Below are positions 1 through 64,000 of a stretch of 64,000 nucleotides of DNA, in pieces (position 1 is the stretch's first letter; the number at the start of each line of letters is the position of its first letter). The position numbers and the translations under genes are program-made. The stretch lies in the IMG/VR virus record IMGVR_UViG_3300005918_000016; one strand, written 5' to 3'. The notes below the pieces were generated by a model that had not been told where the DNA came from, did not search any database, and was given only the letters and a program-made list of their open reading frames with translations. The DNA comes from a virus. Lineage: Duplodnaviria > Heunggongvirae > Uroviricota > Caudoviricetes.

Positions 1-1112
1 GTCGCATCCTCTAACAAAGGATGCGTGGATTGAAACGTTACTGCCCGCATGACACCCCGGATGAGATCACCAGTCGCATCCTCTAACAAAGGATGCGTGG
101 ATTGAAACACTGTGGACCTGGCGGGGAAGAAGCCGACCTATGGTGGTGTCGCATCCTCTAACAAAGGATGCGTGGATTGAAACTTTCAAACAGCGACCCA
201 GTCGAGTGCGACTTGGTGGGTGTCGCATCCTCTAACAAAGGATGCGTGGATTGAAACAAGTGCCTCGCCGTCAAGGATCCAGAGGGGAAGCTGAAGTCGC
301 ATCCTCTAACAAAGGATGCGTGGATTGAAACAGGCCCACAGAACGGCTCCCACGGCCTGGGGACGCCGTGTCGCATCCTCTAACAAAGGATGCGTGGATT
401 GAAACGCTCAGAGGACTGCTCGACGGGACAAGACGGTCTTCCTCGTCGCATCCTCTAACAAAGGATGCGTGGATTGAAACTCGAAGTTGGGCGAAATCCA
501 GGAATGACGGTCACAAGTCGCATCCTCTAACAAAGGATGCGTGGATTGAAACAATCCGATGACACTTCCCTTTCCTGTCCGCCCTTGGAGCGTCGCATCC
601 TCTAACAAAGGGTGCGTGGATTGAAACGAGATCCCCCTTGCGACTCCCGCCCTGAAGGCGCTGGCGAAGTCGCATCCTCTAACAAAGGGTGCGTGGATTG
701 AAACGTAAGCGAACTCCACCCCTGGTCCGTGGGTGACCGGTCGCATCCTCTAACAAAGGGTGCGTGGATTGAAACGCAGTGAGCCAGCGCCCCACGAGCC
801 ATGCCTGCCTTACTGTCGCATCCTCTGAAAAAAGGATGCGTGGATTGAAACTAAATCCGATTTACGGGGAACTGGCTGGTCGGCTCACGTCGCATCCTCT
901 AACAAGGGGTGCGTGGATTGAAACGCTGATTCGGACTGATCCCTGAGAAGGCGCAACCCTGCCGTCGTACCATCTAACAAGGGGATGCGTGGATTGAAAC
1001 GAAACCGCAGCGAGGCAGAAGGGGTCACTCCCTCACGGGTGTGTGGATTGAAACATTAGGGTAGTAAGTGTAGACAACCTCGTCGTTCCCATGAGGGGGC
1101 GTGGATTGAAAC
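1..1112 (+). CRISPR. CRISPR array, 16 repeat units (13 intact 36-37 nt units plus 3 degenerate terminal units at 964-1000, ~1024-1054 and 1082-1112); spacers 35-41 nt
   Basis: Direct repeat GTCGCATCCTCTAACAAAGGATGCGTGGATTGAAAC begins at 1, 73, 148, 222, 296, 370, 445, 517, 592, 669, 740, 815 and 889. Palindromic core GCATCCT..AGGATGC. First repeat sits at the window edge, so the array probably continues upstream. Repeats decay toward 1112, the likely trailer end. Confidence 0.95.
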
Positions 1113-1195
1113 ATCGGTGATCCAGTTATACTCCCGATCCAGGCACGCCCCTTCCCCTAGAACGGAGTAGACAAGGGGCCTGAAAGGAGGTTCAA

Positions 1196-2095
1196 ATGAT
1201 GACGCTTTGGATGAAACTGGCGGTCTTAGCCGTCCTGGGGACAACGACCCCGGAGCAGACCACCCACCCTGCATATACCCCGTACTCTTACGACCAGACC
1301 CTCACTGCAGTGGCGGAGACCATCACAGCGGAAGAGGCTGAGTTGATCCTCACCGTTGACGTGGAGGAGGAGATCAACTACTGGATGATCAAGGAGCACT
1401 TCGGGTTCGATGACACCGTAATAGAGGACATCCTACATGTGGCCTTGCACACGGCAGAGGAGCCGATGCTCATCGCCCACATTGTTTCCACGGAAAGCGG
1501 TGGGGACCGTGACGTCATCAACTACTGTAAGGTGTGGGGTGAGCCCTTCTACAACGAGAGCAAAGAACGCTGGGAGAAGAAGTGCGTCAAGCTCGGCTCC
1601 TGCTACACGAACTGCCGGAAAAAGCGGCATGTTTGGAGGAACCACCTCGACGTCGGTCTGTATCAGCTTCGGGACGTGGTCGAGCGGGTCGGTGGCCCTG
1701 AGGACTCCAAGCGGTTCTGCGGGTGGTCCTGGTTGCGAGACTTTGAACGGGACACGGGTCGGGATGTGTCCTCTGAGTGCGCCCTGGAGCGTTTCTGTGC
1801 CCGTGACGCAATGATCCACGCCGTACACACCCTCCGGGAGGAACAGCTTGCAGCGGCCCACAGGGGCGTTGGTAAGGCCAACTGCCGGGGTCTCCCTGAC
1901 GAATGGAAGTGGATGGGCCTGTGGAACGGTTGCAAGAGCGCCAGGAACCATGCAGACCACACTGCTCCCCTGGTTGAGATGCGGGACTTCCACGTCCGTC
2001 TGACGATGTTGCGGTACCGTATTGATGAGATTGCCGAGAAATGGCCGCTCTTGGGCTACCTCATTGTGCCCCTGAAAGGACAAAAGGTAGTTTGA
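1196..2095 (+). CDS. secreted SLT-like (lytic transglycosylase-like) protein
   Basis: RBS AGGAGG 8 nt upstream of ATG. N-terminal hydrophobic signal-like segment. ESGG and GLYQL motifs resemble SLT-domain E-S and GLMQ motifs. GAGTAG box at 1165. Confidence 0.5.
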   Translation: MMTLWMKLAVLAVLGTTTPEQTTHPAYTPYSYDQTLTAVAETITAEEAELILTVDVEEEINYWMIKEHFGFDDTVIEDILHVALHTAEEPMLIAHIVSTESGGDRDVINYCKVWGEPFYNESKERWEKKCVKLGSCYTNCRKKRHVWRNHLDVGLYQLRDVVERVGGPEDSKRFCGWSWLRDFERDTGRDVSSECALERFCARDAMIHAVHTLREEQLAAAHRGVGKANCRGLPDEWKWMGLWNGCKSARNHADHTAPLVEMRDFHVRLTMLRYRIDEIAEKWPLLGYLIVPLKGQKVV

Positions 2096-2124
2096 AGCAG
2101 GGCAGACGCAATATAAAGAGTCGA

Positions 2125-2148
2125 GTCGTATCCTTTGACAAAGGGTAC
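2125..2148 (+). repeat. 5' portion of a CRISPR-repeat-like unit (GTCGTATCCTTTGACAAAGGGTAC) interrupted by a mini-IS
   Basis: Matches repeat positions 1-24 with point changes. Separated from the 3' portion at 2497-2510 by the inserted element. Confidence 0.6.
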
Positions 2149-2496
2149 TTGACAGTGCCCTTCATACCTGCTAAAGTCTAACTGTTCCTGCTTGAAACAG
2201 GGAGCTGTTGCGGCAGGAAAGCTCATGCTGATTGGGTAGGAGGTTCTGGTGTGCCCAGATGTTCTGGGGACGAACGCATCAAAACTAACGATCATCCGAG
2301 AGGCATAAAACGAGTGCTAAGAGAGCGATTCCGTGTTAAACGGACCAGTTCCTTGGGATTCGGACGGAAGGAGCAACCGTCATTCGAGCCCTTACCGTTG
2401 GGCCGGAAGTTTACTACCGAGGTACTTGGGACACCAAGATTCGGCACAGCTTCAAACTTGATGCCTGTTACATTTTAGCAGGTTTTAAGGAACGGT
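2143..2496 (+). mobile_element. MITE-like deletion derivative of a TnpB (IS200/605/607-type) element: left end fused to the last ~280 nt (tnpB 3' end, omegaRNA, right end)
   Basis: Left end GGGTACTTGACAGTGCCC...CTTGAAACAGG is shared with the full copy at 55573-55646. Internal junction at 2216/2217 joins the left end directly to tnpB codons (CGRKAHADWVGSAG). Right end terminates ...GGTTTTAAGGAACGGT, as in all four copies. Confidence 0.7.
2217..2496 (+). ncRNA. omegaRNA (reRNA)-like scaffold of TnpB element, orphan copy
   Basis: About 280-nt block conserved in four copies (2217-2496, 19520-19800 minus, 35221-35506, 54133-54430 minus). It overlaps the tnpB 3' end and reaches the right end, which is the expected omegaRNA position. 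Confidence 0.55.
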
Positions 2497-2510
2497 ATGT
2501 GGATTGAAAC
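2497..2510 (+). repeat. 3' portion of the interrupted CRISPR-repeat-like unit (ATGTGGATTGAAAC)
   Basis: Identical to the repeat 3' handle GTGGATTGAAAC immediately after the mini-IS right end. Confidence 0.6.
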
Positions 2511-2628
2511 ACGATGTTGATGTTCCACCTTGATGACCTGACTCAGGAGTGGCCGCTCAGGGGGCTGGATCAACGCTCCTAAAAGTCGGGGCCTTGTGGT
2601 TGTGCGTTTTTGACGGTTAGGAGAACGG

Positions 2629-2895
2629 CTACGCAGCCACTTTCTTTTTAGCGACCTCTTCCTTACCGAACGTCAGGGAATGGGCCTCGATGATCTCCAC
2701 GATCCGGGTACCCTCAGCGATGCGGAGCACTTCCAGCTTCTCGGGGGTGGCTTCCTTCCGGGTCACGTTGAGGACACGCTTGGTGCCACCGTAACCGGGG
2801 ACCGAGATGGTCACCTCCTGATAATCCTCCGACCAGCGGTACGGACCCTTGGTGTAGGAATGACCCTTGGTGATTACGGGTGTAGACTTCGTCAT
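2629..2895 (-). CDS. hypothetical protein (88 aa)
   Basis: ORF in a minus-strand island; no recognisable domain. Confidence 0.35.
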   Translation of the reverse strand: MTKSTPVITKGHSYTKGPYRWSEDYQEVTISVPGYGGTKRVLNVTRKEATPEKLEVLRIAEGTRIVEIIEAHSLTFGKEEVAKKKVAA

Positions 2896-3139
2896 GATAT
2901 CGCTCCTGTTCGGTTTTCAGTTCGTTCAGTACTCTTCTTCAAACTCGACGCTGAGGACTTCCTAGCGTGGCACTCGCATATTGGCCACAAGTTTAAGTCC
3001 AAGTTTCTTGAGGGCCAATATGCGCCTTTTCGTATTCCGCAAGGAAGCGGCGTGAACTATAGCCCCCCCAGTGAGGGGTCTTTACTCATCCTAGCTCTAA
3101 GTCCACTAGAAATACAATCGGCCATATTCTTCTCCTCAA

Positions 3140-3373
3140 CTACAGTGCCCTGGACGGAACGGGAAGCGTCTCTGCGCTGCCGTTTTCCTGCACAGGCACG
3201 CAATTGACACAGAGGATTACCCCGATGGAGTCCCCTTCCCGAATCTCACATTCAGCTTCGCCACACTCCTCATCATCAAACTCGTCGCTATTCCACTCAT
3301 GATGTCCGAAGTGGGGACAAGTGTTGGGGTAAGGACACCGAGGATCTGTAGCATGACTACAAATATATTTCAT
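3140..3373 (-). CDS. Cys-rich small hypothetical protein
   Basis: GGAGG 7 nt upstream of the ATG at 3373 (minus strand). Multiple CxxC-like Cys pairs. Confidence 0.4.
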   Translation of the reverse strand: MKYICSHATDPRCPYPNTCPHFGHHEWNSDEFDDEECGEAECEIREGDSIGVILCVNCVPVQENGSAETLPVPSRAL

Positions 3374-3424
3374 GTGGCCTCCGTGGGGTCTTCGGGAAGA
3401 GGTGTCCAGTGGGTCCACCCCTCA

Positions 3425-4012
3425 TCATTTGTTTTCTTCCGCCAGGAGCAACTCCTGGACCCGCTGGATTTCCTCGGTGGTGTGTATGGTGCCACCGCTG
3501 TTCAGCCGCAGGTAGAACCGCAGCCGCTCTTTACGGGAAAGGTCCACAAACGAAACATGGACATTGGGTAACCGACGCACATCCCGCAGTGACAGGTCAC
3601 GGAACCAGAACGCCTTCCCGTCGTCCATCTCCGCTGGGATCACCCCTTCTAGCCAACGGAGCGTCGCCCGGATCCTCTGTTGTCCGTCGATCACCTCAGC
3701 CGCTGCGTCCAGCCAGGACACCCCCTCTGGAAGATTCTCGTCCGTCTCGTACCTCTGGATGTATATCGGCGGAACCGGACCACCTGTGATCAGGTGCCCT
3801 ATGAAGCGGGACGCCTGCGAGTCCGTCCAGACCAGCCCCCTCTGATAGTCTGGGTTCAGGTCCCAAGGGACCTTGTTTTTCCGCCCAATCGCCCGAACCT
3901 CCTCCAGCAGGAAGTCTAGGGGAAAGTCTAACTGACCAGTTGGCAAGGGCCAGTCCTGGTAGCTACGCAGGGTCGAGTCCACTTCCGGCCTGTTTTTGAC
4001 ATTGCTTCCCAT
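3425..4012 (-). CDS. DUF262 / ParB-like nuclease domain protein (DGQQR motif)
   Basis: DYQRGLVW...IDGQQRIRATLRWL matches the DUF262 signature. Start MGSNVKNRP is preceded on the minus strand by the GAGTAG box, the UTR hairpin and GAGGAG. Confidence 0.65.
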   Translation of the reverse strand: MGSNVKNRPEVDSTLRSYQDWPLPTGQLDFPLDFLLEEVRAIGRKNKVPWDLNPDYQRGLVWTDSQASRFIGHLITGGPVPPIYIQRYETDENLPEGVSWLDAAAEVIDGQQRIRATLRWLEGVIPAEMDDGKAFWFRDLSLRDVRRLPNVHVSFVDLSRKERLRFYLRLNSGGTIHTTEEIQRVQELLLAEENK

Positions 4013-4062
4013 CGTTTCATTCTCCTCAGGGGTCATTTGCCCCTCACTTACTCTACTCAGCG

Positions 4063-4090
4063 GGGTCAGCAGATGATCCCATTGCACGTA
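4063..4090 (-). promoter_or_regulatory. GGGATCATC-N13-GAGTAG promoter-like motif (minus-strand instance) with UTR hairpin at 4028-4045
   Basis: Plus strand reads CTACTC-N13-GATGATCCC; exact 13-nt spacer. Lies upstream of the DUF262 gene start at 4012. Confidence 0.55.
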
Positions 4091-4148
4091 AGGATCTAAG
4101 GAAGGTGTGTCCGAAACGGCCCTTGAGCAAAGACCCCCAGAACTTTTG

Positions 4149-4176
4149 TTGATCATCTCAGATTCCGTTGGAGTAG
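4149..4176 (+). promoter_or_regulatory. TTGATCATC-N13-GAGTAG promoter-like motif
   Basis: Exact 13-nt spacing. Hairpin CGGGGTGGACCCCCG and AAGGAG follow; ATG at 4237. Confidence 0.5.
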
Positions 4177-4236
4177 TGTGGGTAGCCTGAGGAAGGCTCA
4201 CTAACATCGGGGTGGACCCCCGAGAAGGAGAATGGG

Positions 4237-6150
4237 ATGGGGTTTCTTATCTGGATCCTGATGCTTACGGGCATCGGAGCGGTCGGTCTCGGCGTCTGGC
4301 TCATCGCAAGACGCAAAATCTGGATGCTGAAGACGTGGCGAAAGGTCACCCGCAAGGTCACGGACAAGGTCCAGATGATGGACCAACGGGTGACACAGAC
4401 AGACTTCGACGCTCAGGTGCAGGTCGAGATGGACGCTGCGGAGGCGAACGTACCGAAGGGCTTGGGCTTGTTGAGCATCCCGCTCTTCCTGTACGCCCTG
4501 TTGGCCATTTTCTTCAGTTCCATGATGGTGGACGTGCCGCAATCCGGGTTCATGGAACTGGAGCGGAACTTCGGTGGGGCTTCGATGCCCGCAGGCCAGA
4601 TCATCGCTACACAAGGCGAGAACGGCCCCCAGGCAGCGCTGCTGTCCCCCGGTCTCAAGTGGGTCATGCCCTTCATGTACTCCACGAATGAACGGGAGCC
4701 TGTGGTTATCCCGGACGGGATGATCGGCGTGATCACCACCAAGGCGGGCAAGTCCATGCCGGAGGGAATGATCTACGGCCCCAAGTTCACGGACTTCGAC
4801 GGTTTCCTCGACGCCCAGGTCTTCCTGGATCATGAGGACGGGTACAAGGGCCAACAGGTGACAGTGGCCCTGCCGGGAACGTGGAAGTTCCACTCAGGGG
4901 TGTACTCGATGACAGAGGCACCTATGACCAACGTGGAGATGGGCCATGTGATGGTCGTGAAGGCCAACTACGGCGATGTGCCCGAGGAGCGGGCAACCAT
5001 CGAGATCACGGATCTCGTGGAGAAGGAGATTGCCCTGTCCAAGGATGAACTGGAAGCGGCATATCTGGAGGCGGAAGACGCCGAGCAGCGACGGCTGCTG
5101 GCTGCGGGGGTGGCGGAGAAGGACATCAGGATCGACCGCAAGAGCTTGAAGGTGCGAAAGACCAAGATCGTGCTGGTGGAGGTCAAACGGAAGATCCCCG
5201 ACCCGCTGGTCGATGTGGGTGAGGCGGGCATCTGGCGTGATGCGCTGGTCCCCAACAAGTATCCAATGCATCCGTTCGCCCACGAGATGACGGATATCAA
5301 TACGATGCGCCTGCGAATCTCCTACACTCCGCCTGGTGAGGAAGGGGAAGACGACGGGCGGGTCATCGTCCGTAGCAAGGATGGGTACGAGTTCCCGATG
5401 GACATACGCATTGTGTACCATGTGGAACCAATGAACGCCCCTTGGGTCCGTGCAATGGTAGGTGACGACGAGAAGATCGGGGATGTCGTGATGACCCCTA
5501 CGGTCCTCTCAATCTCCCGTGTGCTGGCAGGTCGGTCCAACGTGCTGGACTTCTTCGCAGACCTGGAGGTCCGGCAGAAGGACGCTAAGGATCTCATCGC
5601 CAAGAAGTGCGCCGTGTACGGTGTGACGGTCGATGAGGTACTCATCGGGCGTGTGGGCGACGAGGCTTCCCTGGGTGAACTGATGAAAACCCAGCGGGAC
5701 CGTGAGATCGCCGTGCAGCAGCAGGTCACCTTCGCCGTACAGCAGAAGGCAGCGGAACAGCAGAAGCGGCTGAACAAGACGATGCAGGAGGCGGAGGAGG
5801 AGAAGAAGCTCGCCGCCGCTGCGTATCAGGCCCAGGTCGCCGTACAAAACAAGAAGAAGACCATCACCGACGCTGAGGCCGCTGCCGAGAAGGTGACGAT
5901 TGCAGCCACGGCTGAAGCCGAGCGGATCTTCAAGATCAAGAAGGCGGAAGCGGACGGCTACACCCTGAAGGTTGCCGCCCTTGGTCCCCAGGGGGTGGCA
6001 ATGCTGGAAGCCTTCCTGATCATCTCCGAGGGCAAGATCAAGATCACCCCGAACGTCGCAGTCAGCGGCGGAGGTGCCAACGGGGGCAACAACGCCTTCG
6101 AGGCACTGATGGCCATGATGCTCCAAGAGAAGGCCGGACCCGCCAATTAG
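4237..6150 (+). CDS. SPFH/band-7 flotillin-like membrane protein
   Basis: N-terminal TM helix. Long Ala/Glu/Lys/Gln-rich coiled-coil tail (AEAERIFKIKKAEADGY) typical of the flotillin C-terminus. Confidence 0.55.
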   Translation: MGFLIWILMLTGIGAVGLGVWLIARRKIWMLKTWRKVTRKVTDKVQMMDQRVTQTDFDAQVQVEMDAAEANVPKGLGLLSIPLFLYALLAIFFSSMMVDVPQSGFMELERNFGGASMPAGQIIATQGENGPQAALLSPGLKWVMPFMYSTNEREPVVIPDGMIGVITTKAGKSMPEGMIYGPKFTDFDGFLDAQVFLDHEDGYKGQQVTVALPGTWKFHSGVYSMTEAPMTNVEMGHVMVVKANYGDVPEERATIEITDLVEKEIALSKDELEAAYLEAEDAEQRRLLAAGVAEKDIRIDRKSLKVRKTKIVLVEVKRKIPDPLVDVGEAGIWRDALVPNKYPMHPFAHEMTDINTMRLRISYTPPGEEGEDDGRVIVRSKDGYEFPMDIRIVYHVEPMNAPWVRAMVGDDEKIGDVVMTPTVLSISRVLAGRSNVLDFFADLEVRQKDAKDLIAKKCAVYGVTVDEVLIGRVGDEASLGELMKTQRDREIAVQQQVTFAVQQKAAEQQKRLNKTMQEAEEEKKLAAAAYQAQVAVQNKKKTITDAEAAAEKVTIAATAEAERIFKIKKAEADGYTLKVAALGPQGVAMLEAFLIISEGKIKITPNVAVSGGGANGGNNAFEALMAMMLQEKAGPAN

Positions 6151-6158
6151 TCCCCTGC

Positions 6159-6185
6159 TGCCCCCTTCCCTACGGGGAGGGGGCG
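6159..6185 (+). terminator. GC-rich hairpin after the flotillin gene (possible intrinsic terminator without U-tract)
   Basis: CCCCCTTCCC-TAC-GGGGAGGGGG inverted repeat 10 nt after the stop codon. Confidence 0.3.
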
Positions 6186-6208
6186 GTCCCTGGTCAAGGA
6201 GACCCCTC

Positions 6209-6772
6209 ATGAGCCTCACACTAGAAGACCTCCAAGATCACAAGAAGGTCAGTTGGGATACCTTCCGTTCGGTGCCGCTCGGGTTGCACGAAGGGGAGGA
6301 ACTGGAGATCCGGTTCCTGCTGAACAAGGCTGGGGAGCACAAAATCGGCCTGTTTGACCCACGGCGCCACTGGTGGTCGGTGTGCTCATCCACTACGGAG
6401 GAAGCGGACGCAGTTGTCAGCTTCAACGCCATCCTTGGTGCCGTCCCTACCCCGCTGCAAAGGAAAACCATCACCTTCCAGTCTGAGGGGGACAGCAAAC
6501 CGGATTTCGAAAAGGGTGAGGATGAGGTCGTCAACTACCACCTCACCCTGTACGGCATGTTCGTTGGCAATCTCCGAGTCGGCAAATTCCAGGGTCAGGT
6601 AGAGCACTACGACACGATACTCTTCCCCGAATCAGCGCAGGACGATGCCGCCTATCAGATGCAGTACGGACAGCTTGTGCTCGCCTGTTACGAGTTCGTG
6701 CGGGGCCTCTACGACGCCCACGCTGCCGCTGCCCTTAGCCCCGTGGGATCATCTCCGGCACCCACAGAGTAG
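6209..6772 (+). CDS. hypothetical protein; C-terminus GSSPAPTE overlaps the promoter motif
   Basis: AAGGAG RBS. Stop TAG is the last 3 nt of GAGTAG. Confidence 0.5.
   Translation: MSLTLEDLQDHKKVSWDTFRSVPLGLHEGEELEIRFLLNKAGEHKIGLFDPRRHWWSVCSSTTEEADAVVSFNAILGAVPTPLQRKTITFQSEGDSKPDFEKGEDEVVNYHLTLYGMFVGNLRVGKFQGQVEHYDTILFPESAQDDAAYQMQYGQLVLACYEFVRGLYDAHAAAALSPVGSSPAPTE
6745..6772 (+). promoter_or_regulatory. GGGATCATC-N13-GAGTAG motif
   Basis: Exact consensus; GGAGGTG RBS and ATG at 6795 follow. Confidence 0.55.
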
Positions 6773-6794
6773 ACAGGGTGTATGGAGGTGGCAA

Positions 6795-6995
6795 ATGACC
6801 ACAGAACAGAGTCAGGCACTTCAAGGCGTACAGGGAAAAGTCATCAAAGACATAAAAGTCGGGGAGATGACCTCTTGGTGTGACAGCGGCGAGGTCCAGA
6901 TCCGGTGCAGCGACGGAACGATCATTCGGATCAGTACCATTGCCGATGCCGAGGACAACAGAGCCTTCCTCGCACTGTCCGTCACCGTGCGGTAG
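6795..6995 (+). CDS. hypothetical small protein (66 aa)
   Basis: Motif plus RBS upstream. Confidence 0.45.
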   Translation: MTTEQSQALQGVQGKVIKDIKVGEMTSWCDSGEVQIRCSDGTIIRISTIADAEDNRAFLALSVTVR

Positions 6996-7445
6996 TTGGG
7001 ACTCCGACAACCACCGGGGGTTATCATCGAAGCCCCACGTCCGTCCCTGTGCCTGCACCCGGACGATCATCCTTTATGGGAAACAATGGAACGGCTGGCT
7101 TGGGTTCTTGCGAACAGTCACGGTCTACCCCTCCATTTTGTAGAACCCAAACGTAGACCCCTGTCCGATGGAGCAGCGGGAGTATGCTATTGCCACGAGA
7201 GGCGTATTGCAATCCGGCTCCGGTGTAAGGATCGTGTAGAAGACGGCGGGGGGTGGTGGTCGAAGCCAGACCCCTGGGATCAGATCGTATTGACGGTTGC
7301 CCATGAGGTTGCCCACCTCCGACATCCCAATCACGGAGCAGACTTCAAGGACCTGGAACAACGCCTGTACCGAGAAGCTCAGGAACTGCTAGGGTGTTGG
7401 GATCATCCCCGGCACCCACAGAGTAGACAGGGTGAGGGGGAATGA
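6996..7445 (+). CDS. SprT-like zinc metallopeptidase (HEVAHLRHPNH); the true start is probably the ATG at 7086
   Basis: HExxH...H motif as in SprT/WLM-type domains. Confidence 0.5.
   Translation: MGLRQPPGVIIEAPRPSLCLHPDDHPLWETMERLAWVLANSHGLPLHFVEPKRRPLSDGAAGVCYCHERRIAIRLRCKDRVEDGGGWWSKPDPWDQIVLTVAHEVAHLRHPNHGADFKDLEQRLYREAQELLGCWDHPRHPQSRQGEGE
7399..7426 (+). promoter_or_regulatory. GGGATCATC-N13-GAGTAG motif with hairpin 7436-7450
   Basis: Exact consensus; GAGGAGG RBS; ATG at 7465. Confidence 0.55.
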
Positions 7446-7464
7446 CCCCCGAGGAGGATCTTAA

Positions 7465-8040
7465 ATGAGTGGCTACCCCACACGATATACTGCAGAAGGT
7501 TGTGACAGCCAATGTGTGTACCGTTCCTGTATGTGGCCGGGTGAGGACAAGGGGATCCTTGCCCAGGGCCGGGGCTACACTCGTTATCACAAGAAACCGC
7601 TCCCCGTCTGTATGCAGAGACATCTTCATGGGTGCCCCTATCTGAAACCCAAACCAGACGTTGAGAACGCCCGATGTTGTTACGCACCCAATTACAAACG
7701 TAAGGGCAAGGCTCCCTCAGGATGGCGTACCTGTGAGACCTGCGGAACAATGGTCCCCCTTCAGGTGGCCAAAGCACTTAACAACCTCCCAAAACGGGAT
7801 GGCGTTCCTTGCCTACATGAACAGGTAGAACCGTCCATCATAACTGGTTGGTTTGAGTGCCCCTCTTGTCGTTACAAGCATAAGGGTGTTTTCGATCATC
7901 GGCCTCTCCCCTTTGAGAAACCGAACAAAACACTGCAAGAACTGTATGACACCCTGGAGGTGCGACTTAACCAAACCGCAGAGAGTGAAATGACTCTTGA
8001 AGGCGGATCGGCGGGATCATCTCCCCGACCCACAGAGTAG
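7465..8040 (+). CDS. Cys-rich hypothetical protein; C-terminus GSSPRPTE
   Basis: Several CxxC pairs. Stop sits inside the next GAGTAG box. Confidence 0.5.
   Translation: MSGYPTRYTAEGCDSQCVYRSCMWPGEDKGILAQGRGYTRYHKKPLPVCMQRHLHGCPYLKPKPDVENARCCYAPNYKRKGKAPSGWRTCETCGTMVPLQVAKALNNLPKRDGVPCLHEQVEPSIITGWFECPSCRYKHKGVFDHRPLPFEKPNKTLQELYDTLEVRLNQTAESEMTLEGGSAGSSPRPTE
8013..8040 (+). promoter_or_regulatory. GGGATCATC-N13-GAGTAG motif with hairpin 8049-8065
   Basis: Exact consensus; GGGAGG; ATG at 8077. Confidence 0.55.
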
Positions 8041-8076
8041 TTAAGGTGAGGGGCAAATGACCCCTGGGAGGATGCG

Positions 8077-8331
8077 ATGACCCTGGAGCAACTGTTTGAC
8101 AAGCATGGGAACTGCCCGACCATGGGCGACCCCTACCGGAACAGCAACCCAACCACGGATCTGCTGTTCGATGAGTACGGGGATGTGCTGCCCACGGCCC
8201 TGGCCTTCCTGAGGCGGCTTGTTCAGGAACGGAAGGTGAAGCCGATGTGCGACGCCATCACGATCCTGATGGCTGACCGCTTCGCCTGCAACACGAAGTG
8301 CAACTATAACGCCATCACAATGTGGCGCTAG
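8077..8331 (+). CDS. hypothetical protein (84 aa)
   Basis: Motif plus RBS upstream. Confidence 0.45.
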   Translation: MTLEQLFDKHGNCPTMGDPYRNSNPTTDLLFDEYGDVLPTALAFLRRLVQERKVKPMCDAITILMADRFACNTKCNYNAITMWR

Positions 8332-8439
8332 GAGACCCAATGACGTTCCACAGTGGCATGACCCTGTTGTGCGCTGGGATGGCGGTTGCGGGCTTCGCCA
8401 CCCTGATCATCGGCAACTACCTGGAGAAGGGAGGCTGAT

Positions 8440-8664
8440 ATGACCTGTGTCTTTTGTGGACGGCTGCGTGAGATGGTTCGTCAGCGTAAACTCAAGGAAC
8501 TGGAGCAGCGGGGGCGGACCCCGGACAGGGACTTCGAGGACTACGTCGACAACGAGATGAAGGAGTTGGCCGAGAAGCTCACCTCCATCCTGGACCCGGA
8601 CGGGCCGTGGGTCCGCATGGCGGATCTGCCCAACGGGAGCGCCGACGACGGCGGTGACTACTAG
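8440..8664 (+). CDS. hypothetical protein (74 aa)
   Basis: GGGAGG RBS. Confidence 0.4.
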   Translation: MTCVFCGRLREMVRQRKLKELEQRGRTPDRDFEDYVDNEMKELAEKLTSILDPDGPWVRMADLPNGSADDGGDY

Positions 8665-8700
8665 GGACATGTGGTCAACTTCTCAAAACCAGGAGTCCTG

Positions 8701-9468
8701 ATGAACAAGACAGGAATCGGCTACCTGGACTACTCGTGGAACCCCCTCACGGGATGTTCCCCGGTGTCTGCCGGGTGCCAGAACTGCTGGGCCAAGAAGA
8801 GGGCCACCGAGAACGCTGCAACGGGGTCGAAGTGGTACGACCCGAAGGACCCCTTCAAGCCTACGCTGCACCGGGACAGGCTGGACGAGCCCTCCCACCG
8901 CAAGACGCCGTCAGTAATCGGTGTGGGCTTCATGGGGGACATCTGCCACCCGGATCTCCCGGAGGACGCCCTGGCGTGTGTGCTCCAGTCCTGCAGGATC
9001 GCAAACCAGCACACCTACCTGTGGCTGACGAAACGAGCAGACAGGCTGGGAGAGGCCCTCCTCGGGGTGGACCCGGTCCCGAACGTATGGCTCGGTGTGT
9101 CCGTGGAAAATATGGCGGGCGCTATTGAGCGCCTGCCTATCCTTGCACAACTGGCGGAACGTGGATGGCACACCTGGGTCTCGATGGAGCCGCTGATCGG
9201 GTCGGTGACCCTCGCCCCGTCCCCACACCACAACTGGGATCTTGTCGAGTGGGTGATCGTGGGTTGCGAGTCTGGGGACGACCGGAGGCCGATGGACCCC
9301 GCTTGGGTGACCCAGCTTCATGGCGAATGCGACCACTTTGGCATCCCCTTCTTCCTCAAGCAGATGGAGGTGGGGGGCAAAGTCCAGGCGCACCCGACAC
9401 CCTACCTCAACGGTGTACAGCACACCGAGATCCCCGACGCAATCCAGAAGCACCTGGGAACGTCCTAA
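8701..9468 (+). CDS. phage Gp37/Gp68 family (DUF5131) protein
   Basis: WNPLTGCSPVSAGCQNCWA... N-terminal Cys motif and overall pattern typical of PF07505. Confidence 0.65.
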   Translation: MNKTGIGYLDYSWNPLTGCSPVSAGCQNCWAKKRATENAATGSKWYDPKDPFKPTLHRDRLDEPSHRKTPSVIGVGFMGDICHPDLPEDALACVLQSCRIANQHTYLWLTKRADRLGEALLGVDPVPNVWLGVSVENMAGAIERLPILAQLAERGWHTWVSMEPLIGSVTLAPSPHHNWDLVEWVIVGCESGDDRRPMDPAWVTQLHGECDHFGIPFFLKQMEVGGKVQAHPTPYLNGVQHTEIPDAIQKHLGTS

Positions 9469-9968
9469 TGAGCGCCCCGGTCTATCTCTCAGCGTATTGC
9501 GACGCTAGTTATTACTATGTGACTGGGCAGGCCGGGTGGGGCGCATGGCTACGGGACAGCAAGACACGGGTCTTGGTGGCAGCACCGATCCCGTCATCGG
9601 TGGATTGGCTCAAGGGCAACACACAGGTGGAGTTGTTCGCTGTCTACCAGACTGTCCTCTGCGCCTTAAAACATCTGGACAGCGAGACCGGGACGCATCT
9701 CGTTGTGAAGACGGACAACAAAGGGGTCGTTGGGTGGTTTAAAAAGGGGATGGGGTGCGGGGATCGGGAGACGCAGGTAGTAACCGAGACCCTCGCCGCC
9801 GTTGAGGCTGCGGGCGTGACTCTGATTGTGAAGTGGGTGGAAAGCCACCAGCCGAGGAATCGCAACGTGCAGGCATACCTGAACACACGGGTTGATGAGT
9901 TGGCCCGCCGAGCAATGATCCAGGGTGAGCGAGTGTTCTGGAAGAAGCCTATCCGGGAAGCGGTCTGA
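9469..9968 (+). CDS. RNase HI-like
   Basis: DASY...E(LFAV)...TDNKG...H...D catalytic pattern of RNase H. TAATG start/stop overlap with the upstream gene. Confidence 0.65.
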
Positions 9969-10003
9969 TGAAGGACGATCATCAACGGATACCTGAGAAG
10001 GAA

Positions 10004-10031
10004 GAGATCATCCTGGTGTCCGGTTGAGTAG
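10004..10031 (+). promoter_or_regulatory. GAGATCATC-N13-GAGTAG motif with hairpin 10040-10056
   Basis: 13-nt spacer; AAAGGAG; ATG at 10074. Confidence 0.5.
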
Positions 10032-10073
10032 TACAGGTGAGGGGCAAAGGACCCCTGACAAAGGAGCCCAACG

Positions 10074-10343
10074 ATGACGACATCACTGAACCCCGTTGAC
10101 TGGGACGACGACCATGTGGTCGTTATTTCCTTCCTCCACAACCATGGAAGCAACTCCCGGTACCTGACTGCCAACGAACAATGGTATGTGTTTTGCCGTG
10201 GTAACGGATTCGGAAACTGTACTTCCGAACAACTGGAACACAGCGGTTGGAACTGGTCACACGTCAGGGATTCAGACGATACAGGATATGCAAGGATGGC
10301 CAACTGTGTGCGAGAACTGGTGCCCGAGGCGGAACAGAAATAA
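10074..10343 (+). CDS. hypothetical protein
   Basis: Motif plus RBS. Confidence 0.4.
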   Translation: MTTSLNPVDWDDDHVVVISFLHNHGSNSRYLTANEQWYVFCRGNGFGNCTSEQLEHSGWNWSHVRDSDDTGYARMANCVRELVPEAEQK

Positions 10344-10359
10344 ACGAAAAGGAGAGAGA

Positions 10360-11017
10360 GATGTCCAAAGACAAAGTGAACTGGAAGCTCCGGTACAAGG
10401 AAACGGCTCAGGCACTTGCTGCCCTGAAACGGGCGGCGTTGATCCAGGGGACGCAGGACCATCTGATCGAGTTGGAACGGACCAAAATCCGGGAGGCTGC
10501 TGTATCCCTTTCCCAGGAGGCTGACAAGGCAAGGGCAATGGGGAAGACCCTCCAGACGACAGTCCTGGATGCTCTCAAGGGCATGGCGACACAGAGCGAC
10601 ACGTTGGGGACCTTAGCCAACTCTCTTGCCACCGACCAGTTCGGCAACAAAGGGTCGGCAGATGCCGTTAAGGAAGCCCTGATGACTATCGGGGTCCTTA
10701 CAGAGGAACGAGACCAGGCGACCGCTCAGGTTGAGGATCTGACCGAGGCTCTCCGGGAGGAGACCAGGGCACGGGTAACCCTGTCCGTGGAACTGAAGGA
10801 TCTCTACCGTAAGGGCGTGCTCGGTACGGACACGGCGAAGATCCTGAACAGACACTTCGGTTCAGCCCTGCGGGCGAGTAATCGTCATCTTCAGGCGCTC
10901 TGGCCTTCCACCGAAACACAGGAAGGACTCCGTCACCTGTTCAATTGGGCCAAGGGTGCCTTGGCCCGTCAGGCAGACCACGAAAAGGGTTTGTCTGAAG
11001 AGGAGACTACCACATGA
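10360..11017 (+). CDS. coiled-coil hypothetical protein
   Basis: AAAAGGAGAG RBS before ATG 10360. Confidence 0.45.
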
Positions 11018-11325
11018 AAGTCTTGGCCGTGTTCCAGCATGTCACCTATGCACACCTTCAAGCGGCTAACTTCCTCGGTGTTGCCGCAACACCCGAAGCG
11101 GCCAAAGCCATCATGCAGAAAGACATCGACGCATTGGTGGCTGACGGTGCCACTCTGCACAAGGTAACTGCTGAGGCCACTCCCAACAAGGCCATATGGG
11201 CGGAGCGGCATGAGCAGCAACTTGGTCTGGACCCCAGCGATTTACTCGTCCTGAACGCCGATGACCACAACGTGTGTCACGTTGCCCAAGAGTTTGAGTT
11301 AGAAGGTTGGGTACCTGACGCTTAA
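11014..11325 (+). CDS. hypothetical protein
   Basis: ATGA overlap with the upstream stop. Confidence 0.4.
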   Translation: MKVLAVFQHVTYAHLQAANFLGVAATPEAAKAIMQKDIDALVADGATLHKVTAEATPNKAIWAERHEQQLGLDPSDLLVLNADDHNVCHVAQEFELEGWVPDA

Positions 11326-11332
11326 GAAGGAA

Positions 11333-11360
11333 GGGATCATCTCACCACCCTGTTGAGTAG
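11333..11360 (+). promoter_or_regulatory. GGGATCATC-N13-GAGTAG motif with hairpin 11369-11385
   Basis: Exact consensus; GGGAGG; ATG at 11399. Confidence 0.55.
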
Positions 11361-11398
11361 TCCAAGTGAGGGGCAAACGTCCCCTGGGAGGCTCACCG

Positions 11399-11788
11399 AT
11401 GGACATGCAAAAGTTTGTAGGGAAACCCTGCACCGTGTACGAGTGGGTGGGAGAGATGGAGTGGCAGCAGGAGGGATGGAGCCAGGGGGGGCCTCTCCCC
11501 GTCCCGTGGACTGTCACCACGGCGGAAGAAGGCGGTCAGCAAGCCCCAGAAGTGCGGAAGGCTGTCGGGGTCATCCGGGAGTGTTCCCTCATGGGGGACA
11601 ACCCCCGACTGCTGTGCATGGTGGAGTTGTCCGATGGCACCCTCTGGCGAGGGGACTCTCAGGATCACAACTTTGACATTGAGTTAGAGAAGGGAGCGGA
11701 CGGGAGTCTGACGCTGACGTGGGGAAGCCCCGATGGAAGCGACACGCTGTGGAAGGACCTGTGGGTACACATCCCCGCTGCCTACTAG
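11399..11788 (+). CDS. hypothetical protein
   Basis: Motif plus RBS. Confidence 0.45.
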   Translation: MDMQKFVGKPCTVYEWVGEMEWQQEGWSQGGPLPVPWTVTTAEEGGQQAPEVRKAVGVIRECSLMGDNPRLLCMVELSDGTLWRGDSQDHNFDIELEKGADGSLTLTWGSPDGSDTLWKDLWVHIPAAY

Positions 11789-11802
11789 GAGCACGACAAA
11801 AA

Positions 11803-11830
11803 GGGATCATCTCACCGACCTGCTGAGTAG
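11803..11830 (+). promoter_or_regulatory. GGGATCATC-N13-GAGTAG motif with hairpin 11839-11856
   Basis: Exact consensus; AAGGAG; ATG at 11875. Confidence 0.55.
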
Positions 11831-11874
11831 TTAAAGTGAGGGGGCAAATGACCCCTGACAAGGAGACCAACGCA

Positions 11875-12510
11875 ATGAGCAACCCTCAGATAGATACCCT
11901 GGTCAAACGGATCGCCGCCGCTCGGGACGCTTATTACAACGGCTCCCCCATCATGACGGATGTGGTTTACGACGCCCTGGAAGATCAGCTTCGAGCGCTC
12001 GACCCCAAGCACCCGGAACTCCTCAAGGTCGGTGCAGCCCCCGCCCCGGTCAAGGGTGCATGGCCGAAGGTCCGGCACAGCATCCCAATGTCCAGCCTGA
12101 ACAAGGCCCAGGTCGAAACGGATCTGGCTGCGTGGTTCGCCTCGGTGAGCAACGCCGATGTCGCTGTGATGGACAAACTTGATGGTATCTCGTGTTTTGA
12201 TGGGGCTACCCCACTGCATCTGGCTAATGGGGAAACTGTCCCCCTTCAAGAGGTCGTAGAAAAGGGACTGATGCCCCAAGTTTTAACCTGGGATCCTGAA
12301 AGGGGGGTCACCACTGAACAAGTCGTGGCCGTCAAAGACAACGGCATCAAGGATAACTGGGTTCGGGTTACCTTTGAAACGGATCCCCTGCATCTGGGAT
12401 CCTCTGTTGTGGTGACTGAAGACCATCTCTTCTATGTCAAGGATAAAGGGTGGGTTGAAGCTAAAGATCTCACGGGTGAAGACGTGCTTGACTGTACCGA
12501 ACAACCCTGA
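11875..12510 (+). CDS. ligA: NAD-dependent DNA ligase N-terminal fragment (adenylation KLDG) fused to split-intein N-half (~105 aa)
   Basis: N-terminus matches the LigA Ia/adenylation region up to KLDGIS. Then CFDGATPLHL...TEDHLF...DVLDC is Hint-N-like (Cys1, TxxH block) and runs to a stop at 12510. Confidence 0.7.
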   Translation: MSNPQIDTLVKRIAAARDAYYNGSPIMTDVVYDALEDQLRALDPKHPELLKVGAAPAPVKGAWPKVRHSIPMSSLNKAQVETDLAAWFASVSNADVAVMDKLDGISCFDGATPLHLANGETVPLQEVVEKGLMPQVLTWDPERGVTTEQVVAVKDNGIKDNWVRVTFETDPLHLGSSVVVTEDHLFYVKDKGWVEAKDLTGEDVLDCTEQP

Positions 12511-13531
12511 TAGTTTAGACCCCAGGATACCCCATCTAGCGGGTGTCCTGGGGGGCCTTATGTTATTAGGGGACGCTTGGTTTGTTGAACATTTCAGGAA
12601 AACCAGAAAACGGGGTAACACGATAGCTGGTCGTCAATGGACCTTGCGAGTAAAGCAAGAAAAACCTGTCCTGACAAAAATTTGTGACCGCTGTGGACAT
12701 AAAGAGATCACCTTATCGAGTCCATTATCTCGGGTTCGGCACGTGGTTAAACAAGCTGTAGAACAGGAACAGAAGTGGGGTCTGCATCTTTGCCCCAAAT
12801 GTGCTCGTAAGGAGGCACGCAAAAAGGCAGCTATTACGAGAGCAACGCCCGGATGGAGTGAGAACTTTGGTCGTCAAGTAGCTTTGGGTCTGGCTTTAAT
12901 ACCGTCAGACAAAAATGCAGAACGATATGAAAGAGCACGTCAAACCCGTATTGCCACCTATTCCCGCATGACACCGAAGGAACGACGCAGAGGTGTCGTC
13001 AAGCAATGGCAAACAATGACGGAGGAGGCTAAACAACGGAGAGCAAAAAAAATAGGCGAGGGTGCCAAAAAAGTTTGGGCCTCATTAACGCCAGAACAAA
13101 GAAACCAACGGGTTGCTCGGATGATCAAGGGGCTCCCTCGATCAAAGATATCGGATGATTTTCGACAACATCTGATAGATGCGAGATTGTATGCAGGCTT
13201 TGTAAGTGAACAAGTCATTTCAGGTTTCACCGTTGATGAGGCTAATGAGACCTTGAAAGTGATCCTTGAGTTCTTTGGGGACTACTATCATTGTAACCCG
13301 AGTAACCCCAAATTCTCAGACCCTGAGTTCTACAACACAACAATCCGAATGACATCGGCCCAAAAATGGCAGTATGATCGCCGTCGTTTAGCGGGACTCA
13401 GAAAAGTAGGGTACCGTATTCTAGTGGTATGGGAAAGTGACTGGCGTAAAAACCCTGAAGATGTGTTGAGCAGAGTGCGGACATTTCTGAATCAGTTTAA
13501 AACGGGATCATCTGCGGACCCCACAGAGTAG
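12434..13531 (+). CDS. free-standing putative homing endonuclease (LAGLIDADG-like HLAGVLGGLMLLGDA plus Vsr/PD-(D/E)xK-like C-terminal domain)
   Basis: Lies between the two intein halves in another frame. C-terminus GDYYHCNP...ILVVWESDW resembles Vsr-type endonuclease folds. Ends GSSADPTE inside a promoter motif. Confidence 0.5.
   Translation: MSRIKGGLKLKISRVKTCLTVPNNPDSLDPRIPHLAGVLGGLMLLGDAWFVEHFRKTRKRGNTIAGRQWTLRVKQEKPVLTKICDRCGHKEITLSSPLSRVRHVVKQAVEQEQKWGLHLCPKCARKEARKKAAITRATPGWSENFGRQVALGLALIPSDKNAERYERARQTRIATYSRMTPKERRRGVVKQWQTMTEEAKQRRAKKIGEGAKKVWASLTPEQRNQRVARMIKGLPRSKISDDFRQHLIDARLYAGFVSEQVISGFTVDEANETLKVILEFFGDYYHCNPSNPKFSDPEFYNTTIRMTSAQKWQYDRRRLAGLRKVGYRILVVWESDWRKNPEDVLSRVRTFLNQFKTGSSADPTE
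13504..13531 (+). promoter_or_regulatory. GGGATCATC-N13-GAGTAG motif located inside the fractured ligase locus
   Basis: Exact consensus; GAGG; ATG at 13563. Confidence 0.55.
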
Positions 13532-13562
13532 ACCTAGTGACGGTCATCAAACGAGGTCTACA

Positions 13563-15428
13563 ATGCGAGTTGCATCCGTTGAGAAAGTACCGGGACCCAG
13601 AAGAGCCTTTGATCTGACAATCCGCAATACGTCCTGTTACTTTGTGGGGCCTGGAATTTTAGCACACAACTGTGGGATGAGATACGAAAACAGGAAGCTA
13701 GTGCAGGCGCTGACACGGGGCGACGGGACGATAGGCGAGGATATCACCCGGAACGTCCTGCTGATGAAGGGTGCAGTCAAGGTACTGCCCCCGACGTTAC
13801 CGGATGGCACCCCCACCCCAGACGATGTGTGGGTGCGGGCCGAGGTTGTGGTGACCCACGATGACTTCGTCACCCACTTCAAGGGCGAATCCAACCCCCG
13901 TAACACGGCGAGCGGCACTGCGAAACGTCAAACTGACAACAGCAAATGTGCCTTCCTGACGGTTATCTGCTATCAACTCCTGCCCGGTGGTCGCCCGATG
14001 GCGTCCAAGAGCGCCGAGTTGAAGGCCCTGGCCACGATGGGCTTCCAGGTACCCCGCTGGGGTGAGTACAAGGGACTGGCAGCAGTGGAGGCCCTCTACC
14101 AGGACTACATCGCCACCGTCAGGAAGAGCCTGGGTTACGATATCGACGGGCTGGTGATCGAGGTGGCTGACGCCAACGCCCGTGCGATGCTTGGGGAACT
14201 GAACAACCGCCCCAAGGGTGCCTGCGCTTATAAGTTTCCTCATGAGTCCAAGCCGACCACGCTGCGGAGCATCCGTTGGCAGGTAGGCAACAGCGGGCGC
14301 ATCACCCCGGTGGCCGAATTTGACGTTGTGAACCTCGCAGGGGCGAACGTCAAACAGGCGAGCCTTCACAACATCAGCAACATCGAAGGGCTGTGGGGCA
14401 AAGCCACTGTTCCGGTACCCGGCGACGCAATTCTCGTTTCTCGCAGAAATGATGTTATCCCCTATGTAGAGGAAGTCCTGAACAAGTTCGGTACAGGCAC
14501 GGGACTCCGCACCCCGACCCAGTGCCCCTCCTGCCAGGGAGCCTTGGTGCGGGACGGCGAGTACCTTGTGTGCCGCAGCGAGGAGTGCCCCGCCCAGGCA
14601 ACCGGGGCCATCAGACGCTGGGTCAAGAAGCTCGGTGTCCTACACGTTGGCGAGACCCTGATCGACGCAATGGTGGATGCGTTCCCTTTCACCCTCACCG
14701 AGGAAGTGTTTGAAGTCACCTTCGGCGTAAAGAAGGATGACGTGAAGACCCTCCCGGCAGCGGATCAGGAACGGATACGCAACGCCCCAATGGACATCGC
14801 TGACCTCTACAACCTGGACCTGGACGAGGTCGCCTCCCTGGAGTTGAGCGGACGGCGTGTCGGCGGCTCGGCGGACAAAGCCCTCAGGAACCTTAACGCC
14901 AAGAAGACGCTGCCCCTGCACGTCCTGATAGGGAGCCTGGGTATCCCCCTGATCGGGCGCAGCATGGCCAAGGTGGTTGTGGACGCTGGATACACCACCC
15001 TGAACCTGCTCTTCAAGGCCAAGGTGCATGTTCCCATCGTCACCAGGGGCAAGACCCTCCCGGCAGTTGCCAGCATCCCTGGAATGGGGGACACGAAAGC
15101 GCTGGCCTTCGTGACGGGATTTGCTGCCAAGGCCGGGCTGATCGTCAAGTTGCGGGCCACGCAAGACCTTGGCGGAGCCGACATCACCATCCAGGACATC
15201 TCCGGGCCGTTGCTCGGGATGACCTTTTGCCTGACTGGCACCCGTGAACCCGCCCTGCTCGATGCTATCGAAAAGGCGGGTGGCACAATGAAGGGCAGCG
15301 TGTCCAAGAAACTATCCTACCTGATCGCCCTGGACCCGGACAGTACCTCGGGCAAAGCGAAAAAGGCCAAGCAGTACGGCGTGAAGGTGATCGGCTTGGA
15401 CGAGGCGTACAAGCTGGCGGGGGTGTGA
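13563..15428 (+). CDS. ligA: split-intein C-half (36 aa, ...GILAHN) fused to the NAD-dependent DNA ligase C-terminal extein (Cys4 Zn finger, HhH, BRCT)
   Basis: MRVASVEKVPGPRRAFDLTIRNTSCYFVGPGILAHN|CGMRYENRKLV...TRGDGTIGEDIT continues the LigA sequence after KLDG. CPSCQG...CRSEECPAQ zinc finger. C-terminal BRCT-like region. Confidence 0.75.
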   Translation: MRVASVEKVPGPRRAFDLTIRNTSCYFVGPGILAHNCGMRYENRKLVQALTRGDGTIGEDITRNVLLMKGAVKVLPPTLPDGTPTPDDVWVRAEVVVTHDDFVTHFKGESNPRNTASGTAKRQTDNSKCAFLTVICYQLLPGGRPMASKSAELKALATMGFQVPRWGEYKGLAAVEALYQDYIATVRKSLGYDIDGLVIEVADANARAMLGELNNRPKGACAYKFPHESKPTTLRSIRWQVGNSGRITPVAEFDVVNLAGANVKQASLHNISNIEGLWGKATVPVPGDAILVSRRNDVIPYVEEVLNKFGTGTGLRTPTQCPSCQGALVRDGEYLVCRSEECPAQATGAIRRWVKKLGVLHVGETLIDAMVDAFPFTLTEEVFEVTFGVKKDDVKTLPAADQERIRNAPMDIADLYNLDLDEVASLELSGRRVGGSADKALRNLNAKKTLPLHVLIGSLGIPLIGRSMAKVVVDAGYTTLNLLFKAKVHVPIVTRGKTLPAVASIPGMGDTKALAFVTGFAAKAGLIVKLRATQDLGGADITIQDISGPLLGMTFCLTGTREPALLDAIEKAGGTMKGSVSKKLSYLIALDPDSTSGKAKKAKQYGVKVIGLDEAYKLAGV

Positions 15429-15430
15429 CG

Positions 15431-16051
15431 ATGGGTGAGGTCGTACCAGGACCAGGGACGCTTCAGTTTGCGCTGGACAGCATAAATGATCCGGTGTTGC
15501 AAAAGGTTAAGGACCAGCAGCCCCTCACCCCTGAAGACCAAAATCATCTGAGGGAAAAGATGGGGCTTCCTGGTCCTGAGCATGTGCCTTGGGGTCATGG
15601 CCCCTGGAAACGGGACGACCCGGATATGCTCGCCCTTGATTATTTGAAGGACACTACGGTTTTTGGCTCCTGTGATAAGGAGACAGATGAATACCTGGAG
15701 AACACAATCTGGGAGTGGTACCGAGGTGTGAGACTCGCATTCCAAGAGTGTGGGTGCCAAAACTGCATGCAGATTGGAGAGGCAAAAACGATGACAGCGC
15801 CCGCTGCAATTGCCCGTGGTGAAAGGCACTACGCAGCCGTAATGAACAAACGCCTGCCACGGGGGTGGAGAAAACAGCCTAAAGTGCTGGCCCTCATTGC
15901 CAAGTTTGACCAGGAACTGAAGGCAGCAGGCAACGATCTCATGCGGACGGCACGGGGGGACAACTACGCTGGGGATACAGCACCTGAGGCAACCGGGCCA
16001 ATCGGAAAGGAATGGACCCTTCGGGAATGGCCTCGGGAGTACAGTTGGTGA
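15431..16051 (+). CDS. hypothetical protein, paralog of 16725-17348
   Basis: Shares GPGTLQFA...CGCxNC...ARGERxxAxxMNK...GWRKxPxVLAxI with the downstream paralog. Confidence 0.5.
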   Translation: MGEVVPGPGTLQFALDSINDPVLQKVKDQQPLTPEDQNHLREKMGLPGPEHVPWGHGPWKRDDPDMLALDYLKDTTVFGSCDKETDEYLENTIWEWYRGVRLAFQECGCQNCMQIGEAKTMTAPAAIARGERHYAAVMNKRLPRGWRKQPKVLALIAKFDQELKAAGNDLMRTARGDNYAGDTAPEATGPIGKEWTLREWPREYSW

Positions 16052-16662
16052 TGAACACTGAGGCTACAAACGTCACCAGCCAGTGGTTGGGACAGAACTG
16101 GCAGACCTTTCAGGAAGCGGGACATTACGGTCTCCGTACCTGGGCGGTGCCCATCCCTTCAAGTGATGTGGAGGACGTGATCCAGGACACGGCCATACAA
16201 TTCATTCATGTCGATGCTCTTCGCTTCTTCATTCACCGGGAAGGGGAGGAACTGAAAAGCTCTCTGACCTTAGACCGACTAGGTCTGTTTATAGCCCGTA
16301 AGGCCATCAAGTGGCTCCAACGAGCCGGTCAAGACGTAGTTCCCCGTAGCAGCCTGGGGGCACAGACAAAATGGGAGTGGCAAGGCAAAACCACAGCACC
16401 ACAGCCGCCCACATCGTATGAAGTGGACCCGTCGAACAGCCAATGGACAGCGGGTTGTCAAATGGAGCTTGTGGAGTCCGTTTGCACTCAGATCTTTCCG
16501 GACAACGCTGAACGGTACGTGGCTATCATCAAACGAAGGGTTGAAGGTTACAGCCAGACTGAGATAGCCGCAGAGTTCGGTTCTACTAAGGGTCGGATCG
16601 GTCGTGTTCTCCAGCGTGTTCGTCGGGAGTTTCAGCCCTTCCGGGAGGCCCTTTGCAGTTGA
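16051..16662 (+). CDS. ECF-type sigma-70 family factor (regions 2 and 4)
   Basis: DVEDVIQDTAIQFI resembles ECF region 2. C-terminal RRVEGYSQTEIAAEFGSTKGRIGRVLQRVRREF resembles the region 4.2 HTH. ATGA overlap with the upstream stop. Confidence 0.55.
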   Translation: MNTEATNVTSQWLGQNWQTFQEAGHYGLRTWAVPIPSSDVEDVIQDTAIQFIHVDALRFFIHREGEELKSSLTLDRLGLFIARKAIKWLQRAGQDVVPRSSLGAQTKWEWQGKTTAPQPPTSYEVDPSNSQWTAGCQMELVESVCTQIFPDNAERYVAIIKRRVEGYSQTEIAAEFGSTKGRIGRVLQRVRREFQPFREALCS

Positions 16663-16663
16663 C

Positions 16664-16691
16664 GGGATCATCTGTGGCGGCGGCAGAGTAG
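16664..16691 (+). promoter_or_regulatory. GGGATCATC-N13-GAGTAG motif
   Basis: Exact consensus; GAGGA; ATG at 16725. Confidence 0.55.
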
Positions 16692-16724
16692 TGTGGATGA
16701 GGCACTAGACTTAGAGGATGACTG

Positions 16725-17348
16725 ATGGACAATGTCATACCAGGGCCGGGCACGCTTCAGTTTGCCTTTAACCAGATGAAGGATCCGCTGGATCGGAAGT
16801 TCATTGACCACCCGGAACTCGTCACGGACGAGGAAATAAAGGAGATGGCCGCTCGGTTGCCTGGAGGTAAAGGCCATCACACTTGGCCCGAAGGTCCCTG
16901 GCAGCGGGAAGGGCTTGACCTGTTTGATATGATCATCGCAAACTTCAGTGATGACATCCTCAAAAACCCCATCAACCCAGACAACCTCGATGATGAGGAT
17001 GCCTTGGAATACACGATCAGTCAGTGGTACTTGGATGTTCGCTTTGTCTTTCGTCCTTGTGGTTGTGGGAACTGCGGGGATGCCGGGGATGCCGTAACGT
17101 GTATTGTCCCCGAGGCTATTACTCGGGGAGAACGAAGATTTGCTCCCATCATGAACAAATACCACACAAAGGGATGGCGCAAACACCCCAGAGTACTTGC
17201 CTTCATTCGACAATTTGACGGCGAATTGGAGGCAGCGGACTGGGACCTGATGAAAACCAAACGATGGCATGAATACGCCTGCTCATCGGCACCACTTTTG
17301 ACGCACCGTTGGGCCAATTGGTCTCTCCAAGAATGGCCCCGGCAATGA
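16725..17348 (+). CDS. hypothetical protein, paralog of 15431-16051
   Basis: See paralog entry. Confidence 0.5.
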   Translation: MDNVIPGPGTLQFAFNQMKDPLDRKFIDHPELVTDEEIKEMAARLPGGKGHHTWPEGPWQREGLDLFDMIIANFSDDILKNPINPDNLDDEDALEYTISQWYLDVRFVFRPCGCGNCGDAGDAVTCIVPEAITRGERRFAPIMNKYHTKGWRKHPRVLAFIRQFDGELEAADWDLMKTKRWHEYACSSAPLLTHRWANWSLQEWPRQ

Positions 17349-17376
17349 CACAGTTACAGGACAAGGAGACAAGCCA

Positions 17377-17619
17377 ATGATGATCACAGGACAGCATAAG
17401 GTTCTCATGGCCGACATGACCTGGAAGGCAGCTCAGGATGTGACGGTGGGAGACCTGTTGAGTGTTCCTTGGCTGATTGGTGCTATCGGTGCTGATGGGT
17501 CTACGGAGGCACCGGCCCGGTTCCCTCTGGACCAGGGTCATCTCAAGGTGTCCCCTGGGGGGACGGTGGTCCGAATCCTGCAGATCAGTAGGACACTGGA
17601 CAAGAAACGGGGAGACTGA
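17377..17619 (+). CDS. hypothetical protein
   Basis: AAGGAGAC RBS. Confidence 0.4.
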   Translation: MMITGQHKVLMADMTWKAAQDVTVGDLLSVPWLIGAIGADGSTEAPARFPLDQGHLKVSPGGTVVRILQISRTLDKKRGD

Positions 17620-17621
17620 TC

Positions 17622-17903
17622 GTGCGTAAAACGAACAAGACCCAGGACGGGCGGGTGACCTACTGGGTCGAGCACACGGACCCTGAGGAGCGTGGCAACT
17701 CCTGGTCGGTGGCTGGCCGTGGTGTTTTCCAGTTTTCCCATGAGGACGGCACAACCTTCTCTGCCTCAACGGTCAGCAAACTGGCATATGGGAAAACGGA
17801 AGCCCACGCTATCAAGGGCCTGGAGCGACGGTTCCTGAAGTCCCTGACTCGGGTCGCCGCCCTCATCAACGGAGCACAGGAACAAACGGGAGAGACGACA
17901 TGA
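17622..17903 (+). CDS. hypothetical protein (GTG start)
   Basis: Compact spacing. Confidence 0.35.
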   Translation: MRKTNKTQDGRVTYWVEHTDPEERGNSWSVAGRGVFQFSHEDGTTFSASTVSKLAYGKTEAHAIKGLERRFLKSLTRVAALINGAQEQTGETT

Positions 17904-18394
17904 GCCAGGAAAAGTGGACGCCGGAAACAGTCAAAACCTTCCGAGAGAAACGTGGCCTCAATCAACATGCCCTCGGTGTCCTCATGGGGTACGTGGGTCA
18001 GCGTTCTACCACGATGGCACACAGTGAGCAGAGGCTCCCGGACGGGACACCCCGCCGCTCCCTGACGATTGCGGACAGGGTTCGCCTGGACTACCTCCAG
18101 CAGTTGCCCCTCCCTGAGTTGTATGCACTACTGAGGGACAACGATGCTGATCCCAAGGACAATGCCAAGTGGGTCCAGATCAGCATCTGGGAGTATGAGT
18201 TCCGTGAGCGGGGCGAAGTCAAAGCGGAGTGTTGCCCCATTATGCAGGACGACGGGTCGCTGATGTGGGGTGTGCGGGTACTGCCCATGACATTCCCCTT
18301 CGAGGAAATACGCCTGTATCGCATACTACGGAGCGCCAAGTGCTCCGTTCAGGGGACGGCAGAGGAAACCTCGGATCATCCTGTGTGCCTGTAG
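17900..18394 (+). CDS. HTH (XRE-like) domain protein
   Basis: TVKTFREKRGLNQHALGVLMG helix-turn-helix; ATGA overlap. Confidence 0.45.
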   Translation: MSQEKWTPETVKTFREKRGLNQHALGVLMGYVGQRSTTMAHSEQRLPDGTPRRSLTIADRVRLDYLQQLPLPELYALLRDNDADPKDNAKWVQISIWEYEFRERGEVKAECCPIMQDDGSLMWGVRVLPMTFPFEEIRLYRILRSAKCSVQGTAEETSDHPVCL

Positions 18395-18400
18395 GAGTAG
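18372..18400 (+). promoter_or_regulatory. CGGATCATC-N14-GAGTAG motif variant
   Basis: 14-nt spacer; AAGGAGAC; ATG at 18449. Confidence 0.4.
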
Positions 18401-18448
18401 ATCAAGTAACTGGGGGATGTGAGGCCCCGCTGAAACAAGGAGACGACC

Positions 18449-18715
18449 ATGTGGATGGAACTGGCAATAGCGGGAGTGTGGGTGCTTTTTGGTTTCATCG
18501 TTTTCGCTTTCAACAGGATGATCCTGCCCCCTGTGACACAGTTTCTCGACAGTCTGTGTCGCAACCCGGTTTATCACAAGTATTCCGTTGAACGAATCCT
18601 CCTGGTATGGCCAATGTACATAATCAACATGTGCCTGACCTTCCTGATGCTGGTGACACCGCTCTACGGCTTTTGGTTGACAACCCAAACACTATGGCCC
18701 CTGCTAGGGACCTGA
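18449..18715 (+). CDS. small membrane protein
   Basis: Hydrophobic helices. Confidence 0.4.
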   Translation: MWMELAIAGVWVLFGFIVFAFNRMILPPVTQFLDSLCRNPVYHKYSVERILLVWPMYIINMCLTFLMLVTPLYGFWLTTQTLWPLLGT

Positions 18716-18727
18716 GGAGAATAAAGG

Positions 18728-19195
18728 ATGACGGACCAGACCGAAAGGGACCAGGTTTTCTACGCTAAACTACAACGGAACCGGCGGGAACGGCTCGACC
18801 TCTACAAGAAGGGTGAGTACCTAAAAGGGCTGGCCTTTTGGCTGAGCCTCAGCGCATCCGCTCTGCTAATCATCACTGCCTTCGTAGTGGTGTGGGGCCT
18901 CGGCAAGGCAGTGGACACCCTCGAAGCGATGGACCCCCTGGTCGTCACCAAGGTCGAGACCGTGGTGGAGGAGAAGGTGATCAAGGTGCCCTGCCCGCCG
19001 CCCCCCGTAAGCAACACCGGAGGCGCTGTGGACGGGAAACTCCAGGTCGTTGGGGTTGGGAGCGCCACCCGGTGTGAGATGCACACGGACACGGGGTGGG
19101 TCGTGGTTCCAGCCTCAGCCTGTCCGGCACTCCTCCAGGGAATGCTACCCCCACAGCCGTCCACTCAGGGTGGTGGCACCGCAGCGGGGGGTTAG
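18728..19195 (+). CDS. membrane-anchored hypothetical protein
   Basis: GAGGAG RBS; one TM helix. Confidence 0.4.
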   Translation: MTDQTERDQVFYAKLQRNRRERLDLYKKGEYLKGLAFWLSLSASALLIITAFVVVWGLGKAVDTLEAMDPLVVTKVETVVEEKVIKVPCPPPPVSNTGGAVDGKLQVVGVGSATRCEMHTDTGWVVVPASACPALLQGMLPPQPSTQGGGTAAGG

Positions 19196-19199
19196 TCCG

Positions 19200-19463
19200 A
19201 TGGCTTCAAAGCGAGATCCCCTCTGGTACGAGTTCATTGTACGGACACTCCCAAAATGGTTCGACCCGAAGGTCCACAGTGCCAACATGACGGTCCCCAT
19301 CTGTGGCCTCTGTGGGTGCAGCGGACGCCTTGATCAGCCGGTACCGGGGTGGGATGCCCGTCTCAAGGGCTTCTGCATCTGTCCCAACGGACGAGCGTTG
19401 AAGCGTCAGGTTCGGAAGGCGGAACTGAAACGCCTGAAAGCGGAAGAGGAAGCAGATGACTGA
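19200..19463 (+). CDS. Cys-rich small protein
   Basis: CGLCGCSG...CICPNG. Confidence 0.35.
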   Translation: MASKRDPLWYEFIVRTLPKWFDPKVHSANMTVPICGLCGCSGRLDQPVPGWDARLKGFCICPNGRALKRQVRKAELKRLKAEEEADD

Positions 19464-19519
19464 ATCAATGACACGAACCGATGCTGCTGCTATCCTTGAC
19501 TGCCCCGAGGAGGTACTCA

Positions 19520-19800
19520 ACCGTTCCTTAAAACCTGCTAAAATGTAACAGGCATCAAGTTTGAAGCTGTGCCGAATCTTGGTGACCCAAGTACCTCGGT
19601 AGTAAACCTCCGGCCCAACGGTAAGGGCTCGATTGACGACCGCTCTAATCGCCCGAATCCTAAGGAACTGGTCCGTCGAAGACGGAATCGCTCTCTCAGC
19701 ACTCGTTTTACGCCTCGTGGATGATCGCCAGCTTTGGTGTGTTCATTCCCAGAACATCTGGGCACACCAGAACCTCCTACCCAATCAGCATAAGCCTTCC
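19520..19800 (-). ncRNA. omegaRNA-like scaffold, orphan copy
   Basis: Conserved ~280-nt block. Confidence 0.55.
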
Positions 19801-19873
19801 TGCCACAACAGCTCCCTGTTTCAAGCAGGAATAGTTAGACTTTAGTAAGTTTGAGGGGTACTGTCAAGTACCC
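19520..19873 (-). mobile_element. second MITE-like TnpB-element derivative (left end plus omegaRNA/right end, no tnpB)
   Basis: Same left-end/internal-deletion junction as the 2143-2496 copy. Right end ...GGAACGGT at 19520 (minus). Confidence 0.7.
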
Positions 19874-19890
19874 TCCACCATGGGGATTGT

Positions 19891-20217
19891 GTGGGGGCAG
19901 ATTCTGAGGCTGACTCTGTTGCTGAGGAGCTTGGTTTGTACCGTGTCACACACCCGCCTGAAAACCCGAAAAACCGAGCCTACTGTGTAGCTGATGAAAC
20001 CCATCCCCTCAAACCCTATACCGTCCGTGACCATGACATTGTAGACGCCTCTCAAATTCTAGTGGCGTGCTCGAAAGCAATGCATGAGATACAGCGCTCA
20101 GGTACATGGGCAACCGTCAGGTATGCTCAAAAACGGAAACGCCCCGTCCTGGTCGTTTGGCCGGATGGCACTGTCGGCACCTTGTGGTATGGTGCTGTTG
20201 GGACTAAGCTACATTAG
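19891..20217 (+). CDS. hypothetical protein (start uncertain; 5' end abuts the mini-IS left end)
   Basis: ORF begins at a GTG 18 nt from the element end. Confidence 0.3.
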   Translation: MGADSEADSVAEELGLYRVTHPPENPKNRAYCVADETHPLKPYTVRDHDIVDASQILVACSKAMHEIQRSGTWATVRYAQKRKRPVLVVWPDGTVGTLWYGAVGTKLH

Positions 20218-20237
20218 GGAAATCCGAGGAGCGCAAC

Positions 20238-20591
20238 ATGTCCGTTTACATATACCAACCTGATGCCTTTGAAAAACTCATTGAGGTAGAAGGCGAGGAT
20301 TACCGACGTCTTGGCACCCAGGAGCGGATGGGGCACTGTTCCTTTGACGCCTTCAAGGACGTTTGGGAGGCCGGATACACCTCTTTGAAGGGTACTGACA
20401 AGCTCAGACCTTGCCTCCATGTAAAGGGTGGCAGTGCCATCTACGGCTGGTGGGGATGGAACCGTTATGCAGTGGCTGCAAAGGGTGAAATAATTTTTCT
20501 GACGGGCCTGGCTCGTACAGGCGAGGACATTACGAAGGCTACCGCCGTTGGATTCAGACTGGACAAGGAAGCCTTCAAAAACCAAACGTAG
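20238..20591 (+). CDS. hypothetical protein
   Basis: GAGGAG RBS. Confidence 0.4.
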   Translation: MSVYIYQPDAFEKLIEVEGEDYRRLGTQERMGHCSFDAFKDVWEAGYTSLKGTDKLRPCLHVKGGSAIYGWWGWNRYAVAAKGEIIFLTGLARTGEDITKATAVGFRLDKEAFKNQT

Positions 20592-20793
20592 TCCTGAAGC
20601 GTAAATCCAGGGGCACCTCCCATCTGGAAAAGTTCGAAGCCTAGACAACCCCACCATCGCCGGTATCATACGAATAACAGAGGAGGCATTGACATGCCCC
20701 TGTTCCTTTATTTCGCTGGTTCCTTCCTTGTGGCCTTCGGGGCCGAAATGATCCACACGGCCCAGACCATTATTGACGAGGAGTAGGCCCTAA

Positions 20794-20991
20794 ATGCTAG
20801 AGAAGACGGGCTTCTGCACATGCTGCGGGGCCACTCAAAAAATGAGCGCTCTCCGGCAAACCCGTGTCCGGGGCGTCCCGGTGATAGAGTGCCTAGATCG
20901 AGATGCCTGTGAACGACGCTGCAAGGACGGGCGGTTAAAACGTCTCATCGGGTTGTCCGTAAGGTCTCACACGGGGTCGCTTTTCGGCTGA
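20794..20991 (+). CDS. Cys-rich small protein
   Basis: GAGTAG at 20781 plus RBS. Confidence 0.35.
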   Translation: MLEKTGFCTCCGATQKMSALRQTRVRGVPVIECLDRDACERRCKDGRLKRLIGLSVRSHTGSLFG

Positions 20992-21000
20992 ATGGAGTAG
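20973..21000 (+). promoter_or_regulatory. degenerate motif GGGGTCGCT-N13-GAGTAG
   Basis: Correct spacing, 6/9 match in the upstream box; AGGAGG; ATG at 21021. Confidence 0.3.
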
Positions 21001-21020
21001 ACCAAGTCAGGAGGTGTTCC

Positions 21021-21626
21021 ATGTCCGTCAAATTCACCAAGAAAGGCATTGCCATCGAAAAGGGTACCACTCCCCCCTCGTGGGAGGACACCGACCAGCA
21101 GTATCAGGAGTACGTGGGCCACCAGCTTCTCAAAGCTCGACTGGAGCACCTGAAAATCTTGGAGGAAATCGCAGGGGTGCTGCCCGTGTTCGAGGAACGG
21201 CACCTCCTCAATATGGAGGCGCATCAGGCAGCGATGATTTACCTGAACCTCCCGGATCCAGGCCCCCTTTTCCCGAGCTACCAACGAAACTTTATCACCA
21301 TGAACACCACGGTAATGGACCCTGCAATTTCCTGTGCCGGGGTGATGCCCCATGTCAGGGTACTTCTTGGGTGGCTCGCTTTTCCTGAGACAATCCGAGA
21401 AGGCGTCTGCTACCACCTCTTGACGGCGGGACGTGCTCTTTACCCTTTTGGATACGACTCAGGCCGTTCGGGTTTCACCCTCCTCCAGGAGCGTGTGGGA
21501 CACTGCGTCGCTGCCGGTCTCGCTGCCTGTGAAAAACTCGGTTTTGATGGTACAAGGACGCCCCGGAAATCGGTGGTTGAACAACTCGTCCAGACTGCGG
21601 CCCTTCTCACGGAGGACACCGAATGA
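21021..21626 (+). CDS. hypothetical protein
   Basis: RBS AGGAGG. Confidence 0.45.
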   Translation: MSVKFTKKGIAIEKGTTPPSWEDTDQQYQEYVGHQLLKARLEHLKILEEIAGVLPVFEERHLLNMEAHQAAMIYLNLPDPGPLFPSYQRNFITMNTTVMDPAISCAGVMPHVRVLLGWLAFPETIREGVCYHLLTAGRALYPFGYDSGRSGFTLLQERVGHCVAAGLAACEKLGFDGTRTPRKSVVEQLVQTAALLTEDTE

Positions 21627-22390
21627 GCACCGCAATCATCGTACTCGGTCATGGTGGTGGGATCCCCGTCCCTGGGATGGGCAACACGAACTTCGCCATC
21701 GTCCCGAATGCCCCCAGAGGGATCCCCGGACCAGAGTTGCTCCAAAGCCATCCCTTCTGGTTGGTCGACTGCGGACCAGAGACCCTCGCCACCCTGGTCG
21801 GGTTGCGTGCCCTGAAGAACCTGAAGGGGATCTTCATCACGCACGTACACTACGATCACACTGGGGGCCTACTCGGGCTGGCCTACACCTTCAAATACAT
21901 GTTGAAGCGCAAGATCCCTCTCGTGATCCCCAGCAAGCTCCAAGTGCTGCTGGAACAAACGATGGTGGAGTTGACACGGACATCAGGTGGCCCAGCTAAC
22001 GTGTGGTTGGACTACTGGCAGGGCTGCTTCCTGGGGAATGGTGCTGACCTGGAGGTGGAGGGTTTCACGGCGGAGTTCTTCCCCGAGGATCACAACATCG
22101 AAGATTTCCCTGTCTATGGGGTCAAGATCCGGGTGCCCTCCTTGCGTAAGGTTTACTTCACAGGCGACACCGTTAACCCCTCGGACAAGGACGCAGACAT
22201 CATCTTCCAGGACTGTCAGGTCTACGGGGACGATTCCAAGTACGACGTCCACTGTTCCTACCAAAAAATCCTCCAGGCGTTCCCCGAAGGATGCCGGGAA
22301 CACGTCATCCTCTGTCACTGCCCCCCGCAACCGCAGTTCGAGGAGGACGGTTTCAAGCACGCCACGCAGTGGAGAGTGTTTTACGTCTGA
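21623..22390 (+). CDS. MBL-fold metallo-hydrolase (HxHxDH: THVHYDHTGG)
   Basis: Canonical metallo-beta-lactamase motif II. Immediately followed by a solitary CRISPR-like repeat. Confidence 0.6.
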   Translation: MSTAIIVLGHGGGIPVPGMGNTNFAIVPNAPRGIPGPELLQSHPFWLVDCGPETLATLVGLRALKNLKGIFITHVHYDHTGGLLGLAYTFKYMLKRKIPLVIPSKLQVLLEQTMVELTRTSGGPANVWLDYWQGCFLGNGADLEVEGFTAEFFPEDHNIEDFPVYGVKIRVPSLRKVYFTGDTVNPSDKDADIIFQDCQVYGDDSKYDVHCSYQKILQAFPEGCREHVILCHCPPQPQFEEDGFKHATQWRVFYV

Positions 22391-22394
22391 GTGC

Positions 22395-23030
22395 CTAAGT
22401 CGCATCTTTTGGCAAAAGGTGCGTGGATTGAAACGGCGTGACCCCTGACAGATAGATGATCGCCTGACCGCTCACGGGGTCATAGGAACCCTTAACGGTC
22501 AGGGACGCCTCCGCCGGGCGGGACACCACGGGGATCTTGGGCCAGTCCCGGATGAGGATCCCAACCAGCCGCTCGGACTCCTGGACGATTCTGTGGGGCG
22601 GGATGAGCAGCGTGAGGGTGTCCCCATCGAAAGCAACGGGATGGAACCCCCGCTTCCACAACCACTCTAACAGGACGATCAACTCGGGGTGCTCCTCGGC
22701 CAGGATCTGGATGCCCTTCACCAAGGGGCGGAAGGCGTTGTCCGGTAAACCGAACGCCGAGTCAGGGATCGAGACCTCGGTGAGGCCCTCTGTCCAAGCA
22801 CCCCACTGGGGATTCACGGGAACGGTACGGGGAGCGCCACGCTTGCCCCACAGCGCCCCCAGAGCCTCCTGTTCCTGTGCCTGCTCCTCTTCGGTCAACT
22901 GGACCCACAGGAGGCGCTCACGGGACACGAAGCCCTGGTCCTCATCCGGGGTCCAGGGCAGTCCTTCGGGAAGTGCCCTGCCTACGAGGATCATGAGGGC
23001 CAGGTCACGGTGCTGTTCTAAAAGTGTCAT
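22395..23030 (-). CDS. hypothetical protein (C-terminal codons run through the solitary repeat, so the true end is uncertain)
   Basis: ORF only. Confidence 0.3.
   Translation of the reverse strand: MTLLEQHRDLALMILVGRALPEGLPWTPDEDQGFVSRERLLWVQLTEEEQAQEQEALGALWGKRGAPRTVPVNPQWGAWTEGLTEVSIPDSAFGLPDNAFRPLVKGIQILAEEHPELIVLLEWLWKRGFHPVAFDGDTLTLLIPPHRIVQESERLVGILIRDWPKIPVVSRPAEASLTVKGSYDPVSGQAIIYLSGVTPFQSTHLLPKDAT
22399..22434 (+). CRISPR. solitary CRISPR-like repeat unit GTCGCATCTTTTGGCAAAAGGTGCGTGGATTGAAAC
   Basis: Same length and orientation as the array repeat. 3' handle GTGGATTGAAAC is identical; stem changed by paired substitutions (GCATCTTTT/AAAAGGTGC). Confidence 0.75.
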
Positions 23031-23129
23031 GCAGCTACTTTACCCGGATCATGTTGCTCGGAGGTAGAAGTTTGAACTGTTCCCGAAAAGCTAGGCAAAC
23101 GTGCTCCATAAGCCGCCACTGAAAACCGC

Positions 23130-23158
23130 TTGACACACCATGGGTGTCTATGTACCAT
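23130..23158 (+). promoter_or_regulatory. sigma70-like promoter TTGACA-N17-TACCAT
   Basis: Good -35, 17-nt spacer, -10-like hexamer 22 nt upstream of the HTH gene. Confidence 0.4.
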
Positions 23159-23179
23159 TAGGGAGAGCAAGGGAGAACT

Positions 23180-23365
23180 ATGGAGCCCATCCTTCTGACT
23201 ATCAACGAGGTTGCCCGTTTGTTCGGGATGCACCCAAATTCGATCCGTAAACTCATGGGCGATGGCAGACTACCCTTTCTTAAGATCGATAAGTCGCTGC
23301 GGTTCGAAACTGATGCCGTGATGCTATTTATTGAGAAACTCAGGAAACAGAGAGCGAAGGATTGA
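23180..23365 (+). CDS. small HTH DNA-binding protein (excisionase/MerR-like)
   Basis: LTINEVARLFGMHPNSIRKLMGDG helix-turn-helix. Confidence 0.5.
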   Translation: MEPILLTINEVARLFGMHPNSIRKLMGDGRLPFLKIDKSLRFETDAVMLFIEKLRKQRAKD

Positions 23366-24761
23366 CGTCTTGAAAGTCACTCGCATTCTTCAGGCAGATG
23401 TTCCGCCTGCTTTGTTGCAGGTGTGTCGAGCTACCAGATTTCTTCGTGCAGATGTCTGGCGTCGGTACGGTGCCCTGAAGAACGTGGGTAAAAGTGCCTT
23501 GGCTATCCGTAAAGAAATTGTAGCAGGTGGCATCTACGTCACTCTCGCCATAGACGGGACCATACGTAACGAAACAACCAAAGATGTCGTGAACGACATC
23601 CTGTTCTACAAAGCAGCAGCGAAAGGAAAGGTTCGCAAAGCCATTTGGCAGCGCACCGACAATGAAATGGAACGCAAACGACTCTACACGCTTCTGCGAT
23701 CAGACGCATGGATGGAGGATCCCTTCCTTCACCGCCAAATGCGTAAACACTTCAAGCACGGCGTCTCACACACGAAAAATCAGTTTATCGTGAGGTCCGA
23801 CAAATTCAAAATAGAGCACGTTAATGGGTATCTGACGATCGTCATCCAAATTGCCCGTAAATACGGTGACGACATAGTTCTAACGACAACGTCAAACGGC
23901 ACGAGTGTGGATCTGAGTAGCTGTAACCTACGCATCATTGTGAAGGGTGGTACAACTGAGATCCACTACAGCGTGGATAAAAGCAGTGGGCGTCCGCATG
24001 GTAGCCGGACGCTGGGCGTTGATAAAGGCTACACCGAAGCATTTGTTGATTCGGATGGTGAGCATCAGGGTGAGCAGTTCGGTGCTGTGATGACTGAGTA
24101 CAGCGACAAGGTCAGCAAGACGGGTTCCGCTAGAAACAAGTTGTACGCCCTAGAAAAAAAGCATCGTCAAAGCGGAAACTCCAGAAAAGCTGACAACATC
24201 AGGGCACACAACCTTGGGTGTAAAAAGATTGATGCTCGTAAACGATTGGCTCAAACACGACTACGGGGTGTAGCCTTTAAGGCTGCTCATGCCATCGTGG
24301 ATAAGGCAGCGGTGGTCGTGTCAGAAGACTTAACCTCTCCGATCGCAAAAAAGCGACCTTGGAAAAGGTTTAATAGAAGAATGAGTGGCTGGGCAAAGGG
24401 AGCACTTGCTGAGGCCCTCGATTCAGTTTGTACGCAGCGTGAAGCCAGCCATGAGTTGGTAAACTGTGCTTACACATCGCAAATGGACTCTGTAACGGGT
24501 TTGCTGCAAGGCAAGCGTGTTGGAGACAAATTTTACCGTATTAACGGGGATGTTATTCAGGCCGATCACAATGCTGCGCTGAACGTGTTAGCCCGGTTGT
24601 CTGACAAGGACATCGGGTGTTTCACCCCTTATCAAGAGGTAAAACGCATCTTGTTGGCACGTTCTCCGGCGGAACTGACCGTCAAAAGGCACGAGTTGCA
24701 GTCGAGAGGCTCTCAACCGTGTGCGGATAAACCCTCACGATCAGGAGTGATCAATGCTTGA
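23331..24761 (+). CDS. divergent TnpB/RuvC-like nuclease lacking zinc-finger cysteines
   Basis: GVDKGYTEAF (RuvC-I-like), VVVSEDL (RuvC-II E), ADHNAALNV (RuvC-III). The usual CxxC...CxxC ZnF between RuvC-II and III is absent. Confidence 0.5.
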   Translation: MRNSGNRERRIDVLKVTRILQADVPPALLQVCRATRFLRADVWRRYGALKNVGKSALAIRKEIVAGGIYVTLAIDGTIRNETTKDVVNDILFYKAAAKGKVRKAIWQRTDNEMERKRLYTLLRSDAWMEDPFLHRQMRKHFKHGVSHTKNQFIVRSDKFKIEHVNGYLTIVIQIARKYGDDIVLTTTSNGTSVDLSSCNLRIIVKGGTTEIHYSVDKSSGRPHGSRTLGVDKGYTEAFVDSDGEHQGEQFGAVMTEYSDKVSKTGSARNKLYALEKKHRQSGNSRKADNIRAHNLGCKKIDARKRLAQTRLRGVAFKAAHAIVDKAAVVVSEDLTSPIAKKRPWKRFNRRMSGWAKGALAEALDSVCTQREASHELVNCAYTSQMDSVTGLLQGKRVGDKFYRINGDVIQADHNAALNVLARLSDKDIGCFTPYQEVKRILLARSPAELTVKRHELQSRGSQPCADKPSRSGVINA

Positions 24762-25065
24762 GGAACAGCAGATGGTTGCCGTTCTCGTCGCTGCTGGTAC
24801 GTCCGCCTACGGGGACGACAGCAAACTGACTGATACCGCTCGTGACTGGCTCTCCGCAAGGTTTTCCCCCGAGGACACACAGTTCTGGTTGGAAGCTGGC
24901 TGCTGGGATGTCAAGGTCGCCAGGGCCTTCAAGGACGCTGACCTGGACTCCGAGGACGTAGAGTTCGAAACTGCCAAGCCCACCAAGAGCACGATTGCCC
25001 ATAAGGTCTGCGCCGGGGAGATATCCCTGAACGCCGCCATCCGCATCGCCAAGAGCCGCCAGTAG
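24754..25065 (+). CDS. hypothetical protein
   Basis: RBS AGGAG. Confidence 0.4.
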   Translation: MLEEQQMVAVLVAAGTSAYGDDSKLTDTARDWLSARFSPEDTQFWLEAGCWDVKVARAFKDADLDSEDVEFETAKPTKSTIAHKVCAGEISLNAAIRIAKSRQ

Positions 25066-25090
25066 ATCATCGACCTAGCTGTGCGAGTAG
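25063..25090 (+). promoter_or_regulatory. TAGATCATC-N13-GAGTAG motif
   Basis: Exact spacing; AGGAGG; ATG at 25112. Confidence 0.5.
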
Positions 25091-25111
25091 ATCCCTGTAG
25101 GAGGTTCCGCT

Positions 25112-25720
25112 TTGTCTGTTATGCCCGCCACCATCGGGAAAGCCGTCCCTATTGGAGCGCATCCCTATGCAACTGTCGTAGCGGAATACATCCTCCAGGT
25201 GTTTCCTGTGGCCCTCCAAAACCATTGCTGGTGGTGGGGCCAGTCGGAGGGAAAGGAAACGATTCTTATTGTGACCCTGTGTCAAACACCACATATCAGC
25301 CTTGGGTTCCAGTTTCGCAAAGACAGTTTGCGTGTTCGATTGGTCCTACAACAAAAGCCCCTTCACACCTTTGAACTGCAGCACTATCTGGATGAGTCCC
25401 TCATTGGTTGGTTGTCCTTAGCGGCGGACACCCTGGACGAGCACCTCATGTTGATGCAGACCAAAAAAACGGCTCATCCTGTTTTTCAAAACATGTCAAG
25501 AATTTCTTTGTGGTGTGTGGACCTAATGGAGACCGTGCGAGTCAATCCCGGTACCTACTTCACCTGGAACTCAGATTATCGGATCATTAATCCGATCCTG
25601 GCGGAGGACCCAACGGCTCGCCTTGATGACATCGATGAGCAGTGTCTTAGCCTAACCACGTCTGAGGAGTTTTACGCACTGGTTCGCAAAGGGCAGTTCC
25701 GAGGACCTATGCTTTATTAA
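25112..25720 (+). CDS. hypothetical protein
   Basis: Motif plus RBS. Confidence 0.45.
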   Translation: MSVMPATIGKAVPIGAHPYATVVAEYILQVFPVALQNHCWWWGQSEGKETILIVTLCQTPHISLGFQFRKDSLRVRLVLQQKPLHTFELQHYLDESLIGWLSLAADTLDEHLMLMQTKKTAHPVFQNMSRISLWCVDLMETVRVNPGTYFTWNSDYRIINPILAEDPTARLDDIDEQCLSLTTSEEFYALVRKGQFRGPMLY

Positions 25721-25789
25721 TTCCTGGGCTGTTCCTTTCAGGAGCCCGTTGAGTAGAGCAGTTGTGGCCTTTTAGCAGGAGAAAAAGAG

Positions 25790-28060
25790 ATGAGCTATCC
25801 GACCCGTTCCGATGTGTCCCAGTGCTGTGCCGATTTTAAAGCGTGGCTTCGCAGGCAGGGGCTTGGGGGAAAACCCGCCAGGGACTACGCCCGATGTGTC
25901 CGGGCAGTAGAGAAACACACCTCTGGTTATTATTTCACCGCCGAAAATGTCGAGAAAGTGCTCAAGGTCAACACCCGTGTCTATCGGACAGCGTGGGCGG
26001 GCAAAAACGGTTTCATGGCCTACTGGGCGCAGCGGGAGAAAGAGGTGACCCAGGCCTGTGGTGTCCTGGACGTTCTGGCAGCAATGTCGGGTGGTGGGGC
26101 ACCAAAGCCGACCAAGGGGTCACCTATGAAGGTAGAACCCATCTCCCAGAAGGAGTTCGAGAAGATTTGTGGGGCACCGAAGCCGTCGCGTCAGCTTCCT
26201 GACTTCTCCCAGTTGGCAGAAGGCCACGTGGATGCCGTCAAAACGGATGACCAGGGTCACCTCCACGTCACTATGTGCATCGCTCGTAACAGTAACCTCG
26301 CCAAAATGGTGCTGGAGGGCCTCCCCCTGAGGTTGGTCCCGGCGGACCCGACCAAGCAGCCCCGATACACGGATGAGGATCTCCAGCAGGCACTGGAAGA
26401 GGACCGGGGGAAGGAGGGTCGTGCGGGTCGTGACTCCGCCCGGAACATCCTGAAAGAGATCATCGGCAGGTTGTTGGGGAAGACCAAGACGGAAGTCAAC
26501 GACATCGCTCGGTACTCCCACGCTAAGGACAACGAACTCAAGGACTTCATCCTGGAGTTGGTGCAGGCGCAGGCGTCCTACAGGAACGGACTGAACCTCG
26601 TCTACGAGACCCTGCTCGGGGCTGTCCCGGAGGATCTGGGGGACGGGGCGGGACGGAAGGCCCAGGCGATCCTGAAAGCGCTCCCTCAGAAGGATCTCAT
26701 CGAGGAGATCCTCGGGGATAAGCCTTCGGACGAATCGGGTCTGCTCACCTTCACCAACAGCCTCCTCATGGGGCTGGCCAGGGTGTTCGACACGTCGGAC
26801 GTGGACACGGGGATCGCTTGGAAGCCCGAGATGACGTCGGAACGGATCATCGAAAGCATCCACAGGATACGGACAAAACAGGAGAACGGCCTCGTTGTAG
26901 CGGCCCTGCGGCGGGTGGCCGAGAAGACCCTGGGCCTCAAACTCCCCCCCGGTTTGAGCCCTGAAATGTTGGAGCAGCACATCCAGCACAAGGTGTCTGA
27001 CTTGCAGGGGCTGTCCACCGGGGGTCGCCGGTGGGAACAGACCCTCTGGACTGTGTACCGGATGGTGGTAGAGTCTGCCCCTCCCGGTACGGCTTCCCCC
27101 GAGGGGATCATTGGAGCAGTCCAGGACAAGGTCAAAGCCATCCAGTCCGAGGCAGTCCAGTGGCGGGCCGCTCTTCTGAACATCATCCCGATGTTGGGAG
27201 GGGAACCCAACGGGGATGCGACCCCGCAGAGGGCGTTGGAGATCATCGGTGCCCTGCTCAAGGAACGGGATCTCAAAACGTTGCAAGCCGGGACGGGGAC
27301 ACCCACAGGAGCACCTGTCATGTGGGAACAGGCGCTTCGTTCCATTGCCGGTTTGATCGGGGGGGACGACTGGACTAACGCTGAAACCCCTGAGGAGATC
27401 CGGGACGAGACCGTAGCTCTGGTGCGATCCCTGGAGCAGCGGGAACGGTTGTGTGTCCTGTCCAAACTGGCAGGGATGATGGGCGACTCCTATATGGAGG
27501 TCGTGGACGATGCCGTTGGACCTGAGGGTGTGGGAGGTTCCCACCAGGATGTGGAACATGATGTCCTGGTGGCCCTTGTGAAGGCTGTCTCGCAGGACCG
27601 CACGGCACCCGAGGAGAAACCCTCGGGCCTCCCCTACAACCTGTTCAAGCTGGTCACCCTGCTTGGCAGTCCGCTGGTGGGGGACATCGCTTCGGCACCC
27701 AAGGAGGCGGGAACCACCGACGAGGCCAAGACCGAGTACATCGTCAACCTCATCGTTGAGCAGTGGAAGGAGATGGCTGGATGGCGACAGGCCATGCTCG
27801 ACCTGCGCCTCACGGACCTCAAGTACTATTGCCCCACTTTGTCGGAACAGGAGGTGGCAGTTGTCAGCCTCGTTGATGCCAAGAGGACCTTGAGCGAGGG
27901 CATCCGTAAACTCTTCCTGAGGAAGACCGCATCGCCAGTTTCCGCCGATCATGTCATTCTCGCAATGGCTGCTCGGTATGGTGAGAGGACGCACCTGGAG
28001 GTGCCCAAGTCTGCGGTGGACGATCTGTTGGGCACCCTCCAGGTACTGCTCAAAACTTGA
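25790..28060 (+). CDS. large protein with an N-terminal integrase-N/SAM-like domain (FKAWL...GFMAYW) and a long alpha-rich tail; member of a 4-gene family
   Basis: Shares the domain ending W-x-G-x-x-GF(M/L)A(Y/F)W with 45246, 58482 and 61136. GAGTAG at 25751 plus AGGAG RBS. Confidence 0.5.
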   Translation: MSYPTRSDVSQCCADFKAWLRRQGLGGKPARDYARCVRAVEKHTSGYYFTAENVEKVLKVNTRVYRTAWAGKNGFMAYWAQREKEVTQACGVLDVLAAMSGGGAPKPTKGSPMKVEPISQKEFEKICGAPKPSRQLPDFSQLAEGHVDAVKTDDQGHLHVTMCIARNSNLAKMVLEGLPLRLVPADPTKQPRYTDEDLQQALEEDRGKEGRAGRDSARNILKEIIGRLLGKTKTEVNDIARYSHAKDNELKDFILELVQAQASYRNGLNLVYETLLGAVPEDLGDGAGRKAQAILKALPQKDLIEEILGDKPSDESGLLTFTNSLLMGLARVFDTSDVDTGIAWKPEMTSERIIESIHRIRTKQENGLVVAALRRVAEKTLGLKLPPGLSPEMLEQHIQHKVSDLQGLSTGGRRWEQTLWTVYRMVVESAPPGTASPEGIIGAVQDKVKAIQSEAVQWRAALLNIIPMLGGEPNGDATPQRALEIIGALLKERDLKTLQAGTGTPTGAPVMWEQALRSIAGLIGGDDWTNAETPEEIRDETVALVRSLEQRERLCVLSKLAGMMGDSYMEVVDDAVGPEGVGGSHQDVEHDVLVALVKAVSQDRTAPEEKPSGLPYNLFKLVTLLGSPLVGDIASAPKEAGTTDEAKTEYIVNLIVEQWKEMAGWRQAMLDLRLTDLKYYCPTLSEQEVAVVSLVDAKRTLSEGIRKLFLRKTASPVSADHVILAMAARYGERTHLEVPKSAVDDLLGTLQVLLKT

Positions 28061-28078
28061 ACCAATGGGAGCAACACC

Positions 28079-28291
28079 ATGAGCGACAACAAGCCTTTCG
28101 AGAGTAAGTTCAACAACTGCATGGTCCTCTGCCGGAAGATCATCGACAACACCGGGGACGCCGTCGTGGTGTCCCTGGACGGCTACCTCCTCGCTCCCTT
28201 GGAGGACGTCCCCATGGAGGTTCTGCAGAGCCTCTTCCCCAACTGTAACACCCCCCGGATCCCCGGACAGAACAACAAGACGACGGTTTGA
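28079..28291 (+). CDS. hypothetical protein
   Basis: GGGAG RBS. Confidence 0.4.
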   Translation: MSDNKPFESKFNNCMVLCRKIIDNTGDAVVVSLDGYLLAPLEDVPMEVLQSLFPNCNTPRIPGQNNKTTV

Positions 28292-28662
28292 GCCTCCTCG
28301 AAACACTCCAGAACGTAGACTGCGCCACGCCGTGCCTGAAGTGTGGTCGCCACCTTGAATGGAACAGGCACGCCCACCATGTGGAGGGCAATGACTTGGT
28401 CCTGGGTTGCCCCGACTGTAGTAAAGGGACGGAAGGCCTCCCCTGCCATCACCGTACTGTTCTGGGGGCAACTCCGCCGAGAGATCCTCGGAAGATCATC
28501 CTCGGACATTCGGGAGTAGACCCTGTGAGGAGGAAGGATGGGCAGGTTGCTTCAGTTCGAAGATGGTGTACTCCGCAGGAAACTCCAAGAGTTGCTCATC
28601 AGCGTCGACCGGCTCGACTTCAAATTCCTCCGTTTCTTCACCATTTGTGTCGGGTGTGGTAA
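28288..28662 (+). CDS. Cys-rich zinc-ribbon protein (TTG start; 3' end overlaps the next gene, extent uncertain)
   Basis: CLKCGRH...CPDC. Confidence 0.3.
   Translation: MSLLETLQNVDCATPCLKCGRHLEWNRHAHHVEGNDLVLGCPDCSKGTEGLPCHHRTVLGATPPRDPRKIILGHSGVDPVRRKDGQVASVRRWCTPQETPRVAHQRRPARLQIPPFLHHLCRVW
28492..28519 (+). promoter_or_regulatory. AAGATCATC-N13-GAGTAG motif
   Basis: 13-nt spacer; GAGGAGGAAGG; ATG at 28538. Confidence 0.5.
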
Positions 28663-28753
28663 ACCCATCAGACCTCGCAGGGGTCCACGGGGCAGCGAGT
28701 CGTTGCTGTGCCCGGACTGTGCCGAGAAGGAGCCACCCGATGCCCTTAAATGA
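28538..28753 (+). CDS. zinc-ribbon small protein
   Basis: CVGCG...CPDC. Confidence 0.45.
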   Translation: MGRLLQFEDGVLRRKLQELLISVDRLDFKFLRFFTICVGCGKPIRPRRGPRGSESLLCPDCAEKEPPDALK

Positions 28754-28931
28754 AACCCGTCAGGTCATGGTGGCCACCTATTCTTGTGGTCATTCAGCAC
28801 AGTTTACGGGGGCTTATCCGTTGGTGGGTGACCCCACCACCTGTATGCACTGCCTGAAAGAGGTCGTTGTGACTGAACTCCACAAGGAGTTCGTTCCTCG
28901 GCCACCCAAGGTGTTCTGGAGGAACACATGA
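28740..28931 (+). CDS. Cys-containing small protein
   Basis: Start overlaps the upstream stop. Confidence 0.35.
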   Translation: MPLNETRQVMVATYSCGHSAQFTGAYPLVGDPTTCMHCLKEVVVTELHKEFVPRPPKVFWRNT

Positions 28932-29239
28932 AAACCGCAGACGGCGTCGAGATCGTGTTGGGGGAAACCACAGGCTACATAATAAGCGAGGACGAGAAGA
29001 CCCTCTTGTCGTTCGTTCTCCGGCCCTCCACAGGTGGGGAAAAGGTTGCCCGTGTTGCGACCCCCGATGGGAAGGGCAGCATCGGGACCATTTCAGTGTA
29101 CTCTGACCCCAAGCCCCTGCTCCTGGCCCACATCGCCAAGATGGACGGGTGCATCACTGAAACGTCCACAAAGCTGACCGGCTTCCAAAAACGAAAGAGC
29201 GTCTTCGCCCGGCTGTTGGCGGAAACGACGCAGTCATGA
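28928..29239 (+). CDS. hypothetical protein
   Basis: ATGA overlap; GGAGG. Confidence 0.4.
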   Translation: MKTADGVEIVLGETTGYIISEDEKTLLSFVLRPSTGGEKVARVATPDGKGSIGTISVYSDPKPLLLAHIAKMDGCITETSTKLTGFQKRKSVFARLLAETTQS

Positions 29240-29484
29240 GCCTTTCGAACCCAATGAGCGTCATGCTCATCCTTACGGCCAATTACGGCGGCAAATGGAC
29301 GTACAATCGCAAGCAGACTCAATGGGACTGCGATGACGGACGATACGTCCAACAACGTCCGGGTGAGGACAATGATCACCCGGACGTGTGGCACCTCCAC
29401 AGGGACGGGGACGACCCAGTACTGCTAGTAGCACCTACGATAGAGGGGCTGAGACGGGCTGTTCATCGGCTTGACGGAGGTTGA
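29236..29484 (+). CDS. hypothetical protein
   Basis: ATGA overlap. Confidence 0.4.
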   Translation: MSLSNPMSVMLILTANYGGKWTYNRKQTQWDCDDGRYVQQRPGEDNDHPDVWHLHRDGDDPVLLVAPTIEGLRRAVHRLDGG

Positions 29485-29485
29485 A

Positions 29486-29845
29486 ATGGACGAGTTCCTG
29501 GCACTGTGTGTGGAGTACCTGGAGGAGAACAAGGCTGCTGGGATCAACCCCCAGAAGCCCGTGATGTTCGTGGACCGGGGTGATGCCGTTGGGATGTACC
29601 ATAAAGGCACCCTGAGGCAGATCCTGGAGCAGGCGCTGGCCAAGGAAATGCACACCGCAGTCAGGGCAGCGACCTTCACCAAGCGGGAGGACGATGCCTG
29701 GGTGGTGGCGCTTCTCCCCCATTTCCCCCTTACGGGTTGGGAACACAGGATCTACCCCACGAACTCCAACGGAGTCCCTGATCTGAACGACGTCTTCATC
29801 CCCAATGACTTGATCCAGGAGGCCGTAGATGCGTTGGAAAAGTAA
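29486..29845 (+). CDS. hypothetical protein
   Basis: GGAGG 6 nt before ATG. Confidence 0.4.
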   Translation: MDEFLALCVEYLEENKAAGINPQKPVMFVDRGDAVGMYHKGTLRQILEQALAKEMHTAVRAATFTKREDDAWVVALLPHFPLTGWEHRIYPTNSNGVPDLNDVFIPNDLIQEAVDALEK

Positions 29846-30050
29846 AGCGTCACAGAACCCCCACGAACCGTTCAAGCTGGTCTTCGTCTGGAGTGCTAGG
29901 GAGTGTCTCGCCTGCGGTGGGAACTTCTTGTTGGAACGGATGTACATCCACACCCAGGTGAACGAGGGCGGTGGCATCTCTGAGACATGCTACTGCAAAG
30001 GGTGCGGGAACATCCCTGATCGTCTCGTCCTGGCCAAAGGGGACGACTAA
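29829..30050 (+). CDS. zinc-ribbon small protein (CLACGG...CKGCG)
   Basis: ORF with paired CxxC. Confidence 0.35.
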   Translation: MRWKSKASQNPHEPFKLVFVWSARECLACGGNFLLERMYIHTQVNEGGGISETCYCKGCGNIPDRLVLAKGDD

Positions 30051-30472
30051 TGGCCTTCTGGATCACGGACATGCTCAATGGTTCGGCAACAAAGGACGAG
30101 ATGCTCTCTCGTGGGGTGATCATCCTCCAAAAAGGGCAGTTGACACACCCCTATGATGGTGGCAGTCACCACTATCAGGTAGGGAACACCCGGATCAACA
30201 AACATGGGAATCTTCAGTTTTGGGTGACACCCTACAGGAGTTCCTTCCAAACACCCCTCATCGTCACCTTAGGTTTATGTGCGGGCCTGAGTATGGGATG
30301 GCTCAATGGCAAAGCACCTGACTGGTGGACCCTTGGCCTTTGTATTGGGCTGGTGCTGGCGACCAGCGGTCTGGAAAAAGGCATCTACTGGGGGATCATT
30401 GGGCGGCACAAGAAGGAATGGTTGGACAAGTTCCTTCGGGATAATGGGTTCCCACCCCCTTCGGAGGAGTAA
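30050..30472 (+). CDS. membrane protein
   Basis: TAATG overlap; TM helices. Confidence 0.4.
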   Translation: MAFWITDMLNGSATKDEMLSRGVIILQKGQLTHPYDGGSHHYQVGNTRINKHGNLQFWVTPYRSSFQTPLIVTLGLCAGLSMGWLNGKAPDWWTLGLCIGLVLATSGLEKGIYWGIIGRHKKEWLDKFLRDNGFPPPSEE

Positions 30473-30730
30473 ATGAGAAAACTCACCAAGCAAATGGTGG
30501 AGACCACGGTTATCACCGAAATCAAATGTGACCTGTGCGGTAAAGACATCGGACCCACAGCGGAAGATGAGTTGGATGCTCAGGAAGCCATCACCATCTG
30601 TTTTACCGGGGGCTATAGCTCGGTCTTCGGGGACATGGAGACCTTCAGGGCCGATCTGTGTCAGCATTGCCTGCATAAAAGACTCGGGGACGTGCTACGT
30701 CCCGTAGAGCAGGAGGAGGAAGAGGACTGA
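30473..30730 (+). CDS. zinc-ribbon small protein
   Basis: GGAGGAG RBS; CDLCG...CQHC. Confidence 0.4.
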   Translation: MRKLTKQMVETTVITEIKCDLCGKDIGPTAEDELDAQEAITICFTGGYSSVFGDMETFRADLCQHCLHKRLGDVLRPVEQEEEED

Positions 30731-31158
30731 TGGCTACCTGGATTGGGGTGTCACCCTGGATGGTGGAGGAACGGGGGCTAACCCCTTTGAACCTGGGGCT
30801 GCAGTCCCTCAACAGGGGGCACGCCACCCTCGACGGGACCAAGTTCACGGTGTACGACGCTGAGATGAAGGAGGGAGCGTTAAGACTCCTGGTCATCCCC
30901 TGGACCTCTCCCTTCCGTGGCATAATCTTCATTACGGTAGGGGTCCTCATCGGGACGGTCCTGGGGGCCATTGCCAAACTGAACATAAACTGGTGGTGGC
31001 CCGTGCTGACCTGGGTGATGTGTTCCCTTCTTTCCCTCGGGTCTGAGTTCGGGGCTGACTGGTGGTTCCGAGGCCGACACGTCAAGGAACGGAGAGCCAA
31101 GCTGTTGTTCCAGAACGACGGGATGGCCCTGATTGATCAGGAGGAAACCGATGGGTGA
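30730..31158 (+). CDS. membrane protein
   Basis: TM helices. Confidence 0.4.
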   Translation: MATWIGVSPWMVEERGLTPLNLGLQSLNRGHATLDGTKFTVYDAEMKEGALRLLVIPWTSPFRGIIFITVGVLIGTVLGAIAKLNINWWWPVLTWVMCSLLSLGSEFGADWWFRGRHVKERRAKLLFQNDGMALIDQEETDG

Positions 31159-31360
31159 CCTGATTGAAGCGCTCCAGATCCTCAAAGAGTACGGGAACCC
31201 ACAGTCTCCCACGTGTTGCGGACACGACATTCTCTACGTCGGTATCGATCCCGAAGATGTGTCCGAGGATGACACAGCAAAACTGAACAAACTGGGCTTC
31301 CATGCTGCTGAGATTGGTAGTGAGTGCTGCTTCAAATCTTTCCGGTTCGGGTCGTATTGA
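31151..31360 (+). CDS. hypothetical protein
   Basis: GAGGAAA RBS. Confidence 0.35.
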   Translation: MGDLIEALQILKEYGNPQSPTCCGHDILYVGIDPEDVSEDDTAKLNKLGFHAAEIGSECCFKSFRFGSY

Positions 31361-31377
31361 CAGAAGGAGAACTAGAA

Positions 31378-31787
31378 TGGCACAGAGGAGCTTCTACAAG
31401 GTCGTTTCCGTAGCAGGCGAAGGCAAACTCTATTCCGCCGCCGTCCGATGTCGGGGCTGGCGGAAACGGTACATCCCGAACCGTTGGGCTGAGGCCGAGA
31501 CTGGTCTCTTTGTGTTCAGAACTCTTTATGATGCCAAAGTCTTCTGTAGCAGTGAGAAATTCAAGGATGACACCGAGATCTGGCAGTGTCAGACCGAGAA
31601 GTCCATCCGGGTAAAGACCCACATCCTGGGTTACGTCGTAAAGGGAAGACCCAAGGATTTCAAAGCCTTCTGGGATGTTATGCGAAAGCCCCTCAAATGG
31701 GGTTGGAACTGGTCCTTCCCTTTCCTGCGTACCACGCCCAAGGGGACGGCGATGTACAAGCGAGTCAAGCTCCTCGAACGGGTTTAG
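31378..31787 (+). CDS. AYKVV/GLFVF family protein (paralog of 52564, 52956 and 57211)
   Basis: SFYKVV...GLFVFRT...TPKGTAMYKRVKLLERV pattern; GAAGGAG RBS. Confidence 0.5.
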
Positions 31788-31794
31788 AGCTATG

Positions 31795-32304
31795 TTGATG
31801 AGGGAGCGGCAGCACGAAGCAATCCTGTGGCCTAACGAACGCTATCCCGAGAGCCATGTTGTTCGTGAGGGTGGCGGCAGGTTCTGTGTCCCGATGGAGC
31901 AAGGAGATCATGGGAGGCTTTTCGTTTCCGTCCGTCCCGTACAACCCAAAGGTGACCTGATGAGGACCATCGACGTGCACAACAAACACCCCGTCCGCAT
32001 CACCCTCACGGATAAGGGGCGGGTGCGTCTCCGTCAGGGCAAAGCTGACATTATATACGCCCCGTCAACGGCACGGGCTTGGGCCTGTCAGTTGTTGCAA
32101 CTGGCTGCACTTGAAGCCCCCAACCGGGATGGTGAGCGGGTGATCCGGCGGGGGACGTGGGACGGTTCAGTGAATGTCCACACCAAACGGTGGGAAATGG
32201 TAACCCGTAGTAATAGCCTCCGGTTCACGGGAGTCGGATACGACACGATCTGGATGGTACAGGAAGCGATCAAGACAGCCTGCACCCAGGCTGTAAGGAG
32301 ATGA
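31795..32304 (+). CDS. hypothetical protein
   Basis: ORF. Confidence 0.4.
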   Translation: MMRERQHEAILWPNERYPESHVVREGGGRFCVPMEQGDHGRLFVSVRPVQPKGDLMRTIDVHNKHPVRITLTDKGRVRLRQGKADIIYAPSTARAWACQLLQLAALEAPNRDGERVIRRGTWDGSVNVHTKRWEMVTRSNSLRFTGVGYDTIWMVQEAIKTACTQAVRR

Positions 32305-32600
32305 CGATGAGTAGGGAACGACCGACCGATGCTGAAATTCAAGAGGCTTTCAACGTACTGGGCGCAGCCGCTCTCGTTACGATGCCCACACCTTGCACGG
32401 TCAACCCCCTGACGGAGACAGGTCGAACACTGATGACAGCAATCCAGGGGATGCAGGAAGAACTGGAAGCTCGCCGTTTCGTAATGGCTGAACTTAGTGG
32501 TTGGGACAGGTGCCTCAGTGACTCAAAGCTGGCTACCAGGTTCGTGGTTGCCCAGAACAGGCTCAGGAAAGTCCACAACGAGCACCTCCCACCGGACTAG
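32301..32600 (+). CDS. hypothetical protein
   Basis: AAGGAG; ATGA overlap. Confidence 0.4.
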   Translation: MTMSRERPTDAEIQEAFNVLGAAALVTMPTPCTVNPLTETGRTLMTAIQGMQEELEARRFVMAELSGWDRCLSDSKLATRFVVAQNRLRKVHNEHLPPD

Positions 32601-32601
32601 A

Positions 32602-32629
32602 GAGATTATCGGTGCCTCTGTCTGAGTAG
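32602..32629 (+). promoter_or_regulatory. GAGATTATC-N13-GAGTAG motif variant
   Basis: 13-nt spacer; AGGAGG; ATG at 32647. Confidence 0.45.
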
Positions 32630-32646
32630 ACAGGGTAGGAGGCTTC

Positions 32647-32985
32647 ATGGCTGCACAAGAAACAAGGTACATCACCGTTCGGTACTGTACAGGTCACTCC
32701 TGGGGCCACTCAGCCTGGGTCCTCGTCGTCCTGGAAATCACGCCGGGATCAACCCTCAAGAAGGAGATGGAACTACTCCGGGACAGAATTGGCCAGGAGT
32801 GCAACTGGTCAGATCAGTACCGGGGAACCACGGTCGAGGCTGTTCTCGATGCGTACCTCACGGAGGAGTGGCTCCAGCGTCAGATCGAGGCGGGGGACAA
32901 AACCATCAGGAAAGCCACCGCCCAGGTCACCCACTTCCGGGGTATCCTGGAGCAGCAATACCCACCCAAGGACTCTGACGAGTAG
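32647..32985 (+). CDS. hypothetical protein
   Basis: Motif plus RBS. GAGTAG at 32980 overlaps the stop. Confidence 0.45.
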   Translation: MAAQETRYITVRYCTGHSWGHSAWVLVVLEITPGSTLKKEMELLRDRIGQECNWSDQYRGTTVEAVLDAYLTEEWLQRQIEAGDKTIRKATAQVTHFRGILEQQYPPKDSDE

Positions 32986-33004
32986 ACGGGATAGGAGGAA
33001 CACA

Positions 33005-33154
33005 ATGGCCCACGAGTATGAATCCAAGCGAGCGACGGTCAAGGTCCTGCGTGCCGACAACTTCCTGGTTATCGTGACCGAAGACGGCGACATCTACTAT
33101 TGCAAGCGCACGGGTACGCTCAAACACGTCGTCGGGGGCACCAAGGGTGCATGA
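33005..33154 (+). CDS. small hypothetical protein (49 aa)
   Basis: AGGAGG RBS. Confidence 0.35.
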   Translation: MAHEYESKRATVKVLRADNFLVIVTEDGDIYYCKRTGTLKHVVGGTKGA

Positions 33155-33232
33155 GCAGCAACCAAAAACCTACCTGACTCTCCTTTTTTCTCGGTGATCC
33201 TTTTATAACCTCCACGTTGGTATAGTGGAGGC

Positions 33233-33439
33233 ATGAAACGAACCATGATCGTCCGAGTGACCACAACCGAATTTGAAACGTCTGATGGACGGGTGATCCC
33301 ACACCCCATTCCGTTTGATCCCGATGAGGTGCCTACCGTCGAAGAGTTCCAACAACAGTACAACAGGTGGCGCAAGGTCTTTGAAGATCAAGGACTGGTG
33401 TTTCCCATACCTGATGCGGGAGATGAGGATGCTGACTGA
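33233..33439 (+). CDS. hypothetical protein
   Basis: Preceded by the hairpin CCTCCAC...GTGGAGG. Confidence 0.3.
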   Translation: MKRTMIVRVTTTEFETSDGRVIPHPIPFDPDEVPTVEEFQQQYNRWRKVFEDQGLVFPIPDAGDEDAD

Positions 33440-34070
33440 TCGTCTCCTAGCTCTCACCAAAGCAGCCGAAGCTCTTGGTGTTCACCGGAATACGCTTCGG
33501 GACTGGGCTGATGAAGACAAGATCCCTCACGTTCGCACCGTGGGTGGGCATCGCCGTTTCAAGCAATCAGACATTGACAGGTTGCTGGGCAATCTCCCAA
33601 TCGATAAACAGCAAACGGAACGAGTTGTTATCTACTGCCGTGTGTCCAGCCACGATCAGAAAAAGTCAGGCGATCTTGAACGTCAGGCTGGACGGGTCAC
33701 GATACACAGCATCACGAAGCAGTACAAGTTGGTCGAAGTGCTTCAAGACGTTGGGTCGGGCATGTCAGACACACGCCCAAAACTCCGAAAGTTGTTCAAA
33801 CTGGTCAATGCCCATGAAATAGATAGGGTGGTTGTTGAACACAAAGACCGCCTGACTCGCTTCGGGTTCAATCTGGTCAATGCTTACTTCAACAGTCATG
33901 GTGTCACCATCGAGTGGACACAAGAAGTCCTTGGCAAAGGCTATCAGGAAGAGTTGGTCGAAGACATTTTGACGCTCATGTCGTCGTTCTCCGCTAAGAT
34001 TTATGGCAAACGTTCGGCAGAACGACGTAAGGCCAAGAAAGCAGCAGAAGCGGCAGAGACAGTCAAATGA
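33424..34070 (+). CDS. tnpA: IS607-type TnpA (MerR-like HTH plus serine recombinase)
   Basis: N-terminal HTH (LGVHRNTLRDWADEDKIP); VVIYCRVSSHDQ catalytic-Ser region; resolvase fold motifs. Confidence 0.75.
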
Positions 34071-35491
34071 AATGTCGCATCTTCCGACTTCATAAAGATA
34101 CCAATCAGTCCAAAATCGACAAGTTGGAAGTCCTACACAATGCCTACGTCAAGTACGTCCGTATCTGCGTACAAACGATGCTTGACCAGCGGGTCTATAA
34201 TCTCCCGAAAGCCGCCAAACAAACGTTCTTCCCACGGGCCACCAACCTTACGTCTCAGATCGAAAAGAACGCACGAGACCATGCAATACAAATCGTGAGC
34301 GCTTGGGCGAAAGCTACTTATGCTCGTAAGTTGAAGCCAACCATTACCAACCTTAAGCATGACGGTACCCTTACCGATCAGGATGCCAAAGCACTCTATG
34401 TCATCGGATTGAAGTCCATCAGTAAACCGTGGAAAGTTATTACTCAAGACCATCTCGACGCCTACCACACCCTGTTGGACACCTACGGAGGTAATAAGCC
34501 TATCGTAAGAAACAACCTACCCATGAGGTTGTCGGAGATGACGGCTCGATTGGAAGATACATCGAAGGCCCCTCTCGGGGATTTCTGGCTGAGAGTATCC
34601 TCGTTAGAAGCTCGTAAGTCCGTCTGGTTACCCCTCGTTGGGAATCCTTACATCCAACAGGCTGATCAGGTCAGTAAAGGCATTTCGGTCCGCAAGACCA
34701 AGCGAGGCTTCTGGCGCTTTGAAGCTGTCAGCAAGGCCGAGTGGGCCGTTCCTGAAGCACAGGAGGGTTGGCCTAAGTTGGGCGTTGACGTTGGTCTGAA
34801 CGTCCTTGCAGCTACCTCAGATGGAGTGACCTATGGTGAGCACGTCAAGCCCAAATTCGATAAGCTCTATGCTCGTGTCAGAAATCTCCGAGCAAATCGC
34901 CAACGACAGGATTTGAAAGACAACAGTCCAAGGTTAGATCACCTTGAGAGCAAGTTGAGTGGGTTGATCAAGACAGAAACGGGTCGTGTGGTGAATACCC
35001 TCATCGCCCGTCATCCCGAGACGGTGTTCGTAGTCGAAGATCTTGATCTTCGAGGTTGCCGGGGTCAAAAGCGGTTCGCTTACAGGGCGTTACAGATCAA
35101 CTTGGAAAGGAAGGCTCCAACAAAGAAAGTGAACCCTGCTTACACGTCGCAGGAGTGTCCTTCTTGTGGTTATGTTCATCGAGGAAACCGAAGTTCAATA
35201 AGGTTCCGTTGCCGCTGTTGTGGCAGGAAGGCTCACGCTGATTGGGTAGGAAGTGCTGGTGTGCTCAGACGTTCTGGGAACGAACACATTGGAACTGGTG
35301 ATCACCCACGAGGCGTAAAACGAGTGCTGAGAGAGCGATTCCGTCTTCGACGGACCAGTTCCTTGGGATTCGGGCGAAAAGAGCAACCGTCATTCGAGCC
35401 CTTACCGTTGGGCCGGAGGCTTACTACCGTTGGATCAGATTCGTCTGGCAGCGGCACAGCTTCAAACTTGATGCCTAGTAGATTCAAGTAG
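34067..35491 (+). CDS. tnpB: TnpB (RuvC-like, zinc finger)
   Basis: GVDVGLN (RuvC-I), VVEDL (RuvC-II), CPSCG...CRCCG ZnF, HADWVGSAG (RuvC-III). About 90% identical to the 54106-55572 copy. Confidence 0.85.
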   Translation: MKCRIFRLHKDTNQSKIDKLEVLHNAYVKYVRICVQTMLDQRVYNLPKAAKQTFFPRATNLTSQIEKNARDHAIQIVSAWAKATYARKLKPTITNLKHDGTLTDQDAKALYVIGLKSISKPWKVITQDHLDAYHTLLDTYGGNKPIVRNNLPMRLSEMTARLEDTSKAPLGDFWLRVSSLEARKSVWLPLVGNPYIQQADQVSKGISVRKTKRGFWRFEAVSKAEWAVPEAQEGWPKLGVDVGLNVLAATSDGVTYGEHVKPKFDKLYARVRNLRANRQRQDLKDNSPRLDHLESKLSGLIKTETGRVVNTLIARHPETVFVVEDLDLRGCRGQKRFAYRALQINLERKAPTKKVNPAYTSQECPSCGYVHRGNRSSIRFRCRCCGRKAHADWVGSAGVLRRSGNEHIGTGDHPRGVKRVLRERFRLRRTSSLGFGRKEQPSFEPLPLGRRLTTVGSDSSGSGTASNLMPSRFK

Positions 35492-35506
35492 GTTTTGAGG
35501 AACGGT
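35221..35506 (+). ncRNA. omegaRNA-like scaffold overlapping the tnpB 3' end
   Basis: Conserved block shared with three other copies. Confidence 0.55.
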
Positions 35507-35702
35507 TTACGCCACCCTCTCCATCTGTGTAAGAGACTTGGTGCAAACCCTGGACCCGAATGCTTTCATCCTGCATCACGACATCAAACACCCGCTGATC
35601 AGGGCTCTCCTGGCCAGCGGACTTTTCGAGGACACGGGTAAGGTCGCAAGCTACGGGTTCGTCTTTGATCGGCCCGTGTGGAAACTACTTAAGGAGGACT
35701 GA

Positions 35703-35955
35703 AATGCCACTTCTCGTCGCCATCGTTATCATCCTCGTCGCAGTCGGGGCATACTTCTTCGTCCGTTGGATCCTGGGCCTACGTGCGGACGCAAAGGGCG
35801 CACGCCAAGCCACGGACCTGATCATGCGGGACGCCGTCGCTGATGTCCACAAGGCCCTGGAGGACATGCGGTCCACTGCCGGGGACGTGAAGGTCGACAA
35901 AGCCGTCCGGGTGCTCAACATCTTGGTCCAGGAATACAACCGCCGCCAGAGGTAG
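35703..35955 (+). CDS. small membrane protein
   Basis: AAGGAGG RBS; TM helix. Confidence 0.45.
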
Positions 35956-35960
35956 CTGCC

Positions 35961-35988
35961 GGGATCATCCTGGCCAGTGGCTGAGTAG
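35961..35988 (+). promoter_or_regulatory. GGGATCATC-N13-GAGTAG motif
   Basis: Exact consensus; AAGGAG; ATG at 36027. Confidence 0.55.
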
Positions 35989-36026
35989 AGTGTGTGAGGG
36001 ACAAAGACCCGGACAAGGAGCATCCA

Positions 36027-36449
36027 ATGAGCCACATGCTACGACACCCCAAGGAACTGCTACGACAGTACAAGGAACTCGGATGGCTCATTCCCCGACG
36101 TGTCCTAGCGGTCTTCACGGACAAGAAGAACGGGACGGGCAAGTACCGCACGGTGATGCTCCTTGATGGACACACCCATATCATCCCCATCCCTGCAATG
36201 GGGGATGCGAACTTCAGGCGGGAACTGAGGGACGCCCTTGAGTTCAGGCACCTGACCTTCATCGTGGACTTTGGGTGGATACATATGCCATCCGTCGAAG
36301 CGGTCTATCATGATCCCAAGATAAGATCCGACGTCATTTTACTCCGGGGCCAGACTCATCCCGTCAAGGTGCCCACGATCGCCGTGGACAGACTGGAAAC
36401 AGCCCTGGCCAAGCACGCCTCCCGCAAAGAGCCCGGCCCATGCCCCTAA
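36027..36449 (+). CDS. hypothetical protein
   Basis: Motif plus RBS. Confidence 0.45.
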   Translation: MSHMLRHPKELLRQYKELGWLIPRRVLAVFTDKKNGTGKYRTVMLLDGHTHIIPIPAMGDANFRRELRDALEFRHLTFIVDFGWIHMPSVEAVYHDPKIRSDVILLRGQTHPVKVPTIAVDRLETALAKHASRKEPGPCP

Positions 36450-36883
36450 GCATCTCGATAACGCCTTACAGCACGGCTCAGGCCGTCTGGGACGCCTACA
36501 TCAAGAGCATCTCGGAGGACGCCGGGGTTGACCTAACGGAGTGCTCCATGGAGGCGGTCAGCGCCGAGGGCGACGACGTCAGTGTCCCCGTTCAGGACAT
36601 GCTCGGCTTCATCGAAAGGATGGGGGCCTGGGGCTGGGTAGAAGAAGCCACCAACGAGATCCACATCTGGTTCGAGGAAGGATGCTCCCCCAGGCGGAAG
36701 CTCCAGGTGCTCGGACACGAGCTTGGGCACGTGCTCACGGACAACCCCTTCGAGCCCGGAGGCCAGACCGAGGATCAGCGTGTTGTGGAGGACGAACAGC
36801 GGGCCGACTTGGTCAGCGACCTGATCCTCCAGATCGTGGAAACTGCTGGTCTACTGGAACCGGAGGTTACTGATGAGGGCTGA
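36440..36883 (+). CDS. HExxH metallopeptidase-like protein (LGHELGHVL, ImmA/IrrE-like)
   Basis: HELGH motif. Confidence 0.4.
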   Translation: MPLSISITPYSTAQAVWDAYIKSISEDAGVDLTECSMEAVSAEGDDVSVPVQDMLGFIERMGAWGWVEEATNEIHIWFEEGCSPRRKLQVLGHELGHVLTDNPFEPGGQTEDQRVVEDEQRADLVSDLILQIVETAGLLEPEVTDEG

Positions 36884-37073
36884 CGAGCTTCCCAACCCCA
36901 TTCGGCACCACTATTCGGTGGAACAGCTTACTCGTTGTGTGCGGATCGTGCGTAGTCCTACCAAGGACCGAAGAATCACCATCCACTTCCCGGACGAAAC
37001 CCACCTGTGGCTTTGCTCGAACTTGACGGGATGGGTGTGCAAAGCCAGGCACAAAGGAGAGGTCACATGTTAG
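36873..37073 (+). CDS. small hypothetical protein
   Basis: ATGA overlap. Confidence 0.35.
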   Translation: MRADELPNPIRHHYSVEQLTRCVRIVRSPTKDRRITIHFPDETHLWLCSNLTGWVCKARHKGEVTC

Positions 37074-37654
37074 ACTCAGGTGCTGCTTCCTCATCAGGTT
37101 CGGGTTTGGCCTTACTTTTGGCGGTCCTTAGTACAGCCGGAATCCTGGCTATCGTGCTTGGGGTCCGAGCAGCCCGCAATCGCATCAAGGCCCGTCGAGT
37201 CCCTGAGTGGGTCGGACGCTTCAGGGACATTTTCAACCAACAGGACCTGTTCAAGCAGTCTGTCATGCCTGCCCACTTCGTCTTCCTCCGTGACGACATG
37301 TTGCAGGTCCGGCTCACCTACTATCGGAATGGTGTACTTGTGTTCTGGGCGCACTCGGGCCTTTGTGTTAGCATCGCTGACACACCCGAGCATTCACCCC
37401 CGAAAACGATCTCGGATCTGAACAGGTCCCACTGGATGCTCGTAGCCGACAGTGTAGCTCAGACGTGGGAGAATGGACCTTGGAACCCCGCTGTAGAACA
37501 AGCCTTGGTCGCTGTGGAGTGTGCCATTGTGGAGGTCTTAAACCGACGACGGCTGGATGCCGAGGAACGCCGGACCACCAAGAAGGACTCCCTTCAGACT
37601 CGACATGAAGCCTGGACAGTTCCCGACGACGGTTCGCACCCACTTTCCCGCTAG
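37067..37654 (+). CDS. membrane-anchored hypothetical protein
   Basis: ATGTTAG overlap with the upstream stop; TM helix. Confidence 0.4.
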   Translation: MLDSGAASSSGSGLALLLAVLSTAGILAIVLGVRAARNRIKARRVPEWVGRFRDIFNQQDLFKQSVMPAHFVFLRDDMLQVRLTYYRNGVLVFWAHSGLCVSIADTPEHSPPKTISDLNRSHWMLVADSVAQTWENGPWNPAVEQALVAVECAIVEVLNRRRLDAEERRTTKKDSLQTRHEAWTVPDDGSHPLSR

Positions 37655-37660
37655 GGCAAC

Positions 37661-37870
37661 ATGCCCGGACACGACTGCCACTTCCTGACCTATAGGGTAG
37701 AACTCAACTACGACACGAAACGCTGGGAGGTGAAGCACGCTTCAGGTTACGTTGTAGCCGACACCCGGACCCGCAACGAGGCCCTCCTGATCCGGCGACG
37801 GTTGCGGGCCATCCAGGTTGACATCACAGACACCTTGCAAAGAGGGTCATCCGAGGCATCCTTAGAGTAG
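37661..37870 (+). CDS. hypothetical protein
   Basis: ORF. Confidence 0.4.
   Translation: MPGHDCHFLTYRVELNYDTKRWEVKHASGYVVADTRTRNEALLIRRRLRAIQVDITDTLQRGSSEASLE
37844..37870 (+). promoter_or_regulatory. GGGTCATCC-N12-GAGTAG motif variant
   Basis: 12-nt spacer; AAGGAG; ATG at 37919. Confidence 0.4.
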
Positions 37871-37918
37871 ATGTAGTAGGGGTACCCGGAAAAACAGGCC
37901 CGAACCCAAGGAGTGATT

Positions 37919-38134
37919 ATGACAGACGCAACAAAGAAGACCCGCATCGTGATCAGTACAGGCGGTCTGCACTGCGGAAAGTACGAACCATCTGAGGAGA
38001 CACTCAGGAAACTTAAGGGAGTCATCGTGGATGCAGTGGGGAAACAACTGAGGGGTGAGGCTGGTCCCAGCGAACCCTGGCCCTTTGACCCGGTCCTTCC
38101 CATCAAGGGATCATCTGAGGACTCCGCAGAGTAG
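37919..38134 (+). CDS. hypothetical protein; C-terminus GSSEDSAE overlaps the next motif
   Basis: RBS plus motif. Confidence 0.45.
   Translation: MTDATKKTRIVISTGGLHCGKYEPSEETLRKLKGVIVDAVGKQLRGEAGPSEPWPFDPVLPIKGSSEDSAE
38107..38134 (+). promoter_or_regulatory. GGGATCATC-N13-GAGTAG motif
   Basis: Exact consensus; GGAGGA; GTG at 38174. Confidence 0.55.
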
Positions 38135-38173
38135 CTCAAGTGACCGTAGAGAAAAAAACGGAGGACGACTTAG

Positions 38174-38365
38174 GTGGGAACTGCCAACCAAGCGATACCG
38201 AAGATTGAGGATCTCGCCACGGAGTTGTGGGTCTTAGCACAACTTCTACCCGGTGAGGGTATCGAGGATGGTATAGGACGTCTGACTGAGCACCTCCTTA
38301 AAACGGGGTTGGTCGGATTGCAAGACGACTGTGGGGATCCAAAAAAGGAAGGGCTGATCCGATGA
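38174..38365 (+). CDS. hypothetical protein (GTG start)
   Basis: Motif plus RBS. Confidence 0.4.
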   Translation: MGTANQAIPKIEDLATELWVLAQLLPGEGIEDGIGRLTEHLLKTGLVGLQDDCGDPKKEGLIR

Positions 38366-38706
38366 TCACCTGTTGCGAGCAATGGGCCAAACTCCGCAGG
38401 GACTTCCATGTGACCCTGAGGGTGCTCCATACCCTGGGAGCCAACACCCCCAGGCACACGACGCAGTTGTACCAGATCCTCCAGCGGACACGGGGACAGG
38501 GGTACATCGACCTCGTGACCAGTGAGCGGTGTCCGTGCAACGAGTGCCCCGACCCAGCGCTTGTCAGGGAGTTCGTTTCCCGTATGCTGACCCGGCACCC
38601 AGAGGGTGTAAAGAACCACGCCGCTGTGGATGCACTGGCCACTGAGATCCTGGGGGACATCGACAAGGAGCGGCTTGCGGCTCTGCATCGTGCGGAGGGG
38701 GGCTGA
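38362..38706 (+). CDS. hypothetical protein
   Basis: ATGA overlap. Confidence 0.4.
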   Translation: MITCCEQWAKLRRDFHVTLRVLHTLGANTPRHTTQLYQILQRTRGQGYIDLVTSERCPCNECPDPALVREFVSRMLTRHPEGVKNHAAVDALATEILGDIDKERLAALHRAEGG

Positions 38707-38707
38707 C

Positions 38708-39007
38708 ATGGGCTTCAAATGCGGCAACGACCCAATGGGGACACTGACAATCCACGCCGAGGGAGGAGACCTTTCATTCAAGGTGACCTTTGACGGCGGA
38801 GGTGCTGGGGAAAATAAGAGTGTGATACTGGACGCAGCGCTTTCACAGTCCTGGATGAAAGTCCCGATCACGCTCGTCCTACGTGACGAGACCGTGGTGG
38901 ACCGGGAACCCCGGCACATCTACTACGACGCTCTTTCAATGTTCGACTGCGCCTACTATATCGACCCCGCCCGTGACTGGTGGGGTGTCGTTGGAGTAGA
39001 GCGATGA
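38708..39007 (+). CDS. hypothetical protein
   Basis: ORF. Confidence 0.4.
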   Translation: MGFKCGNDPMGTLTIHAEGGDLSFKVTFDGGGAGENKSVILDAALSQSWMKVPITLVLRDETVVDREPRHIYYDALSMFDCAYYIDPARDWWGVVGVER

Positions 39008-39052
39008 TGTCTAGTGTTGTGTTCAATGTGTAACTGACCGAAGGAGGTCCCA

Positions 39053-39688
39053 ATGTATCTTTTCGTACTGGCCGCTATTTCCACCGGGTGTGGGTTCCTC
39101 ATAGAGCGAATCTGTGGGTGGACGGAACCTTGCGTAAGCACCGCCGCAAAAATGTGCGCTCCAGACGCTGTGTCGTGGTCCTCCGTCCCGCTTACGTTGT
39201 CCATGATCTTTTTCTTCATTGCTCTCGTTCTGGTCATCATAGCCCTTATGACCAGCCTGATCGAACGGTCGGAACAAGTCTTTGGCAAAGAGTCCCTTCG
39301 TTGTATGCTGGCCAAGTTCGGTCACCGGCACTCCAGATGGTTGGTTCTGTCGGACATCCTCAAAAACTACGTGGGGGAGAAATACCCGACACTAGAGAAG
39401 GAGATCTTCGCCTCTCTGTCACAAAAGGATCTCACAGGGTTAGCTGCGGACTTCCCTGAACTTCAGTCTGCCACCACCCTTTTGGAGTTCTGCAAACGCC
39501 TCCAGGGACTCTACGACGAGATGTGGGCGCTGGCTGAGGAAATCGAGGATACGAAACAGGCCATGCGCTACCGCACCCAGGACCTGTGGGTACCCTTCTC
39601 CTCCTTCATCCCCAAACTGGATGAAGACGAGTTCGACTTCATCCTTCCGGCCAACCCTCTGGTCTCGGACAAGCCCGTCGAGGAGTAG
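39053..39688 (+). CDS. membrane protein
   Basis: GAAGGAGG RBS; N-terminal TM helices. Confidence 0.45.
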   Translation: MYLFVLAAISTGCGFLIERICGWTEPCVSTAAKMCAPDAVSWSSVPLTLSMIFFFIALVLVIIALMTSLIERSEQVFGKESLRCMLAKFGHRHSRWLVLSDILKNYVGEKYPTLEKEIFASLSQKDLTGLAADFPELQSATTLLEFCKRLQGLYDEMWALAEEIEDTKQAMRYRTQDLWVPFSSFIPKLDEDEFDFILPANPLVSDKPVEE

Positions 39689-39693
39689 CCCCG

Positions 39694-39945
39694 ATGCCTA
39701 GCTGGGAACAGATGCAGCAGATGCCGGGGTTCGGGACGTGCAAAGCCTGCGGACAGAAGCGCCGGGGTCGGTGTCTTGACGGCAACAAGCCGGTGAGGGG
39801 TCGCTACAAGAATGGGGTGGCATATGTCCTCGGCGGCTGCACCGCAGGGTGGATCCCTCGGTACAAGAACCGGAAACGAGGGGTGTCCACCACGTCCGTG
39901 GGCGGCGGCTGGTCAATGAGCCGACCGCATGTCAGGGGAACATAA
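39694..39945 (+). CDS. Cys-containing small protein
   Basis: GAGGAG RBS. Confidence 0.4.
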   Translation: MPSWEQMQQMPGFGTCKACGQKRRGRCLDGNKPVRGRYKNGVAYVLGGCTAGWIPRYKNRKRGVSTTSVGGGWSMSRPHVRGT

Positions 39946-39984
39946 AGAACTAACACTGTCGATCACCTTAAGTGGGTGTCCTAT

Positions 39985-40012
39985 GGGATCATCTCGTCAG
40001 GCGGCAGAGTAG
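39985..40012 (+). promoter_or_regulatory. GGGATCATC-N13-GAGTAG motif
   Basis: Exact consensus; AGGAGG; ATG at 40034. Confidence 0.55.
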
Positions 40013-40033
40013 TCTGGGTAGGAGGACACCACA

Positions 40034-40747
40034 ATGCCCAGAAAGACGAAAGACGGCCTGAGCAAGCAAGCCAACCTGATCTCATCACACTGCCTGGTAG
40101 CCGTACTCAGCGGGAACCCCGAAGAGATCCACAACGTGGGGACCATCCAGGATCTCGAAGAACGACGGGTCGTCATTGCCCATCTAACGGAAATACTGGA
40201 CATCATGGCCCCGAACTTCCTGGGGCGTACAAAGGTCACTTCCGCCATTCAGACGGCCCTTGGTCACCTCCGCAACATGATACCCAAGGGGCGAGACGAG
40301 TATGAGTACAGGGGGCTCAAGGTCTACAGGATGACCTTCGCTCAGCCCCGTCTCTGCGACGGTGAGTCCGTCACGGGCGGCTGGGGCGTGTCCAAGGACA
40401 GGATCAACCCGATCCCCGGTGCCGGGTGGTTCAGGACCGTAACGAGCGCCTACAGGGCCATCGACACCCTGCTCATAACCGGGGACTCGCCCGAGTTCCA
40501 CAAGCTCTACAACCCGAAGCCGGTGTGCGTGAGCACCCTGGTGGAGGCCCTGGAGGCCCTGGTCGATTACGGCATCATGCCGTCCCCTGTCCTGGAGGAT
40601 CTACAGGACGACGCCAAGTGTGCCCTGGACGAGTACCACGGGCGAGTCTGCCGCTGCGAAGCGTGCGGAAAGCTGCTCTATACCATCGAGGACCACGCTC
40701 CCGACTGCCCCCAGAAGAACACGATGGTGACCAAGGGGTCTTGCTGA
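40034..40747 (+). CDS. hypothetical protein (C-terminal CRCEACG...CPQ Zn ribbon)
   Basis: Motif plus RBS. Confidence 0.45.
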   Translation: MPRKTKDGLSKQANLISSHCLVAVLSGNPEEIHNVGTIQDLEERRVVIAHLTEILDIMAPNFLGRTKVTSAIQTALGHLRNMIPKGRDEYEYRGLKVYRMTFAQPRLCDGESVTGGWGVSKDRINPIPGAGWFRTVTSAYRAIDTLLITGDSPEFHKLYNPKPVCVSTLVEALEALVDYGIMPSPVLEDLQDDAKCALDEYHGRVCRCEACGKLLYTIEDHAPDCPQKNTMVTKGSC

Positions 40748-41076
40748 TGAGCCGCTTCCCCCAGCAAGCCAAGGAGATACAGATGACTAACAATGCTCTG
40801 GCCGATTCGCTAAAACGTCTAGCGCACGACCTCGCTCTAACGGGGTCTGTGTTTCTCCTGACGGTGGTTCATTTCATGCACGCTGAAATGACGGCTGCGT
40901 GGGAAGCGCACGTAGCTTTCAAGACCCTTTTCTCAGTCTTCTTCCTGGCCGGGGTCGTCCTGTACCTCATTGGGAAAAGAGAAGTCAACCCCCGGCCCTT
41001 CCTATCCCTCATCGGATCACTCGCCGTCATCGTCGCCTGTGTTATCGTTTTCAGTGCGCTCAAGATAGCTGGTTAG
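40747..41076 (+). CDS. membrane protein
   Basis: ATGA overlap; TM helices. Confidence 0.4.
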   Translation: MSRFPQQAKEIQMTNNALADSLKRLAHDLALTGSVFLLTVVHFMHAEMTAAWEAHVAFKTLFSVFFLAGVVLYLIGKREVNPRPFLSLIGSLAVIVACVIVFSALKIAG

Positions 41077-41109
41077 GAATGCACAAGAGGCAAACAAGGG
41101 AGGAACCAG

Positions 41110-41421
41110 ATGAACGCCGCCGACTGTGACCACATTGGCTACTTGATAGTGGAGTACGCCAATGGACTGTCGGAAGACTTGAAGGAGGCCCTCTTTGCAA
41201 TGGACCCCCGAATCGAAGAGAACTTCGAGGGCTACAACTACGTCCAAGCCCGAAGAGAGCAAGTCCGAGCCCTGTTCAAAACCAAAATAGTGGAGCGGTT
41301 TGGGGAGGCATGGTCGGTAATGAATGCCTGCACCAAGGAAATAAGGGTCAAAGTGTTGGCGGAAGCTGGCAGAGAAGTTTATGGAGAAGACTACGACCCC
41401 AAATTACACGGGAACGGCTGA
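41110..41421 (+). CDS. hypothetical protein
   Basis: GGGAGG RBS. Confidence 0.4.
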   Translation: MNAADCDHIGYLIVEYANGLSEDLKEALFAMDPRIEENFEGYNYVQARREQVRALFKTKIVERFGEAWSVMNACTKEIRVKVLAEAGREVYGEDYDPKLHGNG

Positions 41422-41437
41422 GGGAAGGAGCAACAGC

Positions 41438-41650
41438 ATGAGCCGCAAACGAAAGCCAAAGTGTGAGAGACTGCCCCCGAACCTGGATAAGCCGAAGGAC
41501 GGGCGGGTGAAGCCCCCGGAATTGGAGCCGTGTCCGAAGTGCAAAGGCAGTGGCCGGGTGGTAGATCCATATGGTTGGACCTATAAGGAGCGCTTCACCA
41601 CCTGTCCCCTGTGTGCAGGGGGTAAGTATGTAATGGACCCAGGGGACTGA
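41438..41650 (+). CDS. zinc-ribbon small protein
   Basis: CPKCKG...CPLCAG. Confidence 0.4.
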   Translation: MSRKRKPKCERLPPNLDKPKDGRVKPPELEPCPKCKGSGRVVDPYGWTYKERFTTCPLCAGGKYVMDPGD

Positions 41651-41691
41651 CCCATGAGCGATCTCGCCAAGTCGCCCTTGAAGGATAAGTC

Positions 41692-42018
41692 ATGAGGTGG
41701 CCCTGGCAATGGTTCAGGCGAGAGCCCTGCGAAGTTCACAGCTACGGGCTTGAGAAACGACTCGCCCTGGCCCCCCGAACGTCACTAGCCCCAGCCTGGA
41801 CCAGGAGGTACCCCCACACAAGGCACTTCCTGGTCTGGTTTGACCAGTCCATCTGTCAACGGTGCGGACACCGACCCTTTGCTGTGGTGCGGAAGGTGGC
41901 GGCAGCAAATGCCCTAGAATATGCTGGGTACATACATTCCCGCAGGTACCAGAGGGCTGGCTGGTTGGACCTGGGCAAACAGCCCAAAGATCATCCGAGT
42001 CCCCGCCTGAGTAGATGA
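41692..42018 (+). CDS. Cys-containing hypothetical protein
   Basis: ORF. Confidence 0.35.
   Translation: MRWPWQWFRREPCEVHSYGLEKRLALAPRTSLAPAWTRRYPHTRHFLVWFDQSICQRCGHRPFAVVRKVAAANALEYAGYIHSRRYQRAGWLDLGKQPKDHPSPRLSR
41987..42014 (+). promoter_or_regulatory. AAGATCATC-N13-GAGTAG motif
   Basis: 13-nt spacer; AGGAGG; ATG at 42035. Confidence 0.5.
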
Positions 42019-42034
42019 ACCAGGAGGTTGGCGG

Positions 42035-42253
42035 ATGGATCCTCTGACGATCAAGATTGTAAACGCTGGGATGGGTGTCGATCATGACATGCCCTGTCCG
42101 GTCTGTAAGGAGAACGTGGCTGTTCTGAACATCAACTCGGGGGTGTTCCAGCCTTGCTGGCCTTGCCAGGAGAAGGGCTGGAATACGATTCAAGTCCCCA
42201 AGCGGCTCCGCAAACTGTTCCGTTTCCTCAATGACAAGGGGGTGCTGAAATGA
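42035..42253 (+). CDS. zinc-ribbon small protein
   Basis: CPVC...CWPC. Confidence 0.4.
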   Translation: MDPLTIKIVNAGMGVDHDMPCPVCKENVAVLNINSGVFQPCWPCQEKGWNTIQVPKRLRKLFRFLNDKGVLK

Positions 42254-42564
42254 ACGTCGAAGCAACACAAGCAAGAGAACGTGCCGCCACCGCCAAGCGG
42301 GATCTCAAGGCGGCACAGCACGCCCTGGCTCACATCGTTCGGTCCTGCCAGCACGACTACACCGACCCGGTCTACAAGCCGATCGTCCAGGAAGCCTATA
42401 CCATCCCTGGCGATGCGCCCGGCACGATGGGCGTCGACTTTCGAGGCCCCTGTCACGTCCCCCGGAAAGAGACCCCCCAGTGGATGCAGACCTGCCGAAT
42501 CTGTGGCACCACCCGGACGACTATTCGGACCAAGGATGAAGTGAAGAAGATTCCACAGTTCTAG
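42250..42564 (+). CDS. hypothetical protein
   Basis: ATGA overlap. Confidence 0.4.
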   Translation: MNVEATQARERAATAKRDLKAAQHALAHIVRSCQHDYTDPVYKPIVQEAYTIPGDAPGTMGVDFRGPCHVPRKETPQWMQTCRICGTTRTTIRTKDEVKKIPQF

Positions 42565-42574
42565 GAGACGTTTC

Positions 42575-43114
42575 ATGCCACACAGCAAAGTCGAACCCTT
42601 CAAGGATCTGGTGGGCACCGTATCTGACTCGGTAGTCGCCAAAAAAGCTGGGGTCACCAGAGCCGCTGTAGCCCTTTATCGGAGGACACGGGGAATCCCC
42701 GCACACAAGCAACCCATCGACTGGAGCGTCATCCCTTTAGGAAAGGTGACGGACGTTCAGATTGCAGCAGAGTACGGGATATCCATTCAAGCAATAGGTC
42801 TTCAACGGCAACAAAGGGGCATCCCAAGAGCATCTAAAAGTTCCTTTGCCAACCTTACGGACGAAGACCTTTTCGACCAACACTACCTAGAGGTAGCTCG
42901 AAAAACAGGAAGCCATTGGTCTGCAGTACATGCGGAACGCCGACGAAGGAGGGGTCCAGCATACCACAGGGTAAACTGGAGTCAGCAGGCTGTCTTTTTA
43001 GGAACGATGACTGACTCTACGTTGGCTCGAAAACTGGGGATCTCGACCGCAGCCGTCTGCTGGCAAAGGAAGCAAAGAGGCATCCTTGCCTACACGAAAC
43101 GAACTAAGTCTTGA
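42575..43114 (+). CDS. protein with three tandem HTH-like repeats
   Basis: VAKKAGVTRAAVALYRRTRGIP, IAAEYGISIQAIGLQRQQRGIP and LARKLGISTAAVCWQRKQRGI. Confidence 0.45.
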   Translation: MPHSKVEPFKDLVGTVSDSVVAKKAGVTRAAVALYRRTRGIPAHKQPIDWSVIPLGKVTDVQIAAEYGISIQAIGLQRQQRGIPRASKSSFANLTDEDLFDQHYLEVARKTGSHWSAVHAERRRRRGPAYHRVNWSQQAVFLGTMTDSTLARKLGISTAAVCWQRKQRGILAYTKRTKS

Positions 43115-43474
43115 GTTCCTTGCTGTCCGCAGGAAGCACATCAGTTACCGGACTAGGAACCGGGGTCTTCCACGTCAGCGTGTAGCCGTCCTCTGACTGT
43201 GCCAACCGGCTACGCAGTTCAACCCTGTTCTCTACAAGTCTACGGAAAAGACTGTCATCACTTTTGGCTGCGTCATTCAAGGTGCTGACGTCGTCCAGGA
43301 GATCCCAGCACTGTTCCGCCCGGTTCTTCCAGGCATCCAGTGCCCGAAATAATGTCCCCACGTGCTCAGGACCGAACCCGCAGTCCTCCCCGCTCGCTAC
43401 GGCTGTGTCATACTCCTCCCGTACCCTCTCAACCGTCCAGGGCCTCTGAGTCCCGCTTTCACTTTCACACATCG
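43104..43474 (-). CDS. hypothetical protein
   Basis: Minus-strand island. Confidence 0.35.
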
Positions 43475-43482
43475 GATCCTCC

Positions 43483-44007
43483 TCAGTCAGTTTGTGAGTC
43501 CGGTCGTTCCGGCAAGTCCCCAAACAGAAGGGACCGCACGGCCTGGACCCCAGATTCTGTACCATCCCAGGTGTCGGGCAGTTCCATCCACGACTTCACC
43601 CCGACCTTGAGCGTGTCGCTGGAAGCGTCCCACAGAGGCCCTGGGACGGCCCGTATGACGCCGATGCCGCAGACCATAGACCACTCCACGGATCCGTCAT
43701 CCAGGCGCACAGCGTCCGGCTGCTGGGACACGGCCACGATAACGAGGTTGGCTTCAGCAGCCTCATGGGCCACATCAGCCAGCGCCTGCACCCGTTCCTT
43801 GATTGTGACATTCCTAAAGAAAGCCCACGCCTTCCGGGGATTGGCGTCCCTCAACGAAGACGAAAACAGCGGGAAGATCACTCGGTCAGGCTTAATAATC
43901 TGGAGGACATTCTCACCCTCACAGCCCAAGACCAATGCATCGGAATTCGGGGCCTTCCTAAAGATCGGCAGTTCGTTTTCCCTCATCTGGTACACAAAGT
44001 AGCGCAT
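43483..44007 (-). CDS. hypothetical protein
   Basis: ORF. Confidence 0.4.
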   Translation of the reverse strand: MRYFVYQMRENELPIFRKAPNSDALVLGCEGENVLQIIKPDRVIFPLFSSSLRDANPRKAWAFFRNVTIKERVQALADVAHEAAEANLVIVAVSQQPDAVRLDDGSVEWSMVCGIGVIRAVPGPLWDASSDTLKVGVKSWMELPDTWDGTESGVQAVRSLLFGDLPERPDSQTD

Positions 44008-45101
44008 CAGTCCTCTCCTTGTTTTTCACAGGGCCACCACTTCGCTTTACCGTGCGGATCGACCAGGTGCGAAAACCCCATTGCCTTCCCCTTGAGGGGG
44101 GCAATGTTTAGGTGTTCGAAGTGCCCCAACTCAAGAGGACGCCCTTCGATCCGGGCATCCTCCTCTATCTCTCCCAGGAAGCACTCAAGGCAGAGGCTGT
44201 TCCGGGGGTACTGGTCGCTCACCAGCTTCCAGATTGTGGCGGGGAGGCTGTAGTCGACCCGCTTGATGCAGCCGCACTTCGGGCAGGATGGGTGACCTTC
44301 CGGGTTATAATTGGAGATCGTCCACATGGCGTTCTTGGGCACATTAACAAAGGGCAACGTGTAGAACTCTCCCATCCCGGTAGATTCGAAAACGCTACCC
44401 TCCACGTTAAGGCCCAGCCGAGCGAACACCTCGAACGTCAGCAGACTCCGATAGAAACGCCGAAGCTGGTAGGAGGCATCCCGGCCAGGGTCAATGACCG
44501 GCCCATCGTTGGCGTCAAAAACCTTGGTCTCCTCCACCTTGAGTCTGCCTCCCTGAAGTGCCGGGGCGTCCAGGGTAGCGTCCATGCCGGGCAACAGAAG
44601 AGAAGGACTGTCCACGTAGTCGAACAGGAAACTGATGGCGTAACGGACCATCGGAAGCCAGGTGTCAATCAGCATCTCCCGGATCATCGTGTCGTACCCT
44701 GTCAACAGGCCGCTGGTGGCCAGCATGTGGGCCTGTCCGATAAGGAATTCGTAGGTGGCGAGCGCCTGTGAAGGAACGTAAAAATGGAGTCCCTCCGGGA
44801 GGTGCCTGACGATGTCCCACCCCTGAATAAGATCCAGGATCTGGGGGGTGTACTTAACCACGGTATGGGCGTCTGCCTCCGTGGCATAACCCTCCGGGAC
44901 GTCCTCCACCTTCTCTGTACCAACCCCGGCCAGCCTGATCCTCATGGGTTCCAGTCGTGTCCCCTCCTGGGTGTACAGGGGACTCATCCCATCTACAAGG
45001 TAAAGCTGGGGGAAGATGTCCCATTTGCCCTTGAGGTTACGGATCCGTTTGCGTGCTCGTTGTTTGGACATCATCAGATTCCTCCGCAACAGACTGTGCA
45101 T
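44007..45101 (-). CDS. hypothetical protein (364 aa; CPKCGC...CLEC)
   Basis: ORF. Confidence 0.4.
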   Translation of the reverse strand: MHSLLRRNLMMSKQRARKRIRNLKGKWDIFPQLYLVDGMSPLYTQEGTRLEPMRIRLAGVGTEKVEDVPEGYATEADAHTVVKYTPQILDLIQGWDIVRHLPEGLHFYVPSQALATYEFLIGQAHMLATSGLLTGYDTMIREMLIDTWLPMVRYAISFLFDYVDSPSLLLPGMDATLDAPALQGGRLKVEETKVFDANDGPVIDPGRDASYQLRRFYRSLLTFEVFARLGLNVEGSVFESTGMGEFYTLPFVNVPKNAMWTISNYNPEGHPSCPKCGCIKRVDYSLPATIWKLVSDQYPRNSLCLECFLGEIEEDARIEGRPLELGHFEHLNIAPLKGKAMGFSHLVDPHGKAKWWPCEKQGED

Positions 45102-45245
45102 CTGCCATCCAGGGTTGTGGTGCGAGCGGACTGTTCGTCCACCCGCCCGATTACCCTACCCACAGAATCTGTGTCTTTCCAGGCCTTTTTGCTCTCGTTG
45201 GAGTAGATCAGAGAGAATGACCAGAACACCAGGGGCGAAAACGGC

Positions 45246-46682
45246 ATGAGCTTCCCTACCAAAGCCGAGATCCAAAAGCACCTCCCGGAGTACGTCCGGT
45301 GGGTGGAAGCGACCCACAATCTCTCACAGAAAACGGTCCGGTACTATGTCCAGTGTATCCTAGACCTGATCCAAGACCTGTTAGACGTACCCGCACACCA
45401 GTTCGAAGAAAGGGTGACAACCCGTCTGCAGACCATCCTGACCTTCCAGTCATCCTTTTGGAATGGGCCAGCCGGATTCATGGCCTATTGGCGGAGGACG
45501 GAGGCGTCTCCCTCTCTGAGTCAGAACAATGGAGGAGTTATGAGCTTCCCTACCAAAGCCGAAGTCAAAAAGCACCTTCCGGAATACATCCGGTGGACCG
45601 CTCATAACCGGGGATTGCAGGGGGAGACGATCAAGCACCATCTCCTGTACATCCAGCGATTGATCGATGTGTCCCCAGAACGGTTCACGGAAGAGTGGGT
45701 TGCCCTCAAACAATCGGGGCAGTCTAACTTTGACACAAGCCATTGGTTAGGACAGTCCGGGTTCATGGCCTACTGGAACGAAGCCAAGGGACCGATAGGC
45801 CGGTTGACCACCGAAGACGTCATCAACCTCTTCCCTGAATACCGGACCTGGGTCGACAGACATCATGATCTGAGGGGCCTCAGTTTGGTCAATTTCTGTC
45901 GGTACATCCAAAACGTGATTGGGAAGAGGGGCGTCAGCCAGATGGTCATCGCTCTAGCTTTAAAAACCCAGCCAGAGTGGTACACCGACGCCTGGGAAGG
46001 CCCCAAAGGCTTCCTGACCTTCCTCAAGGAGTACAGCGCCTCAGAGACCCCAACGGAGGACACCTACAATCCGATAGTGACATCAGAAGACAACTTCTCC
46101 CCAAATAAAAAGTTCTATGATGAACAGAACAATCCCTGGGAAACAGCGATGCATCGTGTGGCCCGTTCCTTAAGGATCTATGATAGTGAGAACATGTCCG
46201 CAGAAGTCGTGGCGGACAAGATCCAGGATGTCGTCCAGATCGTGACGAACCGGCCCAACCCGTGGAAGGAAGCGCTCTTGTCCGTGACCAATGCCTTCGG
46301 CTACCCCCCAGAGGGTGACCCCGGACGACCGGCCCGGCAGTTCGCTGGCATGTTCATCCGTCACCTCAAGGGGTCACCGTCGCTGATGCGGGGGCGTACC
46401 TCCCGTGACTGGTTGGCGGCGTTCCGCAAACTGTCAGTCCTGCTGGATGGTGATGATCTGGTGAAGCCCGGAGCGGACCCTGACGACTGTTACACCCTGA
46501 TGGCGAAACTGATCCGGCTGCGGGATGCGGACACCCAGGCCAAGGTGTCGGGCTTCAAGGAAATGCTGACTCAGGCCCTCGCCGCTCGGTACATTGAGAA
46601 AGAGAAAAACACCCTCCCGAGTACCCCCGTGGACGACCTACTCAGGAAATTGTCCCAGATCCCGACGACTCCCGAAGCCTGA
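45246..46682 (+). CDS. tandem integrase-N/SAM-like repeat protein (3 repeats), paralog family
   Basis: Repeats LPEY(V/I)RW...GF(M/L)(A/T)(Y/F)W. GAGTAG at 45201. Confidence 0.5.
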   Translation: MSFPTKAEIQKHLPEYVRWVEATHNLSQKTVRYYVQCILDLIQDLLDVPAHQFEERVTTRLQTILTFQSSFWNGPAGFMAYWRRTEASPSLSQNNGGVMSFPTKAEVKKHLPEYIRWTAHNRGLQGETIKHHLLYIQRLIDVSPERFTEEWVALKQSGQSNFDTSHWLGQSGFMAYWNEAKGPIGRLTTEDVINLFPEYRTWVDRHHDLRGLSLVNFCRYIQNVIGKRGVSQMVIALALKTQPEWYTDAWEGPKGFLTFLKEYSASETPTEDTYNPIVTSEDNFSPNKKFYDEQNNPWETAMHRVARSLRIYDSENMSAEVVADKIQDVVQIVTNRPNPWKEALLSVTNAFGYPPEGDPGRPARQFAGMFIRHLKGSPSLMRGRTSRDWLAAFRKLSVLLDGDDLVKPGADPDDCYTLMAKLIRLRDADTQAKVSGFKEMLTQALAARYIEKEKNTLPSTPVDDLLRKLSQIPTTPEA

Positions 46683-47151
46683 TCGTCCGCCCGGACCAGC
46701 GAGGTTCCTTTCTGTTCGGGTTTTTGCACTCAAAGTGATGGAGATCCTCAAGGAACATCCATCCTTCGGCAGTTGTGAGGTAGTCGAAGTTCAGCAGCCT
46801 CACAGCCTCAGTTTTTGCACACAGGTCTACTGCCAGGACGGAATGGGAACCGTACCGTTTGTGCCACACGTTGATCTCACAGGGGAGATCCTTGGTGCCC
46901 ATGAACGAGGGCCACACAGGCTCCTCCACGAACTCCAGTCCGAAACGGTCCAGGGCAGCCTGGATGCCATTAGCGGTTCCGTAACGGCAGCCTGTGAGAT
47001 CAACCAGTTCCTCGTACTCCTCGGGGGACACGACCTGCCCCGTCCAGTAGGTGTGGGCGTTGGTCACGGTGATTAGTTGGCAGTCTTGACCAACAGCGTT
47101 CTCCTGCCGGAACTTTTTCCAGAGGGCCTTCGTGATCCGCTTAGACATCAA
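46642..47151 (-). CDS. hypothetical protein
   Basis: ORF. Confidence 0.4.
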   Translation of the reverse strand: MMSKRITKALWKKFRQENAVGQDCQLITVTNAHTYWTGQVVSPEEYEELVDLTGCRYGTANGIQAALDRFGLEFVEEPVWPSFMGTKDLPCEINVWHKRYGSHSVLAVDLCAKTEAVRLLNFDYLTTAEGWMFLEDLHHFECKNPNRKEPRWSGRTIRLRESSGSGTIS

Positions 47152-47214
47152 TTGCTCCTAAGAAAACATTTGACAAGGAGGGACAATTCGTGTGTTCTTT
47201 AGGTGCTTATCGCT

Positions 47215-47251
47215 GTCGCATCTTCTGAAAAGAATATGCGTGGATTGAAAC
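47215..47251 (+). CRISPR. solitary CRISPR-like repeat unit GTCGCATCTTCTGAAAAGAATATGCGTGGATTGAAAC
   Basis: 37 nt; 3' handle identical; stem variant retained. TTGACA at 47170 lies 40 nt upstream. Confidence 0.7.
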
Positions 47252-47254
47252 GGC

Positions 47255-47482
47255 CTAGAGGACATAGGGTTCTCCCGCCGGGGGTAGGATCTCGTACAGG
47301 TAGTGAACGTCCGGTTTGCCGTCCGTTTTGGAAGCGCAGGATGCCAGGACTCGGAACTCCAAGGGGGTAGGCTTCCGCATGAGCACCACCCGCCAGGCAA
47401 ACAGCGCTTCGGCCTCTTCTGTTTCATACACGATCTTCCACAGATCTTTACCAAGCTCCATCGCTGCTAGTGGTGTCTTCAT
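47255..47482 (-). CDS. small hypothetical protein (76 aa)
   Basis: Ends 4 nt from the solitary repeat. Confidence 0.35.
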   Translation of the reverse strand: MKTPLAAMELGKDLWKIVYETEEAEALFAWRVVLMRKPTPLEFRVLASCASKTDGKPDVHYLYEILPPAGEPYVL

Positions 47483-47546
47483 CGGTCCCCTCCGTTCTGT
47501 AAGTCTACTCCGTAACACCGGGCAAGGGCACAATCGGAGACCCTCA

Positions 47547-47574
47547 GAGATCATCAAGGGTGCGATTGGAGTAG
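47547..47574 (+). promoter_or_regulatory. GAGATCATC-N13-GAGTAG motif
   Basis: 13-nt spacer; AAGGAGAG; ATG at 47611. Confidence 0.5.
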
Positions 47575-47610
47575 AGCTTGTGTGGATGGAACTTGAAGGA
47601 GAGTTGACTA

Positions 47611-48540
47611 ATGGCAACGCATATTTTCTACCACTCCGCAGACCTGGACGGGCATTGCGGCGGGGCCGTCTGTTCAAAGGCCCTTCCTGGCTCTATTCTG
47701 CATCCCATTGACCACGGGGACGACTTTCCCCATAACGACATCCTGACGAGGGATACCGTTGTCCTTGTGGACTGGACCCCTCCCGCTCAGGATTTCATAC
47801 GCCTCGCTGGGAAACTGGACTGGCACCCCGAGAGAATCATCTGGCTCGACCATCACGAGCCCAATATCCAGGAGATCGTCAAAACAGTGCAGAGCAAGGG
47901 AAAGGACGCCACCGTCTTCCAGGGCAACGCTTTACACTTCGATGACGGCCTCTCCGGTTGCGAAAAGGCGTGGGTACATTTCTTCCCCGGAAAGCCGATG
48001 CCCTACACCGTGCGGATGCTTGGCCGCTACGATGTTTGGGATCACGAGGATCCCGAAGTCCTCCCTTTCCAGTACGGGATGAAGGCGGAGGAAGAGACTG
48101 ATCCTCACAAGAACCCCTGGCTCTGGAAGGGCCTTCTGATCTATTGCGGAGAACTCGAGCCCAAGATCCTCCGTGCGGGGAACGCCATCTCGAAATACGT
48201 CCAGGCCCAGAATCACAAGTTGGCTCGGGCGTGTGCTTTGGACATCCGATGGAAGGACCAGGACTGGCTTGCCATCAATGCCCCCCTGTCCAACTCCAAG
48301 GTAGTGGACGGACTCTGGAAGGACAACCACGTAGGGGTCTTGGTCTTCGCCTTCCACGGTTCTCGGAACAAATGGAAGGTCACTCTTTTTCGCAATCCGC
48401 TCCGTGACGACATCTCCATGGCCGCTATCGCTAAGAGCATGGGAGGGGGCGGTCACGACGGGGCCGCTGGGTTCTGGTGCGACGCTCTGCCTGACTGGAC
48501 AGTGGCCGAAGCAATCTCTGTGACCAGGGATGGGCGGTAA
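47611..48540 (+). CDS. DHH/DHHA1-family phosphoesterase (NrnA/RecJ-like)
   Basis: HSADLDGHCGG (DHH motif I), VLVD, IIWLDHHE (motif III) and GGGHDGAAGF (DHHA1 GGGH). Confidence 0.7.
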   Translation: MATHIFYHSADLDGHCGGAVCSKALPGSILHPIDHGDDFPHNDILTRDTVVLVDWTPPAQDFIRLAGKLDWHPERIIWLDHHEPNIQEIVKTVQSKGKDATVFQGNALHFDDGLSGCEKAWVHFFPGKPMPYTVRMLGRYDVWDHEDPEVLPFQYGMKAEEETDPHKNPWLWKGLLIYCGELEPKILRAGNAISKYVQAQNHKLARACALDIRWKDQDWLAINAPLSNSKVVDGLWKDNHVGVLVFAFHGSRNKWKVTLFRNPLRDDISMAAIAKSMGGGGHDGAAGFWCDALPDWTVAEAISVTRDGR

Positions 48541-48543
48541 CTC

Positions 48544-48897
48544 ATGAGCATTGCGCTAGACGGATTGAAACTGCGAGTAAGGGTTCAATGCGATCTTTGC
48601 GGGAAACTGGTGACAAATAAGGATGTCCAACTAAGCAGGACAACGGTACAACAAAAAACGGAGGAGGAGTGGGCCGAACTCCTCAAACATCGTTGCATAC
48701 ACTGTGGAAGGCACTACTGTGCGGCTTGTGAGGGAGCTTCCCTCCCGGACTACCCCCATCTAGGTCTCTGCCAGAAATGCAAAGAGGACGGGTTGTTTTG
48801 GCGTTTCAGCAGACAAAACTACAGACCCCGCTGTATGTTGGGCCTGTACAAAAGGGGCGACCCCATGTTCCTGATGAAACTTAAGGTAGAGGACTAA
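48544..48897 (+). CDS. zinc-ribbon protein
   Basis: CDLCG...CIHCG...CAAC...CQKC. Confidence 0.4.
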   Translation: MSIALDGLKLRVRVQCDLCGKLVTNKDVQLSRTTVQQKTEEEWAELLKHRCIHCGRHYCAACEGASLPDYPHLGLCQKCKEDGLFWRFSRQNYRPRCMLGLYKRGDPMFLMKLKVED

Positions 48898-48966
48898 TAG
48901 GGGGGTAAAATCAGGACCATGATCTACCCCCTTGATGAGTACAGCAAGGACGTCACTGTCAAGGCG

Positions 48967-48994
48967 CTAGGTCATCAGGGTACGCTTGGAGTAG
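48967..48994 (+). promoter_or_regulatory. degenerate motif (..GGTCATC..-GAGTAG), near-copy of the 47547 instance
   Basis: GAGTAGAGCTTGT tail shared with 47569-47581; GAGAGGAG; ATG at 49018. Confidence 0.35.
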
Positions 48995-49017
48995 AGCTTG
49001 TAACGAGAGGAGCTGAC

Positions 49018-49467
49018 ATGAGAGTACACACGGAAGACGGTTGGTTCCATATGTCGGCGGATGGGACCTATCCCAAAATGTCCGGCAAATGGCTCTTCTT
49101 CGGTCCGAGCATGGGTCGACTAGTGGAGGTGGCCGAAAAGGAGCTGTCAGAAGGCCTCTTCCATCTGGCAAAGGTAAGTACCACGACCAGACGGGGCGAC
49201 TATGTCCTGTATCTCTACGCTGAAACGGAAGACCGAGCACAGGGCGCTCGGCTGAAAGAGATCTATGACGGACCGCAAGGGATCAAATTTAGATGGTGGA
49301 AATCGGAAGAGGCCACAAGGAAACAGCAGACCCCTATACCGTCAACAGGAGGCAACGTGATGCGGTCCATCTGGGCCGATCGTTACATCCCCGACTGGGT
49401 AATCGACAGGCACCCCGACGAGGGCCTCCTGACATACGATGACATCTACGGGGACGGTGATTTCTGA
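49018..49467 (+). CDS. hypothetical protein (the alternative upstream ATG at 48919 would add a 33-aa leader that contains the motif)
   Basis: RBS GAGAGGAG before the ATG at 49018. Confidence 0.4.
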   Translation: MRVHTEDGWFHMSADGTYPKMSGKWLFFGPSMGRLVEVAEKELSEGLFHLAKVSTTTRRGDYVLYLYAETEDRAQGARLKEIYDGPQGIKFRWWKSEEATRKQQTPIPSTGGNVMRSIWADRYIPDWVIDRHPDEGLLTYDDIYGDGDF

Positions 49468-49558
49468 TGGCCTTTCCCATTGATGAGTACAGCAAAGACG
49501 TCACCATCAAGGCCCTGGCTACACCAGGGGACATTCTCACGGTCTGTTTACCTAATGG

Positions 49559-50671
49559 TTACCCAGAACCGGCATAAACCGGCAGAGGATTTGGTAGTAA
49601 ACGGAGACCATAGACTCCCGCCAACCCAAGAAGCTCCAAGTTCTTGGCAGCATTGAGGTCGGCATGTTCGGAATGCCCACAATGCACACACTTGAACTTG
49701 TCCCCTCTCCGATTTCGCCTGTCCCATCTACGGCATACTCGACAGAACTGCGAGGTTTTCCAGGGGTTCTTCCGTTCCAGCCGGACCCCCTCTTCCTCAC
49801 ATTTCCGTTCAATGAGATCCGCCGTATAGGCATAAAGCCAATGAGACAACCGCCTATTAAACCGACGAGGAAACTTTCCCCGTGTACCACGTTTCACATG
49901 TTTCAGGTCCTCGATGCACAGCTCTTGGACACCACTCAAATCAAGAGACTTGAGGGCGTGACCGACCACCGATTTGATATAGGTTCTTGTGTGCTTCCTG
50001 CGACGTCCAAATTGTTGGATAAGGGCATATGGTTCATCTGCGATCTGTTGGCCATCAGAGAAGACAAGACCAGCCTTGTAGTTGGAATCCATCCCGAGGA
50101 TTTTTCCGATCTTCCGCTTGGGGGCTTTGGGCTTCTCCAGCAAGAGGTCTATGTAGAGATCGTCGTTTCTACGACCGAGCCGAATAGACTTGCTGATCTT
50201 CCAGCCGTTACTGAGCATCTTGTTGATGTGTGCGGTGCTCTTTGTAGGAATGACCACTCGGGGGGCTCCAGAGCCGATCAGTTTGATAGCGTAATCGAAT
50301 GCCCCATCGAACTCCGAAACGGTTACGAAATGCGAGCACAGTGTGGCTGTGTGTCTACGAAGACTAGGTTTCCTGTGCTTGTTGGCGTGGGCAGATCGGA
50401 CCGTTTCCTTCGCTTGTTTGGCAAGGGCTTGAGCAAGTCGGGTCGTGATTTTGAACCTGTCTCGTCCTCGATGTACTGTAGGGAGGTCTGCGAGAGTAGC
50501 CGAGAAGTCCTTTCGTTGCCAAAAGAGATCTACAAAGTACTGCGTGGTGTCGTGGCACAATCGCAGAAAATCTACAAGTTCGTCCCGCTTTCCTGTGTTC
50601 AGATCGTTGATGAAGATGCGACTGGAGCGTCGCATAGTAGGGACAGAGAAGGTCTTGTGCGCCTTACGCAT
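49559..50671 (-). CDS. tnpB: TnpB (RuvC-like, zinc finger)
   Basis: ILGMDSN, CIEDL, CRVCRR...CVHCG and HADLNAAKNL motifs. Confidence 0.8.
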   Translation of the reverse strand: MRKAHKTFSVPTMRRSSRIFINDLNTGKRDELVDFLRLCHDTTQYFVDLFWQRKDFSATLADLPTVHRGRDRFKITTRLAQALAKQAKETVRSAHANKHRKPSLRRHTATLCSHFVTVSEFDGAFDYAIKLIGSGAPRVVIPTKSTAHINKMLSNGWKISKSIRLGRRNDDLYIDLLLEKPKAPKRKIGKILGMDSNYKAGLVFSDGQQIADEPYALIQQFGRRRKHTRTYIKSVVGHALKSLDLSGVQELCIEDLKHVKRGTRGKFPRRFNRRLSHWLYAYTADLIERKCEEEGVRLERKNPWKTSQFCRVCRRWDRRNRRGDKFKCVHCGHSEHADLNAAKNLELLGLAGVYGLRLLPNPLPVYAGSG

Positions 50672-51280
50672 CTACTTTTTCTTCTCCAGCGCTTGGATTG
50701 CTGCTTCTGTCTTCTTCCTGCCTCGTCGCTGCCCGTAAAGACGAGCACAGAAGGACGTTATGATGGCCACGAGGTCTTCCATAAGATCGGAGGTCTTGTC
50801 TTCAGCGACGTTGACGACTTCGATCCGAAACGGCGCAAGGGCTACGAACCAGCGGAAACCGAATCGAGTGAGCCTGTCTTTGTGCTCTACAAGAAGCACA
50901 TCGAAATCCTTAGCAGCCAGAAGCCGGTGGAGTTTTCGTCGCTCGTCGTTAATGCCAGAGCCGATTTCTGTGACCACCTGAACAATTTGCCAGCCTTTTG
51001 CTGTAGCATACCGACGGAGCCCATCAACTTGCGAAGCCAGTGCTGCCTTGTTCTCAGATGAAGATTCCCTTGCGTAGATAGCGCACCGACACTCTGTCGT
51101 CTTCGGGGTCACTCCTGCCTGTTCTTCGACCCACCATGTGGGGATAAACCAGCGTCCAGTGTCGGACCGGATAGCAGGTATTTCTCCCTTGGCGGCTCTT
51201 CTACGAAGAGCTACTCCTTGAAGACCAAGGAGTTTGGCTGCCACCGACGCACGAACTCGAAGTGGTTTTTCATCCCTCAT
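50672..51280 (-). CDS. tnpA: IS607-type TnpA serine recombinase
   Basis: N-terminal HTH; CAIYARESS catalytic-Ser region; resolvase-like core. Confidence 0.75.
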   Translation of the reverse strand: MRDEKPLRVRASVAAKLLGLQGVALRRRAAKGEIPAIRSDTGRWFIPTWWVEEQAGVTPKTTECRCAIYARESSSENKAALASQVDGLRRYATAKGWQIVQVVTEIGSGINDERRKLHRLLAAKDFDVLLVEHKDRLTRFGFRWFVALAPFRIEVVNVAEDKTSDLMEDLVAIITSFCARLYGQRRGRKKTEAAIQALEKKK

Positions 51281-51299
51281 ACGGACAACATAGGCCCGA

Positions 51300-51617
51300 T
51301 TGTGCCAAAAGTCAAGGAACTTTTATAATGCTTTCGTCCTGCGCCCGTGCTCGCACTGTCAGGGACAACACACCGAGACCGTCCGGGGCGTCGAGTTCCG
51401 GTGCGTCCATTGCCAGTTTGGGAAGGAAGAAAGCAACCTGAGCAACCAGCCCATTCAGGTCATCGTCCAGGAGGTCAGAATGAAGGCTGGGGGACGAACC
51501 ACCTACCTCATCGGACTGGCCGAGGGAGGCCGTTTGGCTAACGAGGGGATCATCTGTGATGGCTTCCTGAGCGAAGCCCTGGAGAAGGCCAAAAACTACC
51601 AAGAGGGGACTGGATGA
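51300..51617 (+). CDS. zinc-ribbon ORF starting (TTG) at the IS boundary; possibly the distal part of an interrupted gene
   Basis: CSHCQG...CVHCQFG. Confidence 0.25.
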   Translation: MCQKSRNFYNAFVLRPCSHCQGQHTETVRGVEFRCVHCQFGKEESNLSNQPIQVIVQEVRMKAGGRTTYLIGLAEGGRLANEGIICDGFLSEALEKAKNYQEGTG

Positions 51618-52028
51618 CTGAATCAACTTCGATGTGGACCCTGCACCCAAAGTGCCCGTTCTGTGACGCCCCGCTAAGAAGCCTCCTGAGAAGCTTCCTG
51701 ACATTTTTCCATCGGGAGCTACGAGTGTGGCTCCCGATGGAACGACTCACACCTTGTCCGGTCCTACGCTTGCACCGAGATTTCACTCTTCCAGGGTGCC
51801 TTCCACCTCGCCGTGGCCGAAGCAGGAACCTCAGCCCAAGACTACCTAGAAGCGACCCGTCACCTGGACGAGTTCATGGAGGACGTGGTCTACACCCCGA
51901 ACATGAGGCAACTAGACTGCCGTATTGATTGCAGACCCGTGCCGGGGGAAGCCCGGCGGGAAGGAGCGACACCGATGGGCTGGCACTAGGAAAAGCATGC
52001 ACCTCGAACAACAAACCACAGAACTGGA

Positions 52029-52056
52029 GAGATCATTCAGGGCACCAGCCGAGTAG
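52029..52056 (+). promoter_or_regulatory. GAGATCATT-N13-GAGTAG motif variant
   Basis: 13-nt spacer. A 12-codon mini-ORF comes first, then the ATG at 52120. Confidence 0.4.
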
Positions 52057-52119
52057 AGGGAGTAACGGATGCTCCATGCTGCTGTGGGGCCAGGAACGGA
52101 AACGTGAGCGAGACACGGC

Positions 52120-52344
52120 ATGAAACTTTGGGTCAAACAACGGGTCCGGCTCAGGAAAGGCGTAGACGGCCCTCCTTGCCGTGTAGGAACCGTCATCTCC
52201 GTGGAGCGAGGCGGTGCCCTGGTCAAACACGATCAAGCCACTGACATGGGCGACATTTTTGGGCTTTGGGAAAACTTCGGATGGATGGCCTCGGAACTTG
52301 AACCCCTATTACAGGAGGTGCCCCGTGGGCCGACCCAAACGTGA
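52120..52344 (+). CDS. hypothetical protein
   Basis: ORF after the motif. Confidence 0.4.
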   Translation: MKLWVKQRVRLRKGVDGPPCRVGTVISVERGGALVKHDQATDMGDIFGLWENFGWMASELEPLLQEVPRGPTQT

Positions 52345-52564
52345 GAGGTACAGTCGGGAGCGGGAGATCCAGCGTCTCCTGGACGCTGCGGAGGATGAGT
52401 TCGGGGATCTGCTCGGCCCTGCGATGGCCAACAGGGTGCTCTGGGCCAAGTATCGCAAGCGCATGCGGGCACGCCTGATCAAGTTCGGTCAGGGCGAGCG
52501 GAACAAGCTGGCCACACAATATGACAACGTCTGCAAAGCCTGGAATCATCCGGGGAGGTTCTAG
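52325..52564 (+). CDS. hypothetical basic protein (GTG start after GGAGG; the longer ORF begins at 52214)
   Basis: RBS GGAGG 8 nt before GTG. Confidence 0.3.
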   Translation: MGRPKRERYSREREIQRLLDAAEDEFGDLLGPAMANRVLWAKYRKRMRARLIKFGQGERNKLATQYDNVCKAWNHPGRF

Positions 52565-52959
52565 TGAAAGCGTACAAGGTCGTCCAACGCCACGGGGACA
52601 AACGAGTGAGCCTCTTCATGGGTGTCCCTGGGTGGCAGACCTTTTACCCAGTGAAGAAATGGGCCGAGGCTCGCTCGGGGGGTCTCTTCGTATTCGACAC
52701 CTACACCAACGCTGCTGTCTTCGCTCAGGCCAACGACTTTCGGATGCCCGAGATCTGGGAGTGTGAGGTAGAGGACCGATGCCTCACTGTCATGAGCATC
52801 CCCTACATGTCAATTTTATGTACAGCAGCGGACTTTGAGTGCTTCTGGGGGGGCACATACGGCCACGCCCTGATGCCCGTCCCCAAGGGTACGCTGCTGT
52901 TTCAACGGGTCAAGCTCACCCAAAAGATGCCCAACCCGGCCCAAAAGGAAGCAGCATGA
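52564..52959 (+). CDS. AYKVV/GLFVF family protein
   Basis: MKAYKVV...GLFVFDT...VPKGTLLFQRVKLTQKM. Confidence 0.5.
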   Translation: MKAYKVVQRHGDKRVSLFMGVPGWQTFYPVKKWAEARSGGLFVFDTYTNAAVFAQANDFRMPEIWECEVEDRCLTVMSIPYMSILCTAADFECFWGGTYGHALMPVPKGTLLFQRVKLTQKMPNPAQKEAA

Positions 52960-53351
52960 TTGCTTACAAGGTCGTCCGGGTCACAGGTCACCTCTGGTGG
53001 AGGAAACGCCTTTCGGTCGTTATTAACAACCCTGACTGGCAGATGGAGTACAAACCTGACGAATGGGCCAAAGCGAAAACGGGCGGCTTGTTCGTGTTCA
53101 AAAGTTTGCCAGCAGCACGGATTTTTTCCAAGAACTCACATGGGTGTAAACAGAGCATCGAAATCTGGCGGTGCAAGGTTGCCAAACCAAGGTTCGTGCC
53201 TCCTCAGATCATGCCCCTTACGAAAAGATCAATCCTGTTACAGGAGTTCTGGCTCACCCCGGATCACCCGAAGTGGCCCTGGCTCTTGAACACACCCTGC
53301 GGAACGGCACTGTACGACCGGGTGATGCTTCTGAGAAGGATGCGAAGATGA
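52956..53351 (+). CDS. AYKVV/GLFVF family protein
   Basis: MIAYKVV...GLFVFKS...TALYDRVMLLRRM; ATGA overlap. Confidence 0.5.
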   Translation: MIAYKVVRVTGHLWWRKRLSVVINNPDWQMEYKPDEWAKAKTGGLFVFKSLPAARIFSKNSHGCKQSIEIWRCKVAKPRFVPPQIMPLTKRSILLQEFWLTPDHPKWPWLLNTPCGTALYDRVMLLRRMRR

Positions 53352-53830
53352 TCAACTACACGCACGTCTTCGTTGTGGACACGGAACAGTACTCGGGCAA
53401 CTTCGAGCGATCCCTTGTTGCCTGGATGACAGGTCGGATCGGGGACTGCAGCGTGGGTGACGAAGAAGCGACAATGGCCATAGAGGATATGTCCTCTGAG
53501 TTGTACGATTGGTTTGCAAACCACGTGGTCAGCGTGCCTGACGACCACGGTTGTGCCCGTCCCGCAGCGACCTACCCGACCCCCGGCTGGTTCAACAGCG
53601 GACATGGGACACACTGGAAGGAGGACGCTGACCCCGAGGAGGTCCGTGTAGCCCACGAGAAGTCCGTCCGAAAGACCTACGAGGGCTACATGGGCATCCG
53701 GGCGTGGACCATCTTGCCACCGATGTTAGCCCTAGCTGTAGATTTCATCTACGTGGCGCTGCTCGTCCACTATTATTCGGTACGAATAGAACTCGCCGCT
53801 CTTCGGCGGACACACAAACCTGGAGGATGA
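53348..53830 (+). CDS. hypothetical protein with C-terminal TM helix
   Basis: ATGA overlap. Confidence 0.4.
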   Translation: MINYTHVFVVDTEQYSGNFERSLVAWMTGRIGDCSVGDEEATMAIEDMSSELYDWFANHVVSVPDDHGCARPAATYPTPGWFNSGHGTHWKEDADPEEVRVAHEKSVRKTYEGYMGIRAWTILPPMLALAVDFIYVALLVHYYSVRIELAALRRTHKPGG

Positions 53831-54144
53831 CAATGAAAAGTCACGAAACGATCATCGTCGAACAAACGGTCTCGGACGGGGACTCGGGCTGGATTCACGG
53901 GATGATGACTACCGTCATCCGTTTCATTGTGCCCGAGTTGGACAACCTCGCAATCACCGTTCACAAGGACAGGCTGTACATACTCACCGGCTTCGACCTG
54001 AAGGAGGCACCCGACACCAAGGTCGTGGGGCACTGCCAGCTTCCCGCCGAGACGGTCAACAAAGCCCTGGCCTATGCTGATGCCAAAAAGGAAATCATCA
54101 AAATCCTACAGCCCCTTGTGGATGAGCACATCACCGTTCCTTAA
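53827..54144 (+). CDS. hypothetical protein
   Basis: ATGA overlap. Confidence 0.4.
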   Translation: MTMKSHETIIVEQTVSDGDSGWIHGMMTTVIRFIVPELDNLAITVHKDRLYILTGFDLKEAPDTKVVGHCQLPAETVNKALAYADAKKEIIKILQPLVDEHITVP

Positions 54145-55572
54145 AACCTGCTGGAATGTAACAGGCATCAAGTTTGAAGCTGTGCCGCTGCCAGACGAAT
54201 CTGATCCAACGGTAGTAAACCTCCGGCCCAACGGTAAGGGCTCGATTGACGACCGCTCTAATCGCCCGAATCCCAAGGAACTGGTCCGCTTAACACGGAA
54301 TCGCTCTCTCAGCACTCGTTTTACGCCTCTCGGATGATCGTTAGTACCGATGTGTTCGTCTCCAGAACGTCTGAGCACACCAGAACTTCCCACCCAATCA
54401 GCATGAGCTTTCCTGCCGCACGAGCGGCAATGGAACCTTGTTGAATTTCGGTTTCCTCGATGAACATAACCACAAGAAGGACACTCCTGCGAAGTATAAG
54501 CTGGGTTCACCTTCTCAACCGGAGTCTTCCTTTCCAAGTTGACTTGTAACGCCCTGTAAGCAAACCTCTTTTGACCCCGACAACCTCGAAGATCAAGATC
54601 CTCAACCACGAACACTGTCTTAGGATGACGAACGATAAGGGTGTTTACTACACGACCCGTTTCTGTTTTGATCAACCCACTCAGTTTGCTCTCAAGGTGG
54701 TCCAACTTTGGACTGTTGTCCTTTAAGTCCTGTCGTTGGCGATTTGCTCTGAGATTCCTGACACGAGCGTAGAGTTTATCGAACTTGAGTTTGACGTGTT
54801 CACCATAGGTCACGCCATCTGATGTAGCTGCGAGCACATTCAAACCAACGTCCACACCCAACTTAGGCCAACCTTCCTGTGCTTCAGGAACAATCCATTC
54901 GTCCTTGCTGACCGCCTCAAAACGCCAAAAGCCTCGCTTGGTCTTGCGGGCTGAAACACCTTTGCTAACTTGGTCAGCCTGCTGGATGTAAGGATTCCCA
55001 ACGAGAGGTAACCAGACGGACTTGCGAGGTTCTAACGAAGACACCCTCAGCCAGAAATCCCCGAGAGGAGCTTTAGTTGTGTCTTCCAATCGAGCCGTCA
55101 TTTCTGACAACATCATGGGCAGGTTGTCCCTTACGATAGGCTTATTGCCTCCGTATGTGTCCAGCAGAACGTGGTAGGCGTCGAGGTGGTCTTGGGTAAT
55201 GAATTTCCATGGCTTACTGATGGATTTTAATCCAATGGTGTAGAGTGCTTTGGCGTCTTGTTCGGTAAGGGTACCATCGTGTTTGAGATTGGTGATAGTC
55301 GGCTTCAATTTGCGAGCGTAAGTGGCCTTGGCCCAAGCGCTCACGATCTGGATGGCGTGGTCTCGTGCGATCTTTTCGATTTGGGATGTAAGGTTGGTAG
55401 CTCGTGGAAAGAACGTCTGTTTGGCGGACTTCGGGAGATTGTGGGTTCGCTGGTCGAGCATTGTTTGTACGCAGATACGGACATACTTGACGTAGACTTT
55501 GTGCAGGGCTTCCAACTTATCGATTTTGGACGGGTTGGTGTCCTTGTGAAGTCGAAAGATGCGACACTTCAT
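54106..55572 (-). CDS. tnpB: TnpB (RuvC-like, zinc finger)
   Basis: About 90% identical to the 34067-35491 protein; all RuvC/ZnF motifs intact. Confidence 0.85.
   Translation of the reverse strand: MKCRIFRLHKDTNPSKIDKLEALHKVYVKYVRICVQTMLDQRTHNLPKSAKQTFFPRATNLTSQIEKIARDHAIQIVSAWAKATYARKLKPTITNLKHDGTLTEQDAKALYTIGLKSISKPWKFITQDHLDAYHVLLDTYGGNKPIVRDNLPMMLSEMTARLEDTTKAPLGDFWLRVSSLEPRKSVWLPLVGNPYIQQADQVSKGVSARKTKRGFWRFEAVSKDEWIVPEAQEGWPKLGVDVGLNVLAATSDGVTYGEHVKLKFDKLYARVRNLRANRQRQDLKDNSPKLDHLESKLSGLIKTETGRVVNTLIVRHPKTVFVVEDLDLRGCRGQKRFAYRALQVNLERKTPVEKVNPAYTSQECPSCGYVHRGNRNSTRFHCRSCGRKAHADWVGSSGVLRRSGDEHIGTNDHPRGVKRVLRERFRVKRTSSLGFGRLERSSIEPLPLGRRFTTVGSDSSGSGTASNLMPVTFQQVLRNGDVLIHKGL
54133..54430 (-). 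ncRNA. omegaRNA-like scaffold
   Basis: Conserved block at the tnpB 3' end/right end. Confidence 0.55.
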
Positions 55573-55646
55573 TTACTAACCTCTGATTCCTGTTTCAAAC
55601 AGGAATAGTTAGATTTTAGCAACTAAATCGGGTGCTGTCAAGTACC
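54133..55646 (-). mobile_element. TnpB-only IS200/605-like element (IS1341-type organisation), full length
   Basis: Left end GGGTACTTGACAGCACCC... at 55634-55646 (minus), right end ...GGAACGGT at 54133; no tnpA. Confidence 0.7.
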
Positions 55647-55756
55647 CTTACAAGGAAGACGTGGAGAACGACTCCACGCCCGTGTGAATGTGTAAAGACT
55701 GTCGGGACATGGTAGCATAGGAGGTCTGATGTCAGAAGTCAATACACAGCCCAGCC

Positions 55757-55785
55757 CTTGACTTTAGAACGATCTTCCTGCACAA
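55757..55785 (+). promoter_or_regulatory. sigma70-like promoter TTGACT-N17-CACAAT
   Basis: Lies 23 nt upstream of the ATG at 55809, next to the IS left end. Confidence 0.35.
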
Positions 55786-55808
55786 TCCTTATGTAGGAGG
55801 AGGGCATC

Positions 55809-56045
55809 ATGTCACGCTCACGGAAGAAGACCCCGAAACAGACTATCGTTTGTTGTAATTCAGAGAAACTCTGGAAGCGGTATATGAACCGTCGTGTCCG
55901 TAGAGGGGCCACACAGCGCCTTCTCACTGACGGGGACGGGGACAACATCCCGGACCTGAAAACGCTATACGACCCCTGGTCTGGCCCGAAGGACGGCAAA
56001 CGTCGCTTCGACCCCGACGAGCACCCTGAAGACATGCGGAAATAG
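55809..56045 (+). CDS. basic hypothetical protein
   Basis: GGAGGAGGG RBS. Confidence 0.4.
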   Translation: MSRSRKKTPKQTIVCCNSEKLWKRYMNRRVRRGATQRLLTDGDGDNIPDLKTLYDPWSGPKDGKRRFDPDEHPEDMRK

Positions 56046-56072
56046 CTCCTTTGTGCCTGTAAGTCCCAACAG

Positions 56073-56100
56073 GGGATCATCTGTGACACCACCAGAGTAG
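56073..56100 (+). promoter_or_regulatory. GGGATCATC-N13-GAGTAG motif
   Basis: Exact consensus; AGGAGG; ATG at 56120. Confidence 0.55.
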
Positions 56101-56119
56101 CTGAGGGTAGGAGGTCACA

Positions 56120-56470
56120 ATGGGAGACATGCACGACCACGATGAGAGATTTCGGAACGGTGAACACCTCCGAGATGACGACTTAGAGGGCTATGCCCCT
56201 CGGAGGCCCAGCGGAACACGCCGACCCAAACACAAAGGCTGGGCCACTTGGCAGTGGGTCCTGTTCTCCGTGCTGGCTTTGGCCTGGGTCCTCTTCGCTT
56301 TTGGGCAATGGGTGGAACAATTCGGGGTCACATGGGCCTTCTTCGTAGACTATCTGGTGGTGTCCTTCAACTGGGCCTGGAAGACGTCCCTGCTGACGGT
56401 CGCTCTGGTGATCGGGTGGGCTGTCCTACGGGTGGTCATCACGGCGCTCGGGAAGCTCATCTACAGGTAG
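56120..56470 (+). CDS. membrane protein
   Basis: Motif plus RBS; TM helices. Confidence 0.45.
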   Translation: MGDMHDHDERFRNGEHLRDDDLEGYAPRRPSGTRRPKHKGWATWQWVLFSVLALAWVLFAFGQWVEQFGVTWAFFVDYLVVSFNWAWKTSLLTVALVIGWAVLRVVITALGKLIYR

Positions 56471-56491
56471 GAACGTTTACGGACCGTTCTC

Positions 56492-57172
56492 CTAAACTGA
56501 CCCAATCGAGGACACAGGCCCCCCATCAGGGTTAGGTTCCTGCTTCATTGAGGATAGTTTCACTTGGTTCAGATGAACCAAGCCAGCGCTTTCCTCTCCA
56601 CAGGCTGTAACCGTCGAACTGACGGCCAAATTTCTTAAATTACAAGCTGCGTTCTCATCACGATCCTGTATGTGTCCACAGGAATCACAATGGAAAACAC
56701 GATCCCTCAAGGTTAATTTGTGCTTAACCTCACCACAAACCGAACACATCTTGGACGAGGGGAACCATCGATCTGCCTCTACGATTGTCCCACCGTGCCA
56801 AGCTACCTTGTACTTCAGACAACGAAGGAAGTTTCCCATCGTTGCGTCAGATAAACTTCGAGCCAGACAATGGTTTTTCATCATCCCTGACACATTCAAG
56901 GACTCGATCCCAACAATCACACACCGTTTGGCTATCGCAGTGGTGGCCTTATGAAGCGCATCCTTACGAACGCAGGAAATTCGATAATGTTGGCGGGCGA
57001 GACGATGCTTTGCTTTCCCCCGATTCCTCGATCCCTTCTTCTTTCTGCATACGTGAATGACCCAACCCAGGCCTTCCTGCCTGGTAGCTCCCTGAGAGCT
57101 GGTCGACAATTCACCATCAGAAAAAACATTGCAACACTGGCCACCCTGATCGGTGTAAAACTGAAATATCAA
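56492..57172 (-). pseudogene. tnpB: 5'-truncated TnpB remnant (RuvC-II, ZnF and RuvC-III present; RuvC-I missing)
   Basis: VGIESLNV, CSVCG...CDSCG, DRDENAACNL. The N-terminal ~200 aa expected for TnpB are absent. Confidence 0.6.
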
Positions 57173-57210
57173 CAGGCACAGAAATTCGAGGCCAAGGACA
57201 ACATTACCAT

Positions 57211-57834
57211 GTGCGAAATCACGGAATGACCACCGACGACGGCAAGCTCACGTCCGAGCAACGGGCCAACTGGAAACGGACCCTGAGCGCCTCTTTCGGG
57301 CTACCCTCCTGGTTCCTCACGGACAAGGATGTCCAGGAGTTCCGGGACAAGACCCAGCGGGAAGCTGATCAGAAGGCCCTGGAACGAGCCGCAAAGGAGG
57401 CCCTCACTCGCCAGGAAGCCTCCTGTACGGCATACAAAGTCGTCGTCAGTACTCTCCGGGGTGACTTAGAATCCTTTTCCCAGTACTCAGCCTGGGCCTA
57501 CAGCTACACCCCCGAGAAATGGATGAGCGCATTCCCTGGCTCAGGTCTTTTCGTGTTCGCCACCCAGGACCAAGCTATGAACTTTGCCAGCGCATCCATT
57601 TTCCGAAGTCAGGTTTGGGGGTGCGAGTGTGAAGGCCCAATGGCAACGCCGCCTATGGTCCTGGGCATGCTGTATTCCGATGTGCCCCTTCAGCGCTTCT
57701 GGTCCAATCACCATCTGGGGCTCCCGCAGCCGCTGGAACCCCACCTCATCAAACCCCCGGAGGGGACGCTGTTGTTCAAACGGGTCAAATTGATCAAGCG
57801 GCTCACCCCCCAGGCCAAACAAGGTCCCTTCTAA
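57211..57834 (+). CDS. AYKVV/GLFVF family protein with N-terminal extension
   Basis: TAYKVV...GLFVFAT...PPEGTLLFKRVKLIKRL. Confidence 0.45.
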   Translation: MRNHGMTTDDGKLTSEQRANWKRTLSASFGLPSWFLTDKDVQEFRDKTQREADQKALERAAKEALTRQEASCTAYKVVVSTLRGDLESFSQYSAWAYSYTPEKWMSAFPGSGLFVFATQDQAMNFASASIFRSQVWGCECEGPMATPPMVLGMLYSDVPLQRFWSNHHLGLPQPLEPHLIKPPEGTLLFKRVKLIKRLTPQAKQGPF

Positions 57835-58389
57835 CGCCCGGAGAGCCTCCCACAACTTGATCTCCGTGACCTTCCTGTCCCAGCAGTCAGGCAACTCTAC
57901 CCCCCCCCCGATCTGCAGCTCGTCCGTGGCGATACCATAGAGATCGTCATCGTTCTGAAGACACCCGACCCCACACTGCAGGCTCCAAACGGTTCCTTCA
58001 CTACCATCTCTCTTGGGGGCTTCCAACGTCTCAAAGGCGATGACCATCAGGTCACAACCCGACTGGACCTTCATCAGGTCGTCCACCTTGGACCGGAGGA
58101 GAGTTCCGACTGAGGCCACAATGTTCCGGGGGCTGGGGAACACCTTGTCCGTCACAATGATGGTGAACATCGGAAGGAGTACCCGCTTGTTCGGCTCTGG
58201 GATCTGAATCACCCCCACACCGTCATCCCCGATGGCCCACGCTGGAGTGCCCTGTACCTTCTCAAGGATCGGGACGGCTACACCGCTTGCCCGGATGTTC
58301 ACGTACTTCATGGACGCCCGTGGGGCGGACTCGACTCGGGGAGGGGTATCGAACCCTGGAGGAAATACAGCATTCGGTGGGTAACGCAT
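57541..58389 (-). CDS. hypothetical protein; the 3' ~290 nt overlap the convergent gene 57211-57834, so the extent is doubtful
   Basis: The ORF occupies the otherwise empty 57835-58389 interval. Confidence 0.25.
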   Translation of the reverse strand: MRYPPNAVFPPGFDTPPRVESAPRASMKYVNIRASGVAVPILEKVQGTPAWAIGDDGVGVIQIPEPNKRVLLPMFTIIVTDKVFPSPRNIVASVGTLLRSKVDDLMKVQSGCDLMVIAFETLEAPKRDGSEGTVWSLQCGVGCLQNDDDLYGIATDELQIGGGVELPDCWDRKVTEIKLWEALRALEGTLFGLGGEPLDQFDPFEQQRPLRGFDEVGFQRLREPQMVIGPEALKGHIGIQHAQDHRRRCHWAFTLAPPNLTSENGCAGKVHSLVLGGEHEKT

Positions 58390-58433
58390 TGGGGTCTCCT
58401 TTTGTCAGATCACTCTACCCCAGTCGGAACTGT

Positions 58434-58461
58434 TGGATCATCTGACACCGTCAGGGAGTAG
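58434..58461 (+). promoter_or_regulatory. TGGATCATC-N13-GAGTAG motif
   Basis: 13-nt spacer; AGGAGG; ATG at 58482. Confidence 0.5.
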
Positions 58462-58481
58462 AGGATGTCAGGAGGTGCCCT

Positions 58482-61073
58482 ATGCACGAAAAGATCCGCA
58501 AGTCCTTGATCCGCAAACTCATCCCCGATTTTCGCAACTGGCTCTACACGAAGGCCCGACAAGGCAAGGGACTGGCCGAGAAGACCATCACGTACTACCT
58601 GCTCAACCTGGATCGCCTCCTGAAGGTGCTCCCGGACCCGTTCACGATCGATGACGTGAACAAGGTAGTGGCGGACGACTGGGCCAGCCAAACGAGCAAG
58701 AACAAGCAGACGCATATGGCGTCCGTTTGGAGCAACCTCCAGGTGTTCCGTCTCACCCTGCTCCTGGCCAAGGACACGCCCCCGGCCATCTGGGGTGTGT
58801 CCCCCAAGACCGTCATCAACCGGCTCCCCGAGTACAGGATTTGGATGGAGGCGGGGGGGCTGCTCAAGCACGAAACGGTAGAGGAGTACCTGCGAATCGC
58901 ACACATCGTCCTGGGCTGTGTGACCAACGTCACGACCGAGAACCTGAAGGAGGCCCTGACCGGGCATCCTCTCCGTTACCGTTATGCCACACTCGGGCAG
59001 TCTGGGCTGCTGACATGGTGGAAGAACGTCACGGTAACCCCGGACACGGCAAGGCTCCCCGCCAACATCCCGACCGTCACCTGGGACATGCCCGAAGACT
59101 TCTCCGTCCCACTTGCCGCCATCCCGGCGTACAGGGAATGGCTGGTCAAGGAACAAAACTTCAAGTCCAGTTCCGTTCGGGTCTGGGTCAGTGCTGCGGA
59201 ACGCATGATCCACAAGGGCACCCCGATGAACATCAACACCCTCGTGCGTGCGACCTACATCAACTACTACGCCTGGATCGGCCCCTCCGGTTTCGTGCCC
59301 TTCTGGAAGCAGTATAACAAGCCGTCCGAGGTCACGGAACCGGATCCGATCCCTGCAAAGCCCAAGACGCCCAACAAGAACAAGGAGACCCCCTTGAAGT
59401 ATTGTCACCTGTTCCCGACCGAAGCCCAGGTAGCCCAGTCCCTGTCTGAGTACCCCGATTGGGTGGTGCGCCGGGGTTGCACCCCCAACACGGCGGAGGT
59501 TTACCGCAAGGCCCTCCGGCAGTTGCTGAAGACCGTCACGTCCTGGGACCAGGAAACCGTAAATAAGGCGCTCTCAGGAATGAAACAGACGCCCAACTAT
59601 GCCTGGAACGGAAACTACGGCTTCCTGGCCTTCTGGAACGAACGGAACGCCCTTCCGATCAGCCACCACCAGATCCAGTCGTTGACTCCCGCCTTCCGCT
59701 CCTGGATGAGGGAACAGGGTCACACCGAGCGGGTGGCTGGCGACTACGCCAAGGCAGTCCTTGGGCTGTCCCTTAAGGTCAAGTCCTTCAGCCCGACCGA
59801 CCTCGCCCCGGTGCTCAACAAGTCCAAGCACTACAGGAACGCCTGGAGAAAGTTCATGATCTTCTACCAGGCCCAGGACATCTCGGTCGAGGCCCCCACG
59901 AAGGCCACGCCGGTCCCCGAGCCTGAGCCGGTAACGGACACGCCCACCGACATCAGGAAGCCCACCAAGGCCGACGTCGAGGCCCTCAAGGGCGCATTTG
60001 AACTCTGGCTGAGCACAAGCCGCAAGCTCAGTCGGAAGTCGACCGGCAACCGTATGAGTGGACTCCGGCAGATCATCAAGCACTCCACCTCACCCACTTT
60101 GGATGACATCTACTCCGTGCTGAACATCCCAATGTCCAACTTCTACCGGGACGCTTGGCTCGGGGGCTCCGGCTTCATGCACTTCTGGACTGAATACAGG
60201 GACATTCAGACGCCCCTCATCGTCATGACGCCCCCGGTGGAGACGCCTGAACCCGCCGAGGCGCTCTCCAAGCCCCTGACCTGGGAGGGGGGCCTCAAGA
60301 CCGTGGCCAAGTCCCTCGACTCCAACTATGATCCCAAGGCAAATGCCAAGGAAATGGTCGACAGCATCATCAAGGAATGGTCGGAAGACAATGACTTGTT
60401 GAATGTCCTGATGACCCAGGCAGGTATCGAAACACCCCAGGACAGCACAATGGGCAAATGTTTCCAGCTTCTCCTGGATGCAGCGGAGGCCCCCAAACCC
60501 GAGACCACCCCGCAGTCCGATGTGTATGAACAGAGTTTCCGCACCCTGATCAAGACCATGTTCCACGGCAGCGCCCTCACTGACCCTACTGAACTGACTG
60601 AGTCCTTCCGTGACGGTTGGGCAACGGATTGGGCTAGACTCAACAACTGGATGGACGAAGCGGGAATCAACAGGGCGGATCCCCTCATCACACTCAGGGA
60701 GGCCATCCGCCTCCTCAAGGCCGACTGGGACTTCAAGTCTGTACCCCAGGACAACCCCTACAAGGACGCCCTGGTGCAGATCAGGAAGACCCTCAACATC
60801 ACCGGGGTCACCGACCCCCACGAGGTAGCGGAAAGTATCCGCAACACCTGGATGGTTCTCGAAACGCTGCTGACCGAGCTTCTGCACAAGGCCGGATGGT
60901 CCAAGGGGCAGACCCTCACCTTCCCCGAAGGACTTCGGTACCTCAAAAGGAACTGGCCTGACAGGGGTACCCCGGCCAACCTGACCCAGGAGATCCTCGC
61001 CGCACGTTGGCGGGAGACCAAGACCGGAACCGACCCCAAGGTGCTGGATGCACTCCTCGCCAAGCTCACATGA
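58482..61073 (+). CDS. 863-aa protein with >=5 tandem integrase-N/SAM-like repeats plus an acidic/alpha-rich C-terminal region
   Basis: Repeats (I/L)P(E/D)(Y/F)R.W(L/M)...T(I/V)..Y...GF(L/V)(A/P)FW. Confidence 0.5.
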   Translation: MHEKIRKSLIRKLIPDFRNWLYTKARQGKGLAEKTITYYLLNLDRLLKVLPDPFTIDDVNKVVADDWASQTSKNKQTHMASVWSNLQVFRLTLLLAKDTPPAIWGVSPKTVINRLPEYRIWMEAGGLLKHETVEEYLRIAHIVLGCVTNVTTENLKEALTGHPLRYRYATLGQSGLLTWWKNVTVTPDTARLPANIPTVTWDMPEDFSVPLAAIPAYREWLVKEQNFKSSSVRVWVSAAERMIHKGTPMNINTLVRATYINYYAWIGPSGFVPFWKQYNKPSEVTEPDPIPAKPKTPNKNKETPLKYCHLFPTEAQVAQSLSEYPDWVVRRGCTPNTAEVYRKALRQLLKTVTSWDQETVNKALSGMKQTPNYAWNGNYGFLAFWNERNALPISHHQIQSLTPAFRSWMREQGHTERVAGDYAKAVLGLSLKVKSFSPTDLAPVLNKSKHYRNAWRKFMIFYQAQDISVEAPTKATPVPEPEPVTDTPTDIRKPTKADVEALKGAFELWLSTSRKLSRKSTGNRMSGLRQIIKHSTSPTLDDIYSVLNIPMSNFYRDAWLGGSGFMHFWTEYRDIQTPLIVMTPPVETPEPAEALSKPLTWEGGLKTVAKSLDSNYDPKANAKEMVDSIIKEWSEDNDLLNVLMTQAGIETPQDSTMGKCFQLLLDAAEAPKPETTPQSDVYEQSFRTLIKTMFHGSALTDPTELTESFRDGWATDWARLNNWMDEAGINRADPLITLREAIRLLKADWDFKSVPQDNPYKDALVQIRKTLNITGVTDPHEVAESIRNTWMVLETLLTELLHKAGWSKGQTLTFPEGLRYLKRNWPDRGTPANLTQEILAARWRETKTGTDPKVLDALLAKLT

Positions 61074-61085
61074 CAGATTCAACAC

Positions 61086-61113
61086 TGGATCATCTGCTGC
61101 CGCCAGGGAGTAG
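61086..61113 (+). promoter_or_regulatory. TGGATCATC-N13-GAGTAG motif
   Basis: 13-nt spacer; AGGAGG; ATG at 61136. Confidence 0.5.
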
Positions 61114-61135
61114 ATGATCCAGTAGGAGGAACACG

Positions 61136-62833
61136 ATGAAACACCCGACCAGGAAACAAGTCAGGGCCTTCCAGCCCGAGTACGCTGAGTGGCTCCAGCA
61201 GATGGGCGTGGCCCCAAGGCGGATCAGAGCGAACACCCTGTGCCTTGACATGCTGCTCCGAGAAACACACTCGCCCTTTAACGAAAAAACCGTGGCCCTC
61301 GCTGTCATACAAACGACAGGCATAGGCCTTCAAGAAGCTTGGGCCACGTCCCAATTCAGCTTCCTGGCCTTCTGGAAGGACAAGACCGGACCCACTCCGG
61401 GTGACTTCCAGTCCCACAAGACCCGATTTTACAGTTGGTTACAACACGGGGACGACCCCAACGTACAGCGTTATAGCGAGCGGGTCACCACCGATACAAT
61501 GTATGCCCTTACGGGGCTGTCCCACAAGGGCAAATCGTTCCGGTCCTGTGACCTGGAAGAGACCCTCAACCGTTCCGGGCACTACAGGTTGGCCTGGAAG
61601 CGTTTCCTGAAGTTCTGGGACACCATCGACCAGCCCCCACTGGAACCCCCGGCAACGTCCCAACCGGCACCTCCGGCCCCCGTGAAGGCCCCGGAGCAGG
61701 CGGACACCTCCCTCCCTCCTCTGACCCGGTACAACGTCCTGAAAAACCTGACACGGTACAACAGGTGGCTGCAGGTGGCTGACGGGTTCGACACCACCAA
61801 CCTCCCCGCACGGCAATGGGCCATGGCGAGGATCCTTCGCCTGTGTCACTCCGAAAATATGGATGACCTCCCCCAGATCCTTGTAGAAAACGGCGACCTC
61901 CACGCTGTGTGGCACGGCATCGATTTCGGCTTCCTCACCTTCTGGGCGTTTCAGTATGGACCCAAGGACGCCTCCGAGGGGTCCACGGACCAGCCGAAAC
62001 CCCCCACCATGACCGAAGCCCTGGATGTCCTGGACGACTACGAGCGGTGGCTGAGGGTCTGCCACGGGTGGCGTCACAGCGCTGTAAGGGGACGATATCG
62101 GACCATGATGCTGGGCCTCAGCCGGTGCCAATCCGAAGACCTGTCCGACCTGTACCAGTTTACGAAAACGGACGACGCCTTCCACACGGCGTGGCACGGC
62201 ATCGATTTCGGCTTCCTCACCTACTGGAATCTCCGGCACGAGAAGGTCCAGATCCCGAAGACTCCCGTTACACCAATGGGCGTGTGGGAACAGTGCCTGC
62301 GCTCCGTGTTTCAAGCACTCAGCCCTGGCACCTTCCCCCCTAGCGACCCCCGCAAGTTGGCCGACACCATCAACAAGACCTGGGGGGAGACCCACGAACT
62401 GCTGTCCAAACTGCTCACCAAGGCAGGCGTCACGACCAAGATCATGACGGCCACCGACGCCCTCCATGCCCTTCTGGTGGTATGGCCGGAACCCGAGCAT
62501 CCCGAGACCGAGCCTACCCCGAGCGACGTGGCACACGACAGGGAGAACGAATCTACCAGGATGCCCACCAAGATTGATGTCAAAAGGGCGGTGGGGGACT
62601 ATCAGGCATGGCTGAAGGACATCCAGGGACTGAATACCACGGCAATCTGGGAATGCACCGTGGATCTCCAAGGGAGCGTCTGCGCCTGCTGCTCCCACGA
62701 TCTGGAAGATCTCCCCAGGATCAAGAGCGAACACAAGCCGTTCAAGGAAGCCTGGGACGGCCCCAATGGCTTCATGGCCTTCTGGAATGATCGCCGCCGG
62801 ACCCCAAAAGCGATCAAGAAAACGCCCCCGTAG
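61136..62833 (+). CDS. 565-aa tandem integrase-N/SAM-like repeat protein (>=5 repeats)
   Basis: Repeated ...Y..WL...(H/D)G..FGFL(T/A)(F/Y)W. Confidence 0.5.
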   Translation: MKHPTRKQVRAFQPEYAEWLQQMGVAPRRIRANTLCLDMLLRETHSPFNEKTVALAVIQTTGIGLQEAWATSQFSFLAFWKDKTGPTPGDFQSHKTRFYSWLQHGDDPNVQRYSERVTTDTMYALTGLSHKGKSFRSCDLEETLNRSGHYRLAWKRFLKFWDTIDQPPLEPPATSQPAPPAPVKAPEQADTSLPPLTRYNVLKNLTRYNRWLQVADGFDTTNLPARQWAMARILRLCHSENMDDLPQILVENGDLHAVWHGIDFGFLTFWAFQYGPKDASEGSTDQPKPPTMTEALDVLDDYERWLRVCHGWRHSAVRGRYRTMMLGLSRCQSEDLSDLYQFTKTDDAFHTAWHGIDFGFLTYWNLRHEKVQIPKTPVTPMGVWEQCLRSVFQALSPGTFPPSDPRKLADTINKTWGETHELLSKLLTKAGVTTKIMTATDALHALLVVWPEPEHPETEPTPSDVAHDRENESTRMPTKIDVKRAVGDYQAWLKDIQGLNTTAIWECTVDLQGSVCACCSHDLEDLPRIKSEHKPFKEAWDGPNGFMAFWNDRRRTPKAIKKTPP

Positions 62834-62841
62834 CAGTCGTC

Positions 62842-63303
62842 GTGTGGGAGAACACCTACCGGGACAACTGGGAAGGTTGGCACATGGCCCGGAAGATGCT
62901 GACCAGATACGAGGGGTGGCTCTCCTACCACGACGAACTGCGACCCTACATCAACTGGATCGACCAAGGCAAAGACCTGCCCCGACTCTCGGTCGTTACA
63001 ACCTACCCAAACCCAAGGATCGGGACGCTGAAGACCCAGGGGCGCAATGTCCCCGTCCTGAGTCATACCACGAGTAAAGACGGAGACCACCATCGCATCC
63101 ACCTGAGGACACGTCTGTGCCCCGGCACATGGCCCAGCTATGTCAATGAAAAGTTCAATGCCACGCTGACCATAGGAAACCAGCAGTGGGAAGGCCCATG
63201 GCGGGCCTACGAGGACTATGACACACCCTACAGCAACACCATCCGGTTAGACCCACCTACACAAAAGGCGTTAGGAATAGAACACCCCAGCCAGCCCACC
63301 TAA
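62842..63303 (+). CDS. hypothetical protein (start GTG at 62842 or ATG at 62884)
   Basis: ORF. Confidence 0.35.
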   Translation: MWENTYRDNWEGWHMARKMLTRYEGWLSYHDELRPYINWIDQGKDLPRLSVVTTYPNPRIGTLKTQGRNVPVLSHTTSKDGDHHRIHLRTRLCPGTWPSYVNEKFNATLTIGNQQWEGPWRAYEDYDTPYSNTIRLDPPTQKALGIEHPSQPT

Positions 63304-63605
63304 GCCCCCCACCTAAGCCCCTTCACCCCAATAAGGATACACAACCCGCAGAAGGACCAGAAACGCCCACACAAGGCCACGTGGGATCCCCTAAAAGCAT
63401 ATACAGCCAGTGTACCCAATCCCCTAGAACGTAAGACCACATGACAACAACCACAAAGTGATCGGAAATAGCCACTGAAGGCCACATGGGGGTTTATAGG
63501 GACGTATCCCTGACAATTCCAGCGATAGCCGGAACCGTCCCTGATAGGTCGGGCAATCGTTATAGAGGAAAAACCGGCAAAGTCCCTCCTTTTCACACCG
63601 TTTTC

Positions 63606-63631
63606 TTGACACCCCAACGCCCAAGGAGTAG
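63606..63631 (+). promoter_or_regulatory. TTGACA-N14-GAGTAG variant of the element motif, followed by hairpin CCCCAG-ACT-CTGGGG
   Basis: Same -35-like to GAGTAG spacing as GATCAT-N14-GAGTAG. Confidence 0.3.
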
Positions 63632-63781
63632 GAAAGTTGGGAGGCCCCAGACTGGGGATCGCTGAGAATGGCAGCGTCAGTCAGGTCGGGGGCGTAACGC
63701 TAGGTGGCCCGAATGTCAAACCGGCACGAAGAAAGAGATTGCTTGACTCGAATTGAAATCTAGATTCTGTAGGAGTTGCTT

Positions 63782-64000
63782 ATGCCACAGATTCTCTACA
63801 CCCGGTCGAATGATGGTTGTGATGAAGTTCGAGTACGGGAGACGGAGGGTGGCCGTATCTATACACTAGAGCGGCCTACAGGTGCTGAGACGTTCGACTC
63901 GGCACGCAAGCTACTCATCATGGTAACGGGTCATCCTGAGGCTCGTCATTGGACGCTGGACCGTTACTTCCGGACGGGGCGTCACACCCCTAGAGGCAGG
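63782..64000 (+). CDS. partial ORF running off the window (hypothetical)
   Basis: ATG at 63782 after a TTGCTT-N16-TAGATT promoter-like sequence; no stop before the window end. Confidence 0.3.
   Translation, partial: MPQILYTRSNDGCDEVRVRETEGGRIYTLERPTGAETFDSARKLLIMVTGHPEARHWTLDRYFRTGRHTPRGR

Follow-up and report, generated by a model that had tools for sequence, protein, structure and literature searches.

Does an HTH gene followed by a TnpB-like gene without a zinc finger, both carried by a phage, represent a domesticated or otherwise unusual lineage of RNA-guided nucleases, as a sequence-only reading of the locus had suggested, or is it a derivative of a known transposon family? The locus lies in a 64,000-nt stretch of DNA from a Caudoviricetes virus (hereafter, the window), and the two open reading frames described there are present, namely the HTH gene at 23180-23365 (+ strand, 61 aa) and a long ORF that runs to 24761. 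The region 23068-24768 is likely to be a non-autonomous derivative of the IS607 family, located between two genes of a ~528-kb huge phage from Ace Lake, with an intact tnpB and omegaRNA scaffold, an eroded left end, and an orphan HTH gene in the place of the vanished tnpA. The element is a TnpB gene with a guide-RNA scaffold of transposon origin and not a new kind of system.

The tnpB Gene and Its Product

23370..24761, + strand: tnpB, 463 aa, TTG start, with WED, REC, RuvC, and TNB domains (profiles, AlphaFold model, Foldseek, dN/dS)

The long ORF is real, but the 476-aa product first assigned to it starts at a TTG at 23331 and overlaps the HTH gene. Since all homologs start with M-x-V-T-R, which corresponds to the TTG at 23370, and the public gene call has 463 aa, translation most likely starts at 23370 and gives a product of 463 aa. 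The three RuvC motifs are present, with D218 in RuvC-I (GVDKGY, codon 24021-24023), E319 in RuvC-II (VVVSEDL, codon 24324-24326), and D399 in RuvC-III (ADHNAALNV, codon 24564-24566); these residues are at least 90% conserved in an alignment of 49 sequences with identities down to 27%. In the predicted structure, D218 and E319 end the beta strands 213-219 and 313-319, respectively, and D399 begins the helix 398-409.

The assignment to TnpB is borne out by profile and fold searches. The NCBIfam model guided_TnpB (NF040570) matches with E=5.8e-17 and 62 bits, below its curated cut-off of 100, and the Pfam family TNB (PF07282) with E=2.9e-5 and 24.6 bits, below its cut-off of 26.3, while PF01385 gives no match to the protein. 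A phmmer search against PDB sequences returned nothing meaningful, so that a fold search was needed. The AlphaFold model (pLDDT 88.4, pTM 0.76) has 59 Foldseek matches in the PDB at E≤0.001, and all of the 50 listed are Cas12-family, TnpB, or Fanzor2 structures (Cas12f, TnpB, Cas-lambda, Cas12m, and Fanzor2), spanning 440-500 columns. Moreover, the N-terminus had been considered unrelated to that of the other TnpB copies of the window; this is true at the sequence level, but the model aligns over its full length, N-terminus included, with Cas12f and TnpB structures. According to the model, the product is a full-length TnpB with the WED/REC/RuvC/TNB fold. RNA-guided nuclease activity is predicted for it, but lack of the zinc finger sets the protein apart from typical TnpBs, so that their activity should not simply be carried over to it. 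Two repeats inside the ORF, a 17-nt direct repeat (23890/24680) and a 13-nt perfect inverted repeat (24023/24267), are treated as chance because they are not conserved among relatives.

The Missing Zinc Finger

24465..24563, + strand: TNB (zinc-ribbon-like) segment without cysteine ligands, residues 366-398, CAYTSQMDSVTGLLQGKRVGDKFYRINGDVIQA (alignment, model)

The absence of the zinc finger is confirmed, there being no CxxC pairs between YTSQ and ADHNAA, and the three other TnpB genes of the window (34067-35491; 54106-55572, − strand; 49559-50671, − strand) each have a clear TNB/zinc-ribbon match. The protein contains 7 Cys residues, none of which is conserved across the wider clade, thus there are no displaced zinc-binding cysteines, and a search of the alignment for displaced Cys or His ligands yielded no conserved one. 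More distant members of the clade hold CxxC...CxxC at the equivalent alignment positions (e.g., YTSQTCHHCG..HCTTCG in P0136), whereas D-S-x-T / R-x-N-G replaces the cysteine motifs in the subclade of the window protein. The cysteine-less segment is still predicted to form beta-hairpins, with pLDDT >90.

The finger-less clade comprises >1000 homologs, in 965 clusters at 50% identity, and the loss of the C4 finger is, as judged from these sequences, a clade-wide feature and not a peculiarity of the phage copy. Large TnpB branches that have lost the finger, some of them occurring in viruses, have already been described by a survey that does not treat it as a universal TnpB feature (PMC10691335). 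In addition, the family is already publicly annotated as transposases, for example as 'ORFB of ISCARN12, IS200/IS605 family IS1341 group'. The notion of a domesticated or unusual lineage does not hold against a very large, multicopy family of annotated transposases whose finger loss is on record. Among the published branches, RIIIr-4 (Altae-Tran et al. 2023, PMC10691335) likewise has no C4 finger between RuvC-II and RuvC-III throughout the branch, but its RuvC-III aspartate is changed to histidine and it has MazE/RHH-associated members, whereas the window protein keeps the aspartate (QADHN, of the NADxN type) and belongs to a serine-recombinase-associated clade. Membership in RIIIr-4 was set aside because D399 is retained.

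The RNA Scaffold, the Right End, and the Predicted Guide

24581..24768, + strand: omegaRNA (reRNA)-like scaffold in the tnpB 3' end and the 7 nt past the stop codon (covariation, covariance model)
24769..24788, + strand: predicted guide, the first ~20 nt of phage flank past the right end, CAGATGGTTGCCGTTCTCGT (right-end boundary)

A search for a conserved noncoding RNA at the 3' end had been proposed, and such a structure was found. The scaffold occupies the last ~110-190 nt of the ORF, with a well-supported core at 24658-24768 whose helices are delimited by 24665-24727, 24668-24683, 24689-24722, 24732-24764, and 24737-24754; an outer helix between 24581-24588 and 24657-24664 is possible. RNAalifold and pair counts over 24 loci give 39 pairs with 94% of cells paired, and 17 of these pairs show compensatory changes; none of 500 shuffles scored as high, and sliding the partners lowered pairing to 31-45%. 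A covariance model from which the phage copies were left out finds 24658-24768 with 102 bits (E=4e-25) as its sole match in the window. No Rfam family matches this RNA. In published work, the RNA used by IS607 TnpB is ~150 nt long and reaches past the right end (PMC10711439).

The right end was placed at 24768, where conservation across 24 independent loci stops sharply after GGA(A/G)CAG. This point is 7 nt past the tnpB stop codon in the window and 4-28 nt past it across the loci, 4-9 nt in most. Inverted ends had also been suggested as a check, and no terminal inverted repeats were found. On the opposite side, 15 of 17 elements have GGAG(C/A) 5' of the left end, and GGAGC is present at the homologous point of the uninterrupted site in a related phage (L073). 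Conservation of the flank makes GGAG(C) the candidate TAM, probably the actual one. By the known TnpB mechanism, the ~20 nt after the right end would act as the guide; within the window, neither the predicted guide of this copy nor that of the second copy in the same phage has an extra match better than chance.

The second copy (the paralog, L008) is diverged, with 16% nucleotide difference, and allows the selection acting on the element to be assessed. Between the two phage copies, and also against close relatives, dN/dS is 0.08-0.11; tnpB is under purifying selection, with dN/dS of ~0.1. Moreover, dS is 3-4 times lower over the scaffold than in the rest of the ORF. These values bear on the reading of the locus as an inactive relic, that is, a decaying transposon fragment whose ORF is open by chance. 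The missing tnpA, the eroded left end, the absent zinc finger, and the family scores below thresholds could all be expected of such a fragment. Nevertheless, constraint extends over 463 codons in two copies that far apart, the catalytic triad and the RNA scaffold are intact, compensatory changes in the scaffold distinguish the two copies, and the loss of the finger is common to hundreds of multicopy, evidently mobile relatives, which makes a relic very improbable.

The Left End and the Origin of the HTH Gene

23068..23101, + strand: degenerate left-end (LE) remnant of the IS607 type (match to the paralog LE)
23130..23158, + strand: sigma-70-like promoter, TTGACA-17-TACCAT (consensus scan, 10/12 positions; putative function)
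23180..23365, + strand: stand-alone gene for a MerR/excisionase-type winged-HTH protein, 61 aa, in the tnpA slot (profiles, AlphaFold model)

The proposed connection with IS607 is well founded. A 190-230-aa TnpA with MerR-HTH and serine-recombinase domains is encoded immediately upstream of tnpB in about two thirds of related loci, and in intact relatives the stop codon of tnpA overlaps the start of tnpB. L068, the closest relative (88% aa identity in TnpB, 87% DNA identity in tnpB), is a complete IS607 unit with tnpA directly upstream, and four copies in one Ca. Aalborgicola genome share exactly tnpA and tnpB, ending 4 nt past the stop codon.

In the window, host-like intergenic sequence ends at ~23066, and homology to the related phages L073 and L074 stops just before the LE remnant. 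This remnant matches the paralog LE (L008, 3887-3920) at 23 of 33 nt, a score reached by 0 of 2000 shuffles. An LE profile made from bacterial elements is significant in L008, L065, and L067 and not at the window; this failure of the family profile indicates that the left end is eroded. Furthermore, ~40 nt of host sequence present in the relatives are missing at the left junction and, given the weakness of the remnant, the left boundary is approximate and any account of how the insertion arose is tentative. A second LE candidate, CTGAAAACCGCTTGACA (23119-23136), which resembles the Aalborgicola LE, was dropped in favor of 23068-23101 after comparison with the paralog LE.

The 61-aa protein had been described as an excisionase/MerR-like HTH protein, and the profiles agree: it matches Pfam HTH_17 (PF12728; 1.6e-10, 41.5 bits against a cut-off of 27), the excisionase family TIGR01764 (1e-6, 29.0 bits against a cut-off of 28.8), and a PHROG excisionase/regulator family (1e-6). 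Its AlphaFold model (pLDDT 85) is nearest to MerR N-domains, BldC, and phage Xis, with a best E of 0.058 and none at or below 0.001. Among 5.8 billion proteins, no homolog was found besides the protein itself. The gene can be assigned to the tnpA slot because the related phages contain neither it nor tnpB at this site and the LE remnant lies upstream of it.

This position invites the reading, already put forward from the sequence, in which the HTH gene is what remains of the element's own IS607 TnpA, the N-terminal DNA-binding domain having survived a deletion that removed the recombinase domain. The location is as this reading requires, since the gene lies in the same slot and orientation as tnpA, inside the element ends and 4 nt before tnpB. 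The fold class is also shared with TnpA N-domains (HTH_17/MerR), hhalign against the family N-termini gives a probability of 54% with 28% identity in register, a match at the fold-class level, and BLASTP yields E=3e-4 to the N-terminus of the other IS607 TnpA of the window. However, cognate TnpA N-domains are 56-81% identical to one another and the HTH protein reaches at most 28%. Neither at the DNA nor at the protein level does it resemble the L068 TnpA, in spite of the 87% DNA identity in tnpB; DNA homology to L068 begins only at 23363, and tblastn with the L068 TnpA against the window copy found nothing. In addition, nothing in intact elements corresponds to the ~80 nt from the LE remnant to the HTH start, promoter included, and the distance from AACTG to ATG is ~105 nt in the window against ~55 nt in those elements. 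The lack of similarity to the L068 TnpA, the weak family match, and the lack of homologs do not support a recent truncation of a cognate TnpA, and this origin is improbable. On these comparisons, the protein is an orphan of the MerR/excisionase type in which no remnant of the cognate TnpA is detectable; the tnpA slot may contain an HTH that is old or has been replaced.

Upstream of the gene, the sigma70-like promoter noted earlier does exist as a site matching 10 of 12 consensus positions, but such sites are no rarer than chance in the region (2 found, 1.4 expected). Direct reading reveals an imperfect palindrome, GACAC-A-CCATGG-GTGTC (23132-23148), which overlaps the -35 box and the spacer. 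The HTH protein most likely regulates this operon promoter.

The Host Phage and the Insertion Site

24754..25065, + strand: downstream phage gene, 103 aa, its own 5' end replaced by the insertion

The window copy resides in an Antarctic (Ace Lake) phage of 528 kb. In the related phages L073 and L074, which serve as the empty-site reference although their flanking gene is only 68-73% identical, the two flanking genes are adjacent, with neither the HTH gene nor tnpB between them. In a metagenome scan, the uninterrupted site appeared only in diverged relatives. IMG/VR scans for the flanking gene, by exact pattern and by protein, gave no match, and a lookup of the identical flanking protein led to insertion-bearing contigs only. 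The insertion is present at every retrieved place for this phage (3 distinct places shown, representing the 24 contigs read, including two genomes of ~520-528 kb), and 23 contigs from several Ace Lake samples encode the identical TnpB protein. Searched as DNA, the region has no match among GenBank phages. The GC content of the HTH gene and tnpB is 0.48-0.50, against 0.58-0.63 in neighboring genes.

The insertion also altered the gene that follows. Homology of the downstream gene to the relatives begins exactly where the right end stops, at 24768. In L073 and L074, its homologue lies 83-100 nt after a 211-aa gene and has its own SD and ATG, while in the window, as read directly, an in-frame ATG (24754) and an AGGAG lie inside the right end of the element and overlap the tnpB stop.

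These observations touch on the reading in which the phage kept the HTH gene and TnpB/omegaRNA for its own benefit after the loss of tnpA, as a domesticated two-gene module that could serve as a homing or exclusion weapon against co-infecting insertion-free relatives or as an HTH-controlled nuclease, and in which the operon promoter would now also drive downstream phage genes. It is consistent with the loss of tnpA in both phage copies under persisting purifying selection, the occupation of every retrieved place, the coupling of the downstream start to tnpB, an HTH gene unique to this lineage and co-oriented with tnpB, and the HTH-TnpB associations of some branches (PMC10691335). However, a selfish, self-maintaining TnpB predicts all of these observations equally, the guide is the mere adjacent flank, as in mobile copies, and TnpA-less ('IS1341-type') tnpB copies are common. 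L008 and L065 have likewise lost tnpA and keep a recognizable left end. Since the paralog has no HTH partner, the HTH-tnpB pair is not a conserved module, and the pair occurs in no other genome. Domestication is, on balance, unlikely. A more elaborate form of it is also improbable, in which tnpA was swapped for a lineage-specific HTH gene and the HTH-TnpB-omegaRNA operon became a fixed phage module, with a zinc-independent nuclease and a guide RNA wholly within its own ORF, controlled by the HTH protein, eliminating or converting insertion-free co-infecting relatives, and with a promoter that also drives the downstream genes.

Comparison with Known Systems

The non-autonomous IS607 derivative resembles the IS607 TnpB/OMEGA system of ISXfa1 (PMC10711439) in that its intact relatives have tnpB downstream of a MerR-HTH serine-recombinase tnpA, in the structured RNA that covers the tnpB 3' end and stops at the right end, with a guide from the flank, and in the lack of terminal inverted repeats together with a short conserved motif at both junctions. 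It differs in the missing tnpA, the damaged left end, the absent C4 finger, and a scaffold located almost wholly inside the coding sequence; moreover, the junction motifs are GGAG(C) and GGA(A/G)CAG here and GG/GGG in ISXfa1 (PMC10711439). ISCARN12 ORFB and 'transposases' of Acidithiobacillus, Thiocystis, and Allochromatium are 65-70% identical over the full length and have the same finger-less TNB and the same 3' RNA, but these copies are bacterial, often multicopy, and mostly accompanied by tnpA, whereas the window copy is phage-borne and has the HTH gene instead.

ISDra2 TnpB (IS200/IS605) and Cas12f share the WED-REC-RuvC-TNB fold (Foldseek E of 1e-8 to 1e-10) and the D-E-D triad with the window protein, at 11-16% sequence identity, but both have zinc-binding cysteines. 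The partner of ISDra2 is a Y1 transposase and that of Cas12f a CRISPR array, and there is no such array near the window tnpB, as neither tandem nor spaced direct repeats were found in 18000-30000. TldR is, similarly, a phage-carried TnpB descendant without a transposase; however, TldR is nuclease-dead, its RuvC catalytic residues being lost, and is guided to host promoters, whereas the window copy has an intact triad and a predicted guide that is the adjacent flank. A nuclease-dead, exapted TnpB of the TldR kind does not fit with the intact triad.

Proposed Mechanism and Significance

By analogy with characterized TnpB systems, the HTH gene and tnpB are most likely co-transcribed from the promoter at 23130-23158, and TnpB would bind its own transcript and trim the 3' part into the omegaRNA, with the guide supplied by the adjoining ~16-20 nt of phage DNA beyond 24768. 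The ribonucleoprotein would then cut insertion-free copies of the locus in which the left-flank motif, probably GGAG(C), lies beside a match to the guide, and recombinational repair from an occupied genome would restore or spread the element, which amounts to retention of the homing type. Since TnpA is missing and the left end is damaged, the element can no longer excise or transpose by itself. The nuclease activity, the use of the guide, the TAM, and the role of the HTH protein are the inferred parts of this scheme.

The current picture of TnpB biology is unchanged by these findings, among which is the repeated loss of tnpA from phage genomes that retained tnpB. The locus provides an annotated example of an uncharacterized, finger-less, serine-recombinase-associated TnpB clade, with its protein, scaffold, right end, predicted guide, and candidate TAM. 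This clade would allow testing whether RNA-guided cleavage can proceed without a TNB zinc finger and how the scaffold of a guide RNA fits entirely inside a coding sequence.

A divergent TnpB encoded by a huge phage

The element lies on JGI contig Ga0208769_1000001 (528,260 bp), published as a complete, circular ~528-kb huge phage from Ace Lake, Antarctica (PMC7416419). Its two open reading frames, both of which the sequence-only reading had recognized, are real and lie on the + strand:

23180-23365 (+), HTH gene
23370-24761 (+), tnpB, TTG start (homolog alignment, public gene call), stop at 24761

The length of 476 aa proposed for the long ORF is most likely too great, as that reading begins at a TTG within the HTH gene, whereas all homologs start with M-x-V-T-R, corresponding to TTG 23370, four bases past the end of the HTH gene; the publicly called gene likewise has 463 aa.

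The 463-aa protein is a TnpB. It matches NCBIfam guided_TnpB (E=5.8e-17) and the Pfam Cas12f1-like TNB (2.9e-5), both below the curated cut-offs and, thus, is a divergent member. In a Foldseek search against the PDB, its AlphaFold model (pLDDT 88.4, pTM 0.76; 49-sequence alignment as input) gave 59 matches at E<=0.001, and the 50 listed are all Cas12-family proteins (Cas12f, Cas-lambda, Cas12m, Cas12k, and others), TnpB (ISDra2, ISFba1), or Fanzor2. Since these alignments span 440-500 columns, the N-terminus is the usual WED/REC part; it had been described as unrelated to the other TnpBs of the window, which holds for the absence of sequence similarity but not for the fold. Moreover, D218, E319, and D399 are at least 90% conserved among homologs down to 27% identity, and profiles, structure, and these residues all bear out the proposed TnpB/RuvC identity.

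Loss of the zinc finger throughout a clade

A word-indexed search found more than 1000 TnpB homologs, the best 120, from Acidithiobacillus, Thiocystis, Allochromatium, Rhodoferax, and many metagenomes, being 64-88% identical along their full length; an exhaustive search yielded 965 clusters at 50% identity. Source names include 'transposase', 'IS605 OrfB family transposase', and 'ORFB of ISCARN12'. In an alignment of diverse representatives, the subclade of the window protein and many others show YTSQ-x-D-S-x-T-G...F-Y-R-x-N-G-x-V-x-Q-A-D, where more distant members keep the cysteines at the same positions (YTSQ-x-C-x-x-C-G...C-x-x-C...A-D). The reported lack of a zinc finger is therefore correct, and it is shared by a whole clade. 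None of the seven cysteines of the window TnpB is conserved and, thus, the displaced zinc ligands that could have spoken against the earlier reading are absent; the cysteine-less TNB segment is modelled by AlphaFold as beta-hairpins with pLDDT >90. Altae-Tran et al. (PMC10691335) already describe large TnpB branches that lack the finger; RIIIr-4, the zinc-finger-less clade that they name, has a RuvC-III D-to-H change, whereas the window TnpB retains the aspartate (QADHN). The gene belongs to a large, known, mobile TnpB clade, of which it is an ordinary representative, and not to the domesticated or unusual lineage that had been suggested.

The 3' RNA scaffold and the right end

A conserved noncoding RNA, anticipated at the 3' end, is present according to covariation and a covariance-model match. 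Across 24 loci, conservation ends sharply past ...GGA(A/G)CAG (window 24768, 7 nt after the stop), and compensatory changes are abundant in the helices formed by the last ~190 nt: of 39 pairs, 17 show changes in both partners, and 94.3% of cells are paired. No shuffle out of 500 equalled the observed pairing, and slid partners were only 31-45% paired. A covariance model trained on 22 loci, with both phage copies left out, has a single match in the window (24658-24768, 102 bits, E=4e-25) and matches the scaffold of the second phage copy at 112 bits; an Rfam search of the RNA returned no family. The 3' region is thus laid out like a TnpB omegaRNA/reRNA, whose guide would be expected to begin at 24769.

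The synonymous rate in the last 68 tnpB codons is 3-4 times below that of the rest of the gene, and residues 437-463 (24678-24761) are predicted to be disordered in the AlphaFold model; thus, the C-terminal tail looks like translation through RNA-constrained sequence, and its amino-acid conservation (e.g., QPCADK) is probably due to the overlapping scaffold and not to what the protein does.

The left side and insertion status

In two diverged phage relatives (L073 and L074), the 211-aa upstream gene (68-73% identical) is followed after 83-100 nt by a homolog of the 103-aa downstream gene and, therefore, the HTH gene and tnpB are both an insertion relative to them. Host-like intergenic sequence extends to about 23066, downstream homology begins within two codons of 24768, and GC is 48-50% across 23000-24780 vs. 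58-63% in neighbouring genes. The insertion is present in all retrieved copies of the flanking gene. In the 103-aa gene, the original ribosome-binding site and initial codons, still seen in L073/L074, are missing; its in-frame ATG, which overlaps the tnpB stop, now lies within the right end together with an AGGAG (24754-24772; ATGCTTGA).

The segment 23068-23101 resembles the left end of the second phage copy (23/33 nt; 0/2000 shuffles as good), which places the HTH gene inside the element, in the place of tnpA, although the family left-end profile gave no detection there. Of 17 elements, 15 have GGAG(C/A) before the left end, and in L073 precisely the corresponding point of the uninterrupted site carries GGAGC, which makes this motif a candidate for the target and TAM.

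An orphan HTH gene in the tnpA slot

The HTH protein is a bona fide HTH_17/excisionase-type protein, profile matches confirming its excisionase/MerR-like assignment. Its predicted fold is nearest to MerR N-domains, BldC, and Xis, with no structural match at E<=0.001, and a search of 5.8 billion proteins found no homolog but itself. It had been proposed as what remains of an IS607 TnpA. The position in the tnpA slot agrees with this, but similarity to family TnpA N-termini is at the fold-class level only (hhalign probability 54%, 28% identity), whereas these are 56-81% identical among themselves. Moreover, homology to L068, the closest relative outside the phage (88% aa), begins only at 23363, and its TnpA, searched in the window as DNA and as protein, finds nothing. 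Both results argue against a recent truncation, and we conclude from these comparisons that the HTH gene either replaced tnpA or is a very diverged leftover.

As for the sigma70-like promoter described before the HTH gene, TTGACA-17-TACCAT does occur at 23130-23158, but matches that good turn up in this region at least as often as expected by chance. The promoter region is flanked by an 8-nt perfect inverted repeat, GCTCCATA / TATGGAGC (23103-23110 / 23179-23186), that also includes the start codon of the HTH gene. An imperfect palindrome, GACAC-A-CCATGG-GTGTC (23132-23148), lies across the -35 box and spacer, and the HTH protein could have its operator in either of these repeats.

IS607 relatives and recurrent loss of tnpA

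A MerR-HTH/serine-recombinase TnpA is present in most full-length related loci, and L068 has tnpA and tnpB together as a complete unit. One Ca. Aalborgicola genome contains four copies that share exactly one unit: a 208-aa MerR-HTH + serine-recombinase TnpA, its stop overlapping the tnpB start, then tnpB, ending 4 nt past the tnpB stop. These upstream TnpAs substantiate the IS607 link. Some elements of this family carry a conserved small ORF (60-85 aa; MTFPLEQWFDIT...EAQMMLYAVK...KR.Y.EMRKAVK.HN) between tnpA and tnpB:

L067, 2750-2941, small ORF
L065, 2687-2875, small ORF
L023, L024, and L025, small ORF directly upstream of tnpB

Gene-context tables record no Pfam hit for it in L065 and L067, and it has no obvious resemblance to the HTH of the window.

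The second tnpB copy of the phage (L008; 86% aa, ~260 kb distant, ~101 kb on the contig) has no HTH gene, and DNA similarity between both copies is limited to the ORF. Upstream of it (L008 3886-4000) are a recognisable left end, a promoter, and the tnpA start codon (ATGAGCA), past which tnpA is almost wholly deleted. Another phage-like contig, L065, shows a third independent loss; tnpA is repeatedly lost while tnpB is kept.

Phage neighbourhood

TnpB elements are abundant in this stretch of the phage, and genes of note in it include the following:

33315-35491 (+), second complete IS607-type unit, different TnpB family: 251-aa TnpA (HTH_17/MerR + Resolvase) and, overlapping it, a 474-aa TnpB that clearly matches TNB/zinc-ribbon
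49559-50671 (-), further TnpB gene
54106-55572 (-), further TnpB gene
21623-22390 (+), 255-aa protein two genes upstream of the insertion, precomputed Pfam hits Anti-Pycsar Apyc1 / Lactamase_B, likely a phage counter-defence nuclease for cyclic nucleotides
13563-15428 (+), NAD-dependent DNA ligase (phrog_3869, 4e-107)
12434-13531 (+), adjoining 365-aa gene, weak C-terminal Vsr/DUF559-type endonuclease match

Selection and likely mechanism

Comparing the two phage copies of tnpB with each other and with close relatives gives dN/dS of 0.08-0.11 and, thus, both phage TnpBs are maintained as proteins although they lack tnpA. The identical TnpB protein occurs on 23 contigs from several samples. The element is immobile because TnpA and a good left end are missing. 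By analogy with ISDra2 and ISXfa1 (PMC10711439), TnpB most likely processes its own transcript into omegaRNA, and the complex would cut insertion-free alleles that carry the motif beside a guide match, which would promote retention or homing of the element; that TnpB cleaves DNA, that it uses this guide and TAM, and what the HTH protein does are inferences. What is locally peculiar, and modestly interesting, is that an orphan HTH gene occupies the place of tnpA in this TnpA-less huge-phage copy, a feature that the second copy does not have.

Follow-up and report, generated by a model that had tools for sequence, protein, structure and literature searches.

One to six units resembling the tyrosine-recombinase core-binding domain, without a catalytic domain, in each of four proteins of a huge Antarctic phage

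Arrays of the core-binding (CB) domain of tyrosine recombinases, free of any catalytic domain, were described in 2026 in type III effectors (bioRxiv 10.64898/2026.07.12.738046), including HsvG and HsvB of Pantoea agglomerans, HopBL1 of Pseudomonas, and rhizobial Nop proteins such as Bel2-5 (bioRxiv 10.64898/2026.07.12.738046; PMC7819608). In HsvG and HsvB, the regions shown by experiment to bind DNA coincide with the CB arrays, and acidic activation repeats come after them (bioRxiv 10.64898/2026.07.12.738046; PMC7819608). Four genes (A, B, C, and D) of the published ~528-kb Ace Lake (Antarctic) huge phage, whose genome is the largest of the complete phage genomes retrieved from IMG/VR, encode proteins of comparable layout. 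Like the effectors, the phage proteins consist of one to six tandem CB-fold units with no recombinase domain, have XerD and IntI4 as best structural matches, and conserve mainly residues of the hydrophobic core, and the order of HsvG/HsvB, a basic array and then an acidic repeat tail, is paralleled in the phage. The effectors, in contrast, are secreted and act in plant nuclei, with nuclear localization signals and C-terminal OTU/ULP protease or BPN domains, whereas the phage proteins have a tail of a second repeat (T2) and an ALAARY…DDLL module, contain no OTU, ULP protease, or BPN domain by Pfam, and are encoded in a phage genome. Judged by architecture, the likeness is an analogy and not membership, and the phage and effector arrays are probably independent recruitments of the same domain. 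The initial annotation did not recognize the proteins as a described family, which holds at the sequence level (Pfam, NCBIfam, PADLOC, PHROG, and phage genomes) but not for the CB-array architecture, which has its precedent in these effectors. If the phage arrays do bind DNA, the very recent report of the same solution in plant-targeting bacterial effectors would point to the CB domain as a module used repeatedly to build multivalent DNA binders.

Integrase-like phage regulators without recombination activity, SPbeta MrpR and phi3T SroF, differ in being single-copy and not CB-only arrays, the matched chains of ~320 residues having what we take to be full recombinase length, with a CB and a catalytic-type domain. 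Tandem SAM-like domains without Phage_integrase, as in the phage proteins, also occur in uncharacterized metagenomic proteins among the weak matches of the profile search described below (P0010, a zinc ribbon and five Phage_int_SAM_5/DUF3853 repeats; P0033, four repeats; P0030, several SAM_1 repeats and HTH_23), but arrays of this type have significant Pfam SAM scores and lack the terminal motif W-x-G-x-x-GF-x-x-FW, T2, and the C-terminal module.

The analysis covered ~85 kb of the 528-kb genome, and positions are those of the window, the whole 64,000-nt stretch of DNA presented here. The CB-like unit (~80 aa) is encoded by exactly four ORFs in the window, all on the + strand and all present as first annotated: gene A (25790..28060; 756 aa), gene B (45246..46682; 478 aa), gene C (58482..61073; 863 aa), and gene D (61136..62833; 565 aa). 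A unit HMM trained on 11 clear units, with rescoring by a 15-unit profile, identified 15 units distributed as one, three, six, and five in A to D, in agreement with the range of one to at least five copies per ORF proposed at the outset, and when the 909 ORF segments from six-frame translation of the full window were searched, nothing outside these genes matched (next best E = 0.11). The single unit of A lies at 25790-26041 and the three of B at 45246-45506, 45540-45791, and 45798-46040. The array of C (58482..60203) comprises HMM envelopes at residues 1-88, 107-185, 208-280, 309-390, 391-467, and 491-574 (58482-58745, 58800-59036, 59103-59321, 59406-59651, 59652-59882, and 59952-60203), with linkers rich in Pro, Thr, and Glu between units; flexible linkers of this composition join the domains in the four proteins generally. 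In gene D, CB1 to CB4 (61136-61390, 61391-61633, 61709-61960, and 61994-62242) are arranged as CB1-CB2, CB3, and CB4, and are followed by one T2 repeat (62282-62551) and then CB5 (62555-62800).

The canonical end of the unit, W-x-G-x-x-GF(M/L)x(F/Y)W, had been called near-invariant; it is present in 10 of the 15 units. The motif is shortened in units C5 and D2 to (H)YRxAW(R/K)xF(M/L)xF(Y/W), which lacks the G-x-x-G insert, slight deviations are seen in D1 and B3, and the motif is degenerate in C1 and C2. Among 33 units taken from this phage and related ones, conservation falls on P4, T5, Y16, W19, L20, G25, A68, W69, G71, G74, F75, L76, F78, and W79, and most units retain the integrase helix-B signature L-S/x-x-x-T-x-x-x-Y. 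At the DNA level, units resemble one another only in the codons for the terminal motif (66-88%), which indicates old, diverged domain duplications and not recent DNA repeats.

Three independent lines of evidence support the likeness of the unit to the core-binding (SAM-like) N-terminal domain of tyrosine recombinases. The helix A/B signature (Y/F)xxWL…L(S)xxTxxxY is common to the phage units and the CB domains of XerD, XerA, XerH, lambda Int, IntI4, and phage Brujita Int, the last helix is aromatic in both, and profile matches with Pfam Phage_int_SAM_1/4/5 are weak but reciprocal. The top three Pfam families for protein C are Phage_int_SAM_5, SAM_4, and SAM_1, the first reaching 26.4 bits (cut-off 22.3) as a sum over weak stretches; A, B, and D score below this cut-off, and single units reach E values of 0.02-0.05 at best. 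An exhaustive search of 1.84 billion proteins with the unit profile, a check suggested with the initial annotation, returned weak matches (E 1e-5 to 1e-3) that include true integrases, and nine of ten weak matches checked were Pfam-confirmed Phage_int_SAM proteins, four of the nine with a Phage_integrase catalytic domain. The sole PHROG match at E < 0.01 was that of protein C to phrog_5127 ‘integrase’ (E 4e-4). No significant Pfam domain match, and no match in NCBIfam, PADLOC, or phage genomes, was obtained for A-D, and neither profile searches of PDB sequences nor hhalign against XerD alone gave a significant match.

Structure prediction of one repeat, also suggested at the outset, gave a confident AlphaFold2 model (unit B2; pLDDT 92.5, five helices), and the predicted fold is a helical bundle that can be superposed on solved CB domains. 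All of the ten best structural matches of the model are DNA-binding CB domains, with XerD the best, at Z scores clearly above those of MRG domains, and identity to recombinase CB domains is 7-17%. Foldseek alone, against PDB and BFVD, stayed below significance, with lambda Int ranked first and IntI4 fourth. The first half of the repeat had been likened to the integrase N-domain, and the Pfam and exhaustive profile matches bear out the likeness, but it is the whole unit that corresponds to the CB fold. The phage units differ from recombinase CB domains in a family-specific G-x-x-G insert that splits the last helix (W-x-G-x-x-GF-x-x-FW) and in copy number, with one to six tandem copies compared to the usual one or two. 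The MRG domain (MRG15, Eaf3, and MSL3), found in eukaryotic chromatin regulators unlike the phage proteins, was considered as an identity for the unit and rejected on lower structural scores and no sequence signal.

Net charge is positive in 12 of the 15 units (pI up to 10.3), including all six of gene C (pI 8.7-10.3), and the non-core face of helix 2 is enriched in Lys/Arg at i/i+3/i+7, forming a basic stripe, with helix 3 acidic. As read from sequence, the charge and the stripe are consistent with DNA binding, as is, by analogy, the HsvG/HsvB precedent. Counting against it, units CB3-CB5 of D are slightly acidic and the strongest conservation in the family lies in aromatic/glycine core residues and not in basic surface residues. 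The same two features lend some weight to a rather unlikely alternative, that the units bind peptides or proteins in the manner of MRG domains and that the arrays serve as scaffolds for, or sequester, proteins of the host or the phage, through interaction surfaces formed by the conserved aromatic W-x-G-x-x-GF-x-x-FW patch and by the C-terminal module; scaffolds likewise typically have flexible linkers and a terminal peptide that is conserved. Such adaptors fit poorly with the ten best structural matches all being DNA-binding CB domains, with sequence matches to integrases, and with the basic charge of most units. Further, the conserved aromatics appear to fall at hydrophobic-core positions of the last CB helix, in which case they need not form a surface patch.

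As initially proposed, no recombinase domain accompanies the arrays: Pfam detects no Phage_integrase domain at E <= 1 in A, B, C, or D. An R-H-R-Y active site is absent throughout the four proteins, and the sequence between and beyond the units is accounted for by linkers, T2 repeats, and a 30-aa module, from which it follows that A-D are not recombinases. Catalysis-free copies of the module that places recombinases on their core sites are the expected appearance of a competitive inhibitor, and with XerD as best structural match and counter-defence-type genes (Apyc1-like, CRISPR-Cas) in the region, the arrays could be decoys that occupy the core sites of host or rival tyrosine recombinases (XerC/D dif, or att of competing prophages and integrative elements), or that heterodimerize with their CB domains, and so block recombination for takeover or superinfection exclusion. 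This is improbable, since the low identity to any recombinase CB domain does not indicate mimicry of a particular host enzyme and both the second repeat and the conserved C-terminal module would be left unexplained.

The genome holds several resolvase/TnpB elements, which makes mobile-element debris plausible, yet an origin of A-D as decayed integrase genes, or as chance or compositional repeats without function, is already disfavoured and barely credible. The reading frames are intact (478-863 aa) and identical on at least 20 contigs spanning several years, with C a single called gene on ~23 metagenome contigs. No catalytic-domain remnant was found by Pfam, the fold is predicted with confidence, and the units are conserved in protein though diverged in DNA. 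Orthologues retained at syntenic loci share 25-37% identity. Relatives number only ~12, all metagenomic, and two lie at syntenic loci: P0013, the orthologue of A in another metagenome (flanking genes 68, 51, and 36% identical), and P0005, a two-unit protein that adjoins a 54% identical 298-aa neighbour and occupies the position held here by C and D with their 11 units. At least three array genes are adjacent on one related contig. From these comparisons we infer that unit number is evolutionarily adjustable, and A-D constitute four paralogous non-enzymatic proteins of a small phage-restricted family.

The tails, described at first as long, acidic, and helical, fit that description in A, B, and C but not in D, which ends in a CB unit with one T2 between CB4 and CB5. 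Overlooked at that stage were both the second repeat type from which the tails are built (T2; NPW-E-x-A-L…; W/Y-E-x-x-L-x-x-V…DP-x-x-V…) and a conserved C-terminal module of ~30 aa, ALAARYxE…SAVDDLLxxL, shared by A, B, and C. By T2 HMM, gene A has at least three short copies (27026-27448), after its unit and within a long acidic helical region, and B has three (46131-46544); C has three long copies of ~75-80 aa (60279..60971: 60279-60521, 60522-60752, and 60753-60971; alignment and T2 HMM), the first two acidic, in a region predicted with low confidence as all-helical. T2 was found only in CB-array proteins, including an independent match in one relative left out of training. The module, at 27962-28057 in A, 46563-46658 in B, and 60975..61070 in C (…ILAARWRETKTGTDPKVLDALLAKLT), aligns across these three and seven relatives and is absent from D, and within the ~85 kb of phage its HMM matches only CB-array proteins.

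The initial annotation proposed that the proteins could be multivalent DNA- or protein-binding scaffolds. Our favoured reading, held tentatively and at slightly less than even probability, is that A-D are multivalent DNA-binding regulators or organizers with a partner-docking tail. Each of the mostly basic CB units would hold a short segment of double-stranded DNA in the way known for this domain in XerD, lambda Int, and Cre, so that an array would occupy several sites simultaneously and with high avidity. The tail and the helix pair of the shared C-terminal module may dock onto a common partner, such as the transcription machinery or another phage protein, a role that is conjecture given a tail model pLDDT of only 48.8, and the proteins would act as non-structural regulators or organizers of phage or host DNA. 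A more ambitious and improbable version has the arrays as modular, expandable DNA readers with a short site for each unit, the unit number (2 in the relative, 11 here) tuned to bridge or coat site arrays in the 528-kb genome or the host chromosome and the C-terminal module recruiting one effector, together forming a phage ‘chromatin’ or transcription-programming system.

Huge phages consist mostly of genes without assignable function, and for four large genes the analysis supplies a confidently predicted fold, a map of domains, and a hypothesis open to testing. In this phage, the recombinase CB domain has been separated from catalysis and expanded into arrays. Should DNA binding and unit-wise specificity both be true, the arrays would represent a new kind of modular scaffold for DNA recognition and offer a way into the genome organization or transcription of very large phages; if not, a small phage-restricted protein family has still been cleanly defined.

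The phage-specific, promoter-like bipartite motif GATCATC-N13-GAGTAG has 23 copies in the window where 0.07 would be expected, and the promoter-type motifs first reported ahead of the two adjacent genes are exact copies, 21-23 nt upstream of the start codons (C, 58436..58461 on the + strand, ending 21 nt before the ATG and followed by an AGGAGG Shine-Dalgarno; D, 61088-61113 on the + strand); A and B have the GAGTAGA half only. The proteins appear to owe their expression to a type of promoter that is the phage's own. Around C and D are small ORFans, an Apyc1-like gene, a ligase, RNase H, and CRISPR-Cas, and this neighbourhood and the motif copies are consistent with non-structural expression. 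Paralogous families of internal virion proteins are often expanded in huge phages, and basic DNA-binding domains with a shared terminal module would suit a packaging tag; the arrays could then be packaged or ejected with the 528-kb genome as internal DNA-condensing or ejection proteins, the module serving as an incorporation signal. Against this, and making it an outside chance, no virion genes were detected in the neighbourhood examined, A-D have no PHROG structural-protein match, and the module is missing from all other ORFs in the ~85 kb as well as from D. Between C and D, an inverted repeat of 18 nt (61084..61123, + strand; 89% complementary, 4-nt gap) encloses the promoter-like motif of D.

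Four open reading frames on the + strand of the window carry core-binding (CB) units, ~80-aa SAM-like domains of the tyrosine-recombinase type, and all four were present at the coordinates given in the initial annotation: A (25790–28060; 756 aa, one unit), B (45246–46682; 478 aa, three units), C (58482–61073; 863 aa, six units), and D (61136–62833; 565 aa, five units). An HMM built on the 11 obvious units matched only these four proteins amongst 909 six-frame segments of the window and, with four further units outside of the seed, the total is 15. Of the 15, 10 terminate in the canonical motif W-x-G-x-x-GF(M/L)x(F/Y)W, C5 and D2 (numbered by position within the protein) in a shorter variant nearer to that of integrases, (H)YRxAW(R/K)xF(M/L)xF(Y/W), and C1 and C2 are degenerate. 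Similarity between units at the DNA level is restricted to the motif codons (66–88%) and TRF detected no tandem array, and a recent DNA tandem duplication was rejected; the units are old duplications of a protein domain. Most are joined by acidic, Pro/Thr/Glu-rich linkers of 12–30 residues, with C4–C5 and D1–D2 abutting directly. Long antisense ORFs at 58410–59408, 60090–61085, and 61439–62734 were interpreted as a side effect of G+C richness in the coding strand.

The unit is a divergent CB/SAM-like domain. When C was compared to Pfam, the top three families were Phage_int_SAM_5, SAM_4, and SAM_1, with the Phage_int_SAM_5 match (E 8.9e-6; 26.4 bits, cut-off 22.3) representing a sum over weak stretches; each CB unit scanned singly fell below threshold. 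PHROGs yielded only a weak match for C (phrog_5127 ‘integrase’, E 4e-4). An exhaustive hmmsearch of 1.84 billion representative proteins with the 15-unit profile returned 52 matches at E ≤ 1e-3 and, beyond the true relatives, SAM-like proteins predominate amongst the weak matches. Nine of the ten weak matches tested are Pfam Phage_int_SAM proteins, four of which also possess the Phage_integrase catalytic domain, so that this profile check bears out the proposed likeness to integrase N-terminal domains. AlphaFold2 returned a confident five-helix model for unit B2 (15 units as alignment; pLDDT 92.5, pTM 0.82), but Foldseek found nothing significant in the PDB or BFVD, with lambda Int ranked first and IntI4 fourth in the PDB list. 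Profile searches of PDB sequences had no significant match, and hhalign of a 33-unit profile to a single XerD sequence was misaligned (probability 6.7%). A family-specific G-x-x-G insert splits the last helix of the unit. A Pfam search identified no catalytic domain in A, B, C, or D, and because this domain was looked for and is absent the proteins are not considered recombinases; the earlier interpretation as tandem integrase-N/SAM-like repeats without a recombinase domain is supported overall, with corrections. Membership in DUF7215 was rejected because the match to the last unit of D is weak (20.2 bits, below the cut-off of 27) and only one of the 15 units matched in the single-unit scan. 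Six other profile-search matches (P0006–P0009, P0012, and P0018) are repeat proteins of 2,000–3,200 aa that align to the unit profile 6–12 times each, solely over its final third (e.g., the repeated …TGIVGFLSYWAQT… in P0018), and are probably an unrelated repeat family with a common GF-x-x-YW helix.

The long tails noted in the initial annotation are present in A, B, and C, though it had been overlooked that they are built of a second repeat, T2, and a conserved C-terminal module. In the alignment, T2 has the signature (N)P-W/Y-E-x-A/x-L-x-x-V/I-x-x-x-L … (D/S/T)P-x-x-V/L and occurs in a short form of ~45 aa, with three copies each in A and B, and a long form of ~80 aa, with three copies in C and one in D between CB4 and CB5. 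Within the window an HMM of T2 matched no further ORF, and outside of it the HMM recovered L011a (E 8.5e-9), a relative left out of its training. The C-terminal module of ~30 aa (consensus roughly xxLLxxALAAR(Y/W)xExxxxGxxxSAVDDLLxxL) terminates A, B, C, and seven relatives and is lacking in D. Across the ~85 kb of sequence examined from this phage, its HMM matched CB-array proteins alone and, because no other ORF there bears the module, a role as a general targeting tag was rejected. The tail of C was predicted by AlphaFold2 to be all-helical, though with a low pLDDT of 48.8, and because of this value the model was kept out of the fold search.

About a dozen proteins are true relatives (P0002, P0003, P0005, P0011, P0013, P0014, P0016, P0022, P0026, P0029, P0031, and P0040), all of them metagenomic and none with a name or with an NCBI or UniProt accession. 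The representative search did not list C and D, so the library is incomplete for this family. A word-indexed homology search returned nothing with the unit alignment and B itself alone with B, a related-locus search of IMG/VR with B returned nothing, a collection of 50,697 phage genomes searched with blastn and tblastn had no match, and NCBIfam and PADLOC had nothing meaningful. DNA-pattern scans with a back-translated W-x-G-x-x-GF-x-x-FW motif identified 107 loci in a metagenome collection, of which only the known P0002 contig is real, 58 loci in GTDB genomes, of which none are real, and one candidate match, at the level of the motif, in IMG/VR; the suggested search for the GFMAYW-type signature therefore added no new members from metagenome contigs or GTDB genomes. 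Collectively, these proteins form a family restricted to phages, in which arrays of catalysis-free CB domains are combined with the T2 repeat and the conserved C-terminal module.

The number of units varies across this family. P0013 has one unit and an A-like tail, is 33% identical to A over 465 aa, and lies in a syntenic locus with flanking genes 68, 51, and 36% identical. P0005 consists of two units, one long T2, and the C-terminal module, and its locus shares a 298-aa gene (54% identical) with the region downstream of D; based on this shared neighbor the two are considered one locus, with two units in the relative compared to 11 (C and D) here. P0002 is 37% identical to C4–C5 and its contig carries an array gene with at least three units before P0002 and the start of a further unit after. 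Just before P0002 in this related phage (Ga0307992_1022995 and ENA k141_709523, positions 900–1349) a partial CB unit is encoded in a second frame overlapping the 3′ end of the preceding array gene; it could represent a decayed or frameshifted unit or else a programmed frameshift. The 90% cluster of A includes 267-aa and 499-aa members, both from one 188-kb JGI contig, and P0004 in the 50% library is a 195-aa variant of A with a divergent sequence beyond residue ~190. Some assemblies therefore have a split or truncated A, the result of either a natural frameshift variant or an assembly error.

All four proteins were matched exactly on the 528,260-bp JGI contig 3300025697 Ga0208769_1000001, on which the window occupies roughly 340–404 kb, and were also present in about 20–40 other assemblies, in 16 of which the contigs are 0.2–1 Mb. 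This contig corresponds to a circular genome of ~528 kb already published as a ‘huge phage’ from Ace Lake, Antarctica. Amongst direct-terminal-repeat (DTR) contigs in IMG/VR it was also the largest, and its authors confirmed terminase and capsid genes (PMC8116208). The window consists mainly of small ORFans on the + strand; identifiable genes include an NAD-dependent ligase, RNase H, a DHH phosphoesterase, an SPFH protein, an Apyc1-like metallo-beta-lactamase, a GmrSD_N protein, and several resolvase/TnpB pairs, and no tRNA genes were found. The 255-aa metallo-beta-lactamase-fold protein (21623–22390) has a precomputed Pfam match to Anti-Pycsar_Apyc1, which makes it a counter-defence candidate that would degrade cyclic nucleotides. 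Upstream of C on the opposite strand, a 282-aa gene (57541–58389, −) with no family match in NCBIfam or PADLOC has a weak paralogue in the window (43483–44007, −) and a counterpart, 27% identical, near P0005 in a related contig (L010).

Fold and architecture are both clear, and unusual amongst phage proteins; the family has very few members, and its role is putative. Net charge is positive in 12 of the 15 units (pI 7.9–10.3), with D3–D5 slightly acidic; the linkers and most of the T2 region are acidic. Amongst 33 units, Lys/Arg are enriched (27–58%) at positions 6, 29, 32, 36, 39, 40, 43, and 44, together lining the non-core face of helix 2 as a stripe; helix 3 is acidic. By analogy to recombinases, the basic units may bind double-stranded DNA multivalently; a rival reading treats them as MRG-like protein adaptors. 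A 2026 preprint describes tandem CB-fold units (1–6) that lack catalytic domains in rhizobial type III effectors, HopBL1, and HsvG/HsvB (bioRxiv 10.64898/2026.07.12.738046), and in HsvG/HsvB the experimentally defined DNA-binding regions map to the CB arrays, with acidic activation repeats after them (bioRxiv 10.64898/2026.07.12.738046; PMC7819608). A–D are not members of these effector families; the use of a CB/SAM-like DNA-binding domain in arrays, known elsewhere, appears here in a huge phage. In the DNA-binding explanation, the tail and C-terminal module would dock a common partner and the role would be a non-structural one, either regulatory or DNA-organising. The arrays might alternatively be decoys of host or rival recombinases, or virion proteins that are packaged; gene decay is the only rival explanation excluded.

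The sequence GATCATC-N13-GAGTAG, in extended form (G)GATCATC-N13-GAGTAG(A)-N5-GT, occurs 23 times in the window (22 on the + strand) compared to 0.07 expected, usually followed after 20–45 nt by a Shine-Dalgarno sequence and start codon (e.g., 6747–6772, 7401–7426, 8015–8040, 11335–11360, 13506–13531, 35963–35988, and 56075–56100). Exact copies precede C (58436–58461) and D (61088–61113), the latter within an 18-nt inverted repeat, and only GAGTAGA is found at A and B. In the surroundings of C and D, sigma-70-type promoters and intrinsic terminators were no more frequent than expected by chance, and the promoter-like motif is unlike the sigma-70 consensus, suggesting that the phage encodes its own specificity factor. 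Directly downstream of several copies, in the 5′ leaders of small genes, is a conserved hairpin-like element, GTGAGGGGCAAA(T/C/G)GACCCCT (7432–7450, 8044–8065, 10035–10056, 11365–11385, and 11834–11856).

Four TnpB/Cas12f-like genes (Cas12f1-like_TNB, OrfB_IS605) are located at 23331–24761 (+), 34067–35491 (+), 49559–50671 (−), and 54106–55572 (−), two of them adjoined by serine resolvase genes (about 33430–34070 and 50672–51280). The first is missing at the syntenic P0013 locus and is therefore considered a recent insertion. A CRISPR array at 1–1112 has at least 14 copies of a 36-nt type I-C-style repeat, GTCGCATCCTCTAACAAAGGATGCGTGGATTGAAAC, with a period of 71–77 nt; the final copies are degenerate, and the array extends past the left end of the window, directly upstream of which are cas3-cas5-cas8c-cas7 genes. 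Solitary repeat-like copies at 2475–2510, 22399–22434, and 47216–47251, distant from the array and within the gene-dense region, could be mini-arrays or repeat decoys.
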